A DNA stretch of 64,000 nucleotides, taken from Gekko japonicus (taxonomy: Eukaryota). The notes beneath the pieces are model-generated. The model did no database searches. It worked only from the letters and a program-made list of their open reading frames with translations, and was not told where the DNA came from. Position numbers and translations under genes: made by a program. Location of the stretch: contig NW_015170908.1 of the NCBI RefSeq assembly GCF_001447785.1, positions 266,233 to 330,232 of the forward strand, written 5' to 3'. Numbering within the stretch: the first letter of the stretch is position 1; every line of letters begins with the position of its first letter. Shown here in pieces: positions 1 through 64,000 of the stretch.

Positions 1-149
1 GACGGTGTGCCTAGCACCTTCGCATCCTTGGGTAGTAGAAAGTGCCATCAAGTCACAGCTGACTTAGGGCGACCCTGAGAAGTCTATCTAAAACACAAAA
101 GGCTCTGCATCTTCCAATAGCACTACAGGTAAGATTAGAATTTCACCAG

Positions 150-550
150 CCTACCCATATGTATGGCTGCGAGAGTTGGACCATAAGGAAGGCTGAGCAC
201 CGAAGAATAGATTATTTTGAACTATGGTGCTGTAGAAGACTCTTGGGAGCCGCTTGGACTGCAAAACCCTGACTGCTCCCTGGAAGGCCAGATACTGAAG
301 CTGAAGCTCATATACTTTGGCCACCAAATGAAAAGGGAGCACTCTTTGGAGAAGACCCTGATGCTGGGAAAGACTGAAGGTCAAAGAAGATGGGGACGGC
401 AAAGGATGAGATTGTTAGACAGTGTCATAGATGCAACGAACATGAAGTTGAGCAAACTTCAGAGGACGGCGGAAGACCGGAAGGCCTGGCGTGATCTGGT
501 CCATGGGGTCCTGAAGAGTCGGAGTCGACTGTGCGACTGAACAACAACAA
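150..550 (+). mobile_element. Bov-B (RTE) LINE 3' fragment
   Basis: LKLKLIYFGH...LEKTLMLGKTEGQRRWGRQRMRLLD...WRDLVHGV and (CAA)n tail; short minus-strand 3' tips also at ~30626-30760 and ~34762-34875. Confidence 0.85.
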
Positions 551-639
551 ATTCATATGCAAAAGAACCTCCTCAGGAAAGCTCCTCCATTAGCACGTTT
601 CACAGCCTGGGGGACTCCTGCAAGATAATGACTCAGCCC

Positions 640-820
640 TACCCCACCTTCCTGAGTAGGGATAAATTACCTGCCTACCATTTTGCTTCTCACCTTGACA
701 CAGAGAGTACTCCATCTTTCTGTGTTCTGCCTCTGAGGATGCCAGTCACAGCCGCTGGTGAAACTTCAGGTCCTACAATGCCAAGACCACGGCCACACAG
801 CCCGGAAAATCCACAACAAC
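640..820 (+). mobile_element. Penelope-like terminal-repeat remnant with degenerate hammerhead motif
   Basis: cct CTGAGGA tgccag...ctggt GAAAC ttc agg followed by ...cacagcccggaaaatccacaacaac. Confidence 0.6.
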
Positions 821-959
821 TAATCTATCTAATGGGTTTGATGAGTTGATCTTTTTAACATGGGAGAACATTTAAATATATCGTCCTCCCAACTTCACAC
901 TGAAGTGATCTCTCACAGGGTCACCTTACGTCAGCTGTAACTTGATGGGAAACATATAT

Positions 960-1150
960 TTGCCCTCAAGTTACGGCTGACTTATGGCGACCTTGTGGGG
1001 TTTTCAAGGCAAGAGACGTTCAGAGGTGGCCTGCCTCCACGTCACAACCCTGGACTTCCTTGGTGGTCTCCCATCCAAATACTCGCCAGGGCCGACCCCG
1101 CTTAGCTTCGGAGATCTGATGAGACTGGGCTACCCTGGGCTATCCAGGTC
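960..1150 (-). mobile_element. 5S rRNA-derived SINE; other copies ~6880-7072(-), 10745-10940(+), 23208-23400(+), 25835-25990(-), 32358-32560(+), 42858-43015(+), 52635-52825(-)
   Basis: Head resembles 5S rRNA (gaagctaagcagggtcgg..tggttagta.ttggatgggagacc) joined to an unrelated shared tail (ttgccttgaaaaccc). Confidence 0.8.
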
Positions 1151-1297
1151 CTTTACAAGCATTCTTTACAACGCCTCTCCCACCTTCTGACTAGAATAAA
1201 AGGACTCACAGATCTCCATTTCTCCTCATGTCTGACAAAGGGAGATTGGACTCTCGAAAGGCTGTATCACGAAATTCTTGTTGCTCTCCAAGGTGCT

Positions 1298-1620
1298 AAA
1301 GGTAAAGGTTTCCCTTGCTCGAAAGCCAGTCGAATCCGACTCTAGGGGGCGGTGCTGATCTCCGTTTCCAAGCTGAAGAACCAGCGCTGTCCGAAGACGT
1401 CTCCATGGTCACGTGGCCGGCATGACTAGACGCCGAGGCGCACGGAACGCTGTTACCTTCCCACCGAAGCTGTACCTATTTATCTACTTGCCATTTCTTG
1501 CTTTCGGACTGCCAGGTTGGCAGGAGCTGGGGCCAGAGACAGGAGCTCACTCCGTCGTGTGGCACTCGGGTCTCGAACTGCCGAACTACAGACTGCAGCT
1601 CAGCATCTTAACCGTCTAGC
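1298..1620 (-). mobile_element. Sauria SINE
   Basis: Conserved body ccagctcctgccaacct.gcagt.cgaaagc and (ACCTTT)n tail. Confidence 0.85.
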
Positions 1621-1856
1621 TGTTCTGCTGCAGACCAACGTGGCTACCCTCAGAGACTCAGTGTCCAGCCGCAGTAAATTATGTTAGAGATCAGAGGGAA
1701 AAGTCACTGAAATAAGAGCAGTGACGTTTCAAAAGCAGCGGTGTCCAGACAGCATCTAACAGCGATCCCTTAAAAAAAAAAAATTGCAAGCAAAGCCCTT
1801 CAAAGAACTGTTAGAAGAATTACGAAATCCAGAAAAGTAAAGGGGGGGAAGAAGAA

Positions 1857-2380
1857 ATGGATGGCTTCAAGAGGGAATTAGATAAACATATGGAGCAGAG
1901 GTCCATCAGTGGCTACTAGCCATAAGGTATAGATAGGAACTCTCAGTCTGGGGCAAGTGATGCTCTGTATTCTTGGTGCTTGGGGGTGGGGGGGCAACAG
2001 TGGGAGGGCTTCTAGTGTCCTGGCCCGACTGGTGGACCTCCTGATGGCACCTGGCATTTTTGGCCACTGTGTGACACAGAGTGTTGGACTGGATGGGCCA
2101 TTGGCCTGATCCAACAATTGCCTTCTCTTCTGTTCTTATACATATGGAGCAGAGGTCCATCAGTGGCTATTAGCCACAAGGTATAGACAGGAACTCTCAG
2201 TCTAGGGCAAGTGATGCTCTGTATTCTTGGTGCTTGGGGGAGGGCAACAGTGTGAGGGCTTCTAGTGTCCTGGCCCCACTGCTGGACCGCCTGATGGCAC
2301 CTGGTATTTTTGGCCACTGTGTGACACAGACTGGATGGGCCATTGGCCAGATCCAACATTGGCTTCTCTTGTGTTCTTAG
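1857..2380 (+). mobile_element. CR1-like LINE 3' end, tandemly duplicated; same family ~16435-17388 (Helitron-interrupted), 31398-31736, 41060-41285(-)
   Basis: ...gttggactggatgggccattggcctgatccaaca...(TTCTTATG)-like tail, two adjacent copies. Confidence 0.75.
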
Positions 2381-2455
2381 AAGACACCTGGTGAAGAGAT
2401 CTAGGCGATGCGTTTTGATTCAATCCAAGCCATGAGTGGGTGGCATTGGAGGTAC

Positions 2456-2529
2456 CTTATGAAGCCTGTCAGGGGTTGCTATGATAACGGCATCTGCAAA
2501 CTTCTCTCTCTCAGCCGCGGCTTTCCAAT
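2456..2529 (-). CDS. Oxidoreductase exon 5
   Basis: ttcctttcag|AT TGG...AAG|gtac; DWKAAAEREKFADAVIIATPDRLHK. Confidence 0.88.
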
Positions 2530-3270
2530 CTGAAAGGAACAAGATCGAAAATTAGCCCCGGAATAGGCCAAGGAACACAACTCCCACAGTTTTCTTTTTG
2601 AAATTAAATATTGTTTTTAGTTTCTCAAAGAAGTGGGAGAAAATCTAGATTCATCACAAGTAAAATCAGATATATTATTAGGTGTAATGCATATTTCAAA
2701 CAGAGCAGTAGACAATAAAACATCAATATCACAGTGTTTTGGGATAGGTTCTCTCTTAACAAGAATAAACAAGGACTTTCCTAATGTTAGTGACAATCTA
2801 TTAACAATAAGAGACTGCATCTTTAACAGTTGAACAAGCTGCTCCCGCTGTTTTCGATCACACGGCATGCATTCCTTGCTAGTTTTAATTCGGAGAAACC
2901 CATAATCTGTCTGGGCATTTGCATGTTTGGGAAGTGTGTATTTGTCACTAACAGATGTTCGCACAACTGGAAAAATCTAGGTTCCCAAGATGAACACGCA
3001 TGTAAGCACATGAAACTGCCGCATACTGAACCAGACCTGACATTCAGTTCTTCTTGAACACACCTGAAACTGCGTCATACTGAATCACACCCTTGGACCA
3101 TCAAGGTCAGTAGTGTCTACTCAGACTGGCAGTGGCTCTCCAGGGTCTCAGCCAGAAGTCTTTCACATCACCTACTGCCCAGTCCTTGCCGGGGATTAAA
3201 CCTGGGACCTCCTGCATGCAAAGCAGAGGCTCTGCCACTGAGTCACGGCCCCTCCCCAAGCCAGAGTATT

Positions 3271-3308
<38 letters not shown>

Positions 3309-6300
3309 TATCGTTATTATTAAATTTTATATCCCACCCTCTCCAACGGGCTCAGGGCGGCTAACAATAAGGGCACAAAGCCATGATAAAACAGTTAAAA
3401 GCAGGATAAAACAATACAAAATTACAATAAAGTGCTGGTGCTCTGAAAGTTCATCGTTTCAAGATGGTTCTGGAAGATGGACCCAGTACAACGAAGCAGG
3501 TTCCAGGACGATGCTGCCTTCTGATCTTCGGCCCAGGGCCATCATGCACCCCAATGGCATCCCCGCTCTTTGCGGTAGCGGTGCAGTGGTGGTACAGTGG
3601 CAGCGGCGGCTTCTACTCGAAAGCCTTCATCTCAAAACGCCAGCTCCACACGCCCAGTAAGAAACCTTACCATCAAATACGTTGTCCTCATCAACGTGAT
3701 GAGCCTCCTGCAGCTCTTTCCTTGCACAAGCCCGAGGGTCTGCAACGCCAATCACCTGGGGGTGGGGAGAGGAATAAAGCAGGGCTGCACTTTGCACAAT
3801 AGTCATGGCAACTAAAGAGGAGAACATCAGAAACCCCTTGCTGGATAGGAACAAGGGTCCATCTAGTTAGCATCCTGTTTGCCACAGTGACCTGGCCTCC
3901 ACCCCTATCCACAAGCTACTATTGCTCTCCGCCCAAGCATCTGGCACACAGTGGTACACTGCCTTTGAACATGGAGGTTCTGCTTAGCCCTCACAGTGGT
4001 CGTAGATCTATCCTCCTCCATGAATTTGTCTGGCCCCTGTTTAAAGCCAAGGATCAAGAACCTAAAAAGGTAAGTCAAACTGAGTAGAGGGCCAACAATT
4101 AAAGCTTAGTATATATAATATATAAAAATACATGTATTTATTTGTAAAGAGTTAAAAAAATATAGGGGCCCAATTACACCTCATATAAAAATTCCAAAAT
4201 CATATATACTCGCAAGGGCCGATGGACTTGACTTGACGTGGCATTCTGGCCCATTTAGGCCTTCTTCAGAGGCCAAACACAAAGAAGAACAAATTGGCTT
4301 ATACCATAATACACAATACAATACAATTATACAGCATGGATACAAAATGAACTGGAAAAGAATTGCTGTAAAAAACATTTTAAAACATGTGAAATCAAAT
4401 ACATATAATAAAATGAATAAACAATCCCTATATTATACTAAAAAACATATTGACTCACTTCCAAAGTGAAATTGCTAGACATAGAATAAAATAAAACATT
4501 TCCTTTTTGGTTTTTCTAACATGGCAACCCAATGGAATGAGTAAAAAATGGGTGATTTCCAACAACGAACAGCTATGGGTTTTTTTAAGTAATTATTTTT
4601 TTAATCATTCCCATTTTTCAAGGAGCCCAGGACAATAAATAGCTTTTTGTGCTGAGGCACCACAAAGTCTGACCAAAGGTCACAGCCCCTGAACAGAAAA
4701 GCAGGAAGGCTGGGCCTTCTGTGCTCCAGTGGATTAAAACGGGGAGAATGAAAAAGGCTGTAAAACTGAGAGGAAGGAAAGGGAAAATGTTTTAAGACCC
4801 CGAGTCAGATCACTGATCCATCTAGCTGAGCACCATCTTGCCAGACTGGAAACAGCTCTCCAGGGTCGCAGGCAGCGGAAGATCTTCCTTAGTCTCTGCA
4901 ACCTGAGATGCCAGGGACCAAAACTGGGCTCTTTGGCATGTGCTCTGCCAGGGAGCCAAAATAGGGTCGCAGGCAGCGAAAGATCTTCCTTAGTCTCCGT
5001 GACTTGAGATGTCAGGGATTGAAACTGAGGTTTTTGGCATGTGCTCTGCCAGGGAGCCAAAAGCCCTTCTCTGAATTTAAGGAGAAAGGCATTGTCAGAA
5101 CAGGAGAGAAAATAGACCTTGTTTCTCTCTAAGCATTCATATTATTTATTAAAATATTTATACCCTGCTTTTTCCCCCAATGGGGGATCCTGAGCAGCTA
5201 ACAACATGATCTTCCCCCTGCACTTTATCCTCCTGACAACTACCCTGTGAGGTAGGCTAGGCTGAGAGGGACTGGTCCAAGGTCACCCAGCAAGCGGCCA
5301 TAGCACAGAGGGATTCAAACCCGGGTCAGCCAGATCCAAACACCACACTCTAACCACACTATGAGGATTAGGTTAATAAAGCAGCCAAGTCTTAAGACTG
5401 CGCATTGTAGTTCCAAAGGTCACAGTGGTGTACCTTAACTGAACCTTCTTTATTCAGCCAGCCAGAAGTTTAAAATGGACTCTGAGCTCAACTGAATGAG
5501 GAAGTCTGTAGCCTCAAGAAGTGGGGGGAGGAAAATGCTCTAGCAGCTTGGTTTCCTCCTTCCAGGCCCTGGTCTTCAATTCCCAGGTTTCATTTTTTAA
5601 AAATTATTAAACTTCTAGACCTTTTTTTACAGAGATATAAGGGGAAATGTACAGGCATTCTATTCAGTTACTTAATCATTGGATACTTTTTCCTGCCTTT
5701 CTAGTGTTCTGGCCAACGAACGTCAAAACATTACAATGACTGATAAGCACTCGACAATGATCTTTCACTAGCAGAAAAACTAGTTGAGTTCCTTAGAAGA
5801 ATTTAAGAAGTAAAAGTCGTAGACGTCTTGCACTTGTTCCTGCACTGACTTTCAATGTGCAAACACAGTTCACCATGGAATTGAAAACTAATATTCCTGG
5901 CAAATATCTGAAGATGGTGATCGGGCACCTGACAAGTAGTTCATTACCACAGCACCAGCCTGGCATTCAACAGCTTCCAGTTTCTCAAGAACGTAGCTTG
6001 TTTGCCTTTGCCACATCATACAAGCACCTGCTTTGGTTTGAGTCAAGCCTCGTTTTAAAGGATAAGCCTGTTGAGCATGAAGAGGTCTAGTGCATACACA
6101 CAGGGCCGGCTCACTCACTAGGCGAACTAGGCGATTGCCTAGAGCGGGACGGCCCTTAGGGGCACCAAACTGCACCCGGCCCCGTACTCTGGGAGTTTCC
6201 TGATTATTTGTATTTTTCATTCTTCCTAAAATGCATTTATTTTTGAAAATTGGTGGCTGCAAGGGGGGGGGCGCGAAGGGACCCTTGCCTAGGGTGCAAA

Positions 6301-9300
6301 ATTAGCTGGAGCCGGCCCTGCATACACAAATCCATCATGTGTACCTGCATGTACAGAGGAAGCTTACCTTCATGCGTTCAGGAAAATACAATGCATAATT
6401 GGAATAGTTCTTTCCCCGGCTCCCGGCTCCGATAATCAAAACAGTGATTTGGCGAGGCATTCTTCCAGGGTCTTCCGCCTTGGTCTGGAAATGAAAGAAT
6501 GCTTTTAGAACCTGCATGGAAACAGCCACTCCTCTGGTTCTCCTCTCAGCAGGGCATGGCCCCATTTTGCACTGTACGCCACACTATTCTGTTGGCTGGA
6601 CGAGCATCCGAAACTGAATTCCCTTGTGCTGGTTTCTCCCTTTCAAAATTGGGAAAGGAGCAGGAAGTGGCAGGTAAAACAATCAGGAAGGCATTATAAG
6701 AGCAGTCCTGCTTGATCAGACCAATGGTCCATCTAGGCCAGCATCCCGTTTTGCACAAGTACCTGCAAGCAGGTACAGATCCATGAATTTGCCTAACCAG
6801 CTCCCTCTGTAGGGTAACCAGAACTATACATAGTATTCCAAAATCCAGCCACACTGCTGATCTTTGTTGGTTGGTTGAAAATGCCGTCAAGTCGCAGTCA
6901 ACTTACGGCAATCTTGTAGGGTTTTCAAGGCAAGTGACATTCAGAGGCGGTTTGCCGTTGCCTGGCTCTGCATAGCGACCTTGGACTTCCTTGGGGGGGG
7001 GGGGGGTTTTTCCCATCCAACCAAGGGCGAGCCTGCTTAACAAGATCAGGCTAGCCTGGGCTATCCAGGTCAGGCCTTACACTGCCGATCTACACAAGGG
7101 TATCCCAGTATCGATCATTTTGTTTTCAATCCCTTTCCCATAATCACGAGCATAAAATGTGCCCTTTTCACTACCGCTGCACCAAACTGACTGTATGACT
7201 GTGCTATTCACCACGGCTCCAAGATCTCATTCTGGGGCAGCCACCATGAGTTCAGAGCCCATCTTTCCAACTGCAAAGTTAAGATTCCCCCCCCCCATGT
7301 GCATCCATTTACAGTTACGCTGAACCACTTGCCACAGCTAAGGCATGGATTCCCCACCCCTTCAGCCAGACTGCCTTGTGCATCTCCATTCTAGCAGAGG
7401 AACACCAGGGTGTGAAAAATCTCATCTACAAGCTTGTCTACCTCTCTTGCCATTTTCAGGTCAGCAACCTTCACCTCAACGGCAGGAACTCCATTCCTGA
7501 CAACCTGAAGCTCATTGCCCTGACCTCAAACCCACAACTTCTGCCCGAAAGACAGACAGCCCTACACATGAAACTCCCTGCTATACACTGTCTAGCCCAA
7601 ATTCTCCTGACAGCTTTCTACTTTCACTTCTGGGTTGGTATTTCAAAGCTGTAAGCTATGGTGTTGACATGAAAAAAAGCAGTTATTCTGCAAAGAAAGG
7701 AAAAACTGTGTCATGCTCTGGTTTCCTTATCCTGCTGCTTGAACTTGTGTGAGGCCTGGATTCTCTTACCGGTTCCAGGTTTCTTGGCACCGGAGCCGAG
7801 AGGCTTCGAAGGGCGGGCTCTCTGTGGCTTGCAGAGGATTGGTGTGCTTTCCCTGCAAGAAAAGTGTTAAAGGGGATTTTTTAATTGGGGGGGAGGCTGA
7901 GTCAGGGGGTATAATAAAAACACACCTGGTGTGGAGATAGTAGAGACAGAGAAACTTTTACGGCTACTCCATGAAAATGTCTACCAGAATAAAAAATGTG
8001 TTAGCCTTTTAAGGTATCGGCAGGGCCACTGCTTATTTATACTAGATTGAGTTATCGGCAGTTCTGTGCTTATCTTGTACACACTGGAACTTGTTTATAG
8101 AAAAGTTCACAGCTTGCCTGTCTATCTCCAATGTTTGTATATAAAGACTTAGCAGCTGCACAATAATGTTGGCATTCAAAGTACGTCACAGACACCATCA
8201 CATTAACATTTACAACAATGCTGTAAGGTAGGACAGTCTTATTATCCCCATATTGAATATAGGACCATAAGAAGAGCCCTGCTGGATCAGACCAATGGTC
8301 CATCTAGTCCAGCATCCTGCCTCACACAGGGGCCAACCAGTTCCTCTGGAGGGCCAACAACAGGGCACAGAGACTGAGGCCTTCCCCTGATGTTGCCTCC
8401 TGGCTCTGGGATTCAGAGATTTAGTGCCTTTGACTGTGGAGGTTCCCCTCAGTCACCATGGCATAAGATGGAAGGACAGAGGCCGAGAGAAAGGCCGGTT
8501 CCAAGTCAAACAATGAGACTGTAACTACACCTGTTCCTAAACTCTGCATATATTCTAACTATCATTGGCATACACACACAAAAAACCCCTTTATTGGCAT
8601 GAAAGCACAAAACATCATGGAAATACAGGAAAATACTAAGATGCATCAGTCACTTATACTTGGCTATCCAAGCCTCGTCTTCTGAATGCATAATATAAAA
8701 ATTTTGCAACAGCCTCCATTATTTCGCAATTAGAATTAAACAAAACAATTGAGTCATCAGAGTGCCAGCTCTTACCCTCTAGAAGTGGAGTAATAAAACG
8801 AGATCGGATATCCCTATAAAGGGGGCAATGAAGTGTGGTGTGTGTAGTGGATTCTATATCTTTTAGAGAGCAAGGGCAAAGTCTGTCTACATATGGTATC
8901 TGGCGGTACCTCCCTAAAAGCACCACTGATGGCAGAACATTAAAGCGTGCAAGCATGTATGCTCTGCGACGATGTGGGACATCCAATCTCTGCTCTTTTT
9001 AAAGACCCTGATCTCACACATATGTGCGCGCACACATACACACACACACACATCCCCTGTGTTGTCATTAATAATTCCACAGTGCTGAAAGGTGGGGCTA
9101 AAACTGAAATAGGATCCTTATGGACAGTTCTGTTCCTCCCAGCAATACAAACCTAAGGGAGTGCATGAAGAACCATGCCTTGAAACTCTTATTCCCAAAC
9201 TAGAGTTGCCAACCTCAAGGTGCTGGCTGGAGCACTCCCACTATTACCACCGATCTCCAGGTGACAGAGATCAGTTCACCTGGAGAAAATGGCTACTTTG

Positions 9301-10441
9301 GCATTACATCCCATTGAAGTCCCTCCCCTCCCCAAACTTTGCCCTCCTCAGGCTCCACCCCCAAAATCTCCAGGGATTTCCCAACTCAGAACTGGCAACC
9401 CTACTCCAAACCCAACGAAATGACATCCCCAGGCTGCTTTTTGCTTGGAGGGGAGGCTCAAAGATACTCGTTTCTGAGTAAACATACCCAGTATTCTGTT
9501 TCAGGTGGACAGACGTGTTGGTCAGCAGTAGAAGAGCAAGATTCAGCTCTAGTTTAAAGAGCAACAAGATTTCCAGGACAACGTTTGAGTCCAGTGGCAC
9601 CTTTAAGACCAACAAAGGATACCTAGAATAAAACTTTCTTCTGCTGCTTCAGACCAATGCGATGCTTCTGCATGGAGACAGAGTGATATAGAAAATGTAT
9701 GGAATGTTCCCTCTTGAATTTTGATACAGAACAGATTGGAATTTTGGTTCTTCTCTGAAAAAGCTTCAGCGCGAAACGAGAGAGCCGTTAGCGAGCATGC
9801 TCCTTAGAGAATCTTCAAGATCTTCTCATTTGGAACCACCCTTCTGGAGCAACAATTTGTACACTTATTGGACTTTTTGCACCATTCCTTTGTTATTTAC
9901 ACAATTGTGAATGTAGGTTTATGCTGTCCTTGCTGTCATAGGAATTACCATTAGACATATGGTTTGTTTCTCCATTCTTTATTTAGCATATCGATTTCTA
10001 TTTTGTTATAATATTTGGTACACAGTTTTTGTTATTTTTTTTCTGGCTTCGGACCAACACAGCTACCCCCTAAGATTTCCAGGACATACGCTTTCAAGAG
10101 TCAACGCTTGATCCTTGCATCTGACAAAGAAAACTGCCGACTCTCGAAAGCTTATACCTTGGAAATCACGCTGGTCTTTAAGGTGCTGCTGGAATCGAAC
10201 CCACGATTGTGTTGTTTTACCTCCAGCAACCTAGCATACAGCTTCCCTGCTAAAATACATCGAGAGAACAACAAGAAACGCAGGAAATAAAAAGTTGGGG
10301 GGGGACCTCTACTTTTTATTCTCAGCCTCCCTATATAAAAAGGCCCCCCCCCCCCCCCTCTCTCCCTACACCTACAAACGGGGATTCTCAAACAGACGCT
10401 TATCGAACGCAGAGAGACTCACCTGACGCAGCACCTCCCAT
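2456..10441 (-). CDS. Gfo/Idh/MocA-family NAD(P)-dependent oxidoreductase (YteT-like), 5' portion; gene continues beyond window start
   Basis: Exons 10441-10423, 7852-7770, 6484-6368, 3755-3671 and 2529-2456 join with GT-AG junctions and matching phases: MGGAASGKAHQ...PGRMPRQITVLIIGAGSRGKNYSNYALYFPERMK|VIGVADPRACARKELQEAHHVDEDNVFD|DWKAAAEREKFADAVIIATPDRLHK. Rossmann GxGxxG, VAD and DAVIIATPDxxH motifs are typical of the family. Confidence 0.88.
3271..3310. repeat. (CAT)n microsatellite; also (TAGA/CAGA)n ~32585-32672 and (TCTG)n ~41730-41800
   Basis: Direct inspection. Confidence 0.9.
3671..3755 (-). CDS. Oxidoreductase exon 4
   Basis: cag|GTG...GAT G|gtaag; VIGVADPRACARKELQEAHHVDEDNVFD. 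Confidence 0.88.
6101..6320. mobile_element. hAT-type MITE
   Basis: TIR CAGGGCCGGCTC/GAGCCGGCCCTG, perfect 8-bp TSD catacaca. Confidence 0.85.
6368..6484 (-). CDS. Oxidoreductase exon 3 (Rossmann GAGSRG; second ATG at 6460)
   Basis: tttccag acceptor, AAG|gtaag donor; TKAEDPGRMPRQITVLIIGAGSRG...ERMK. Confidence 0.9.
7770..7852 (-). CDS. Oxidoreductase putative exon 2 (83 nt)
   Basis: Acceptor cttttcttgcag, donor gtaag, open frame, phase 1 to phase 0 links exon 1 to exon 3. Confidence 0.6.
8590..8985 (-). mobile_element. LINE 3' fragment (RTE-X-like, C-terminal Cys/His knuckle)
   Basis: RRAYMLARFNVLPS..LLGRY...RLCPC...E...H..LHCPLY.DIR. Confidence 0.65.
10423..10441 (-). CDS. Oxidoreductase putative coding exon 1 (MGGAAS, phase 1)
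   Basis: ATG GGA GGT GCT GCG TCA G|gtgag just downstream of the CCAAT/GC-box cluster; in frame with the next two exons. Confidence 0.6.
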
Positions 10442-10479
10442 TGGGACAACAGTGTTGACCTGGGAGAACCCAGCTGTCA

Positions 10480-10640
10480 GCCACGCCCCCTTCCTGCCTT
10501 GTCATTGGTCGCGAGATGTCCCAAGAACGGCGCTGCCCAAAGCCCAATCACTGAGTGCCGGATGCAGCAGTGAAGGGGAATCCTATTGGCTGAAAAGATC
10601 TTAGCCGGCGGGGGAGGAGGAACAGGGGCGGGGTCGCTAT
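10480..10640 (-). promoter_or_regulatory. Proximal promoter of the oxidoreductase (3 CCAAT boxes, GC boxes)
   Basis: ATTGG ~10504, CCAAT ~10545, ATTGG ~10585, CCACGCCCCC ~10481, GGGGCGGGG ~10625, directly upstream of the first donor site. Confidence 0.7.
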
Positions 10641-11069
10641 CATTGATTAGCTCTGCGTTTGGAATGTTGAAGAGAGAGAGAGTTCATTCATACTCCTGTT
10701 ATTTGATAGGTTTGGGGCTTCCTCGGAGGGATGCGGACCGGTGTACTATAGCCCGATGATTATCTCGTTATATCTCGGGAGCTAAGCAGGGTCGGCCATG
10801 GTTAGTATTTGGATGGGAGACCCCCAGGAAGACTAGGGTCTCTATGCAGAGGCAAGCAATGGGAAACCACCCTCAGTCTCAGCGTCTCTTGCCTTGAAAA
10901 CCCTGCAGGGTCACCCTAACCGGGCTGCGACTTGACGGTGTTTCCCAAGTAGAGTTGGTGCTTGGATGGGAGACCTCCAAGGAAGACAGTGGCCAACCAC
11001 TCCTGCTTCCCACTTGCCTTGAAAGCCCGTTTCTGGGGGGTCGCCATAATTTGAGGCGACTTGAGGCAC

Positions 11070-11605
11070 TTAATCATAGAGCCGGAAGGGATCATCTAAT
11101 TCAACCCCCTGTAGGATGCAGAAAATTCACAAATACTCTCCACAGACACACACCCAGTCACCCCTGTTCTACCCAGAAGAGGGTAAAAAAAACCCCTCCA
11201 GTATCTCCAGCCAAACTGGCCTGGAGAAATATTGCTTCCTGACCCCATAGTGGCGATCAGCATTTCCCTGGGCATGTAAGAAAGGGCCACGGGAAGGAAG
11301 CACTGATGCGACCGTTCCTGCCCTCCCTCTCATGATCTGCCTAAGTTCACAGAAGCAGCATTGCTGTCCGATGGCCATCCAGCCTCTGCTTAAAAACCTC
11401 CAAAGAAGGAGAGCCCACCACCTCTCGAGGAAGCCTGTTCCACTGAGGAACTGCTCTGTCGGGAAGTTCTTCCTAATGTTTAGCCGAAAACGCTTCTGAT
11501 ATAATTCAAACCTGTTGGTTCTGGTCCGACCTTCTGAGGCAGCAGAAAACAACTCCACACCATCCTCTGTATGACAGCCCTTGAAGTACTTGCAGATGGT
11601 TATCA
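11070..11605 (-). mobile_element. CR1 LINE 3' fragment (ORF2 C-terminus plus 3'UTR)
   Basis: MITICKYFKGCHTEDGVELFSAASEGRTRTNRFELYQKRFRLNIRKNF resembles CR1 ORF2 end. Confidence 0.8.
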
Positions 11606-12444
11606 TGCTTGAAGATGGTTGTCGTACGTAGGTACACATGCATTTTCGGAAGTCACTGGACACATTTTGAAACCGAGAGCTCACCAATTTGTGCAAACCA
11701 GCTGTGTGGGATTGGGAGTGTGTATTGTACATTTTCCAAAGTCCTATAATGGCAAGCCAGTGAAAACCTCATTAGAAATGACTTTCCCCAAGAAAGTATT
11801 GTATTGCAAAGGGGATTGTTCAGTCTTCCTTCAAGGAAGAAGGGCTGTGGCTCAGTGGTAGAACAACTGATTGACACGCAGAAGGTCCCAGGTTCAGTCT
11901 CCAACATCTTCAGCTAAAAGGATCATGTCGGAAGTGATGTGGGAAATCTTAGTCTTCAAAAAGAGTTGGGTTTTATATCTCACTTTTCTCTACCCGAAGG
12001 AGTCTCAGAGTGGCTTACAATCGCCTTCCCTTCCTCTCCCCACAACAGACATCCTGTGAGGTAGGTGGGGCTGAGAGAGCTCTGAGAGAACTGTGACTGA
12101 CCCAAGGTCACCCAGCTGGCTGCGAGTGGAGGAGTGGGGAATCAAACCTGGTCCTCCAGATTAGAGTCTGCCACTCTTAACCACTACGCCACACTGGCTC
12201 TCTCTTGAGACCCTGAAAAGCCTCTTCCAGTCCGACGGGCCAATGTCTAGGGCTGCCAACTGTAACCTGGAAACTTCCTGGAGATTTGTGGGTGGTGCTT
12301 GGGGACAGCATCAGTGGGGGATATGATGCTGTAGACTCCGCCCTCCAAAGACTCTTTTTGCCTGCTAGATTTGACACCAGTGAGTTGTGAATTTGCTAAG
12401 AGGCCTTGGACTCCACTTAATACAAAATAGCATTTTGATATGTG

Positions 12445-12845
12445 CAGGGGTCATTTCCTGCAGGAGTGCACAGGAGTGGAGCTCCAGCAGTAAAGAGCCC
12501 AGGGGGCGGGCACATGCAACAAGCCCCACCCCCTGCTCCCAGCAGCCCTCAGTCAGAGCAAGAAGCAGCCACGTAAGCTGCAAAGCCCCGGCCCCCGGGT
12601 CTAAAACAGTCCAGTGGCACCTTTAAGACCAAGTTTTATTCAGGTACAAGCTCTCCCTCCTTTGCGAGGACAGATCTGCACGTCCCGTCCCCCCAATAGC
12701 TAGCAATCCAAAACAGCCCAGTGGAGCCTGAGCGGTGGGTGTTGCCTTCTGACACACTTCCGGTGATGTCAGGGGTGTGTGTGGCATATGCTAATGAGGT
12801 ATGCTAATGAGCTCCTGCACCTCTTTTTCTACGAAATGACTCCTG
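12445..12845 (+). mobile_element. hAT MITE family A (TIR CAGGGGTCATTTC); copies 14534-14940, 15657-16072, 50165-50548(-), 58892-59373(-), 61763-~62047(-, truncated)
   Basis: 8-bp TSDs gatatgtg, ata(t/c)tgtt, gttctaag, ggtacagg, a(t/c)gcagac. Confidence 0.88.
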
Positions 12846-13112
12846 GATATGTGCATGGTCATTGTAACTACCTTGACTCACTATACCCTTTGATGAAGGA
12901 TTGTCTTCTCTTCGCAACGGTCTTAATATTATGTATGATACCGTCGGGGTATACGGGACAGTATTTTCTCTATGGACTGTTATTGCCCCTAAGGAGGGCT
13001 TGTGCTTGTGGACTATTTTGGATTGTATTTACTTTAAGAATCATCATTCTGTGGTTTGTGTGACTATGATGTGCATTACATTCTTCTGAAGTGCTGTATG
13101 TGTTTACAGAAA

Positions 13113-13448
13113 GGGGCCGCGGTGGCTCAGAAGTTAAGACACTTCGCTGAAAACCGGAAGGTCGGTAGCTCAGCAGTTCCAGACCCAAGTGCCGCATGAC
13201 AGAGTGAGCTCCCGTCTCTGGCCCCAGCTCCTGCCAACCTAGCAGTTCGAAAGCAAGAAATTGCAAGTAGATAAATAGGTACTGCTTTGGTGGGAAGGTA
13301 ACAGCGCTCCATGCGCCTCAGCGTCTAGTCATGCCGGCCACATGACCACGGAAACATCTTCGGACAGTGCTGGCTCTTTGGCTTTGAAACGGAGATGAGC
13401 ACCGCAACCCTAGAGTCAGATTCGACTAGCTTTCGAGCAAGGAAACCT
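13113..13448 (+). mobile_element. Sauria SINE
   Basis: tRNA-like head and Sauria body. Confidence 0.85.
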
Positions 13449-13855
13449 TATATATTCAATATATTCCTATGAGTAACATTACTTGTCTTAAACCCTTTTT
13501 GGGAGAGTTCCCACCTTTGTAGATTTACACTCTCCCTTCCCGGTTAATTTTGTGCTGTCTGGGGCTCAGTCAATTGGCTTCCAGTGGCAGCGGGGGCTAC
13601 TGTCCCCCTTGCACAGGTGACCACCCCTTGCTTTGCCCTGGTAGGGGGGCAGCGGTGCAGGTTCGCCAGCTCTGGGTTGGGGAATACCTGGAGATTTTAT
13701 GGGCGGAGCCTGGGGAAGGTGGGATTTGGGGAGGGGAGGGGTCTCAGCAGGGCAGAATGTCATGGAGTCCACCTTCCAAAGCAGCCATTTTCTCCAGTGG
13801 AAATTGATCTTGGTTGTCTAGAGATTGGTTGTCATAGGAGGACATTTCCAGGTGC

Positions 13856-14250
13856 CAGGGCTATTTTTGGGCCGGAACGCACAGGAATGGCATTCCGGCT
13901 GGCTCCTGAGTTGGCCACGCCCAGCAGGAACTCATTAGCATAATAGGCCACACCCAACAGCAGAAACGCATTAGGATTGGCTACATTAGGGGTGTGTGGC
14001 CTAACATGCAAAGGAGTTCCTGCTACAAAAAAAGCCCTAGGTGTTGACAACAAACAAGGTAAACAGAATAAGAAAGGAAAGGTGGGTGTGGCTGGATGAC
14101 CACACTTCTGGTAACATGGGGGTGTGGCCTAATGTGCTAATGAGCGGTGCTGTCAGGGTGTGGCCTAATATGCTAGTGAGTTCCTGCTGTTGTTTGTGGC
14201 CTATTATGCTAATGAGTTCCTGCTGGGCTTTTTCTACAAAAAGAGCCCTG
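13856..14250 (+). mobile_element. hAT MITE family B (TIR CAGGGCT); copies 22538-22929(-), 25321-25717, 55735-55960, partial 48169-48252
   Basis: 8-bp TSDs ccaggtgc, gggttgag, tc(a/t)cctgg; internal repeats gggtgtggcctattatgctaatgagt. Confidence 0.88.
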
Positions 14251-15302
14251 CCAGGTGCTACCTGGAGGATGGCAACTCTAGCAGCAGGGGTGGCAGTGAT
14301 TCTGGGGCTCTATCCTGGACTTTCGTCCCAGGCCTTAAGTATCACTAAAACTGCCCCTGGGCACTGCCGTGACCACACAGTTCCTTCCTCCAGGGCTGTT
14401 TGAACATCCCCGTTGGCTCCTGATCAGGGGAGGCAGCGTGACCCACAGGGTCTCTCGAGCAAGGTTATTGCCACCTATGGAGTATTGTCTAAATCTGAAA
14501 TTCTCTGTTCTCGCACTTTATCTGAATATTGTTCAGGGGTCATTTCCTGCAGGAGCGCACAGGAGCGAAGCTCCGGCAGTAAAGAGCCTAGGGGGCGGGC
14601 ACATGCAACAAGCCCCGCCCCCTGCTCCCAGCAGCCCTCAGTCAGAGCAAGAAGCAGCCAGGTAAGCTGCAGAGCCCCCTCTGGCCCCCTGGTCCACAAC
14701 AGTCCAGTGGCACCTTTAAGACCAAGTTTTATTCAGGTACAAGCTCTCCTTCTCTGCAAGGCCAGATCTGCTGCCCCCCCCCCCCCTAGCAATCCAAACA
14801 ATCCAGTGGAGCCTGAGCGGTGGGTGTTGCCTTCTGACACACTTCCGGTGATGTCAGGGGGTGTGGCATATGCAAATAAGTTATGCTAATGAGTTATGCT
14901 AATGAGCTCCTGCACCTCTTTTTTTACGAAATGACCCCTGATACTGTTCCAGCATTTTAGGATAGCTGACATGTTTATGGTTTATGGGTTTGGGTTGTTT
15001 TTAATGATGGATTTTAACTGTATTTATATATGCATTTTATGGAAGCCACCCTGAGCCCGCCTTGGCGGGGAGAGTGGGGTATAAATTGAATGAATGAATG
15101 AATGAATAAATAAATAAATAAAGGTCCCTCCCCCGCATACACTTCAGTTAAAAGACTCCAAAGCATCTGTGTCTGATTTTTATTCTGTTTCACGTCTTCG
15201 TGACCCTTCCTCCTTCTTCCTCCGTCTCTTGCGTGGCGTGGCGCTCTGGTGGCAAACAACATGGCTTGTGACATGGGGTGTTCCCCCCCCCCCAGCTCTG
15301 CA

Positions 15303-15569
15303 TCATGCGCTCAGCAACAGCGGCTGCTGCTCTTCGGCCAGTTCCTCGCCCGGGGAGATCTCGTAGACGACGCAGAGGGAGGAGTACAAGCAGCCGACGA
15401 AGGACACCAGGCTGGCAAAGTACATCACCCCGTTGGCGCTGCCCACCATGGACGTCAAAGGCCCCATCACGATGGACACCAGGATCTGAGCGAGGAAATA
15501 CTGGCAGCTCAGGAGGGAGATGTCCACCCCCATCCCCCGCTTCGTGCCCTCCTCGCTGGATCCTGCAAA
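15303..15569 (-). CDS. SLC45A1: SLC45A1 last coding exon
   Basis: [32 protein letters not shown]...[10 protein letters not shown]; minus-strand AATAAA at 15179-15184. Confidence 0.95.
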
Positions 15570-18500
15570 CTGGGGAGAAAGAGAAGGCAGGGTGGGGGGA
15601 ACGCTGGTGAGAAGGAGGATTTTCTCAGATGCAAGTTTTGCCATCCCTGTTCTAAGCGGGGGTCATTTCCTGTAGAAGCGCACAGGAGCGGAGCTCCGGC
15701 AGTAAAGAGCCCAGGGGGTGGGCACATGCAACGAGCCCCACCCCCTGCTCCCAGCAGCCCTCAGTCAGAGCAAGAAGCAGCCAGGTAAGTTGCAGGAACA
15801 CACACACACACCCCGGTCCAAAACAGTCCAGTGGCACCTTTAAGACCAAGTTATATTCAGGTACAAGCTCTCCCTCCTCTGCGAGGACAGATCTGCACGT
15901 CCCCCCCCCCCAATAGCTAGCAATCCAAAACAGTCCAGTAGAGCCTGAGCGGTGGGTGCTGCCTTCTGACACACTTCCGGTGATGTCAGGGGGTGTGGCA
16001 AATGCAAATAAGTTGTGCTAATGAGTTATGCTAATGAGCCCCTGCACCTCTTCTTCTACAAAATGACCCCTGGTTCTAAGTCTTATAAACAAAGCAAGCC
16101 CTGTGTTCCTTAGGGATGCCAGTTCTGCCTTGGGAGATGCCTGGAGATTTGGGGGATAGAGCCTGGGGAGGGAGGGGTTTGGGGGGGAGGGGCCTCAGCA
16201 GGGCCTAATGCCATCGAGTCCACCCTCCAGAGCAGCCATTTTCTCCAGGGGAACTGATCTTGGTGGTCTGGCGATCAATGGTAACAGCAGAGGTTGGCAG
16301 CCTAATGTTGCTGGATCAGACCAAAAAGAAAATGCACGTAATCCAGCAGTCTGTTTCTTCCAACCATGTGTTTCTGGGAAGCTCACAAAATAGCCTGCCC
16401 GTATGGTTTGTCCCAAGCACCAAGGTCGGGTTAGAATGGATAAAAGGAAGTACGTCTTCACCCAAAGAGTGATTAACACATGGAATTCACTGCCACAGGA
16501 GGTGATGGAGGCTACAGGCATGGACGGCTTCAAAAGGGAATTAGATAAGCACAAGAGGGGGGGGACCCACGATACTCACGGGGGGGGAGCTCCACATGGA
16601 GGAGGAGGAAGCAGCCACAGGTGAGCCTTCTCCCCCGCTCCCCCCCGCACCAATGGCGAGGCCTGGGCCCGGCAATCCTTCTCCCCCCAACCCCCCTGCA
16701 CCGACGGCGAGGCCCACGTGGCTCCCAGCCACCAGGCCCACCAATCCTTCTCCTCTGCCTTCCTGCCCCGGTGGCGAGCTGCATGGGTCCGCTGAGCCTT
16801 CCCCCAGCTCTGGTGGTGAGGCCTGAGTGGCTCCCAGCCACCAGGCCCGCCAATCTCCTCCCCCCCAGCTCTGGCAGTGCGGCCTGAGCGGCTCACAGAC
16901 GCCGGGCCCGCCGAGTCTCCCCCCCAATGGCCAGAGCACTGTCTATGCATGCATAGGGAACACTCTTTTACTTTTGGGGGGATTTAAGTATCCCTCGTAT
17001 ATTTTTTAAACTTTTTAGATTTTTCTGCACACCCGGAGACTGCTCCAAGTGTGCAGGAAAATCTCCCTGCCCCTCAAGTGCCTCCGATGTGTGGATTTAG
17101 ATATCCACACGGAGGGGGCAACTTGGCTATTAGATATATAGATATGGAGCAGAGGTCCATCAGTGGCTATTAGCCACAAGGTATGGATAGGGACTCTGGG
17201 GCAAGGGATGCTCTGTCTTCTTGGTGCTTGGGGGGGTCAACAGTGGGAGGGCTTCTAATGTCCTGGCCCCACTGGTGGACCTCCTGATGGCACCTGGTAT
17301 TTCTGGCCACTGTGTGACACAGAGTGTTGGACTGGATGGGCCTTTGGCCTGATCCAACATTGGCGTCTCTTATGTTCTTATGTTCTTAAGCACCAGCCTC
17401 TGAACATGGAGGTTCTATTTAGCGATTGCAATTTGGGGGCCAGCAAGTAGGGGACCAGCAAAGAATCATTCCAAAGGTGCCCATAGGCTCAAAAAGGTTG
17501 GGCCCCCCCGTCACAAACTCTTTTTAGCTTAGGCAATCCATTCCTCTCCTCCCAACCCCATCTCTCTATATCTTCCCATCTATTAAGTGATGGTCATGTA
17601 CATTATAACAAAGTTTGGGTCCAGTGGTTATAACTTGATTTATTCAAGTTATAAGCTTGATATCCGAAGAAGTGCGGATGCAGACGAAAGCTTATACTTT
17701 GAATGAGACTTTGTTGGTCCTAAAAATTAATTAATTATCATACGGCAGTGGGTGTCGTATAGCCAGGGGATCCAAAGATTGTCTGGCAGCCTGAAACTCT
17801 AGCTCTTTTTGTGGTGAGCTAGGTTTAATTGGGGGGGGGGCCTGAGAGAACTGTGACTGACCCCAGGCCCCCCAGCTGGCTTCATGTGGAGGAGTGGGGA
17901 ATCGAACCCGGTTCTCCCAGATTAGATGTCCACTGCTCTTAACCACGACACCAAGCTGGTGGCACTGGACTCAAACTTTGTTCTGCCGCTTCTACCCACC
18001 TGAATCAATCCTCAACATTATGTTGGAGCATGCTCGGTTCTTATAAGGCTGTTTGGAGGATGAACCCACCCCCACTTTTAAAAAATGTACGGCTTTTCTC
18101 CATGACTGGGACATCTCCCCAATATTCAGAACACCCTGCCTTGGGTTTAAAGCATCCGCCAGCTGCCCATCGGAAGCCTTACCTTTTTACTCTGGTAGTA
18201 GTCACAGAGCAGAGAGTAAGGAAGTGTGCAGAGTGTGGAAAACAAAATCCCGTAAGTTATGCATAGTGATAAGATCACATAGACATTTCTGGACAACGTA
18301 GCTAGGCCGGTGCCAAGTCCGAAGGCCAGATACGCTATGAAATAGAGCGTGCGGATGCTGAAGTATTCCTCCAGTTTCTCCAGGGAGGCTGCAAAACACA
18401 AAAGAACAAGGCAAGGGGAATCAGGTCGGCAGAATCAATGGAAACGGTGTAAGTTCTTGTGGCTTTTCATTAGGGTTGCCAAGTCGAATCTTCTTACCGG

Positions 18501-21500
18501 CGGGGGAGCGTCGCCGGGCTCTGGGAGCTCTCCTCGGGTGCGTGCGCGCGCCGCCAGCACGTCCCGGAAGTGACGCAACCACGTCGATCACGTTGGGGGC
18601 GTGGCCCCGATCATAGAGTTTTCCCTCCGACGATCGGGGCCACACCCCCAACGTGATCGACGTGGTTGCGTCACCAGGGTGACGCTGCGCTTCGGGGGGG
18701 CGGAGTTCCCCCCGGGGCCCGATTCCGCGGCGGCGGAAATCTGGCCTCCAAAGCGGGGGTTTACCCGCCACCCGCCCCCACTTGGCAGCCCTACTGTTCA
18801 TGTTCGCCTTCTTTTGGAGGGTGCCATCTGGCTTCCTGCCGGACAGGGACTGCCCACATGATCAGGGAGAAAGGCGGGAGAGGTTTCGTACCAGAATAGA
18901 AGGCCGCGCTGAATGCATAGATGCACATCCCCCAGCACCCCATGGTCACGCCGGCATTGTACTTCTGATACTCTTCGGAGTTGTGAGGAGCTTTGGGGTC
19001 CCCTTGAAAGACCACTTCCCCCATGAAGTCTGTGTAGAACAGAAGCATGCCCTCAAAGGAGAGCCAGCCTGGAAGAGAAACCAGAAGATGGAGAGAGCAT
19101 GACTTAAGACAGTATGGTGGAGCGGTTAGAGTGTCGGACTAGGTTCTGAGAGGCCCAGGTTTGAATCCTCACTCACTCTGCCAGGGGAGTTTGCTGGGTG
19201 GCCTTGGGCCTGTCACACACTCCCAGCCTAACCTACCTCACAGGGTTGTTGGTGCAAGAATAAACAAAGGAGGAGAAAATGATCATGGTGAGCTGTTATC
19301 TCAATAAATGAATGGGGAAAATCAATGGAGTTGGTTTTTATACCCCACTTTTCTCTGTCTTCAGGAGGCTCAAAGCGGCTTACAATCGCCTTTCCTTCCT
19401 CTCCCCCCAACAAACACTCTGCGAGGTAGGTGGGGCTGAGAGAGCTCTGTGACTGGCCCAAGGTCACCCAGCAGGCTTCAAGTGGAAGAGGCGTGGGGAA
19501 TCAAACCCCGTTCTCCAGATTAGAGTCCGCTGCTCTTAACCACTGCACCACACTGAAGAAAATTAAGAGCTGGTTATATAGCACCATAAAGAGCAGTGCT
19601 GGCTCATGGGTGGAAAAACAGTAGTCCACATGTTGGATGAGGCCTGGGGAGATCTGTGTTCAAATCCTGACTTGGTCACAGACTGAGCCAGTCCCAATCC
19701 CAGCCTAAAGGTAAAGGTAAAGGTTCCCTTGCTCGAAAGCCAGTCGAATCCGACTCTAGGGTTGCGGTGCTCATCTCCGTTTCAAAGCCGAAGAGCCAGC
19801 GCTGTCCGAAGACATTTCCGTGGTCATGTGGCCGGCATGACTGAACACCAAGGTGCACGGAACGCTGTGACCTTCCCACCGAAGTGGACTCTTTATCTAC
19901 TTGCAATTTCTTGCGTTCGAACGGCTAGGTTGGCAGGAGCTGGAACTAGAGACGGGAGCTCACTCCGTCTTGCGGCACACTCGGGTCTCGAACTGCTGAA
20001 CTACTGACCTTCCACAGCCTGCAGTTCAGCGTCTTAACCACTTGAGCCACCGCAGCTAATCTCAGCCTAGCCTCCCTCAGAGCATTGTAAAGAGAAGGGA
20101 GGGGGACTATGCATGCCCTCCTGGGCTCCCTGGAAAGGAGCCCCCACCCAGAAATGCAGTGCCCTTGGCTACCGTGGAAGATTAGCCGGTCTCACTTGGG
20201 CTTACCTAGGAAGTGGTTGATGCAGAGATTGCGCAGGGCCTTGGGCATGTGGCAGATGGTGGCACACAGGAGCTTCATGGACAGCGGCCGCTCGCACAGT
20301 TCGCCCAACCCGTTCAGTTCGCTCTCGTACTTCACCCCGTTCAGCAGAATGTTTGCTACCTGTGCCGCAAAATATCACAGCAAAATCAGCAGAGACCATT
20401 GCAACCCCCACCTTACAAATGGCGTATTGCCCTACAAATGGCATCGAATGACGTATTGCCCTACAAATGGCATCGAATGGTTTATCGGCAACGACAGCCC
20501 CACACTTCAGAAAGGGCAGCCATTGGTGCTCCTTCCACCATATGAGTTTGCAACTGGACAGAGAAATGCCTGGAAGGTAATGCGAGGAGGAGAAGAAGAA
20601 GAGGAAGAGGCAGAAGAGGAGGAGGAGGAGGAGATTGGATTTCTACGCCGCCCTTCACTACCAAAAGGTGTCTCAGAGCGGCTTGCAAACTCCTTTCCCT
20701 TCCCCTCCCCCCAACAGACACCCTGTGAGGTGGGTGGGGCTGAGAGAGCTCTTGACAGAAACTGCCCTTTTTCAAAAACAGCTCTTATCAGAACTACGGC
20801 TTGCCCAAGGTCATCCAGCCAGGTGCAAGTGGAGGAGTGGGGAATCAAACCCGGTTCTCCCAGATTAGAGTCCGCGCACTTAACCACGACACCAAACTGA
20901 AGAAAACACACCAATTGTCTGGCTGGGTTCCTACTGGTGTTCTGTGTTTAAAGGCAGCCAGCCACCCAGAGGCCTCCAGAAAGCTTAAATTAAAATGATT
21001 CAAATGTGGAACTCACTCCCGGATGATGTAGTGATGGCTGCAGGAACAAACAGCTTTAAAAGGGGATTCAATAGATTCATGGAGAATAAGTCTATTGAAG
21101 GCTACTAGCCATGGTGACTGAGGGGAGCCTCCACTTTCAGAGGCATTAAGCCTCTGAATCCCAGAGCCAGGAGGAAACTTTATGGGAAGGCCTCAGCCTC
21201 CATGCCCTGCTGTTGGCCGTCCAGAGGAACCATGTGAGACAGGATGCTGGACTGGATGGACGATTGGTCTGATCCAGCAGGGCTCTTCATATGTCCTTAA
21301 AGATCCCAAGCAGGCCACGAAGAGTCTAATCCTCCTGTGTTGACTGTTCTTAGTACGGTATTTGGAGGTAAGAGGTATATAGCCTCAGAACATGGAGGTT
21401 CCATGTTTAATCACAGCTGCCTACAGACATGACTTTTCTGTATATTCTTATAAGAACATAGTAATAACTGCTGTTCTGGGTCACAACAAAGGTTCCCCTA

Positions 21501-24500
21501 ATCCAATTTTCTGTGACCAAAACCAGCCATCCAGACACATCATATAAAGGGCGTGGAAGTTATGGCTTTCCCCCACGGTTTGTCGTCATTTGCTATTCAG
21601 GGGTAGACTGACTCTGTACATGGAGGATCCATTTAGGACTGCTTAGTCCATTATGTGTCTGCCTGGCAATGCAGGGCATCTGATGAGCCCTTAGGTAGCT
21701 GCCAGAGACAGAGCTGTTTTGCCATTGGAAGGCAACACCCTCCTTTTGGATGCTAACTGGGCACCTAAACTTAGTTTCGGCTGTCAAGTAGGGATGCCAG
21801 CCTCCAGGTGGGACCTGGGGATCCCCTGGAATTACAGCTCACCTCCAGACTACAGAGATCAGTTCCCCTGGAGGAAACAGCTGCTTTGGAGGGTGGACTC
21901 TATGGCACTGTCCCCCACTGAAGTCCCTGTCCTCCCCAGGCTCCACCCCCAAATCTCCAGGAGTTTCCCAACCTGGAGTTGGCAACTCTACCCCCCCATC
22001 CCCTGCTGGTGGTAAGGTTGCCAACCTCCAGGTGGTGGCTGGAGACCCAGGATTACAGCTGATCTCCAGGTAACAGAGATAAATTCACCTGGAGAAAACG
22101 ACCGCTTTGGAAGGTGGACCCTATGGCATTATACCCCACTGGAGACCCGACCCTCCCCAAACCCTGCCCTCTTCAGCCTCCATCCCCTAAATCTCCTGGA
22201 ATTTTTCAACCCGGAACTGGCAACCCTAGCTGGTTGGACCCAGGGGGGATCTGGCAGCTCTACTGCCAAGAGAAATTGTTCTGGCTTATCTTGGCATTTT
22301 TGCATTATTGATTTTTCTCCCCTTGCCTTCCCTGCATCGTGCAGGGGGTTAGACTAGATGACCCTGGAGGTACCTTCCAACTCTATGATTCTATGATTCT
22401 TGCATTCCCTCCACGAGTGCCACATTGATATACATTTTGACTTTCATTTTATACAAATCCTAACTCTCATTTTACTGCTCTGAGGATGGATTTGATACTG
22501 TTCTGTCACATTTGTTTTGCAATTGACTTTGTTTGATCGGGCTCTTTTTGTAGAAAAAGGCCAGCAGGAACTCATTAGCATAATAGGCCACACCCAACAG
22601 CAGGACCTCATTAGCATATTGGGCCACACCCCTGACAGCACAGTTCATTAGTACATTAGGCCGCACCCCCATGTTACCAGAAGTGTGGTCATCCAGCCAC
22701 ACCCACCTTTTGCTTCTTATTCTGTTGACCTTGTTTGTGGTCAACCAGGGCTTTTTTTGTAGCAGGAACTCCTTTGCATGTTAGGCCACACACCCCTAAT
22801 GTAGCCAATCCTAATGAATTTCTGCTGTTGGGTGTGGCTTATTATGCTAATGAGTTCATGCTGGGCATGGCCAACTTGGGAGCCAGCCGGAACTCCGTTC
22901 CTGTGCGTTCCTGCCCAAAAATAGCCCTGTGATCGCACATTTCACACAGGCCATTCTGGGAAGGCTGACTGCTGTGGACTGGCTTACAAACCTTTCAAAT
23001 ACCCTAACAAATAAATGTAGCCCACGGTGGCTTTTAATACATCTCTCTGCCGCCCCGAATTTTTCCACTCCTTTTGAAAGCCACCAAAGCTGGGAACCCT
23101 CAAATTCCTAAGTTTGGAATGTCTCTTCCTGGAGGCTTACCTGGTGCCTATTGTAAATAGAGATGATGCAAAGTTGCTTATATTAGGCACTAGACAAAAG
23201 CAGGCCCTGTCCCGGATGGCCCAGGCTAGCCCGATCTCAAAAGCTAAGCAGGGTTGGCTCTGGTTAGTATTTGGATGGGAGACCACCAAGGAATATCAGG
23301 GTCACTATGCAGAGGCAGGCAACGGCAAGCTAGCTCTGAATGTCTCTTGCCTTGAAAACCCCATGGGTCCACCATAAGTCGGCTTTGACCTGATGGCTCT
23401 TTCCACCACCAGACAGAAGCAAAGAGCTTCAGCAAATAGTTGCTTTGGTTCTTTCTGGGGGGAAAAGCAGGCTTTAAAAAAACGTTTTAAATAAACATAC
23501 ATATGTGCCATCAAGTTGCAACCAACCTATTCATTTATTTCATTTCATTTCATTTCATTTCATTTATAGTTTCAATTTATATACCGCCCTTCCCTGAGTT
23601 CACAGGGCTCAGGGCGGTTGACAGCAACAAAAAAATAAAGCATAAAACCAAAAATAAAACAGTCAAGTTAAAATTAAAGAATGTTAAAGGTAAAGGTTCC
23701 CTTGCTCGAAAGCCAGTCGAATCCGACTCTAGGGTTGCGGTGCTCATCTCCGTTTCAAAGCCGAAGAGCCAGCGCTGTCCGAAGACGTTTCCGTGGTCAT
23801 GTGGCCGGCATGACTAAACACCAAGGGGCACGGAACGCTGTTCCCTTCCCACCGAAGTGGTCCCTATTTATCTACTTGCAATTTCTTGCTTTCGAACTGC
23901 TAGGTTGGCAGGAGCTGGAACTAGAGACGGGAGCTCACTCCGTCATGCGGCACCCGGGTCTTGAACTGCTGAACTACTGACCTTCCACAGCCTGCAGTTC
24001 AGCGTCTTAACCACTTGAGCCACCGCAGCTCCTTAAAGAATGTTAGATGGCACAAAAATAAATACCGTATGCATTACTGTCCCACAAGCGGGAGAAAGCA
24101 CAGTTGAGGGGGAAGGGAGTGCCCGATAAGATGGTACCTGTGGCTGTCCTCACCCAAAAGCCAGGTGGAACGCCTCTGCCTTACGTGCCCTGCGGAACTG
24201 CATAAGGTCCTGCAGGACAAGGATGTTATTTGGCAGAGAGTTCCACCTGGCAGGAGCCAGGGCTACCTGGATCGTGAGATCATGAGATCTCTTTGTTCTG
24301 GCTGAGGGCTAGGGATCACCAGTAGATTATTTCCAGCGGAACATAGAGCTCTTCAAGGGACACACCAGAGGAGCTTTCAGGACAAGCGAGAAGCAGAGGT
24401 GGTTGGCCATGGCCTACCTCTGCAGAGCCTTCCTTGGTGGCCTCCCATCCGAGTACTGTCCCTGCTTAGCTTCCAAGATCTGACAAGACTGGACTATACC

Positions 24501-27500
24501 ATGCCACCTTCCCTTGAGCAAACATCAGCCCTCTGTTTCCCCTCACTCACCTGTTGGCTGAAGGTGACGTTCCGTCTCCTGCTGGTCTCAGGAATGTGGC
24601 CTGTGACGATATCGGGGATAGCCAACGTCTGGGGTCTTTTCAGAATCCCCGATGACCGTGGCTTGACGGCATCTAAGGAACCCACCCTCAGTCCCTCTCT
24701 GTCTGGCCCCGGAGTCCCAGCATTCTCCCCTGGGTCCAAAGGTGTATTTTCATGGCCATAGAATCCCTCAGGAGCTCTGGGGAAGCTCACACTTAAGGCC
24801 TGCCTGGGCAAACCGGGAGGGATCGCCAGGTAGCCATCGTGTCCTGCCGTGAAGCAGTCGATCAGCACGCTGTCGATGTTGGAGGTCCCAAAGGAGGAGG
24901 CGAAGTCGCTGAGGCCTGTCAAGGAATTGTCCCTGCTGATGAGACTGCCATATTTAGGCGTGAGGGGGCTGAGGGGGGAAATGGGGCTGGTGAAGCTGGC
25001 ATATAAGTGGACCGAGTTCTGGGAGCCGAGGTTCTCGCTGGCACAGTCCTCGAAAAGGAGGGGTGGGGATGGCGGGAGCGGCAGGCTGGGGCTCTTCATG
25101 ACCTTCTTCTTCTTGCCGAAAGACTGCAAGGGCCTTTCAGGGATGCTGACCAAAGTCAAGATGGTCGCGATGGTCAACGTGATGGAAGTGAAAATGTAGA
25201 TGACCCGGAGTTGACCCCCTGCTGCTCTTCCAAAGCCAGTCTTGTCCCAGTGAATGCCTCCGACGACGTAGCCAAAGCCGCCCCCGAGACCTTTGGAGGG
25301 AAATGGAGAACAGGGTTGAGCAGGGCTATTTTTGGGCAGGAACACACAGGAACGGAGTTCCGGCTGGCTCCCAAGTTGGCCACGCCCAGCAGGAACTCAT
25401 TAGCATAACAGGCCACACCCAACCGCAGAAACTCATTAGGATTGGCTACATGAGGGGTGTGTGGCCTAACATGCAAAGGAGTTCCTGCTACAAAAAAAGG
25501 CCCTGGGTTTTGACAACAAACAAGGTAAACAGAATAAGAAGCAAAAGGTGGGTGTGGCCGGATGACCACACTTCTGGTAACATGTGGGTGTGACCTAATA
25601 TGCTAATGAGTGGTGCTGTCTGGGGTGTGGCCCAATATGCTAATGAGTTTCTGCTATTGGGTGTGGCCTATTATGCTAATGAGTTCCTGCTGAGCTTTTT
25701 CTACCAAAAAAGCCCTGGGGTTGAGGTTATCCTCCCAATAAGTCAGCCATTTCAGAGTCTGCATCCATAATCTAGTGACTCTGTGGACAGTGGTGGTGGG
25801 AGCAGCCCTCAGACTGGAGTTGGCAGGGCAGCCCAGTAGGGTTTTCAAGGCAAGACGTACACAGAGGTGCTTGCCTCAGCATAGCGATCCTGATATTCTT
25901 TGGTGGTCTCCCATTCAAGCACTAACCAGAGATGACCCTGCTTAGCTTCCAAGACCTGGTAAGATCAGGCTAGCCTGAGACATCCAAATCAGGGCTTCTG
26001 ATTGATATCTGGCCTTGACAGCCAGTTTGGTGTAGTGGTTAAGAGTGTGGACTCTAATCTGGGAGAACTTGGTTTGATTCCCCACTCCTCCACTTGCAGC
26101 TGCTGGATGACCCTGGGCAAGCCATAGTTCTGTCCGAGCTGTCCTTGAAAGGGCAGTTCTGGAAAGAGCTCTCTCAGCCCCACCTACCTCACAGGCAGTG
26201 TTCCCTCATATGTTCCCCCGCGAGCACTTCGGTCCGGGACCCAACATCTCCTGGCAATGCCAGGCCCCAAAGAGGCCAGGCTGGCCGCGACCAGGGCCAG
26301 GGCTTTCTCGGTGGCGGCTCCTACCTGGTGGAACGAGCTCCCGGAGGAGATCTNNNNNNNNNNNNNNNNNGGATGAGGGAATATCAGCATTTCCCTGGAG
26401 CAGATGATGCTGAATAGTCAAAATACGCCATCTGTGAAATACCATGTTGAACACCTAGAGCACTTTAGTCAATAACTTGTTAAAAATGTTTTGTACTGTT
26501 GGGATTTTAAATGGTTTTAATTATGTTTTATATTGGCGTTGCCTCCATGTAAGCCGCCCTGAGCCCGCATTGTGGGGAGGGCGGGGTATAAATTGAATAA
26601 AATAAATAAATAAATAAATAAAATAAGCTGAGTTAGTGTGAGCTAGCTCACAGTTTGTTAGCCTCTAGCTCACACATTTTTGTCTTAGCTCAGTAAGGAT
26701 GGCTTTAGAGCAAACTGATTTATGCAGCAGCCAAATCGCTCGCTCACAACTTTAATGCTAGTAGCTCACAATGTAGAATTTTTGCTCACAAGACTCCACA
26801 GCTTAGAGGGAGCATTTCTCAGAGGGTGTCTGTTGTGGAGGGGGGAAGGGAAGGGAGTTTGTAAGCCACTCTGAGACTCCTTCAGGTAGTGAAGGGTGGG
26901 GTATAAATCCAGTCTCTTCTTCTTTTTCTTAAATGAGCCCTTTTCAGGTGTTCTAAGGGGGTAGAGTGATCATACAGGGGGGCAACATAACTGCAACACC
27001 TCTACCACTACCCGACCTACCTATGGTCACTGGAATGGACACATACAGATATGTATGCAACTATATATGCATACATGTAGAGATGTACAGGTTTGTCTCT
27101 TTAATTTTCAGTGTTCTTCAGTTTTTAATCACTGGTGTTTCCGATTTGTTTGTTTCATTTACAGCCTTTCAGTGCCCATTGTACACCACTGGCATTCCCC
27201 GGTGCAAAAGTGGACATCATGAGTAACACAGCGATTGGCAAAAATAAACAGTAATCATGCTGTTGAATTTTGTGCCTAAAGTCTGGAAAAGAGAAGGAAG
27301 CTGTGGCTCAGTGGCAGACCATCTCCTTGGCATGCAGAAGGTGCCAGGTTCAATCCCCGGCATCTCCAGTAAGGATGAGATAAAAGGTGATGTGAAAGAC
27401 CTCCGCCTGAGACCCTGGAGAGCCACTGCCAGTCTGAGTAGACAATACTGACCATGACGGACCAAAGGCCTGATTCAGTGTAAAAGCAATGTGTTCAAAG

Positions 27501-30500
27501 CAATGGCAGAAACTGGGATTTTCAAGTGGAAAGAGTATGCTCATGAGATTTGGCAAATGTCCCCATGGTTCGGGGTCTCTTTGGTAGGTTTGCCAAAACC
27601 TCAAGAGGAAAAAAACCCCGTCCTGTGTGGAAACGGGCAGTAGAAGTTTTCATGGCATGCGGGCAAACGACGTCACCTGGCAAATAATATCCACGTAAGC
27701 CTAGCAGTTCGAAAGCAAGACATTGCAAGTAGATAAATAGGTACCACTTCGGTGGGAAGGTAACAGCGTTCCGTGCGCCTTGGTGTTTAGTCATGCCGGC
27801 CACATGACCACGGAAACGTCTTCGGACAGCGCTGGCTCTTCGGCTTTGAAACGGAGATGAGCACCGCAACCCAGGCTGTTTTCAACTGTACTCTCCAGGC
27901 AACTGGGGCGTCTGAAAAAGCCCGTGGACACGTGCTCCAATTAGAACTGCCCACTCTAGGCTGGGAAATACCTGGAGATTTAGGGGATAGAGCCTGGGGA
28001 GGAAGTGGGTGGGAAGGGGAGGGGCCCTATAATGCCATAGAGTCCGCCCTCCAAAGCAGCCATCTTCTCCGGGGGAACTGGTTTCTGCAGTCTGGAGCAG
28101 TGTTCCCTCTAAGCTGAGTTAGTATGAGCTAGCTCACAGGTTTTTAGCCTCCGGCTCACACATTTTTGTGTTTGCTCAGGAAGGATGGCTCCAGAGCAAA
28201 CTAATTTATGCATTAGTCAAATCGCCCGCTCACAACTTTAGTGCCAGTTGCTCACAAAGTAGCATTTTTGCTCACAAGGCTCTGCAGCTTAGAGGGAGCA
28301 TTGGTCTGGAGATCAGTTATAATTCCAGGAGATCTCCAGGCTTCAGCTGGCAACCCGAGCTCCAATTAATGTCCAGCAACTTTCTGTAGCAATCCCGTTT
28401 TCTCTCCTCCGTATATCTGAATTCTGCCCCCAAAGAACATCTGGAAAGTGCCATTGAATCTATTGTGCCACTGAGTCTGGCAAAGCAAAGGACCGCGCCA
28501 CTTCCCATCTGCTCCAGCCATTCCTGTTTACCCCACCAGGTCCCCATTTCCTGGCCCATGTTAAATGGTTCTTCTGCCTCCTCTGTTGCTTCTTTCCCCT
28601 CTTGTTAAAAATGTCATGTGTGTGACTTGCTAGCCTGAGTCATTCTTCACCTCCCACAGTCTCTTACAAGTGTGGGACACCACTTGCCCGTCACGCATCC
28701 AAACCGATGCGCATGAACAATAAGGTGCCAAGCATTGCACAGCCTCCTGTTCTGCACGCTGCAGCTCTTGAGGTAGAGTCTGACTGTGACTGATGAAGCC
28801 ATTGGAGGGCTATTGTGTTTTGCTTTGTTTTTTTTCCTAACACATCTTTGAAGACGCATCACTCTTCTTGGCTCCCCAGAGCCAGTTTGATGTAGTGCTT
28901 GGGAGAACCAGGTTTGATTCCCCACTCCTCCACATGCAGCTGCTGGTGTGACCTTGGGTCAGTCACAAGTTATCTCAGAGCTGTTCTCTCACGATCAGTT
29001 CACGAAAGAGCTCCCTCAGCCCTGCCTACCTCCCAAGGGTGTCTGTTGTGGGGAGAGGAAGGGAAAGGGGATTGTAAACTGCTCTGAGACTCCTTTGGGT
29101 AGTAAAGGGCGGGGTATAAATCCAATCTCCTCCTCCTTCTCCTCCTCCTTCTCCTCCTCCTCCTCCTCTTCTTCTTCTGCCAATGGAACTCAGTCTGCTT
29201 TCACACACACATTGGACAATGCACTTTCAATGGACTTCAGCAATCATTTGCAACTGGATTTTCCTGTGTAAAACAGGAAAATCCAGCTGTAAATGTTTGC
29301 TAGTGCACTGAAGCTTTATCCAATATGTGTGAAAGTACCCTTAGTGCCTAGTGCTGTGGTGGCTCAAGTGGTTAAGACGCTGAACTGCAGGCTGTGGAAG
29401 GTTGGTAGTCTAGCAGTTCGAGACCAGGGTGCTGCATGACAGAGTGAGCTCCCGTCTCTAGTTCCAGCTCCTGCCAACCTAGCAGTTCGAAAGCAAGAAA
29501 TTGCAAGTAGATAAATAGGGACCACTTCGGTGGGAAGGTAACAGCGTTCCGTGCGCCTTGGTGTTTAGTCATGCCGGCCACATGACCACGGAAACGTCTT
29601 CGGACAGCGCTGGCTCTTCGGCTTGGAAACGGAGATGAGCACCGCAACCCTAGAGTCGGATTTGACTGGCTTTCGAGCAAGGGAACCTTTACCTTTACCC
29701 TTAGTGAACACAAAGCAGACAGAGTAGAATCTTTGATCTCAGGTAGGGAGGCCAGCCTCCAGGGAGGACCTGGGGACCCTCCAGAATCACAGCTCATCTC
29801 CAGACTACAGAGATCAGTTCCCCTGGAGGAAATGGATGCTTTGGAAGGTGAACTCTGTGGCGTTGTGCCCCATTGAGGTCCCTGTCCTCCCCAGGCTCCA
29901 ACCCCAAATCTCCTGGCGTTCCCCAAAACCTGGATCTGGCAACCCTACCCTCCCAATCCCTGTCAGCGGCCAGGGGGGACCTGGAAACCCTAAACCCAGA
30001 AGAGGGGATTACAGTTGAATCTCCATCATTGTAATCCTTGCAACGCTGGAGGACATGACCTTGCTTCTAGAAAAGTAGCATGCCCGGTAAAAGCCAATGC
30101 TAAACAATTCTCCGTGCTCATTTTCTATAAGTAAAGGGCATTCCTTTTTTTCCCCTTGGGGGTGTAATAACAGGAGACGCTGATCGTGAGATCTCTTTCT
30201 TCTCCCTTTGGTGCTCGGATGCAATAGATACAGAAAAAAACGACTCCTGAATTAGCCCAGCTGGAGTAATCCAAACCTCTCCCGAGCTGGCACAGCAATA
30301 AAAACATCCGCTTGTCAGATTTTACAGCTAACTGCAACTGAGCAGGGCCACCACCCCCTATATAGGGGGTGGTGGCAGGGCGTGTATGACTGGGCACGCT
30401 CAGTAGCAGCAACTGAAGCTTTTTGCCCTTTTGTTGCCCACAGTAGGCGTCAGATTTAACCACAGTGGTGGTGTTGTTTTTCAATTGTGATCCAAATAAA

Positions 30501-33500
30501 TCCAAAGTAGGTAGAAGAGGGCGAGGGACTGGTAGTGTGCTATTTTATGCCCAACAAAGAAAGAACTTGCAGATAGAGTGAGCACAATATTATGGGGGGG
30601 GGGGTGTCTGCAGTTCTGTAAACAATTGTTGTTGTTCAGTCGCACAGTCGAGTCCAACTCTTCGCGACCCCATGGACCATCTCTCGCCAGGCCCTCCTGT
30701 CTTCCGCCGTCCTCTGAAGTTGGCTCAATTTCATGTTCGTTGCATCGATGACACTGTCTAATTTATTTAGATCTTTTTACTCAGGTTTCCTCCCTGCTGG
30801 AGACCCAAAGCATCTGGAAGTATCATTTTCCTCTCCTCCATTTTATTCTCACAACAACAACCCTGTGAGTTTGGTTAGGCGGAGGGAGAGGGACTGGCCC
30901 CAGGTCACTCAGAGTATAGATAGGGTGGCCAGTTCCAGGTTGGGAAATACCTAGAGATTTTTTGGGGGGTGGGGAACTGGAAGAGGGTGGGGTTCAGGGG
31001 GGACAAGGACCTCCGTGGGGTACAATGCCGTAAGAGTCCACTCTTCCCAAGTGGTCATTTTCTCCAGGTGGTCTGTCACCTGGAGAGCGGTTGTGATCAC
31101 AGAGATCTCCAGCTACTGCCTGGAGGTTGGCAACCCGACCTGGAAAGCTCCCATGGCAGAGTGAGGATGTGACTACTGGGCCAGTCACTGGTTCAGTCAG
31201 CCTAGCCTACTTCACAGGATTGTTGTGCTAAGGTTAAAATGCGGGAAGGGAGAATGATGTCGAAAGCCAGTCTGGGCCTCCATTGGGGAGAAAAGCAGGT
31301 ATGAATATTGAAATAAGTACAGTGCGACCCAGTTTGAAACCTTTGTCAGGAACACGCTGTTGCGTTTACAACCCCCAGAACTCAGGGGTCCAAGATCCCA
31401 AAGAGTGATTAACACTTGGAATTCACTGCCACAGGAAGTGGTGGCGGCTACAAGCATGGACGGCTTCAAAAGGGAATTAGATAAGCATATGGAGCAGAGG
31501 TCCATCGGTGCCTATTAGCCACAAGGTATAGATAGGGACTCTGGGGCAAGTGATGCTCTGTCTTCTTGGTGCTTGGGGGGGGGGTCAACAGTGGGAGGGC
31601 TTCTAATGTCCTGGCCCCACTGGTGGACCTCCTGATGGCACTGGTATTTTTGGCCACTGTGTGACACAGAGTGTTGGACTGGATGGGCCTTTGGCCTGAT
31701 CCAACATTGGCGTCTCTTATGTTCTTATGTTCTTATCCCCTGCCCCATAACCAAATCAAAACTCAGCTTAGGGATTAAATGTCTCAGAGGCTACAGCTGG
31801 GGAAAGGGAAGATTTCCAGTTGTAAGAGGAGATCTACAGGGCTGAAAAGATGTGCTAAACTGTCATTAATCTGGTCAGAGCCTATTGCTGGGAAACCTTC
31901 TGGTAAGTATCTGGAAGCGAGAGATCAGTTAAGCAGAAGGCTGCCAACCTCCAGGTAGGACCTGGAGATCTCCCAGGATTACAGCTCATCTCCAGACTAC
32001 AGAGATAAGCTCCCCTGGAGGAAAACGGCTGCTTTGGAGGGTGGCCTGTATGGCATTGTGCCCTATTGAAGTCCCTCCCCTTCCCAAACCCTGACCTCCC
32101 AAGGCTCCATTGCCCCAAACCTCCAGAAATTTCTCTGCCCAGAGTCGGCAGCTCTAAGAGCAATTTGTGGTTAAACCAGCCTGGGTTGAGAGGTTCGTTT
32201 TTGGGAATCCCTCTCCATGAATGTCTGGAAAACTGGGAAATAGTTTATGCAATCAGATTAGAAGCTGCTGCTCAGAGTAAAGTGCAAAGATAGAAGGAGG
32301 ATAGGGCAAGGAGCGGTTGGTCTGAGGAAATAAGGTAAGGTATAAATGTCTTCAGGCCTGACCTGGATAGCCCAGGCTAGCCCAGCCTGTTGTATCTTGG
32401 AAGCTAAGCAGGGTCAGTCCTGGTTAGTATTTGGATGGGAGACCGCCAAGGAAGCCCAGGGTCTCTACACAGAGGCTGTCAGAGGCAAACCACCTCTGAA
32501 CATCCCTTGCCTTAAAAAACTCTACAGATTCACCATAAATAGGCTGCAAATTGAGAGCAAAAATTGTTTTCAATCCAAAACTGATGATAGATAGACAGAC
32601 AGAAGATAGGTAGGTAGATGATAGTAGATGGATGATAGATAGATAGGTAGATCAGACAGACAGACAGACAGATCGATAATTTAGAAAATCTATATGTTGC
32701 CTCTCCAGAGGCCTGCTTAAGCTGGTAGCGAGAACGACAGTCAAACAGATTGACGGGTATCAGAAGCTCACCAGCTAGCAAGGCATGAATATTGAGTCCT
32801 CGGTCTTGATCCGAAGGGCTGCACACATCCATCATGTAGGCATGACTGGGGTTGTCAGCAGAATCTGCACAGAAATCCATCAGGATGACTCCGCAGATGG
32901 TGAGTGCAATCCCCCACTTGTGGTTATTCACAGTGTCAGTCAGAGCGGTACGATATCTCTGCCGTTCAGCATCAGAGAGAGTCCCAGCAAGGCCCCTGCA
33001 AGGAAGGAATCCAGTCAGGCCAGATGGAAAATCAATAATCCTGTGCTGCTCACCCTAAGCATGGCTGGTCACCTATAGTGCAGCTACCAGTGGACCTTCT
33101 CAGTCTTCCATCCATAAACACCTGCTTTGTTTAAGCAGAAAATTATATCAGCATGGAGAGGGCAATACTAGAATCTTTTCTATTTCTTTTCTCTTTGGGG
33201 GTTGCAATTATTTTTTTTCCCCAAATAAAAATACTAGAATTGTTCACCCTGGTGTGCTAGTTTTCTACTTGCAGGGTATTTTTTCAGACATGGAATCTTT
33301 CAAAAAATTGCAGCCCCCTCACCTGTAGTCTGAGGTGGCAGTGCCCTTTCCTCTCTCTCAAAATGCCCCACCTCCTTCTGCTGACTGTGTCAATCAAACT
33401 TCAGTGCATGACCAAGAGGAGGCAGTCGAAAACTCATGTATCTGGAGTTAGACTGTCGCTCAGCTGGAGGAAAAACAGATCCTGCTGGGTAAGCAAATCT

Positions 33501-36500
33501 GCTGTCGCACGGAGCCCATGGAATGAATTGCTCAGGCCGGTGCCGTGCCATCATCTTCCAGAGCCTGACTAAGAAAGTGTCTACTCTCCGTAGGAGCCAG
33601 GGTTACAGAGACCCTTGTATCCATGCCATGATTACAATCGGCCTCACTAGTGCCCCAGAAGGTGGTGGAGCTATAAAGACCTTCAGTAGCCTTCTGGATA
33701 TTGCTGGAGCTACACCTCTTTCCGCCCAGCTTTGCGTGCCTTGTCTCAGACCTGGTTCCCTGACTGGACAGCTCAAGGGTCCAGAAGTCATGACCTTGAT
33801 CCTGCTCCTCACTTGCTGGACAGCTTCCTTTCTCACAACTAGAGGGTAGGACCTCTAGCTTCACAACTTTAGTACTGGCCAGAAGAAGACACCAAGAGGG
33901 CAGCCCGGATCCTCTGAGGAATTGAGTTGCTAGCTGGACCTCTTGCTTCCCTAGAAGACCTAGTTAGGAGACTCCCTGAGAGGAGAGAGCCGAAAGAATA
34001 TGGGACTCCAGGTCAGACAATGGCTCTTTTTTCATTGCTACCCAGGGGAGGGTCTTGGAGTAAACTGTGGGGCCGCACCAGGACACAAGGCTCAGCTGAG
34101 GAGCAAGATTTGAATCCAGCATCATTTTAAAGATTTCCAGAAATACCTGGATGTCTTTCAAGGTTTTGTCAGATATCTGACGAAGGGAGCTTTGACTCTC
34201 CACAGATGTCAGATGTCTGCAGGGCCTGTAAGGCTGAGATGTTCTGCCAGGCTTTTGGCTGAAGGCAACAATGGCTCTTTCCTTGGCTGGGACCCTCCAC
34301 TCCTTCCCCTTCTCTGAATTGTTGTTATGAGTTCCCACTCCCCCTGCCGAGAAACTGGCCTGGTAGTCCAGAGTTGGGGTAGAACATTTCCAGGACACCA
34401 TCATCATGGACTTTTTATGTGGGTCTTTAGTGTTATTAAATTGTCTGTAGAATTTTCATGTTTTACATGTTTTTATGGCATTGTGCCCCCATGTGTAGGG
34501 CAAAATAACAACAACAACAACAACAACGAGGAGGAGGAGGAGGGGGAGGAGGAGGAGGACTCCAAGGTGCTACTAGATTTGTACCTTGCTCCTCTACTGC
34601 AGGCCCATATGGCCATCAGTGCTCCCTCTAAGCTGTGGAGTCCTGTGAGCAAAACTTCTACTTTGTGAGCTACCGGCATTAAAGTTCTGAGCAGGTGATT
34701 TGGCTGCTGCATCAATTCGTTTGCTCTGGAACCTCCTTCCTGAACTAGGACAAAAAAGTGTGTTGTTGTTGTTGTTCAGTCGCACTGTCGAGTCCGACTC
34801 GTTGCGACCACATGGACCAGATCACGCCAGGCCTTCCTATCTTCCGCCGTCCTCTGAAGTTTGCTCAATTTCATGTGTGAGCCGGAGGCTAAAAAGCTGT
34901 GAGCTAGCTCACACTAACTCAGCTTAGAGGGAACGCTGACGGCCACCCACCTGAAATCGAACTCTGCAGCATGTTGAAGCAACATCTTTGCTACTCTGGA
35001 GCTGTCCATGGTCCTGTACCTCCTACTGGTTCTCTTGGAGGTGAACCTCCGGCTGTTCCCTTTCAGATGGCACATGGGGGGTTTCACATGACTGAATGCT
35101 TCTACTTTCAAATGACTCATTCTCCACTCACTCAAACAAAACTATGTCTGGTTGAAGGGTTCTAGCTAGCCTGGCTTTTGTTTTGACAGCAACAATCCGT
35201 GGGCAGGGATTATTCTCTTTTGTATGGAGGAATGTTCAGTCGCCTAATATCTGAAGTGGTGCAACCTGCATGCAGGTTGGCTACCTTGGTAAGAACTCCT
35301 GTCTTTGCTACTTGTAGCCTCCTATTCTGTAGCAACTCGGTCTCCGCTCTGGCTTGAGATTTCTGGTTATGGCCTATTGCATGTCCTCACTTCCCACATA
35401 CTATTAGCCAATCCTTGGAAGACTTTGGAGCCTGCCAAAACCACCCATTGTCCGAACCAACAGTGGCCAAGAAAGATAAAGGGCCTATGCAATTACCTGA
35501 AGAACTGATGTGGGGCAAGACCCAGGTTGAGCTATTTTTAGGGCAGCCTGCACAGGTCAAACTGCCTTGGCAGAGTGAAGGTTAAAAACAACATTACCAA
35601 TAGCCAGGACCAGGATGAAGGGCCGCCTTCTGCCAAAGGGGGAAGTGCACCTGTCGCTCCAGGCTCCCAGCAGGGGCTGCAGCAGGAAACCTGAAATGAG
35701 AGAAAGCAATGGAATGAACACCAACATTCACCATGCTCCGGTTGGGGAGAGTTTGGAATAAGTTAGCAAGGGGAGGCCTAAGTCTCACTGAAGTGGCCAG
35801 TCCATGCCTGGCCTGAACCACTTCAGATATGGGGTGGGGTGTTGCAGGAATGAATGTCCCTCCATACCAACTAAATCCCCGTACACAGAAATCTAGCTTG
35901 TCAGGGAAATGCTGAGGTTAGAATTATTTTTCTTTGAAACGCTTGTTTTCTGTGTCAAGATACCTGTTGTATGGAAGCCTCACACTTTCCCTAACATGCA
36001 GTTATCTATCTGCAAGGAATATTTTTTCAATATATATTCAATCACAGGAGCTCCAGACTATATAGTTCAATGGGCACATCCCAAGTACAGAGAGTTGTAC
36101 AAGCCTACCCCAAAGAGAATGAACAGTGCAATCCTGAGAACACTTTCCTGGGAGTAAGCTCCATTGAAGTAGGATTCTGAATGGGCAGGCTTAAGATGGA
36201 TTTTCCAGGGGAACTTCTTGCTGACAGTTGGACTTTTAATGGCAGAACCAGAAGGACACCACCAGGAAATATGAAACAGGAGAAGAGATGCAAATTTCAC
36301 AGTGGTACTGAATTCTTATGGACTGCAGCTCATGAGTACAGTGTGCTGGCGCTAAGAATCAGAAGGCCTGTGGCTCAGTGGTAGAGCATCTGCTCTTCAT
36401 GCAGAAGGTTCCGGGTTCAGTTCCTGGTGTCTCCAGTTCAAAAGGATGACGTAGCAGATGATGTGAAAGATCTCTACCAGGGATGCTGGAAGCCAGCTGC

Positions 36501-38390
36501 CAGTCTGAGTAGCCAAGACTGCTCTCGATGGACCAATAGTCTGACTTGGTATAAGGCAGCAATACACATTCATAAGGAGCCATAGTTCTGGGGCAGAGCA
36601 CACATTGTATATGCAGAAATTTGTAAGAATGCAAGAACATAAGAAAAGCCCTGCTGGATCAGATCAGTGGTCCATCTAGTCCAGCACCCTGTCTCACGCA
36701 GTGGCCAGACAGTTCCTCTGGAGGGCCAGCAACAGGGCATAGAGGCCAAGGCCTTCATAAGAGCATCAAAAGAGCCCTGCTGGATCAGACCAGTGGTCCA
36801 TCTAGTCCAGCATCCTGTCTCATACAGTGACCAACTATTCCTCTGGAGATCCAACAACAGGGCGTAGAGGCCGAGGCCTTCATTAGAACATCAGAAGAGC
36901 CCAGCTGGATCAGACCAGTGGTCCATGTAGCCCAGCAGCACCCTGTCTCACACAGTGGCCAACTATTCCTCTGGAGATCCAACAACAGGACATATAGGCA
37001 AAGTTGTTCCCCTGATGTTGCCTCCTGGCACTGGTATGCAGAGGTTTACTGCCTCTGCACATGGAAGTTCCATTTGGTCACCGCAGCTAGTAGCCACTGA
37101 TAGACCTGTCTTCCATGTATCTACCTAACCTCCTTGTAAAGCTGTATGTGCCTGTGGCCATCACTACATCCTCTGGCAGTGAATTCCACATTTTAACCAC
37201 TTGCTGTGTGAGGAAGTATTTCCTTTTGTCTGCCCTGACTCTACTGCTCATCAGACTCCTTAGATGCTCTCAAGTTCTAGTATTTTGGGTTCAGTTCCCA
37301 GCATCTCCAGATAACGAATTTCAGGTCATAGTGCTGAGAAAAACTCTGTAACTCTGGGACATTCTAAGCCCTTCTGCCTGAGAACGGTTACATGGAGATA
37401 ACATGGACTGATCGTCTATGGCAGCTTCATTGGAAGGGCCAGAATTCAAAGGTAAAAATCCACACCTGGTATGTGGAAGGTGCTCAATTCAATCGCCAGC
37501 ATCTCCAGTACAGTAATAAATGTTAGGAAAAGTTCTCTATGCCCAATATCACAGAGAACCACTGCCAGTCAGAGTAGACAACACCATGTCAGACTCAGCA
37601 TACAGCAGCTTCGTAATGAAGAGGAGAAGAGATTGGATTTATACCCCACCCTTCACTACCCAAAGGAGTCTCAGAGTGGCTTGCAATCGCCTTCCCTTCC
37701 CCTCCCCACAACAGACACCCTGTGAGGTGGGTGGGGCTGAGAGAGCTCTCTCAAGAACTGTCCTTGAGAGAACAGCTCTGAAAGAGCTTATGACTGACCC
37801 AAGGTCACACCAGCAGCTGCCTGTGGAGGAATGGGGAATCAAACCCGGTTCTCCCAGATTAGAGTCCGTGCTCCTAACCACTACATCAAACTGGCTCTCA
37901 GCTGGTGTCATTTGTCTAAATCAAGTCAGCTGCAATGTACTTGAGTCTCACCAATTTCCCTAGGCCTTATGGGCAAATAACAGAACAACCTACCTAGAAT
38001 TGGGCTGATGAACCAGACCATCCCATAGAGCTGGTCCGGCAAGCCCATCTGAAGCAACACCGGGGTCACGTAGGCGGTCTCCATGGCGTAGCTGAACTCA
38101 ATCCCAAAAAGGATGAATCCATTGAACAACAGTTCCAGAAAGGACCTCTGCGGGTGGAGCTCCCCAAAGTGAATCCGATTGATGGGGCAGGGGGTATTGG
38201 GCGGAGGGGGAGGGGATGGCCGGATCTGTTTCCGCCTCTTTGGGTGCCGCTTAAAGTTGTTGGCCCGATGGCTGATGTGGCGAGTGATGGAGCCAGCGTA
38301 GCCTGTCACTTGTGACCGCCACAGTTCCTGAGCAGAAAGGCTAGGGAAGAGCACATCGCTGGAAGGGGTGGTCATAGCGGGAGGGATCAT
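15303..38390 (-). CDS. SLC45A1: Solute carrier family 45 member 1 (proton-associated sugar transporter A), 8 coding exons, ~752 aa if the exon-3 frameshift is corrected
   Basis: Exons 38390-37994, 35690-35598, 32995-32772, 25290-24551, 20359-20206, 19068-18892, 18388-18183, 15569-15303. The N-terminus MIPP...[42 protein letters not shown] and [27 protein letters not shown] are characteristic of SLC45A1. Confidence 0.95.
16552..17142 (-). mobile_element. Non-autonomous Helitron
   Basis: Minus strand: A|TCTATATATCTAATAG...hairpin cccgtgagtatcgtggg...CTTG|T; inserted between A and T of a CR1 copy, no TSD. Confidence 0.8.
18183..18388 (-). CDS. SLC45A1: SLC45A1 coding exon 7
   Basis: [27 protein letters not shown]...[14 protein letters not shown], 206 nt. 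Confidence 0.95.
18471..18793. mobile_element. CpG-rich hAT-type MITE (TAGGGTTGCCA-ended) with long internal inverted repeat
   Basis: TIR TAGGGTTGCCAAG/CTTGGCAGCCCTA, TSD cttttcat/ctgttcat. Older GTTGCCA-ended relatives are abundant (e.g. ~9200-9403, 21789-22230, 29743-29990, 31938-32150, 49239-49480, 56050-56490). Confidence 0.8.
18892..19068 (-). CDS. SLC45A1: SLC45A1 coding exon 6
   Basis: [28 protein letters not shown]...[16 protein letters not shown], 177 nt. Confidence 0.95.
19707..20056 (-). mobile_element. Sauria SINE
   Basis: Full length, (ACCTTT)n tail. Confidence 0.85.
20206..20359 (-). CDS. SLC45A1: SLC45A1 coding exon 5
   Basis: [17 protein letters not shown]...[15 protein letters not shown], 154 nt. 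Confidence 0.93.
20590..20898 (-). mobile_element. Squam3-like tRNA-derived SINE; other copies ~11965-12200(-), 19330-19553(-), 28881-29178(+), 37620-37895(-), 44977-45250(+), 50767-50985(+), 52902-53170(+), 56866-57155(-)
   Basis: Head gccagtttggtgtagtggttaag...gtttgattcccc (A/B boxes), body ctcagccccacctacctcacaggg, (CTT/CCT)n tail. Confidence 0.8.
23686..24032 (-). mobile_element. Sauria SINE with TSD ttaaagaatgtta
   Basis: Full length, 13-bp direct repeats on both sides. Confidence 0.9.
24551..25290 (-). CDS. SLC45A1: SLC45A1 coding exon 4 (large loop)
   Basis: [20 protein letters not shown]...[10 protein letters not shown]|gtgag, 740 nt. Confidence 0.95.
27297..27500 (+). mobile_element. 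tRNA-derived SINE; other copies ~3045-3255(-), 11840-11955(+), 36365-36570(+), 48712-48930(+), 62262-62425(+)
   Basis: gctgtggctcagtgg...ggttcaatccccggcatctcca head and conserved ctgccagtctgagtagacaatactgac tail. Confidence 0.75.
28098..28303 (+). mobile_element. hAT MITE family C (TIR CAGTGTTCCCTCTAAGCTG); copies ~26196-26815, 34617-34937(-), 38637-39205
   Basis: TIRs plus 8-bp TSD gtctggag. Confidence 0.85.
29352..29700 (+). mobile_element. Sauria SINE
   Basis: Full length; internal fragment of same family at ~27700-27872. Confidence 0.85.
32772..32995 (-). CDS. SLC45A1: SLC45A1 coding exon 3 (1-bp frameshift near 32951)
   Basis: [14 protein letters not shown], then frame switch to [59 protein letters not shown]; 224 nt. 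Confidence 0.9.
35598..35690 (-). CDS. SLC45A1: SLC45A1 coding exon 2
   Basis: [30 protein letters not shown], 93 nt, cag/gtaat. Confidence 0.95.
37994..38390 (-). CDS. SLC45A1: SLC45A1 coding exon 1
   Basis: 397 coding nt, ...FISPILG|gtagg; acceptor tag upstream, exon starts 38401. Confidence 0.95.
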
Positions 38391-38659
38391 TGCGGATTTT
38401 CCTATGAGGAAAGAAACACAGTTCAGAATCGTTTGTGGTTTCTAATACTGCAGGAACATGGTAACAACTTCAGGCTTCGTCTAGGTGTGTAGCGGAGAAT
38501 AGCAAAGAGAGCTGGACCCTTTTCATTCGGCAATACTGCTTTTGATTAGGAAGTCCCCACAAGTGGAAAACTATTGTATCAGGGATAAAGGTTCTAGCAA
38601 TGCTTTCTACCTGCATAGTTATTTTCTGCTTGCAATTAGTATTCCCTCTAAGCTGAGTT

Positions 38660-39010
38660 GGGAGCTGCGGTGGCTCAAGTGGTTAAGACGCTGAACTGCA
38701 GGCTGTGGAAGGTCGGTAGTTCAGCAGTTCAAGACCCGGGTGCTGCATGACAGAGTGAGCTCCCGTCTCTAGTTCCAGCTCCTGCCAACCTAGCAGTTCG
38801 AAAGCAAGAAATTGCAAGTAGATAAATAGGTACCATTTCAGTGGGAAGGTAACAGCGTTCCATGCGCCTTGGTGTTTAGTCATGCCGGCCACATGACCAC
38901 GGAAACATCTTCGGACAGTGCTGGCTCTTCGGCTTTGAAACGGAGATGAGCACCGCAACCCTGGAGTCGGATTCAACTGGCTTTCGAGCAAGGGAACCTT
39001 TACCTTTACC
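38660..39010 (+). mobile_element. Sauria SINE nested in hAT MITE (38637-39205)
   Basis: SINE TSD ctaagctgagtt; host MITE has 8-bp TSD cttgcaat. Confidence 0.88.
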
Positions 39011-40357
39011 TAAGCTGAGTTAAGGTGAGCCAGCTCACAGTTTTTTAGCCTCTGGCCCACACATTTTTGTCTTAGCTCAGGAAGGATGGCTCCAGAGCAA
39101 ACTAATTGATGCAGGAGCCAAATGGCTCGCTCACAACTTTAATGCCGGTAGCTGACAAAGTAGAATTTTTTGCTCACAAGACGCCACAGCTTAGAGGGAA
39201 CAATGCTTGCAATTATGGATTTTTTTGAAAAAACCCACAGGGAAACATTAAACATTGTGATCCTCCACCTGAATTGGTACAGCCCTGTCTGCCAACTCAT
39301 GACTGTACCACCTAAAAAAAACAAAAACAGGGAAACATTAAACATTGTGATTCTCCACCTGAAGTGGTACAGTCCTGTCTGCCAACTCATGACTGTACCA
39401 CCTCACCCAACCTGTTGCATGTGTTGAACTGCTTCTAAGGGTGTACTGGTACCATCAGAAGAATAGGTGGCATAGTTTTACCTCAGCTTTAGGCTGTCTC
39501 TGTGTGTGGGGAGATTGTATGTTTGAATGCCACCCACCCACAATCAACAACCAAAGACAACAAATGATAAACCTGTATTGTATTCTCTCTGCAGTCGGGT
39601 AAGCTGAACCTCAAGAATACAGGAGATCCTGTTAAAACGAAACAGTGAAAAGCTAAATCTGAAATACCTGCCGTTTTTAATAGCATGCCTTAATATTTTT
39701 AAAGTCCCTGGTGCTTGTCAATCATGCCCGAACTTTTGCACTCATCGGTGGAAACACTGGAAGGCAGAGACCTGGTCTACGCCCAATGGAGTAATGAGCT
39801 GCCATGTGATACTGTGCATGTCTATTTTTTTAGTGTTTGGATGGTTTTACGTTTGCCCGTCACTTCTCTCTGTTTATCGTCAGATTTATTTCGTTTGGAG
39901 AGGTGCAGACATGTTCATAAATACCTCCCCCCCAAAAAAAAAGATTGCCTGCACTTTTTTCTTGTAATCAAAGGGACTGCCATCTCACTTCGCTTTTAAA
40001 CATCGGGAAATCTAGGCAATAGGGCTGCGAACGTGATGGACCCCTTGGAGCTGTGGCCTTAACCCATCACTCTAGTCTCATGGAAATCCTCCGTCATGGC
40101 CCCTCGCGCTGGGAAGGCAAAACTCCCCAGCGTGTGCTCTCGGAGACACACTCACCCTTCCCCTCTTCCCCCCCCTCCCCACCATTCACAGGCTAAACCG
40201 AAAGGCCAGGTCACCCCTCCCTTCCAGCACCTCCTCTGAAGCATCACCTGCTCGCCTGCATCCCTGCCCAGAGGGCCTGGTTGGTACCCGGGATGCTGCC
40301 TGGTACCAGGTGCTTAGCAAGCAGCCAGCAGCCATTCCGCGGGAAGCGGGGGCTTAC

Positions 40358-40750
40358 CTGTCCTATGACAGATGCTGGAGCATCCTTCTCTCTTCGCCAG
40401 CCTTGTCGTTCTCCCCGGGCGAGCGGATTCCCTGCGGCAGGTTCGTGGGAGCTCTCCTTCCGCAGCTGCCTGGCTCTCCCCCCCCCTTCCCTCCCCTCCC
40501 CTCCCTCGCACAGGGCGTCTGCGTTCTGGCTGGGGAGGAGGCTGGCGGGGTGATGTCACCAGGCATCTTGGCTCTCCGCTTTCTCCCCAGCTCTGCAGCA
40601 GCAGCACCCGCCTTCTCTCTCCACCTCTGCCACCCTGCCTTAAAGCGGCAGGCTGACTCGGCAGCAGTGCGCGGAGATGAGCCGAAAGAGATCTGTGGCT
40701 AGGGACGCCAGGACGGCTCCAGAGTCCGTGGAGGGAGATAGAAGGTCTCT
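40358..40750 (-). promoter_or_regulatory. SLC45A1: Putative SLC45A1 5'UTR exon / GC-rich promoter region
   Basis: Strong donor CAG|gtaag at 40358 in a GC/CpG-enriched non-repeat segment ~2 kb upstream of coding exon 1; upstream boundary uncertain. Confidence 0.5.
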
Positions 40751-41749
40751 GCAGGTGAAAATTGCACAGGTATGCTGGGGGGTTGGGGGGACACTTTGCT
40801 GGGGAGCGGGGAAGGGTGTTGCTGGGGGTGCCGCCCGGCTGGTGTCTGGATTCTCTGACAGAGCCGCATTCAGAGCTGTCCCCCAGCAAGAGCGGACTGG
40901 ACATTTAACTCACCGGGAGAATTCCCGGAGGACGGATGCCCTGGAGGGCCACTGGCAGGCGGCAGCAAGCTCAGCCAAGTGGCCCCTGTGGTGCCGGCAA
41001 GGTCTGCTGGGCTCAGGCGTGGGCTGGGGGAACAACAGAGATAGTTGTAGGCTCACCTAACAGAGAAGCCAGTGTTGGATCAGGCCAATGGCCCCTCCAG
41101 TCCAACACTCCGTGGCCAAAAATACCAGGTGCCATCAGGAGGTCCAGCAGTGGGGCCAGGACACTAGAAGCCCTCCCACTGTTGCCCGCAACCCAAACAC
41201 CAAGAACACAGAGCATCCCTTGCCCCAGACAGAGTGTTCCATCTATACCTTGCAGCTAATAGCTACTGATGGACCTCTGCCCCCTATGTTTAGTCCAAAG
41301 GACCTCAAGCATGGTAACTGGTTGGTTATTTAAAGTACTTATTTTGTGTTGCATCTAGTGTGACATTGCTCAAGGCCTGTAGGCTAAATCAGCAGTATCA
41401 TTAAAGTAAGTCAAGTTTTACAAAGGTGCCCCATTCCTCACCCCACCCCGTTGCAAACTGGCTGAGGTCTGAGGATGCTATGGCCCTATTTGGAAATTTT
41501 GCAGCCCCTCCTGCGAGGAAGGTGGGCCACAGCCCCACCCCACCTCGCCCTTGTGGTCATGACCAGGACCATGCCCCATGACACACGGAACTGGTCTCAA
41601 GAAATATGTTACACACATTAAGATTCGGACTTGCTTTGTTCTTTAGAAAGTGGAACCAGGAGGGATGTGGGAAGATGCTGAGTTGAGCCATTTACAAGCA
41701 CTGAGACAGATCAGTATGCTTCAGAGTCTCCGTCTCTGTCTCTGTCTCC

Positions 41750-41795
<46 letters not shown>

Positions 41796-43758
41796 CTCTC
41801 TCTTTCCCCCAGTTCGCTTTCAGCTTCTACTGTGTCCTGCTCAGAAATATGCTGTGTCCCTGCTGTGCTACTCTGATAATGATGACAGTCCTTCACATAA
41901 CACCCCTGGAACTCACTGCCACAAGATGTAGAAACAACCATCAACTTAAGTCAATGAAGAAAAAAAGGATTAGATGTCTTTGTGGAAGACGAGTCTGTTA
42001 ATGACTAATGGCTTTGATGGAACCTTGCCGTGCCATCAACTTAAGTTAATGAAGAAAAAAAGGATTACGGTAGATGTTTTTGTGGAAGACGAGTCTGTTA
42101 ATGACTAATGGCTTTGATGGAACCTTGCCGTACAGAAGCAGTATAGTGGATGTTGGGGACAAACCACAAGGCCCATCTACCCCCTTCATGCCCTGTTTGC
42201 GGAACAACCTGGATGTTTGTGTCCGGAACAGAATGCGGGACAAGATGGGCCCTACTTTTACCCAAGAAGACTGCTGTGACGCTCAGCACAGTGCAAGAAA
42301 CCGTCTAATAATGGATTGAAGTCTTAGAGCCAAATGACATGAATGGCAAAATCAAACAGCAGATTCCTTCTCAGACTGAACCATTTTGGGCTGCAGGAGG
42401 GACACCCTTCTTAAAAAACGTACCTGCACATTATAAACAACAACAACCCTTTACCTTCCCACTTGTAGAAACCTAGCACATTCTGAGAATGTTGCACAGA
42501 ACAGACTTTATCCCCTTTCAGCAGATTCCTTCTCAGACTGAACCACTTTGGGCTGCAGGAGGGACACCCTTCTTAAAAAACATACCTGCACATTAAAAAA
42601 ACAACCCTTTACCTCCCCGCTTGTAGAAACCTAGCATGTTCTGAGCATGTTGCACAGAACAGACTTTATCCCCTTTCTTCTTGTGAGTGGGTTGCTTCCA
42701 AGCATGCAAATAGATGTGAGGCAAGAATGGGGACTGGTGCAAAGACTGCTGATGTCACCAGGTTAGTAAATGGCTTCTTAAAGTGAGGGGGAGCCGTGAT
42801 TTTCTCGCTGCTTCTAGGGAGAAGGAATACCAGTTTTCCTTCTTGTGCAAGAACATTGACCTGGATAGCCTGGGCTAGCCCGATCCCGACACATCTCGGA
42901 AGCTAAGCAGCATTGGTCTTGACTAGTATTTGGAAGGGCAACCTCCAAGGAATACCGGGGTCATGATGCAGAGGCAGGCAATGGCAAAACCACCTCTGAA
43001 TATCTCTTGTCTTAAAAATAAGTCTAGCTCGCCACCTAGTGATGCATAATGGTAAAGAGCTAGAACTTCTGACTTCCAGACAATCTTAGGATCTCCTGGC
43101 TATTCTACACACAATGCCATATGATAATTAATTAATTCCTTACACATCCAGGGGAATGGATGAGTGAGGAAGCAATTTATCTCCAGGCCAGTTTGGCCAG
43201 GAATCCTGGAGGGTTTTTTTGGTCAACTTCTGTGCATGGAACAGAGGTTACTGGGGGTGTGTGGGGGGGATGCATTTGTGATTTTCCTGACTTGTGCAGG
43301 GGGTTGGACTAGATGACCTTGGAGGTCCCTTCCAACGCTATGATTCTAATTAATTCCTTATGCAAGAGAGCAGAACCTTTCCACCAGCCTCTCCCCCAAA
43401 ACATTCTGGAGATCGTAGGACCTGCAGGGACAACAGCCATATTGGACGGAGGCTGTAATAAAGGAGAGGCATTGGAGTGGAAATATTGTCTGGATCCAAC
43501 CCAGACCTTTCCCATCCACACAGGCAATGATGCTCAGAAGGAGAGAGTGAACCGCTAGGAAGACTTGCAGAGGCAGGGGGCATAGTTTCTCGGAAACATG
43601 TTCTTTTTGCTTCCACAAGGGGGAACAAGCTGGCCTTCCCCAAGTTCCCACCAGCAGCTCCTTTCTGCTTGGAGCAGCAGTTCACCTTCTGGAGTGCCAG
43701 CTGCCAAGGAAAGGAATCTCTGGGTTTTTGCTAACGAAAAGTTCTCACTGGAAGGGGA

Positions 43759-43863
43759 ATGGGAATCACAGCACCGGCAGTGGCTGTGGACGCGTTGGCG
43801 ATGGCGTTAGGGGCCTCCGGCCTTCTGCTCCTCGTCCTGTGTGCCGGATCAGATTGCTGGAGG
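43759..43863 (+). CDS. Plus-strand claudin exon 1
   Basis: MGITAPAVAVDALAMALGASGLLLLVLCAGSDCWR|gtaag. Confidence 0.85.
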
Positions 43864-46800
43864 GTAAGAATTAACTTTCTCTTGATCAAATGTGTTGCAT
43901 CCCACCCCGCTTCCAAGGAGCTAACACCAGTGTCGATGGGTCTGTCACAACAACCTTGCAGGGTACGCTAGTCCAAGGGGGAGTAACTGAGCCAGAACCA
44001 CCTCAAAGCTTCATGGCGGGATGGAGATTGGGACTGAGCTCTGGCCAGTCCAAGTCCAACACTCTGACCCTTGTGCTGCGTCGTTCAGAACCCGAAAACC
44101 TTCAAAGCTCAGATCCTGGCAACCAGGAAAGAGCTGTACAGGGATCAGAACAGTGCTGGATTTGGATTTAGGGGCAAGCACCCTAGGGGCTGTGGTGGCT
44201 CAGAGGTTAAGACGCTGAGCTGCAGACCGGAAGGTCTGTAGTTCGGCAGTTCGAGACCCGAGTGCCGTGTGGCGGAGTGAGCTCCCGTCTCTGGCCCCAG
44301 CTCCTGCTAACCTAGCAGTTTGAAAGCAAGAAATTGCAAGTAGATAAATAGGTACCACTTCGGTGGGAAGGTAACAGGGTTCTGTGTGCCTCGGCGTTTA
44401 GTCATGCCGGCCACACGACCACGAAAATGTCTTTGAACAGCACTGGCTCTTCGGCTTGGAAACAGAGATTAGCACCGCCCCCTAGAGTCGGATTCGACTG
44501 GCTTTCGAGCAAGGGAAACCTTTACCTTTACCTTTTTACCCTAGGGGCCCTGGGCTTGTGAGGGGCCTCCAGATGTCTACCAAAACTATCCACTATGTAT
44601 TTCAAACAGTTCTTTTTGGCTTGCACAGCTGATAAGTACAGCTGTAACACTATTTAACACTGGTCCACCCAATACTGGTGCACGGATCAATTACCTGATC
44701 TTTCAGTTATTCTTAAAATTTAAGTATTCTCAAACTTTAAATCCTTTTCTAAGGGTGGAGGCAACAAATGTGCTATCGTTTGCCAATGCTCAGCATGTGC
44801 GAACGCTGATTGACAGATCCTAGTGGGCAGACTGATTATCATGCCGTGGGGATAAATCATGCATACAAAGGGGGGTATCAAAGTAATGAAATGTGAGAGA
44901 AAGACAATTTAAAAAGAACCAAAAGTTGAACAAATGCAGATGCTTCTCAATGGAGGAGGCATAATTTTGCCTTGGGCCAGTTTGGTGTAGTGGTTAAGTG
45001 TGCGGACTCTAATCTGGGAGAACTGGGTTTGATTCCCCACGCCTCCACTTGCAGCTGCTGATGTGACCTTGGGTCAGTCACAAGCTCTGGCACAGCTGTT
45101 CCTGAAAGAGCAGTTTGTGTCAGAGTTCTCTCAGCCCCACCTACCTCACAGGGTGTCTGTTGTGGGGAGAGGAAGGGAAAGGAGTTTGTAAACCGCTCTG
45201 AGACTCCAAGTGAAGGGTGGGGTATAAATCCAATCTCTTCTCTTCTCTTCTAAACTGGGATTTTGAAGAGACACGCAAAGTCAGCTGCATCCCTCATCCA
45301 GAGTTCTTGATTCTATGGGGAGGGGGGGGGGTTGTGACAGGTAACAGGGTGTGGAAGGCCACAGAGATGATGCCAAGTGGTTCTCAACCGTGGGTCTGGA
45401 GCCTGAATTGCAACAATTCAGAGTTTGCCCTGGTAAACATGTACACCTTGGTAGATAACCAGCACCCGATCAAGGCGATGTGTCTTTTACATCATCAGGT
45501 AGACCAGCCTGTTTCCCCACATTTCTTAACCTTGAATCCCCTTTGGTTTTCAAACAAATCTTATCCCTTCTCCTTTTTCCTCTGAGGAGAAATGGATGAT
45601 AAGAACCAAAGAAAGACTCGGGTTGAGCAGATGAAAAAAAAAGAGAAAATGATGCCGTTGCCACAGGAACGCTAAGCCCTGAGAAATATATCGGTGGCAA
45701 TAAACGCCAGCGGCATTTGGTGTGCTAGAGGAAAGGTCAAAACTCTTTCTGACAACTTGAAAAAGAGAGGAACCAGTTCAGTTTATTCTGGGCGTGTTTT
45801 TCACACACACAAATTTTGTTTATCACACCGTTCAGGCAAAGTTGTCAGTGCCGGGCTACGGTCGGCCTTCCTGACTGGGAGGTTTGCCATATTTTCAAGT
45901 TGGGCTTCAAATAACTTAATGGACACTCTCCTCATAACTAATAAAAACTTTTAGAACCCTCTTGCCCAAGACCAAGGATCAATGTGCTTTCTAACATTTC
46001 ATGAACTGTGAGGTTTGGGATCGGGCAAGCTGAGTAAAACCAGTTAATGTTGAAGTTCGGAAGCTTCCTTCTGCTTTTCACACGCTGTTTCCTCAGAGAA
46101 ATAACAATGGCTCTTGAAGCATCCAACTGTGCTCACTTGTGAAAGCGGAATTTTCAAAGTCACATAAGCATTTTTTTTAAAAAAAAAACCTTAAGGATGT
46201 GGTTGCCAGCTTCCAGGTGGGGCCTGGGGATCTCCTGCTTTTACAACTGATGTCCAGATGACAGAGATCAGTTCCCCTGGAGAAAATGACTGCTTTGGAG
46301 GGTGGACTTTATGGCGTTATACCCCCAAAATCTATGCCTCCACCCCCCAAATCTCTAGGTATTTTCTCCATCCAGAGCTGGCAACCATACAAGTTAAGGG
46401 GGTCACTGGTTGGAACATCCAGGGAGCAGCATTTGAGAAACTTCTACCTTTTAGAAGGTTATCAGTCACTTTTAAAACCAGTGAAGTTTAAGTCTAAAAA
46501 AAAGCCCAAAACTGTCTTTCTTAAAATGGAAATGTTATAAATTAAAAAGCTTGAAAATATACTCCAGATGTGGTGGTGGGACAGGAAGTTAGTGTTTGTT
46601 GACCCATTCCTAAGTAATGCATTTCCCTTGTGCAGCAAGACGCCAAGGATCCTCTGTCTTCCGTGGGCTTGAGTGTCCGGTGCCGGGGCCTATGGAGTGA
46701 GTGCATATTTGATAACGTAGCCAACTTCTGGACATGTGATATTCCTATCTCCTATCTCAGTGAACACCCCGGTAAGGAAAATGTGTCTGTGTGATTTGGG

Positions 46801-49800
46801 CGGGCGGCTGATTGTACTCATATCTGTATCTGGGATGGGATCTCCAGTTCAGATTGGAGTTTCAGGATCAGACCTTGAAATACAACAAGCAAACAACTGT
46901 GCTGTATTGACCAGACAAAACCAGGAGGCCAAGCTGTTCGTATTCATATCAGGAATTTCAGGAAGGGGCCATTGCCTGCTCTGGGAGGTGGAGTTTGGGA
47001 AGGGGAAGAGACCACAGCAGGATATAATGTCAGAGTCCACCTTCCAAAGCAGACAGTCTCCAGGGGAAGTGATCTCTGTCATCTGGAGACCATTTGTAAT
47101 TCCGTGATCTCCAGCCATGAACTGGAGGTTAACAACAAACATGACATACACGGATGAATACCAATAAAAGGGGGAAATCCTCTGTATAATTAAACCTCCA
47201 AAAATACATAAAGACATTAAGTATAATGTTTACAAAGTATTTACATAATTAGCAATACACACAAAACAATCTCAATACAGATCTTGGAATTCATATAAAT
47301 AAATTGTGCAAATAGGGGAAGATCCAGGTTCATTAGTTACAGAACAAAGGATTCAAATGTAAATTGCAAATTCAAAAGCCCGTTCAATACACCAATAGTA
47401 CTTTTGAATTTGTAATTTACATTTAGCTGGAACGGAACTTGCAGAGCTGCTATGTGAACAGCACTGGAAGTCTTCAGGAACAGAGGATTCTACTCGCCTG
47501 AAGTACTATTGGTGTATCGAGTGGACTTTTGAATTTGCAATTTACATTTGGATCCTTTGTTCTGTGTGATTCATGAAATTTTCCCTATTTGCACAATTTA
47601 TTTATATGAATTTCAAGATTTGTACTGAGATTTGTGTGTGTTTCCTGGCTATGTAAATAATTTGCAAGCATCCTATTGAGTGCCTTTGATATTTTGGGAG
47701 GTTAATCATATGGAGGATTTCCCCCCCTTTTTTTGTATTCATGATATGGAGGTTGGCAGCCCTATTTCTATCCCATTAGGGAATGCTTAGTATTTGGATT
47801 TCAACTATTTGCACAAAAAAGAAAAGGGCAAGCAACAAGGACAAAAACNNNNNNNNNNNNNNNNNNNNNNNNNNNNNNNNNNNNNNNNNNNNNNNNNNNN
47901 NNNNNNNNNNNNNNNNNNNNNNNNNNNNNNNNNNNNNNNNNNNNNNNNNNNNNNNNNNNNNNNNNNNNNNNNNNNNNNNNNNNNNNNNNNNNNNNNNNNN
48001 NNNNNNNNNNNNNNNNNNNNNNNNNNNNNNNNNNNNNNNNNNNNNNNNNNNNNNNNNNNNNNNNNNNNNNNNNNNNNNNNNNNNNNNNNNNNNNNNNNNN
48101 NNNNNNNNNNNNNNNNNNNNNNNNNNNNNNNNNNNNNNNNNNNNNNNNNNNNNNNNNNNNNNNNNNNNAGATATGCTAATGAGTTCCTGGTGTTGGGTGT
48201 GGCCTATTATGCTAATGAGTTCCTGCTGGCCTTTTTCTACAAAAAAAGCCTTGGTTACGGGGTACGAACGCGGGATTCTGGCTGCTAGGCCAACGGTGGC
48301 GTTTTCTTTCCTCGAATGTCACAATCCTTTCCCCCCTCTCCTTGCAGCTGTCTTGGTGGTCACCCGGGTCTTGGTCATCCTGTCCGGCTTCCTGACTCTT
48401 GCCGCCCTCCCCCCTTTCATTGCCGGGATGAAATGCACCAACCTGATCCGTGACAAAGTCCCTCGGAAATACAAGTTTTCCCTTGCTGCTGGGAGTTTGT
48501 TCCTCCTAGGAGGTAAATATGGTCTTGGTCTTTTTTTATGGGGATGGGGCAAATGTATTCTCTCTGGGCTGTGGCACTGGGAAGACCTCCAAAAATTAAA
48601 AAATAAATAAACAAAACACATCTCTAAGGAATGCGGCCTTTTTTGACTGGGCCTCTTCCTGTGCCTTTGGTGGCATGCAACACACAAAATTTAAGCGGCA
48701 AAGCTTTAGGGTGGGCTGTGGCTTCGTGGAAGAGCACCTGCTTGGCATGCCGAAGGCCCTAGGTTCAAACTCTGCTATCTCCAGTTGACATGATCAGGTG
48801 GTAGTTGATGTGAAAGACCTTGCTCCAAGGCCTTGGAGAGCTGCTGCCAGTCTGAGTTGACAATATTGACCTTGATGGATCTATGGCCTGATTCAGTATA
48901 AGGCAGCAGTATAAGGCAGCTTCACATGTATATAGGTCCTGGCATTTATTTATTTATATTCTAATTTATATCCCGCTCTACCCTGCCAAAGCAGGCTTCG
49001 TTCTCACAGCACCCTAGAGGCCACAGCTGAAGCAAGGTGGCTAGCAACTCACTCCCAATGGAAAAGCCAAGCCACAACCTGAGGCTCTATAAGGCAGGAG
49101 GAACCCCATTGGCCTCGCCCATTGTTGAATGCGGCCAGCAGGAGAAAAATGAAGCAGAAAAATTGCCGTCGGCACAATGCCCCCAAAAGTGACCTAATGC
49201 CATTGCACTGATGGCACCCCCCTGTGCCCTCACCCCTTAGAGTTGCCAGGCCCCTCTGGCCACCGGCAGGGGATGGGGGTAGGGTTGAGAAACTGAGGTT
49301 AGGAAACTCCTGGAGATTTGAAGATGGTACCTGGGGAGGACAGGGACCTCAGTGGGCCACAGTGCCACAAAGTCCATCCTCCAAAGCAACCGTTTTCTAC
49401 AGGGGAACTGATCTGCATAGTGTGGAGATGAGCCGAAGTTCCAGGGGATCCCCAAGTGCCACCTGGAGACTGGCATCTCTACCAACCCCTCAGAGTCCTG
49501 CTAGTTGCCAGCTGGCTACCTGGAACCCCTAAGAGACTTTGGAGGGCAAAGCCTGGGGGGGGGGAAGATGTTGATGCATCAACTTCACTTCTGGCTAAAA
49601 CTCGGAAGCAGTGTCACCGATGCTCAAGGATTTCAATGAGATCTATGGTAAAAGCAAACTCTTAAGAGAGTCGGTGATGTCACTCCAGGTTTTAATTGGA
49701 AGTGACATTGATGTGTCAGCAACATACTTCCCCCCCCCATTCTCCCCATTGCTGGCAGTGGGGGGCTAGGATATGGTTGCAGGAGATCACCCATCCTAGT

Positions 49801-52800
49801 GGATAAGTTGGCAACCCTAATTAATGTACACATCCTCTGTAGACTAAAAGCATCAGCGGTTTGGTATTAGAAACAGGGGACTGGATTCAGTCCCTCCCCT
49901 TCTTCGTGGAACAGCTGGTCGGTGGGATTGTAGCTAGTCTGAAAGTCTTCCAAAAGTTCTGAGCCAAAAGAACAAACATCCTCTCAGCTTTTCAATTAGT
50001 ACAGGATGGGTCACTGCAGGCAAACATGAATCCTGCGCAGTGAAGCGTGAACAGGGAGAACTCTGGAGTGTATAATCCTGTGGGTCAAACCCCAGTGCCT
50101 CTTCTAGCCAAGAAACACTCCCCCTACAAAGTTCTCTCTGCCTTGTGGTCGTCAAAGGTACAGGCAGGGATCATTTCGTAGAAAAAGAGGTGCAGGAGCT
50201 CATTAGCATAACATTTGCATATGCCACACCCCCTGACATCACCGGAAGTGTGTCAGAAGGCAACACCCACCGCTCAGGCTCCACTGGACTGTTTTGGATT
50301 GCTAGCTATTGGGGGGGACGGGGGGCGTGCAGATCTGTCCTCGCAGAGGAGGGAGAGCTTGTACCTGATTAAAACTTGGCCTTAAAGGTGCCACTGGACT
50401 GTTTTGGACTGGGGGTGCGGGGGGGGCTCTGCAACTTACCTGGCTGCTTCTTGCTCTGTGAGGGCTGCTGGGAGCAGGGCTTGTTGCATGTGCCCGCCCC
50501 CTGAGCTCTTTACTGCCGGAGCTCCGCTCCTGCAGGAAATGACCCCTGGGTACAGGGACCCCACGAGGGGGTGGGGGAGCAAGTTTGGTGATCATCACAT
50601 GGCCGCTCCTCTCTCTTTCGCAGGTACAGCTGGTGCAGTGGCTGTCCTTTGGTATGGCATCGACACTGTGCAGAAGTATAAACTAGAGGTAAACTTGACT
50701 TCCTGGGGGCACAGATGGGCAGTTTAAAACAAGCGCACTAAGGTAGCTCCAGAATTGTATCAGGAAAGCCAGTGCGGTGGAGTGGTTTGAGTTCTGATAA
50801 GAGCTGTTCTTGAAAAAGAGCAGTTTCTTTCAGAGCTCTCTCAGCCCCACCTACCAGGGTGTCTGTTGTGGGGAGGGGAAGGGAAAGGAGTTTGTAAGCC
50901 GCTCTGAGACTCCGAGTGAAGGGCGGGGTATAAATCCAGTCTCCTCCTCCTCCTCCTCCTCCTCCTCCTCCTCTTCTTCTTCTTCTGGCAGTAGCCCAAT
51001 CGTTCGCTCACAACTTTAATGCCAGTAGCTCACAAAGTAGGATTTTTGCTCACAAGACTCCACAGCTTAGAGGGAGCACTGGTCTTGAGCCCTGCTAACT
51101 GGCCTGCTTACGGGCTGTCCTCTTCTTGGAAAGCAGAAGATTGACCCTCCATCCCCAATCAGCAAGGGGCTTCCTTCCAGACTTTGGGCCTTGATAGCTA
51201 TACAACCATGCCAGCCACCATCCTAGATTACCGTGTAAAACAGACTGGGGAAGAGAGTTCCACAAACAGGGTGCCACTGGCACTGCCTATTTTTGAGGGC
51301 CAAAAACCTTACCTCAGAGGAGAGGGGCACCAACCAGAACTTTAATAAAGAGCTTTTAAAAAGCAGGGTGACACACTACAGGTGGGTGAAAAGTGTCCAT
51401 TGCCATCTTTCAAGGTAGCCAGCTTTTCAAACTGACCTCTGTCGCTCTGCTCTTAATACCATTTTTATCATTATTGGGGATTTTCCATTGGAACCCTTCA
51501 CCTACTGATTTCTTCACAGTGAGCACAAGAACAGAATAAGCTGGTCAGTTGGCAATTCTCTGCCCTGCTTTCTTGCTCTCCCCCATAAAAATGCATACAT
51601 TCCTCCCTGCAATTTTATTTTTTTCCCTTTTATATACAGTTAACAGAAGAGTTCAGCAGCCCCCACCCCATGGATATTCATTGGCAGAAAATGTCACTGG
51701 TGAAATTAAACCACGGCGCAGTATTGCTAGCTGTGCAAGGAAACATATTCTTCTCGCTTTGGTGGGGGGAATGAACAACTTTCCCCCTCATGCTTTAATA
51801 TTAATGTCCATTCCCTCACAATTGACTGTTTGTATTTTGTCCCCACAGGCCAGAACAATTGCTTGCATTAAAAACTGGGCAATGAGAGGAATTAATGCAT
51901 ATATATATATATATATACACACACACATACACACACATGAATGAAACTATGATCTAAATCCATAGACTAAAGCTCATTGTGATGGAACATTATGACAAAA
52001 TAGCAGCTTTCTCTAACGAAAGAGGGCCCTGCTGGATCAGACCAGTAGTCCATCTAGTCCAGCACCCTGTCTCACACAGTGGCCAGCCAGTTCCTCTGGA
52101 GGTCCAGCAGGGCAGAGAGGCCGAGACCTTCCCCTGATAATAAGAACATAAGAAGAGCCCTGCCAGATCAGACCAGGGGTCCATCTAGTCCAGCATCCTG
52201 TCTCACACAGGGGCCAACCAGTTCCTCTGGAAGGCCAACAACAGGGCACAGAGGCTGAGGCCTTCCCCTGATAAAAAATATCAGAAGAGCCCTGCCGGAT
52301 CAGACCAGTGGTCCATTAGTCCAGCATCCTGTCTCACACAGTGGCCAACCAGTTCCTCTGGACAGTCAACAACAGGGCACAGAGGCTGAGGCCTTCCCCT
52401 GATAAAAAAATATCAGAAGAGCCCTGCCAGATCAGACCAGTGGTCCATTAGTCCAGCATCCTGTCTCACACAGTGGCCAACCAGTTCCTCTGGACGGTCA
52501 ACAACAGGGCACAGAGGTTGAGGCCTTCCCCTGATGTTGCCCCCTAGCTCTGGGATTCACAGGCTTAGTGCCTGCAGATAGAAATTTTGTCTTTGACAAA
52601 TTCCTATTAGCTGTCAACTTTTTTTATTTTTTGGCCATCAAGTCACAGCAGACTCACAGTGACCCCCTAGGGTTTTCCAAGGCAAGAGATTTCAGAGGTG
52701 GTTTTGACCATTGCATCATGACCCTGGTATTCCTTGGAGGTCTCCCATCCAACTACTTGCCAGGGCAGACTCTGCTTAGCTTCTGAGGTCTAATGAGATT

Positions 52801-53844
52801 GGGCTAGCTTGGGCTATCCGGATCAGGGCGTATTTTTGTTGCCTGACAAAAAATTCACCATTGTTTGGGCTGCTGAGAGATTTTCCAGGATCCCCTCCAG
52901 GAGCCAATTTGGTGTAGTGGTTAAGATCGGTGGATTCAAATCTGGGAGAACTGGGTTTGATTCCCCACTCCTCCACATGAAGCTCGCTGGGTGACCTTGG
53001 GTCAGTCACAAGTTCTCTCAGAGCTGTTCTCTCAAGAGCAGTCCTCAACAGAGCTCTCTCAGCCCCACCTACCTCACAGGGTGTCTGTTGTGGGGAGTGG
53101 AAGGGAAGGAGATTGTAAACTGCTCTGAGACTCTCGATTGAAGGCCCGGATATAAATCCAATTCTTCTTCTTAAAGGTTAATCTTGGTACTAGCAGATAG
53201 CTTAAATATTTTTGCCAATGGAAATCCTTAGCAGTTGAAAACATAATTCTCTTTTCCTCCATTTTCTCACAACAGCAGCCCTGTGAGGTAGGCTAGGCTG
53301 AGAGGGAGTAACTGGCCCAAGGTCACCCAAGGAAGCTTCTATGGCAGAGTGGGGATTCGAACCTGGGTCTGACACTCTAACCATTACACTGCGTTGGCAC
53401 TCAATCACAGCCAGAGATTGTGATTAGTGTTAGACTAGGACTAGGGGGACTCTTCAGCCTCCCACCTTGCCATGAAGATCCTTGACTGACTTTAGGTCAG
53501 ATGCTGTTTCTTAACCCAGCCTACCTTGCAGGTTTGTTGTGAGAATCAGTTAGCAGGAGAGAACAATGAGCTCCTTGAAAGGAAGGGGGGCTAACAATGT
53601 GATCTGTAGGCCGCCTGCCCCTGGTTCTTTCATGGCTTCAATTTTCCTCCAGGTCACCTTTAGCATTCCTGGTGTGACGTACGAACTCGGCTATGCCTAC
53701 TGGATGGCTGCAGGGGGCACTGCTTGCGCCTGTTCTGCCGGGATTCTGCTGATTGTCGCCAGCTGTCTCAATGCCGAGAGTCCAGGAAAGGATCAGAGCC
53801 CTCGGCGGCACTGCCCTCCTGATTTCAAAGGCACATACCTGTGA
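43759..53844 (+). CDS. Divergent claudin-16-related claudin, 5 exons, 220 aa
   Basis: Exons 43759-43863, 46636-46771, 48348-48512, 50624-50688, 53653-53844 (663 nt, phases consistent). Claudin signature W...GLW..C...C, with DCW, CRGLW and EHP motifs, four hydrophobic segments, and C-terminal TYL. Confidence 0.9.
44186..44540 (+). mobile_element. Sauria SINE
   Basis: Full length, flanked by accctagggg direct repeats. Confidence 0.85.
46636..46771 (+). CDS. Plus-strand claudin exon 2 (ECL1)
   Basis: QDAKDPLSSVGLSVRCRGLWSECIFDNVANFWTCDIPISYLSEHP, tgcag/gtaag. Confidence 0.92.
47153..47742. repeat. Long imperfect inverted repeat (~250-bp arms, ~100-bp spacer)
   Basis: e.g. ttcatataaataaattgtgcaaatagggg vs ttccctatttgcacaatttatttatatgaa; atacaccaatagtactt vs aagtactattggtgtat. 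Confidence 0.85.
47849..48168. other. Assembly gap (others 26354-26370, 57971-58306)
   Basis: Runs of N. Confidence 1.
48348..48512 (+). CDS. Plus-strand claudin exon 3
   Basis: 165 nt; VLVVTRVLVILSGFLTLAALPPFIAGMKCTNL...AGSLFLLG. Confidence 0.92.
50624..50688 (+). CDS. Plus-strand claudin exon 4
   Basis: TAGAVAVLWYGIDTVQKYKLE|gtaaa, 65 nt. Confidence 0.85.
52020..52560 (-). repeat. Tandem array of ~130-bp CR1-like 3' tips (4 copies); similar 3-copy array at ~36635-37010
   Basis: Repeated aagagccctgc..gatcagacca..ggtccat.tagtccagcatcctgtctcacacag. Confidence 0.8.
53653..53844 (+). CDS. Plus-strand claudin exon 5
   Basis: VTFSIPGVTYELGYAYWMAAGG...DFKGTYL*; ATTAAA at 53882. Confidence 0.88.
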   Translation, partial: VTFSIPGVTYELGYAYWMAAGGTACACSAGILLIVASCLNAESPGKDQSPRRHCPPDFKGTYL

Positions 53845-53969
53845 AGGTGAGCCTCTCTGCCAGCAGGGAGTCCAGATACCTATTAAACCAGAAACCAGCC
53901 TGATAGTGTCATTTTTGTGTGTGACTGAGCTGGTTCACCTTAATCACACATTGACTGATAACAAGCACT

Positions 53970-54765
53970 AACACTGCCTGGGGTACAGGCAACCTCAAAA
54001 TCTAGCCCTCCCTCTTTAGTTAAAAGAAAAGGTCCACACAATCAGTGATCCCAGCATAGATAGTTGACACAACGTCCGGGGCTGACAGCGGTATTGTCTT
54101 TGGGGGCTTCTGAGGGGGGGGGGACATATGGTGCAGGCAACCTGAAAATACAGCCCTCGCTCCTTAGCGAAAATAAAAGGTCCACACAATCAGTGATCCC
54201 AGCACTGACAGCTGACACGTGGTGCTGGGCAGATAGCACTATAGTCTTATGGGGCTGCTGGCGGGGGAAGGATTCACACGATGCAGGCAGCTTCAAGCTC
54301 TAGCCCTCCCTTCTTAGGTAAAATAAAAGGTCCACACAATCAGTGATCCCAGCACTGACAACCGACACGTGGTACATTGTCTTATGGGACTGCTGGAAGG
54401 AACACAAGGTGCAAGGAAATCTGGCCCTCCTTCCTTAGCCAAAAGAAAAGGTCCACACAGTCAGTGATCCCAGCACTGACAGCTGACACGTGGCACATTG
54501 TCTTATGGGACTGCTGGAGGGAACACAAGGTGCAAGGAAATCTGGCAGTCCTTCCTTAGCTAAAAAGAAAAGGTCCACACAGTCAGTGATCCCAGCACTG
54601 ACAGCTGACAGAGTGCTGGGCAGATAGCACTATTGTCTTTTGGGGCTGCAGGGCGTGGGCACACATGGTGCTGGCAACCTCAACATCTAGCCCTCCCTCC
54701 TCAGCCAAAAGGAAAGGTCCACACAATCAGCGATCCCAGCACTAAGAGCTGCCATTATGGGGGCA
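53970..54765. repeat. Six-copy tandem array (~120-150 bp units) between the convergent claudin stop codons
   Basis: Core aaaggtccacaca(a/g)tcagtgatcccagcactgaca at ~54028, 54176, 54326, 54447, 54569, 54713. Confidence 0.9.
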
Positions 54766-54778
54766 TTCTTCGGCTGCA

Positions 54779-54867
54779 TCACACTCGGGAAGCGACAGCG
54801 TACATCTTGCAGGTGACTGCCCGTGAACGGAACATGAGCCGTTGAGGTCTCTGGGAGAAAGCTGCAT
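54779..54867 (-). CDS. Claudin-16-like exon 5 (NAGNAG acceptor)
   Basis: [29 protein letters not shown]; PDZ-type S-R-V end. Confidence 0.88.
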
Positions 54868-57800
54868 CTGCTGGGGATGGAAGAATTAGAGAACTGAGTT
54901 TTTGAGGTGCCGCTTCTCACCTTTAAAGCCCTTCTCCGCCTGGGGTTCATGTAGCTGACAGCCAGAGTGGTGTAGTGGTTACAGTGTTGGACTTAGATCT
55001 AGCAGACTCAGGTTCGAATCCCCACTCTGCCATGGAAGCTTGCTGGGTGACCTTGGGCCAGTCACACACTCTCGGCTTAACAGGATGAAGATAAAACGGA
55101 CGTGAGGAGAATTTGCAAGCCACTTTGGTTCCCCAGTGGGGTGGGAATGAATAGTAATTAATTAATTAATTATCATATGGCATGGGTGTGTGTAGAATAG
55201 GCAGGAGATCCTAGGATTGCCTGTCAGCCAGACGTTCTAGCTCTTTACTGTTATGCACCACTAGGTGGCGAGCTCGACTTGTTTTTAAGGCAAGAGATGT
55301 TTCAGAGGTGGTTTGCCACTGCAACTCGAGTTCCAGACGAAACAAATACTAACCCGTGACGGCGTAAAAGCAGCAAGTCAACACGACGGATGCTAGGAAG
55401 CCTCCGGTGGAGCCTGCCATTCCCATCCAGCAAGACCAACCGAAGTCGTAATGGACGCCCACAAACACGTTGTGTAACAGGAGTCTGACCCTCTCCAAGT
55501 AGACATCGACGGCGTACCACACTGAGCCTACCAGTCCGAGGATACCTGGCAGGCAAAGAGGTCCAGTCAGCTACACGTCAAAGCAGGGTTGCCAGCTCCA
55601 GGTTGGGAAATACCTGGAGACTTAGGGGGTGGGGTGTAAGGAGGGAGGGGTTCGGGGAGGGGAGAATGGGGTCCAATGTCAGAGAGTCCACCTTCCAAAG
55701 TGGCCATTTCCCCCAGATGATTTCTGTCACCTGGCAGGGCTATCTTTGGGCAGAAACGCACAGGAACGGAGTTCCGGCTGGCTCTCAAGTTGGCCACGCC
55801 CAGCAGGAACTCATTAGCATAATAGGCCACACCCAACAGCAGAAACTCATTCGGATTGGCTACGTTAGGGGTGTGTGATATGCTAATGAGTTTCTATTGT
55901 TGGGTGTGGCCTATTATGCTAATGAGTTCCTGCTGGGCTTTTTCTACAAAAAAGGCCCTGTCTCCTGGAGATCAGTTGTAACACTGGGACATCTCCAGCC
56001 ACCAGCTGGAGGTTGGCAACACTACATCAAACTGTCCTGTGTAATTGCTTAGAGTTGCCAGGTGTCCCCTTTCCTCATCGGGAAACTCCTGGAGATTTGG
56101 GGGTGGAGCCTGGGAAGGACAGGGACCTCAGTGGGCTATAATGCCACAGAGTCCACCCTCCAAAGCACCCATTTTCTCCAGGGGGACTGATCTCCGTAGT
56201 CTGGAGATGAGCTGCATTTCCAGGGGATCCCCAGGGGCCACCTGGAGGCTGGCACCCCTAGTAATTGCTAAGGTTGCCAGTCTCCAGCTGGTGGCTGGAG
56301 ATCTCCTGGCATCACAACAGGACTCCAGGTGACACAGATCAGTTACCCTGGATAAAATGGATGCTTTGGAAGGTGGGCTCTATGGCATTGTACCCCACTG
56401 AGGTCCCTGTCCTCCCCTCCCCGAACCCCGCCCTCCCCAGGCTCCACCCCCAAAATCTCCAGGTATTTCTCAACCCCGAGCTGGTATCTCTACTATTTGC
56501 CCTGAAGAAGTTTGGTTCGATATTAGTGCCACGTGCTTCCCCGAAGACTTACTTCCGACCCCGAGCACCAGTCCAGATGAATAGCGCATCTTCAGCTTGA
56601 TTTGCGGCTCGTCCTTCAGGAACTTGATGCAGTCGAGGCCCAGCGCCAGCAGGGCCAAAGCGAAGCCCGAGAGGATGTCGGCTGTGATCAGCAAGGCCCG
56701 AGTCACCACGATCTTCACTGAGGGGAGAGAGCAAAGCGAGGCTGGACGAATGAGTGCCAGGCCGGATTCAGTCTTGCTTTATCATTTCCTTTACAGAACC
56801 TCTCTTTCTCTCCCTCCACTAGAGTTGCCAACCTCCAGGTGGTTAGCAATATACGAGAGATCACAGGAAGAAGAAGAGGAGGAGGAGGAGGAGGAGGAGA
56901 CTGGATTTATACCCCGCCCTTCACTACCCAAAGGAGTCTCAGAGCGGCTTACAAACTCCTTTCCCTTCCCCTCCCCACAACAGACACCCTGTGAGGTGGG
57001 TGGGGCTGAGAGAGCTCTGACAGAAACTCAAGAAAGCTCTTATCAGAACTACGGCTTGCCCAAGGTCATCCAGCAGGTGCAAGTGGAGGAGTGGGGAATC
57101 AAACCTGGTTCTCCCAGATTAGAGGCTGCGCACTTAACCACTACACCAAACTGGTGGTTCAGTACAACCAAAATACAGCCTCCTCCTCCTGCGGCAGGGC
57201 CCAGCAGGGAAGCCATCATTCAGGGCTTTTGGCAGCAGCCCGGCCCTGCTCCCCTCCCCGACCCCTTCCCATGGCGGCGGCGATTGCCCGGTTAGGGTGG
57301 TGGTGGGTTTTTTTGGCAGGGGGGTGGGGCGCACTTTGGCGCCCCTGAGGGCCGGCGCGCCCTAGGCGAGCACCTAGTTTGCCTAGCGGGCAAGCCGGCC
57401 CTGGCCATGATATAATTACTCCATGATAAATTGCATAGTCGATTATATTGTTTGCCAGCAAAGAACTTTACACTGAGACAGACTGAAGTTGTGCAACAGA
57501 ATTCTACAAATGAATTGGACAAGATTGGTTTGACTGCCAGGTTTGCCTTGAGAAAGGACGGAAACGGGGATCTTGAGCCGGCCCGCTGGAAGCCTGGGCA
57601 GTTGCCACACTTGGACTAAACATACACGAGAAGAAACCGATATGGAAACAATTAGAACTGAACTTTGGCACGAGTACTTTCTTTAACACTTTTATCTGTT
57701 ATACGGTTTGCACGGAAATGTTTGTGTGAACGTGCTTGGTAAGCAATATAATTGACTGCACAATGTTACACTGAGTAATTATATCACGGCTGGAGTTTGG

Positions 57801-60800
57801 TGGTTCTTAGCCTGCAGGCGGTGGCTAGCATTCTCCTGGGATTACGACTGATCTCTAAGCAGCAGAGATCAGTTCACCGGGAGAAAAATGGCCGCTTTGG
57901 AAAGTGGACTCTGTGGCATTCTACCCCACCGAGGTCCCTCCTCTCCCCAAACCCTGCCCTCCTTAGGCTCNNNNNNNNNNNNNNNNNNNNNNNNNNNNNN
58001 NNNNNNNNNNNNNNNNNNNNNNNNNNNNNNNNNNNNNNNNNNNNNNNNNNNNNNNNNNNNNNNNNNNNNNNNNNNNNNNNNNNNNNNNNNNNNNNNNNNN
58101 NNNNNNNNNNNNNNNNNNNNNNNNNNNNNNNNNNNNNNNNNNNNNNNNNNNNNNNNNNNNNNNNNNNNNNNNNNNNNNNNNNNNNNNNNNNNNNNNNNNN
58201 NNNNNNNNNNNNNNNNNNNNNNNNNNNNNNNNNNNNNNNNNNNNNNNNNNNNNNNNNNNNNNNNNNNNNNNNNNNNNNNNNNNNNNNNNNNNNNNNNNNN
58301 NNNNNNGGGCGGGGCTTCGTCATGTGCCCCGCCCCCGTACCTCACCCGGGGGAACTGCGATCCCCCGCGTTCCCCCCCGAAATGACCTCTGCTTGGACCT
58401 GGAAATCCCACTCTCCACCCATCCACATTGGTCCATCAATTCATCCTCCACTTACCTACCTATTTGTCCATTCCTCCAGGGGTCGCCAGCCTCCAGTGGG
58501 GGCTGGAAACCCCCCAGAATTACCGCCGATCTCCAGACGACATAGATAGCTTATTATTTACTCAAACCATTTATTCCACTTCTCCTGGAGAAAAGGGCTA
58601 CTTTGGAAGGTGGACTGCGTGGACTGCAATATACCCTACTGAGGTCCCTCCCCTCCCTAAATCCCGCCCTCCCAGGCTCGACCCTCAAATCCCCAGGTAT
58701 TTTCGAACCCAGAGCTGACAACCCTAATTCCACTGTATGTCTCATCTTCTATCGGTCCGAGTCATCCGTCTCTGTCCACGAGTCCATTTCATCTATCTCT
58801 CCATGTGTCTGTCCATCCATCCGTCATCTCTATATGCCCATTCCCAAAAGTTGGTCGCTTGATGGAACATTGGAAACCAATGCATGCAGACCAGGGGTCA
58901 TTTCGTAGAAAAAGAGGTGCAGGAGCGCATTAGCATAACTTATTTGCATAACTTATTTGCATGTGCCACACCCCCTGACATCACCGGAAGTGTGTCAGAA
59001 GGCAACACCCACCGCTCAGGCTCCACTGGATTGTTTTGGATTGCTAGCTATTGGGGGCGGGGGGGAACGTGCAGATCTGCTCTCACAGAGGAGGGAGAGC
59101 TTGTACCTGAATAAAACTTGGTCTTAAAGGTGTGCCACTGGATTGTTTTGGATTGCTGGCTGGGGGGGGGGAACGCGCAGATCTGTCCTCACAGAGGAGG
59201 GAGAGCTTGTACCTGAAGGCGGGGGGGGGCTCTGCAACTTACCTGGCTGCTTCTTGCTCCTCGTGGCCTGACTGAGGGCTGTTGGGAGGGGGGGCTTGTT
59301 GCATGTGCCCACCCCCTGGGCTCCTTACTGCCGGAGCTCCGCTTCTGTGCGCTCCCGCAGGAAATGACCCCTGACGCAGACAATCCTACGATATGCAAAT
59401 GAATGGGGGGAGCTATGTAGATTATATCAGGCTTGGTTCTCAATGAGTAGGGTGGCCAAGGCCAAGGGACAACTGCCCTTGGGCCCAAACCTACCTAATA
59501 ATAAAAATAGGCCCTCAGTTCCAGTGGTGTCTGTAACCCTATCCTCATAACTACATTCCAGATTCACGTAACAGTCATCTCCCGTTTTGTTTGCTCAAGA
59601 TATGAGCAGTCTAGGCATGCTCAGAATCCCCTCTGCAGTTTCCAGGGCTTTCAAAGATACGTTTTAAAAGGGGAGATGCAATTGCATTAAGTTTAACACA
59701 CACACACACCGAGTCCACAATGGCCGTAGAAGACAATTCTTATCAATAGCTGGAGACTTACAGGGATGTTCTGCTAAAATGGAATCATAGGGGTCACAGG
59801 TCTTGATGCCGTCCTTCAAGTTGCTGACGCACTCCCTCCAAAGCCCCCGACACTTGTGGCTGACCTGCATGGGAACACAGAAGGGGTAGAAGGGATCTAC
59901 AAGGATAGTTTGAGACGTTGCCAGGGCTGGCCCCATGGGGGAACCTAGACTCAACTCAGGATCATCCATTCCCCCCCCCCCAAGAGTCAGCTCCACCATC
60001 TTGCCTCTTGCTTATGCAGAACCTGGCCAAACTGGAGGTAATTCATGAATTAAATGACAACATCTCCCAAAGTCCTTTGCAATAAGCACAAGGAACTCTG
60101 GGATTTTCTGCCTCCCTCAGAGGGCTGCCCTAATCCAGGAGGGCCCCTCTGATGTAAACTGGAGACCGTCGTGCTGTACGCGAATGCCGAAAGCCAAAGA
60201 ACATTGGTTTTCATAGAAGAATTTGTTGATTGGTTTTTTTTAAATTTAACAGATTTCTATCCTACTTTTCCATTCAAAAAGCCTTCAAAGCATTTTACAA
60301 TCAAACCATTAAAACCGCAATAAATCCTTTATAAACAGAGGGAATGCCAAAGGGGAAGAAGCAGTGCAGGGGTCCCCAACCTTTTTGAGCCTGTGGGCAA
60401 CTTTGGAACTCTGACGTGGCGTGGTAAGCGCCGCCACAAAATGGCTGCTGCAGGAGGTGGAGCCAGCCACGAAATGGCTGCCGCAGGAGGTGGAGCCAGC
60501 CACGAAATGGCTGCCGCAGGAGGTGGAGCCAGCCACGAAATGGCTGCCGCAGGAGGTGGAGCCAGCCACGAAATGGCTGCCGCAGGAGGTGGAGCCAGCC
60601 ACGAAATGGCTGCCGCAGGAGGTGGAGCCAGCCACGAAATGGCTGCCGCAGGAGGTGGAGCCAGCCACGAAATGGCTGCCGCAGGAGGTGGAGCCAGCCA
60701 CAAAACGGCTGCTGCAGCTTTCCCTTCAGTCGCACAGTAAAGATCCTTGTGCTGTGGTGGCTGCTGCTGTCCAACCAACGTTTTCAATAATCTGCACAGC

Positions 60801-61590
60801 CAGTTAAATCTACGAACCAAAAAGGGCTATTTATTAAGGTGTACACATGTTAAGACTTTCCTGATTAAAAATTGCTTTGTCTGAGATCAGACTATAAAAG
60901 CTTATCCTCTATACATACATATGATGGGTAAATACTTTACAACTGAAGACCAAACGTGTTTCGGCCCCTAAGGGCCTTCCTCGGTGGTCACTATTATCTA
61001 TATATTCTAGACACACATTCAAAGACCTGTTACAGAGTTTTAGTACACATATAATTTAACCAGATGTTGTTTCCTTGTATACTTATAATTGGACTTCTGG
61101 TATTAGTGATGGGCCATAGGTATCGCCAAATCACCTCCACAACTTATTCTGGTAACAGCGATTTTGTAGGTCTGAATGTGTGTCACTCCATCAAGGTGAA
61201 AATCTCCAGTGGCCAGTAAGAAGCCTTGTTGGGCAAAGGCCCCGCCTGGCTCTGCCCACTTTCTTAAAACACCTGGTGGGTGCCATGCTGCCCAGGCCAG
61301 AGGCACCACGTTGGGGACCCCTGAAGCAGAACCTACTAGCAATTGCTCCAGTGGGGCCGAAAGGGGTGCAGAAGAGTCACGTTTTGCTCTGTTCCCCCTT
61401 CCAATCCTGAAGGAAGTGTCCGTAGGGTGTTGACGGCCCCCTTGAATCTGGGCCTGCCGCTACCCATTTTGCTCACCTCTAAGCTGTCGTCGACATTCAC
61501 CATCCAGCAATCAGTCCAAGTGGCTGCCACCAGGAAGAGGGTGGAGACGAAAGCCATGGAGAAAGACACCATCTGCACCAGCGCAGCCAT
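54779..61590 (-). CDS. CLDN16: Claudin-16-like protein, 5 exons, 220-221 aa (orthologue vs paralogue unresolved)
   Basis: Exons 61590-61477, 59864-59762, 56717-56553, 55545-55354, 54867(or 54870)-54779. [16 protein letters not shown]|[13 protein letters not shown]...[35 protein letters not shown] and C-terminal KMYAVASRV closely follow CLDN16. Confidence 0.9.
55354..55545 (-). CDS. Claudin-16-like exon 4
   Basis: [63 protein letters not shown], 192 nt. Confidence 0.93.
56553..56717 (-). CDS. Claudin-16-like exon 3
   Basis: [18 protein letters not shown]...[17 protein letters not shown]..., 165 nt. Confidence 0.93.
59762..59864 (-). CDS. Claudin-16-like exon 2
   Basis: [34 protein letters not shown], 103 nt. 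Confidence 0.93.
60439..60716. repeat. 33-bp minisatellite, ~8 near-identical units
   Basis: Unit aaatggctgccgcaggaggtggagccagccacg. Confidence 0.95.
60948..60989 (-). ncRNA. Minimal Penelope-type hammerhead ribozyme motif (core variant)
   Basis: GACCA CCGAGGA A GGCCC TTA GGGGCC GAAAC ACGT T TGGTC: stem I, CUGANGA-like core (U4C), stem II, GAAA. Confidence 0.6.
61477..61590 (-). CDS. Claudin-16-like exon 1
   Basis: [38 protein letters not shown]|gtgag, 114 nt. Confidence 0.92.
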
Positions 61591-62541
61591 GTGGAGAGCT
61601 CTGGAAGGCCAGAACAGGAGCATGAGGCTCTTGGCTGGTTTAAACCACAGTGTTTCACGGCCACCACGACCTCCAAAGAATCCTGGTATCATGGTGATCT
61701 CACTCCCAATCAATGCTCCCTCTGAGCTGTGGAGTCTTGTGAGCAAAAATTCTACTGTGCATCAGGGGTCATGCCGTAGAAAAAGAGGTGTAGAAGCTCA
61801 TTAGCATAACTCATTAGCATAACTTATTTGCATATGCCACACCCCCTGACATCACCGGAAGTGTGCCAAAAGGCAACACCCACCGCTCAGGCTCCACTGG
61901 ACTGTTTTGGATTGCTAGCTATGGGGGGGGGGGCACATGTGCAGATCTGTCTTCACAGAGGAGGGAGAGCTTGTACCTGAATAAAACTTGGTCTTAAAGG
62001 TGCCACTGGACTGTTTTGGACCGGGGGGGGGCAGGGGGGCTCTGCAGTGATAGGGATGCCAACTTCCAGGTTGGGCCTGGAGACCTCCCAGTAGTACAAT
62101 TGATCTCCAGATGATAGAGCTCAGTTCCCCTGGAGAAAATGGCTGCTTTGGAGGGTGGATTCTATGGCGTTGTACCCTGATGAGATCTCTCCCCTCACCG
62201 AGCCCCAGCCTCCCCAGGCTCCACCCCCAAATCTCCAGGTATTTCCCAACCCAGAGCTGTTGGCATGCAGAAGGTCCCAGGTTCTATCCCCGGCATCTCT
62301 AGTTAAAGGATCAGGGAGCAGGTGATGTGAAAGACCTCCCCCTGAGATACTAGAGAGCTACTACTGGGTCAGAGTAGACAATACGGACCTCGATGGGCCA
62401 ATGGCCTGATTCAGTATGAGGAAGTATGATTGCATTGATGGGGCCTTGCTTTACACACACCACTGACTAAGATGAGAGATTCTAAGCCTATGAGTCTGGG
62501 GGATCTGATGTCATTCTCCAAATTAGGACTGTCTCTGATGG

Positions 62542-62890
62542 TGCTGCGGTGCCTCAGGTGGTTAAGACACTGAACTGCAGGCTGTGGAAGGTCAGTAGTT
62601 CAGCAGTTCGAGACCCGAGTGTGCCGCATGACGGAGTGAGCTCCCGTCTCTAGTTCCAGCTCCTGCCAACCTAGCAGTTCGAAAGCAAGAAATTGCAAGT
62701 AGATAAATAGGTACCACTTCGGTGGGAAGTGCACAGGTTTCCGTGCGCCTTGGTGTTTAGTCATGCCGGCCACATGACCACGGAAACGTCTTCGGACAGC
62801 GCTGGCTCTTCAGCTTTGAAATGGAGGTGAGCACTGCAACCCTAGAGTCAGATTCGACTTGCTTTCGAGCAAGGGAACCTTTACCTTTTA
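62542..62890 (+). mobile_element. Sauria SINE; another begins ~63957 and runs off the window
   Basis: Head, body and ACCTTT tail. Confidence 0.85.
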
Positions 62891-64000
62891 CTGATGGTGA
62901 AATATCACACACGGTGTCAGAAGTGAATGAATGGGTGAGTCCGTCTCATTTATCCACCCCTGAGCCAACACTCAAAATCAATATTTTTTAAAAGCCAATC
63001 TCCTCTAATGACCACTTGAAAGAAGTGGAGTTATGGAAGTGGGAAAACAAATCTTTTTTTTTTTTTTAAAAACACCCCGAGATTTCCTTCGTGCAACGAG
63101 AAGTCAAAAACAACGTTAATCTGAATGACTGGGGCAGAACTGCGTGCAACTTATTTTTGTTTCAGTGGTCCAATCAGAAACTGCTCGAGTCAATTAAAAA
63201 TCACATGCTGAGAACATGAAGGAATGCTCTGAAGCACACTCCAGCATTTGGCCAATTTCAGCTGCGGTCTGGAGGTATTTGGGTAGATTTAAAAAATTAA
63301 GTAAAGTTAGCCTTGTAGTATTGTAAAGAAAAATCGCCTTGCAGATTTAGGTCAATGGGGTACACGGCATTTAAAGCCGTTCATCTTTTTTTTAAATGTA
63401 TGTGAAGCTGCCTTAGATCAAGGACAGACTATGGTCTGACTAGCTTGTCCACTTTACACAAGAGATGCCCTGCGGGATCAGCCAGTGGTCCATCCAACTC
63501 CAGCATCCTGTTTCACACTGTGGCCAACCAGTTCTCCCAGGGTGATAACTTAGAGACCAGAGTCTTCGCCTTTAGAATTGGAGTTCAGAGTTTGACTACC
63601 TCTGGATGTGAAGGTTCTTTTTAGTCACAATGGCTAATAGCTAATAGCCATTGACGGACCTATCCCCCTAATCCCTGTCTAAAAGACATCTAGGCTTATG
63701 GCCGTCACTATGTCCAGTGGCAGTGAATAGACTGTGATAGGCAGCAGCATTTGAAAATGGGAGAGAGGAAAGAAAGGATGAAAGACCCCTGTGATTTTGT
63801 CTCCTGTTCCCCAATAGTAGATGGGCATCTTTCTCCAACCCCTCCCTGCATTTTAGAGTTCCCCGTGAATTTGGTCTCCTTTCAACACAGAATCAATGCA
63901 TTAGGAATCACCCATTTCCTTATTTCCATGTTTTGTACAGAGTACTGGGGGTGCAAGGAGCTGCGGTGGCTCAAGTGGTTAAGACGCTGAACTGCAGGCT

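What the first reader, a model, noticed from the sequence alone, without database searches (positions are those of the whole stretch)
43759..53844. Highly divergent claudin with two intron positions not shared with its CLDN16-like neighbour
Seen: introns 2 and 3 (phase 1, flanking a 165-nt exon) match the neighbour. Intron 1 falls right after DCWR instead of after SLE. Intron 4 is phase 0 inside ECL2 instead of phase 1 after TM4. The W-to-CRGLW spacer is 3 aa longer, ECL1 has fewer acidic residues, and the tail ends TYL rather than SRV. Inference: an ancient, possibly unnamed claudin subfamily with different ion selectivity and PDZ partners, not a recent duplicate.
Basis: partly seen in the sequence, partly recalled or inferred. 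Interest (0 to 1): 0.7.

Follow-up and report, generated by a model that had tools for sequence, protein, structure and literature searches.

The report
Ancient unnamed cousin of claudin-16
This is an intact gecko gene for a cell-junction protein (a claudin) of an old branch that runs from sharks to crocodiles, is labelled only "claudin-16-like" in databases, was not found in mammals, birds or snakes, and likely lines a pore that lets positive ions pass between cells.

Summary
Five GT-AG exons give a 220-aa claudin (X); introns 1 and 4 differ from the neighbour as described, and one spliced contig carries junctions 3 and 4. X is not a recent copy and not the CLDN16 orthologue. Its clade (99/99) runs from chimaera and sharks to teleosts, amphibians, turtles, crocodilians and lizards; no named hit is a mammal, bird or snake. 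Two additions: a second paralogue (Y, between HES2-like and espin-like genes) shares all four intron sites with X, and the neighbour is itself a second CLDN16 copy beside CLDN19, the true CLDN16 lying next to CLDN1 elsewhere. So CLDN16 is one of four related genes here. The first loop is 80% identical gecko to sturgeon and keeps invariant aspartates at the claudin-15 D55 and claudin-2 D65 sites, so a cation-selective tight-junction pore is the best guess; untested. Ten literature searches found no description, but three family-wide phylogenies could not be read.

The parts
43759..43863 (+). Gene X exon 1 (Met, TM1, ends after DCWR; intron 1 phase 0)
   Evidence: in-frame stop upstream and no earlier in-frame ATG after it; orthologues start at the same place
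46636..46771 (+). Gene X exon 2: ECL1 with CRGLW, C-x10-C, D61 and D70
   Evidence: 80-100% identical to 33 of 36 candidate proteins; 17 database models switch to unrelated sequence at or beside this exon start
48348..48512 (+). Gene X exon 3 (165 nt, TM2-TM3, phase 1 both sides; shared with CLDN16, CLDN19)
   Evidence: its 3' end is joined to exon 4 in a contig of run X1
50624..50688 (+). Gene X exon 4 (65 nt; same length in paralogue Y; intron 4 phase 0 in ECL2)
   Evidence: spliced contig
53653..53844 (+). Gene X exon 5: rest of ECL2, TM4, tail ending TYL, stop
   Evidence: 15 reads of run X18 at 53662 and an X1 contig starting at 53651
54779..61590 (-). Neighbour: second CLDN16 copy ('16b'), five exons, 220 aa, tail-to-tail with X (934 bp between stops); 30% identical to X, 53% to the true CLDN16
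53982..54610 (.). Tandem array of 121-148-bp units between the two stop codons; AATAAA on + at 54172 and 54322

Best explanation
X is an intact claudin of its own ancient jawed-vertebrate lineage, related to but not orthologous with claudin-16, and it likely polymerises into tight-junction strands where it is predicted to line a cation-selective pore between epithelial cells. Shown: gene structure, claudin signature, tree position, wide distribution, strong conservation of both outer loops. Inferred step 1 (about 0.8): it folds like claudin-15, joins strands through the linear cis contact (aromatic residue at the claudin-15 M68 site, Y and E-L in ECL2) and is anchored by its T-Y-L/V tail to ZO-type PDZ domains. 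Inferred step 2 (about 0.5): D61 (claudin-15 D55 site), D70 (claudin-2 D65 site), E57 and D40 make the pore attract Na+ and perhaps divalent cations, with a filter laid out differently from CLDN16. Inferred step 3 (about 0.25): it works with CLDN19 or a CLDN16-type partner in kidney or another salt-handling epithelium. History (inferred): the X/Y ancestor split from CLDN16 before CLDN16 itself doubled into the CLDN1-linked and CLDN19-linked copies; X was later lost in mammals, birds and probably snakes.
For: PF00822 above cut-off (46.6 vs 26.7 bits). Model pLDDT 88.8 with four helices and five strands; best match claudin-15, Z 21.7, rmsd 1.9, 180 aligned. Tree of 75 rows: X 99/99, Y 100/100, X+Y 95/88, CLDN16a+b 100/99, all four 100/100. 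True CLDN16 lies on another contig head-to-head with CLDN1. ECL1 identity to gecko X: 82-86% amphibians, 80% sturgeon, 65-67% shark and chimaera, against 25-44% for TM1/TM2 in those fishes. Among 48 of 72 X proteins with a complete loop: D at first Cys+3 in 48, D at second Cys+1 in 47, E at first Cys-1 in 48, D at W+6 in 48, Y/F at second Cys+6 in 46; ECL2 Y..EL in 64 of 65 matched. D55 = Cys+3 read from the claudin-15 chain; K65 of claudin-4 aligns with D70. Roles of D55, D65, K65, M68: PMC9647347, passages. CLDN16 acids D104, D105, E119, D126, E140 and TRV motif: PMC3867513, passages; X keeps three of the five sites.
Against: No functional, localisation or tissue data; read depth on exon 4 was 1 read in X18, none in X20 and X13. 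X has R, not E, at the claudin-15 E46 site (48 of 48), K at the CLDN16 D104 site and A at the D126 site. Its Cys-Cys hairpin is one residue longer than in classic claudins, so site mapping by offset may shift. Y keeps the same two aspartates yet has a net positive loop (3 acid, 5 basic), so these residues may be structural in this clade. X+Y as sisters is not proven by sequence: X with CLDN16 is not rejected (p-AU 0.24). The good model drew on an alignment that held classic claudins; with X sequences alone ECL1 was unresolved (pLDDT <50 over 33-77). Absence from mammals, birds and snakes rests on protein searches, not on genome scans.
Confidence: 0.55

Rival explanations
1. X is a tight-junction claudin that seals (barrier or anion-favouring) rather than a cation pore; its conserved acids serve folding or trans contacts.
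For: Net ECL1 charge only about -2 (mean 6.1 acid, 4.2 basic over 49 proteins) against -6.6 for true CLDN16; invariant K at W+5 and R before GLW; Y has the same two aspartates in a positive loop.
Against: D at both known cation-filter sites is invariant over the whole clade; claudin-4 has K at the second site.
Confidence: 0.25
2. X works outside tight junctions, as a claudin-fold accessory subunit of a channel or an adhesion protein (TARP- or LHFPL-like role).
For: TARP, MP20 and LHFPL proteins share the fold (Z 17-18; atlas ranks 20-21); outer loops far better conserved than helices could reflect a fixed ligand.
Against: The 11 best fold matches are claudins (Z 19.4-21.7); all 11 sequence matches in the PDB are claudins; it nests with CLDN16 at 100/100; cis-contact residues and PDZ tail are kept.
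Confidence: 0.1
3. The lineage is already named in fish or amphibian claudin nomenclature, so it is a known gene under an automatic label.
For: Teleosts carry X (smelt, blenny, pomfret, arapaima), and PMC3875606 (passages) says 21 pufferfish claudins have no mammalian counterpart. Loh 2004, Baltzegar 2013 and a lamprey claudin paper were not held.
Against: Every source name seen is 'claudin-16(-like)', 'Claudin', hypothetical or unnamed, with one 'claudin-1-like' isoform; PMC3875606 has no occurrence of cldn16 or claudin-16; 'claudin-16-like' occurs in 1 paper, in a table only.
Confidence: 0.2
4. X is a recent, fast-diverged tandem copy of its neighbour, or a decaying pseudogene.
For: Adjacent, tail-to-tail position; low read depth.
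Against: 30% identity; AU p 1e-89; orthologues in sharks; open frame; short end branch 0.047.
Confidence: 0.01

Closest known systems
Claudin-16 (paracellin-1), the CLDN1-linked gene
   Same: Extra cysteine pair (C before the first W, C two before GLW), C-x10-C hairpin, H-P at the end of ECL1, introns 2 and 3, acids at the E119, D105 and E140 sites, T at -2 of the tail; one clade at 100/100.
   Different: 28% identity; separate clade and contig; introns 1 and 4 elsewhere; D104 site is K, D126 site is A; D gained at Cys+3; tail TYL vs TRV; spacer 3 longer.
Second CLDN16 copy ('16b', the window neighbour; also lizard, bird, sturgeon and probably marsupial 'claudin-16-like')
   Same: Same locus, same superclade, introns 2 and 3.
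   Different: 30% identity; has the CLDN16 intron pattern exactly (114/103/165/192 nt exons as in true CLDN16); grouping with X rejected.
Paralogue Y (G000:C2813:52866-63837, also only 'claudin-16-like')
   Same: All four intron sites and phases, 65-nt exon 4, D at Cys+3 and Cys+1, TY-x tail, E|V-x-x-x-I-P-G in ECL2.
   Different: 36% identity; short spacer; net positive ECL1; seen from sturgeon to lizards, no shark, teleost or crocodilian among 42 hits.
Cation-channel claudins 15 and 2
   Same: Fold (Z 21.7 to claudin-15); D at the D55 and D65 sites; W..G spacer of classic length.
   Different: About 22% identity; R at the E46 site; different introns; extra cysteines.

Membership tests
Claudin family (PF00822) | Scores above the PF00822 cut-off | tested here: met
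   P0001 46.6 bits, P0002 54.2 bits, cut-off 26.7
Claudin family (PF00822) | ECL1 signature W...GLW-x2-C-x8-10-C (signature recalled) | tested here: met
   W34, G53-L54-W55, C58, C69
Claudin family (PF00822) | Four TM helices plus five-stranded sheet | tested here: met
   Predicted model of orthologue P0002, pLDDT 88.8; Z 21.7, rmsd 1.9, 180 aligned to claudin-15
Claudin family (PF00822) | C-terminal PDZ-binding motif | tested here: met
   By sequence only: TYL 55, TYV 6, TYI 3, IYL 2 of 73; binding not tested
Claudin family (PF00822) | Forms tight-junction strands | not testable with these tools
   Needs expression and freeze-fracture
CLDN16 orthologue | Groups with mammalian and bird CLDN16 | tested here: not met
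   True-CLDN16 clade 100/98 holds another gene of this genome, not X
CLDN16 orthologue | Head-to-head with CLDN1 (human order recalled) | tested here: not met
   That place is held by G000:C16763:773112-792715; X lies by CLDN19 and a leprecan gene
CLDN16 orthologue | CLDN16 intron pattern (0,1,1,1) | tested here: not met
   2 of 4 sites shared
CLDN16 orthologue | Five functional ECL1 acids (D104, D105, E119, D126, E140) | tested here: not met
   3 of 5 kept by offset mapping; K and A at the other two
CLDN16-related superclade (16a, 16b, X, Y; defined here) | Extra Cys pair and C-x10-C hairpin | tested here: met
   49 of 73 X rows had a full loop, all C-x10-C; among 53 matched of 125 other claudins 50 have x9, 1 has C at W-1 and 1 has C at G-2
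Cation-channel claudins (2, 15) | Acid at the claudin-15 D55 site | tested here: met
   D in 63 of 63 matched, 73 given
Cation-channel claudins (2, 15) | Acid at the claudin-2 D65 site | tested here: met
   D in 62 of 63 matched
Cation-channel claudins (2, 15) | Acid at the claudin-15 E46 site | tested here: not met
   R in 48 of 48; true CLDN16 has R there too
Cation-channel claudins (2, 15) | Measured cation selectivity | not testable with these tools
   Needs dilution potentials
TARP / LHFPL accessory subunits | Closer to these than to claudins in fold or sequence | tested here: inconclusive
   Lower ranks than claudins; shared fold; function not excluded

The most novel reading that the evidence does not exclude
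Claudin-16 is the mammalian survivor of a four-gene subfamily as old as jawed vertebrates; X and Y are two undescribed paracellular channels with near-frozen outer loops and opposite loop charge, and X is the missing cation/Mg2+ pore partner of claudin-19 in fish and reptile kidney, where a salmon paper notes that only Cldn19 has been found.
Probability: 0.2. Interest if true: 0.75.

Novelty: new member of a known kind. Interest (0 to 1): 0.5.

Why it matters
Claudin-16 is treated as a lone outlier of the family (recalled). Here it has three unnamed relatives, all hidden under one automatic label, so 'claudin-16' in fish, amphibian and reptile transcriptomes may be any of four genes; Anolis and Heterodontus X are even named plain 'claudin-16'. 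X offers a natural variant of a paracellular filter, unchanged at key sites for over 400 million years (date recalled), and a testable candidate for the unknown Cldn19 partner in fish kidney raised in PMC11605958 (passage). Its apparent loss in mammals and birds bears on how salt and magnesium handling changed.

Tried and rejected
Pfam on single exons: no claudin hit, exons too short. First fold, on 27 X sequences: ECL1 unresolved, no Foldseek match at E<=0.001. Run search listed no holder on record as RNA. Whole-gene read lay: dominated by intronic repeats, no exon joint among the 15 shown. Complex prediction of P0002 with a CLDN19-like protein of another species, both without alignments: no verdict; not used. 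dN/dS: not done, no orthologous coding DNA was reachable; regional protein identity used instead. Earlier scan notes: three look-ups, nothing. Atlas: generic claudin clusters only. Literature: 10 searches (listings and abstract starts only) gave no paper on this lineage; no supplements were read, and gene tables there could name it. Rejected: longer spacer as a novelty; TYL as proof of new partners; neighbour as the CLDN16 orthologue; monophyly of the '16b' group is unresolved in the tree, so the marsupial and sturgeon rows are only provisionally 16b. Left out of the tree: truncated or chimeric models and near-duplicates (18 of about 70 X and 10 of 42 Y database proteins used).
Full report
Observation. 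Reading the window and fixing the exon ends gives five exons of 105, 136, 165, 65 and 192 nt with GT-AG introns of phase 0,1,1,0 and a 220-aa frame ending TYL. The neighbour on the minus strand has phases 0,1,1,1 and ends SRV. Residues 15-220 equal database protein P0001, which its source names claudin-16-like [Gekko japonicus]; orthologues that begin 14 residues earlier support the first ATG. A 320-base gap lies in intron 2 and does not touch the frame.

Splicing. The run search listed no holder on record as RNA. A lay on the whole gene was swamped by intronic repeats but showed 15 reads of X18 at the start of exon 5. A lay on exon 4 alone found one read in X18, none in X20 and X13, and one X1 contig whose loose ends are the end of exon 3 (89 letters, the 30 shown match exactly) and the start of exon 5 (26 letters, 2 differences). 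Junction 3 meets the tool's bridging rule, junction 4 falls a few letters short. Indirect support: 17 X and 9 Y database models change to unrelated sequence at the exon-2 start, 3 X and 1 Y just after exon 4, and 2 X just before exon 5, in lizards, turtles, crocodilians, amphibians and fishes (some rows are isoforms of one gene). So both unusual intron sites look old.

Distribution. The profile of 27 X proteins found 70 proteins at E<=1e-20 among 7998 candidates scored: lizards, an amphisbaenian, turtles, crocodilians, frogs, salamanders, a caecilian, lungfish, sturgeon, bichir, bowfin, smelt, sharks and chimaera. No named X hit is a mammal, bird or snake; members of only a few clusters were listed. 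Given 82-88% ECL1 identity to crocodilian and turtle, a bird copy should share words with the query, so loss is likely but not shown.

A second paralogue. Searching the own genome with exon 2 gave a second place. It is an intact five-exon gene, Y, 212 aa, with the same four intron sites and phases and the same 65-nt exon 4, 36% identical to X. It has 42 database relatives from sturgeon to lizards and lies between an HLH gene and an ankyrin-repeat gene (HES2 and espin by recall). Records of X and Y give the same longest-contig length in 24 of 29 species compared by eye (lungfish and three sea turtles not counted), so the two genes have stayed on one chromosome.

The neighbour is not the true CLDN16. 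The genome holds another CLDN16 gene on contig C16763, head-to-head with CLDN1, which groups with rodent, goose, emu and shark CLDN16 at 100/98. The window neighbour groups with monitor lizard and a bird protein (99/97) and lies in tandem with CLDN19 (79% to a CLDN19-like protein over exon 1, the best multi-exon match; matches the mouse claudin-19 chain printed), followed by a leprecan gene. A turtle gene model fuses a cold-shock-domain protein to exons 2-5 of X (P0278), which points to YBX1 just upstream there; in humans YBX1 and CLDN19 are neighbours (recalled), marking where X and 16b would have been lost.

Tree. 75 rows, 216 columns, LG+G4: the four lineages form one clade (100/100, long stem), split into 16a+16b (100/99) and X+Y (95/88); X (99/99) holds cartilaginous fishes. 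X as a copy of the neighbour is rejected. X with CLDN16 to the exclusion of Y is not rejected (p-AU 0.24), so the sister status of X and Y leans on the two shared introns. Those introns are not seen in the other multi-exon claudins examined in this genome: CLDN1-, 7-, 10- and 19-like genes have an unbroken TM1-ECL1 exon, these and a CLDN18-like gene share the phase-1 pair, and their ECL2 intron is phase 2, about nine codons later (names by recall; not all claudin genes were examined).

Protein. PF00822 passes. With a deep alignment the orthologue P0002 folds at pLDDT 88.8 into four helices and five strands, closest to claudin-15. ECL1 and ECL2 are much better kept than the helices. The spacer that looked long is the ordinary one; CLDN16 and Y are the short ones. 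All four lineages add a cysteine before the first W and one two before GLW, which may form a second disulfide (inference). By offsets from the cysteines X has invariant D at the claudin-15 D55 and claudin-2 D65 sites, keeps three of CLDN16's five functional acids, and has R at the E46 site. The residues matching the claudin-15 cis contact are kept. The tail has T at -2, Y at -1 and L/V/I at 0; PMC12457479 (passages) and PMC3867513 (passages) give YV and TRV as ZO-1 motifs, so ZO-1 binding is the default guess.

Mechanism. Best guess: a strand-forming claudin with a cation-favouring pore whose main acids sit where claudin-15 and claudin-2 have theirs rather than where CLDN16 has them. A partner such as CLDN19 is plausible because CLDN16 and CLDN19 pair through TM3/TM4 (PMC4666130, passages), but genomic nearness is no proof. 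A sealing role is the main rival.

Literature. Ten searches found no description of this lineage. Seen as passages only: PMC3875606, PMC11605958, PMC8227761, PMC9647347, PMC2441470 (Xenopus cldn16 and cldn19 in pronephros; which copy was not checked), PMC10991444, PMC12457479, PMC4666130, PMC3867513. Loh 2004, Baltzegar 2013 and the lamprey paper were not held; a name there cannot be excluded.

Verdict. Real, ancient, conserved; a new subfamily-level member of a known family, already present in databases under a misleading automatic name. Interest 0.5.

Noticed in passing
G000:C2813:52866-63837 (L004-L006), + strand: Paralogue Y: intact, same four intron sites as X, net positive ECL1, cysteine in place of the TM3 tryptophan, escapes PF00822 in P0077. 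A second in-frame acceptor for exon 4 lies 30 nt upstream.
   Followed up: yes
window 54779-61590, - strand: Second CLDN16 copy beside CLDN19; similar proteins in birds, sturgeon and seven marsupials; the marsupial ones are fast-evolving and lose two of the functional acids.
   Followed up: partly
window 53845-54778: Only 934 bp between the convergent stops, mostly a 121-148-bp tandem array; polyA hexamers on + only, none on -, so the neighbour's 3' UTR may run antisense into X.
   Followed up: no
window 53662: All 15 reads of X18 and the X1 contigs read G for A, giving Gly as in other geckos instead of Ser: allele or assembly error.
   Followed up: no
window 54867-54870, - strand: Tandem acceptor (CAGCAG) at the neighbour's last exon; both choices keep the frame.
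   Followed up: no
window about 15336-38450, - strand: Multi-exon transporter gene, SLC45A1 by recall (exons seen; no Pfam hit on single exons). In a turtle a cold-shock-domain gene seems to stand here instead, suggesting a local rearrangement.
   Followed up: partly
window 60433-60717: 33-bp minisatellite, 8.6 copies, 98% matches, in intron 1 of the neighbour.
   Followed up: no
L043 (G000:C5027:27000-36000): Two broken, frameshifted single-exon claudin copies next to an intact one at C5027:20248-20775.
   Followed up: no
L029-L030 (G000:C11198 about 370-382 kb): Two leprecan-gene exons each appear twice about 0.7-1.3 kb apart: local duplication or assembly artefact.
   Followed up: no

What the first reader, a model, noticed from the sequence alone, without database searches (positions are those of the whole stretch)
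43759..61590. Convergent pair of claudin-16-subfamily genes next to SLC45A1, away from the canonical CLDN1-CLDN16 locus
Seen: two intact 5-exon claudins of ~220 aa lie tail to tail, and both carry the DCW, CRGLW and EHP motifs of CLDN16. Known: mammalian CLDN16 is single-copy, lies beside CLDN1/TMEM207, and partners CLDN19 in renal paracellular Mg/Ca transport, whereas SLC45A1 sits in the ERRFI1-RERE region. Inference: this is a second CLDN16-type locus, probably absent from mammals. Its two products could form a self-contained heteromeric paracellular channel for reptile kidney, gut or oviduct ion handling.
Basis: partly seen in the sequence, partly recalled or inferred. Interest (0 to 1): 0.8.

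Follow-up and report, generated by a model that had tools for sequence, protein, structure and literature searches.

The report
Two extra claudin-16-type genes in gecko
A gecko carries, tail to tail beside a sugar-transporter gene, two intact and transcribed tight-junction genes from old sister lineages of the kidney magnesium-channel gene CLDN16; placental mammals appear to lack them, databases list them only as "claudin-16-like", and nobody seems to have studied them.

Summary
The window is Gekko japonicus. It has two intact 5-exon claudin genes lying tail to tail: plus strand 43759-53844 (220 aa) and minus strand 61590-54779 (221 aa). Both assembly gaps sit inside intron 2 of one gene. The flanking exons join in frame and match orthologues with no residues missing.

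The plus gene is NCBI's automatic "claudin-16-like" of G. japonicus. Its lineage occurs in squamates, turtles, crocodilians, amphibians and ray-finned fish. No bird or mammal appeared among the hits.

The minus gene is not the canonical CLDN16 orthologue. It belongs to a separate lineage found in squamates and birds, and possibly marsupials. Birds carry both this type and true CLDN16, and snakes have a true CLDN16. A duplication inside sauropsids is rejected (AU p 1e-5). A third related lineage turned up in geckos and a frog.

The minus protein keeps all five ECL1 acidic residues that give CLDN16 its cation permeability, and ends in SRV. Spliced transcripts of both genes occur in the same RNA sample.

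The scan had noted the plus gene before on this same stretch (s1-818707). These are new members of a known family, of moderate interest.

The parts
43759..43863 (+). Plus gene exon 1 (35 codons: start, TM1, DCW)
   Evidence: ATG and GT donor read. Orthologues P0002-P0005 start the same way.
46636..46771 (+). Plus gene exon 2 (second part of ECL1: CRGLW...C...EHP)
   Evidence: 45/45 identical to P0001. 36/45 identical to axolotl and to Xenopus.
48348..48512 (+). Plus gene exon 3 (TM2, loop, TM3)
   Evidence: 54/54 identical to P0001. Matches claudin-4/-3 residues 79-127 in PDB.
50624..50688 (+). Plus gene exon 4 (start of ECL2)
   Evidence: 21/21 identical to P0001.
53653..53844 (+). Plus gene exon 5 (ECL2, TM4, tail ending TYL, stop)
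   Evidence: 63/63 identical to P0001. An RNA contig of run X1 starts its match at 53651 and has 477 further letters that do not lie on the adjoining DNA.
53845..54199 (+). Plus gene 3' UTR, with AATAAA at 54172-54177
   Evidence: X1 contig record 5 covers 53651-54199. AATAAA found at 54172.
61477..61590 (-). Minus gene exon 1 (38 codons: start, TM1, [12 protein letters not shown])
   Evidence: 35/38 identical to Paroedura P0054.
59762..59864 (-). Minus gene exon 2 (CRGLW...C...EHP)
   Evidence: 34/34 identical to P0054. Acceptor read.
56553..56717 (-). Minus gene exon 3 (TM2, loop, TM3)
   Evidence: 49/54 identical to P0054.
55354..55545 (-). Minus gene exon 4 (ECL2, TM4)
   Evidence: 58/63 identical to P0054. 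X1 contig record 8 begins exactly at 55354 and has 100 further letters off the adjoining DNA.
54779..54870 (-). Minus gene exon 5 (tail ending KMYAVASRV, stop)
   Evidence: 22/29 identical to P0054. X1 contig record 7 matches 54602-54870 and then leaves the DNA at the exon border.
54461..54778 (-). Minus gene 3' UTR (at least this far)
   Evidence: X1 contig records 6 and 7 cover 54461-54870.
47849..48168 (.). Assembly gap inside intron 2 of the plus gene
   Evidence: The flanking exons are in frame and collinear with P0001.
57971..58306 (.). Assembly gap inside intron 2 of the minus gene
   Evidence: The flanking exons are in frame and collinear with P0054.
15303..38390 (-). Neighbouring SLC45-family transporter gene (context; head to head with the plus claudin)
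   Evidence: Exon-sized ORFs. The first coding exon matches SLC45A4 structures 9giu/9ghz at E 1e-15.

Best explanation
The window holds two functional claudin genes from two old lineages related to CLDN16 but distinct from it.

Minus-strand gene. It belongs to a sister lineage of canonical CLDN16 that survives in squamates and birds, and perhaps marsupials. It keeps the CLDN16 ECL1 almost unchanged, including the five acidic residues that make CLDN16 cation-permeable. It ends in a class I PDZ ligand (SRV). Most likely it is a strand-forming, cation-permeable paracellular channel claudin that is anchored by ZO proteins and works like CLDN16 (inferred).

Plus-strand gene. It belongs to a more distant sister lineage that is present from ray-finned fish to reptiles and missing from the bird and mammal hits. 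It has a claudin fold, an extremely conserved but less acidic ECL1, and a TYL end. It is a tight-junction claudin whose ion selectivity is unknown (inferred).

Origin. The pair probably descends from an ancient tandem pair. Its position beside an SLC45 gene, rather than beside CLDN1, fits a whole-genome-duplication copy of the CLDN16 region that placental mammals lost (inference, not tested).
For: Shown:
- Both coding sequences are intact and all splice sites are canonical.
- The plus gene is 100% identical over exons 2-5 to 'claudin-16-like [Gekko japonicus]' P0001. It has 53 relatives in squamates, turtles, crocodilians, amphibians, Polypterus, Amia and Osmerus.
- The minus gene is 91% identical to Paroedura P0054 but only 57% to snake claudin-16 P0060.
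- Birds have both types. Minus type: Willisornis P0062, Passer P0065, Chunga P0067. True CLDN16: Dromaius P0214, Anser P0069.
- Tree: true CLDN16 clade 97/80*; minus type plus birds 97/81*; these together 100/99*; plus type 100/99*; plus type with a third type C 99/93*.
- The AU test rejects a duplication within sauropsids, p 1.1e-5.
- Pfam PF00822 scores 46.6 and 46.7 bits against a cut-off of 26.7.
- The AlphaFold model of P0001 hits claudin-4/-15/-3/-9/-19 first, probability 1.00.
- D34, D35, E49, D56 and E70 of the minus gene correspond to human D104, D105, E119, D126 and E140 (PMC3867513; sequence).
- ECL1 net charge is -4 to -5 in the minus type and -7 to -9 in true CLDN16.
- Spliced RNA contigs of both genes occur in run X1 at similar depth, about 8 and about 6-7.
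Against: - No functional data exist for either lineage.
- Channel versus barrier behaviour cannot be read from charge alone, and the minus type carries extra lysines and arginines in ECL1.
- Whether this gecko still has a canonical CLDN16 was not checked. If it does not, the minus gene may simply take over that role.
- The grouping of the plus and type C clade with the CLDN16 clade has only 90/77 support.
- The marsupial placement is unresolved (p 0.38).
- The tissue of run X1 is coded and unknown. Expression is near zero in RNA runs X11 and X12 and low in X10.
- The whole-genome-duplication origin rests on my knowledge of human 1p36/3q26-29 paralogy and on an SLC45A1 identification that was not tested.
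Confidence: 0.8

Rival explanations
1. One reading: the two convergent genes encode obligate partners that co-assemble into a self-contained heteromeric paracellular channel, as CLDN16 does with CLDN19.
For: Both transcripts are present, spliced, at similar k-mer depth in the same sample X1. Three sister samples hold a similar share of the stretch's sampled words. Adjacency seen in this window; in three other squamates (Paroedura, Hemicordylus, Varanus) only that both types lie on the same large contig. CLDN16 itself needs a partner to enter strands (PMC3867513).
Against: The lineages are not co-distributed. Birds keep the minus type but no plus type was found. Amphibians and fish have the plus type, while no clear minus type was found there. 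Obligate partners would be expected to be kept or lost together. No interaction data exist. Co-presence in a bulk sample does not show the same cells.
Confidence: 0.15
2. The minus-strand gene is simply the gecko's canonical CLDN16 orthologue, moved next to the SLC45 gene.
For: Very CLDN16-like sequence: [13 protein letters not shown], all five pore acids, a KMYAVASRV end, and 57% identity to snake CLDN16. Some databases call bird members 'Claudin-16'.
Against: Snake and bird true CLDN16 group with frog, hamster and shark CLDN16, not with the minus type. One sauropsid clade is rejected at p 1.1e-5. Birds have both types.
Confidence: 0.05
3. One or both genes are decaying or unexpressed copies whose open frames are kept by chance.
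For: RNA depth is low, and absent in some RNA runs. The G. japonicus minus gene did not appear as an annotated protein in the word search.
Against: Both frames are intact with canonical splice sites. Identity to orthologues across squamates is 75-91%. Exon 2 of the plus gene is 80% identical to amphibians. Spliced RNA contigs end exactly at the predicted exon borders.
Confidence: 0.03

Closest known systems
CLDN16 (paracellin-1), canonical vertebrate orthogroup
   Same: The minus gene shares the ECL1 almost residue for residue, including the five acidic residues that give cation permeability. It also shares a C-terminal S/T-R-V PDZ ligand, a five-exon layout and about 57% identity to snake CLDN16. 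The plus gene shares the DCW, CRGLW and EHP landmarks, two intron positions, and three of the five acids.
   Different: Neither gene falls inside the canonical clade on the tree. The minus type has a shorter tail (221 against about 235 aa), more basic residues in ECL1 (net -4 against -7 to -9) and a different TM2-TM3 loop. The plus type is only about 23-27% identical, has an intron inside ECL2 and another position for intron 1, and ends in TYL. The neighbour in the window is an SLC45 gene, not CLDN1.
NCBI automatic models named 'claudin-16-like' (e.g. P0001 Gekko japonicus, P0054 Paroedura picta, P0065 Passer montanus, P0212 Monodelphis domestica)
   Same: The plus gene is that very G. japonicus model, apart from 14 further N-terminal residues supported by orthologues. 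The minus gene is the orthologue of the Paroedura, Anolis, Podarcis and Hemicordylus models.
   Different: One label covers at least three separate lineages (minus type, plus type, type C). It is applied inconsistently: the Anolis and Varanus plus-type proteins and one marsupial protein are called 'claudin-16'. I found no paper describing any of them.
CLDN16-CLDN19 heteromeric cation channel of the thick ascending limb
   Same: It is a model for how a CLDN16-type claudin works: it needs a cis partner to enter strands, a string of ECL1 acids for Na+/Mg2+/Ca2+ permeation, and PDZ anchoring to ZO-1.
   Different: No partner is known for either gecko protein. The neighbour gene is not a CLDN19 relative. 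The two lineages are not co-distributed across vertebrates.

Membership tests
Claudin family (Pfam PF00822 PMP22_Claudin) | Profile match above Pfam's gathering score | tested here: met
   P0001 (the plus gene product) scores 46.6 bits and P0054 (91% orthologue of the minus gene) 46.7 bits, against a cut-off of 26.7. Single exons alone were too short to score.
Claudin family (Pfam PF00822 PMP22_Claudin) | Four transmembrane helices with a beta-sheet first extracellular loop (claudin fold) | tested here: met
   The AlphaFold2 model of P0001 (pLDDT 73.9) has four strands in ECL1 and long helices. The Foldseek top hits are claudin-4, -15, -3, -9 and -19, probability 1.00, TM about 0.5. This was done for the plus type only. 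For the minus type, P0054 matches claudin-19, -18 and -15 chains by sequence.
Claudin family (Pfam PF00822 PMP22_Claudin) | ECL1 signature W...GLW..C........C | tested here: met
   Read directly in both genes: DCW, CRGLW-x-EC, then TCD. These columns are invariant in alignments A1 and A2.
Claudin family (Pfam PF00822 PMP22_Claudin) | Localises to tight junctions and forms strands | not testable with these tools
   Needs expression in epithelial or fibroblast cells followed by freeze-fracture or immunolocalisation.
Canonical CLDN16 orthogroup | Groups inside the clade that holds mammalian, bird, frog and shark CLDN16 | tested here: not met
   The minus type forms a separate starred clade with bird 'claudin-16-like'. 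The plus type sits in a different clade. A single sauropsid clade is rejected at p 1.1e-5.
Canonical CLDN16 orthogroup | Lies beside CLDN1 | tested here: not met
   No other claudin exon occurs in the 64 kb window. The neighbour is an SLC45-family gene. What lies beyond the window is unknown.
Canonical CLDN16 orthogroup | Five ECL1 acidic residues needed for cation permeability (human D104, D105, E119, D126, E140; PMC3867513) | tested here: met
   The minus gene has D34, D35, E49, D56 and E70 at the matching places. The plus gene keeps three of the five, with K and A at the other two (alignment A1).
Canonical CLDN16 orthogroup | C-terminal TRV PDZ ligand that binds ZO-1 | tested here: inconclusive
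   The minus gene ends in SRV and the plus gene in TYL. Both fit the class I S/T-x-hydrophobic pattern, but binding was not tested.

The most novel reading that the evidence does not exclude
Non-placental vertebrates run a second paracellular divalent-cation pathway, independent of CLDN16/CLDN19. It would be built from the minus-type and plus-type claudins encoded by this convergent pair, with type C as a further member, and used in kidney, cloaca, gut or shell gland. Placental mammals would have lost the whole module.
Probability: 0.1. Interest if true: 0.7.

Novelty: new member of a known kind. Interest (0 to 1): 0.42.

Why it matters
CLDN16 is the textbook paracellular Mg/Ca channel, and it is treated as a single gene because placental mammals have only one. 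This locus shows that many other vertebrates carry up to three further CLDN16-related genes: the minus type, the plus type and type C. They are conserved over hundreds of millions of years and are hidden under one automatic label.

This bears on how reptiles, birds, amphibians and fish handle magnesium and calcium. [quoted passage not shown]

It also gives natural variants of the CLDN16 pore loop, with net charge running from -9 to +2, for structure-function work. And it is a caution against naming orthologues from '-like' labels.

Tried and rejected
- Pfam on single exons gave nothing usable, because they are too short. I used the database proteins P0001 and P0054 instead.
Synteny in other species could not be examined. 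I only know that the two or three types share chromosome-size contigs in Paroedura, Eublepharis, Hemicordylus and Varanus.
- The SLC45 neighbour could not be typed. The Pfam exon scans and the ESM Atlas gave no family call. Only the PDB match to SLC45A4 places it in the family.
- I suspected that odd Hemicordylus isoforms meant read-through into a CLDN1 neighbour, or a first exon in the CpG-rich stretch at 40-41 kb. The isoforms only carry other 5' exons, and these have no match in the window.
- A third claudin gene in the window: none found.
- Literature searches for 'claudin-16-like', cldn16a/b/l and claudin family synteny found no description of these lineages. The two main claudin phylogeny papers (Baltzegar 2013, Mukendi 2016) are not held, so prior description cannot be excluded.
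- Joined spliced models were not sent to any search, fold or tree. Exons were searched one by one by reference. A script only summed exon lengths and counted stops.
Full report
**What is there**

Reading the candidate exons and their borders gives two complete genes.

- Plus-strand gene: exons 43759-43863, 46636-46771, 48348-48512, 50624-50688 and 53653-53844. Total 663 nt = 220 aa. Intron phases are 0, 1, 1, 0.
- Minus-strand gene: exons 61590-61477, 59864-59762, 56717-56553, 55545-55354 and 54870-54779. Total 666 nt = 221 aa. Intron phases are 0, 1, 1, 1.

All borders are AG/GT and no exon holds a stop. The stop codons are 935 bases apart and the genes converge. DCW, CRGLW and EHP are present in both.

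Exons were searched one by one by reference. A script only summed lengths and counted stops. Full-length work used database proteins returned by the tools.

**Assembly gaps**

The N run 47849-48168 lies in intron 2 of the plus gene. The N run 57971-58306 lies in intron 2 of the minus gene. In both genes exon 2 ends and exon 3 begins in phase 1. The nearest database proteins align across that joint with nothing missing: P0001 residues 22-66 then 68-121, and P0054 residues 39-72 then 74-127.

**Identity of the plus gene**

A word search with exon 3 found 'PREDICTED: claudin-16-like [Gekko japonicus]' (P0001) at 100%, so the window is Gekko japonicus. Exons 2-5 are identical to P0001. The model starts 14 residues later than the ATG at 43759, but other geckos and lizards start as the window does.

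A search with the Tiliqua orthologue gave 53 relatives. They come from many squamates, Gavialis, Alligator, seven turtles, frogs, salamanders, a caecilian, Polypterus, Amia and Osmerus. No bird and no mammal appeared.

Exon 2, which is most of the first extracellular loop, is 36/45 identical to axolotl and to Xenopus and 33/45 to Polypterus. Whole-protein identity to the same species is only 42-51%. The loop is therefore the most constrained part.

**Identity of the minus gene**

Its five exons align collinearly to 'claudin-16-like [Paroedura picta]' P0054 at 91% and to other lizard 'claudin-16-like' proteins at 75-85%. They are only 57% identical to 'claudin-16 [Erythrolamprus reginae]' P0060.

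A full HMMER scan with P0054, followed by cluster look-ups, gave these results:

- The minus type occurs in birds: Willisornis P0062, Passer 'claudin-16-like' P0065 and Chunga P0067.
- True CLDN16 occurs separately in birds (Dromaius P0214, Anser P0069), snakes (P0060, Crotalus P0080), a frog (Ascaphus P0215), hamster (P0068), ray-finned fish and a shark (P0063).
- Seven marsupials share a divergent 'claudin-16-like' (the P0066 cluster).
- A third type, here called C, exists in Eublepharis (P0095), Paroedura (P0096) and Eleutherodactylus (P0094).

In Paroedura all three types lie on one 32 Mb contig. In Eublepharis the plus type and type C share one 46.5 Mb contig. In Hemicordylus and Varanus the plus and minus types share a contig. 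Neither type C nor any other claudin is in the window.

**Tree**

I built a tree of 63 proteins with IQ-TREE under LG+C20.

- True CLDN16 forms a clade with support 97/80*.
- Squamate minus type plus birds forms a clade with 97/81*. Marsupials join it at 84/69, on a long branch.
- All of these together have 100/99*.
- The plus type has 100/99* and type C has 100/99*. They are sisters at 99/93*.
- That pair joins the CLDN16 clade at 90/77, apart from 21 other claudins.

Forcing all sauropsid CLDN16-type sequences into one clade costs 59.8 log-likelihood units and is rejected (AU p 1.1e-5). The split between the minus type and CLDN16 is therefore older than sauropsids. With the shark inside the true clade, it is probably as old as jawed vertebrates. 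Placing marsupials with true CLDN16 is not rejected (p 0.38), so their gene remains unplaced.

**Gene structure**

The two genes share intron 2 (after EHP, phase 1) and intron 3 (same alignment column, phase 1).

- Intron 1 lies 11 alignment columns apart in the two genes: DCWR|QD in the plus gene and DSLE|VS in the minus gene.
- The plus gene has an intron inside ECL2 (KYKLE|VTF).
- The minus gene has its last intron after TM4.

This agrees with the scan's other note on this stretch (s1-818707).

**Family membership and fold**

P0001 and P0054 pass Pfam PF00822 at 46.6 and 46.7 bits, against a cut-off of 26.7. An AlphaFold2 model of P0001, built from a 29-sequence alignment, has pLDDT 73.9. 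It shows four ECL1 strands and long helices. Its best PDB matches are claudin-4, -15, -3, -9 and -19, at probability 1.00 and TM about 0.5. P0054 matches claudin-19, -18 and -15 chains by sequence.

**How it probably works**

In human CLDN16, cation permeability depends on a string of ECL1 acids: D104, D105, E119, D126 and E140. The TRV end binds ZO-1. CLDN16 needs CLDN19 to enter strands (PMC3867513).

Taking an offset of 70 residues between the long human form and the short form gives D, D, E, D, E at the right places in hamster P0068. The minus gene has D34, D35, E49, D56 and E70, so all five are kept. The plus gene keeps three. Two are replaced: a K at the D104 place and an A at the D126 place.

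| Lineage | ECL1 net charge | C-terminal end |
|---|---|---|
| True CLDN16 | -7 to -9 | TRV |
| Minus type | -4 to -5 | SRV |
| Plus type | -2 to -4 | TYL |
| Type C | +1 to +2 | TYV |

My reading, which is inference, is this. The minus type is a cation-permeable channel claudin of the CLDN16 kind, perhaps with weaker charge selectivity. The plus type is a junctional claudin whose selectivity cannot be predicted.

**Expression**

Sixteen of the seventeen listed runs carry the same species label as the window. In run X1, a 1026-letter contig matches 53651-54199. That covers plus exon 5 and 355 bases of 3' UTR, and ends 22 bases after an AATAAA at 54172. The contig has 477 further letters that do not lie on the adjoining DNA. 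The coding exons upstream sum to 471 letters.

Two other X1 contigs stop matching exactly at minus-gene exon borders, at 54870 and at 55354, and then run on. Depths are about 8 for the plus gene and about 6-7 for the minus gene. Both genes are thus transcribed and spliced as modelled in one sample.

Three sister samples hold a similar share of the stretch's words. True RNA-seq runs show little (X10) or nothing (X11, X12) outside repeats. The tissues are coded, so I cannot name them.

**Neighbourhood**

A multi-exon transporter gene lies on the minus strand from about 38.4 kb down to 15.3 kb, head to head with the plus claudin. Its first coding exon matches SLC45A4 structures at E 1e-15. Its long N-terminus resembles my memory of human SLC45A1, which is a lead and not a test.

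If it is SLC45A1, the pair sits in the equivalent of human 1p36. From general knowledge, 1p36 is a whole-genome-duplication partner of 3q26-29, where CLDN16 lies (TP73/TP63, PRDM16/MECOM, PIK3CD/PIK3CA). That would make the minus type an old duplicate of CLDN16 that placentals lost.

**The heteromer idea**

The only support is co-presence in one bulk sample and adjacency. Against it, the two lineages are not co-distributed. Birds keep the minus type without a plus type. Amphibians and most fish hits are plus type, with no clear minus type. I rate it about 0.15.

**Novelty**

The genes are in public annotation under one automatic name that hides at least three lineages and is applied inconsistently. 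Searches of the paper library found no description of them. Two key phylogeny papers are not held, so prior description cannot be excluded. I class this as new members of a known kind. It is a useful evolutionary correction to 'CLDN16 is single-copy', of moderate interest.

Noticed in passing
P0094 (Eleutherodactylus), P0095 (Eublepharis), P0096 (Paroedura); not in the window: A third CLDN16-related lineage ('type C'). It has DCWQVNSKGSVVLSMRCRGLW, a positively charged ECL1 (+1 to +2) and a TYV end. It is sister to the plus type (99/93*). In two geckos it lies on the same chromosome-size contigs as the other types. It is also labelled 'claudin-16-like'.
   Followed up: partly
P0066 cluster (Dromiciops, Monodelphis, Phascolarctos, Vombatus, Trichosurus, Gracilinanus, Macrotis): Marsupials carry a divergent 217-218 aa 'claudin-16-like' with a long branch that lacks the LGLDC motif of TM2-TM3. 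It joins the minus type at 84/69, but the AU test cannot exclude a place with true CLDN16 (p 0.38).
   Followed up: partly
window 60433-60717: Tandem array of a 33-base unit, 8.6 copies, 98% matches, in intron 1 of the minus gene. It gives long repetitive ORFs on both strands.
   Followed up: no
window 53982-54610: Tandem repeats of 148 and 121 bases (2.6 copies each) fill the space between the two stop codons and overlap both 3' UTRs.
   Followed up: no
window 52026-52535: Tandem array of a 132-base unit, 3.9 copies, 91% matches, in intron 4 of the plus gene. RNA reads pile up there, as on other dispersed repeats (50800-51200, 52800-53200, 55600-56000).
   Followed up: no
window 61690-61692 (minus strand): An in-frame ATG lies 34 codons upstream of the start used by orthologues. 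It recalls the long and short start choice known for human CLDN16. No orthologue model uses it.
   Followed up: no
window 40001-42000: The most G+C-rich stretch of the window (0.565) lies between the first coding exon of the SLC45 gene and the plus claudin, and may be a CpG island promoter. The upstream exons of Hemicordylus claudin-16-like isoforms have no match here.
   Followed up: partly
window 6338-6565 (minus strand): An ORF with a dinucleotide-binding-type start (ITVLIIGAGSRGKNYS). It is the oxidoreductase noted by the scan (s1-818751). There was no Pfam hit on this exon alone.
   Followed up: no
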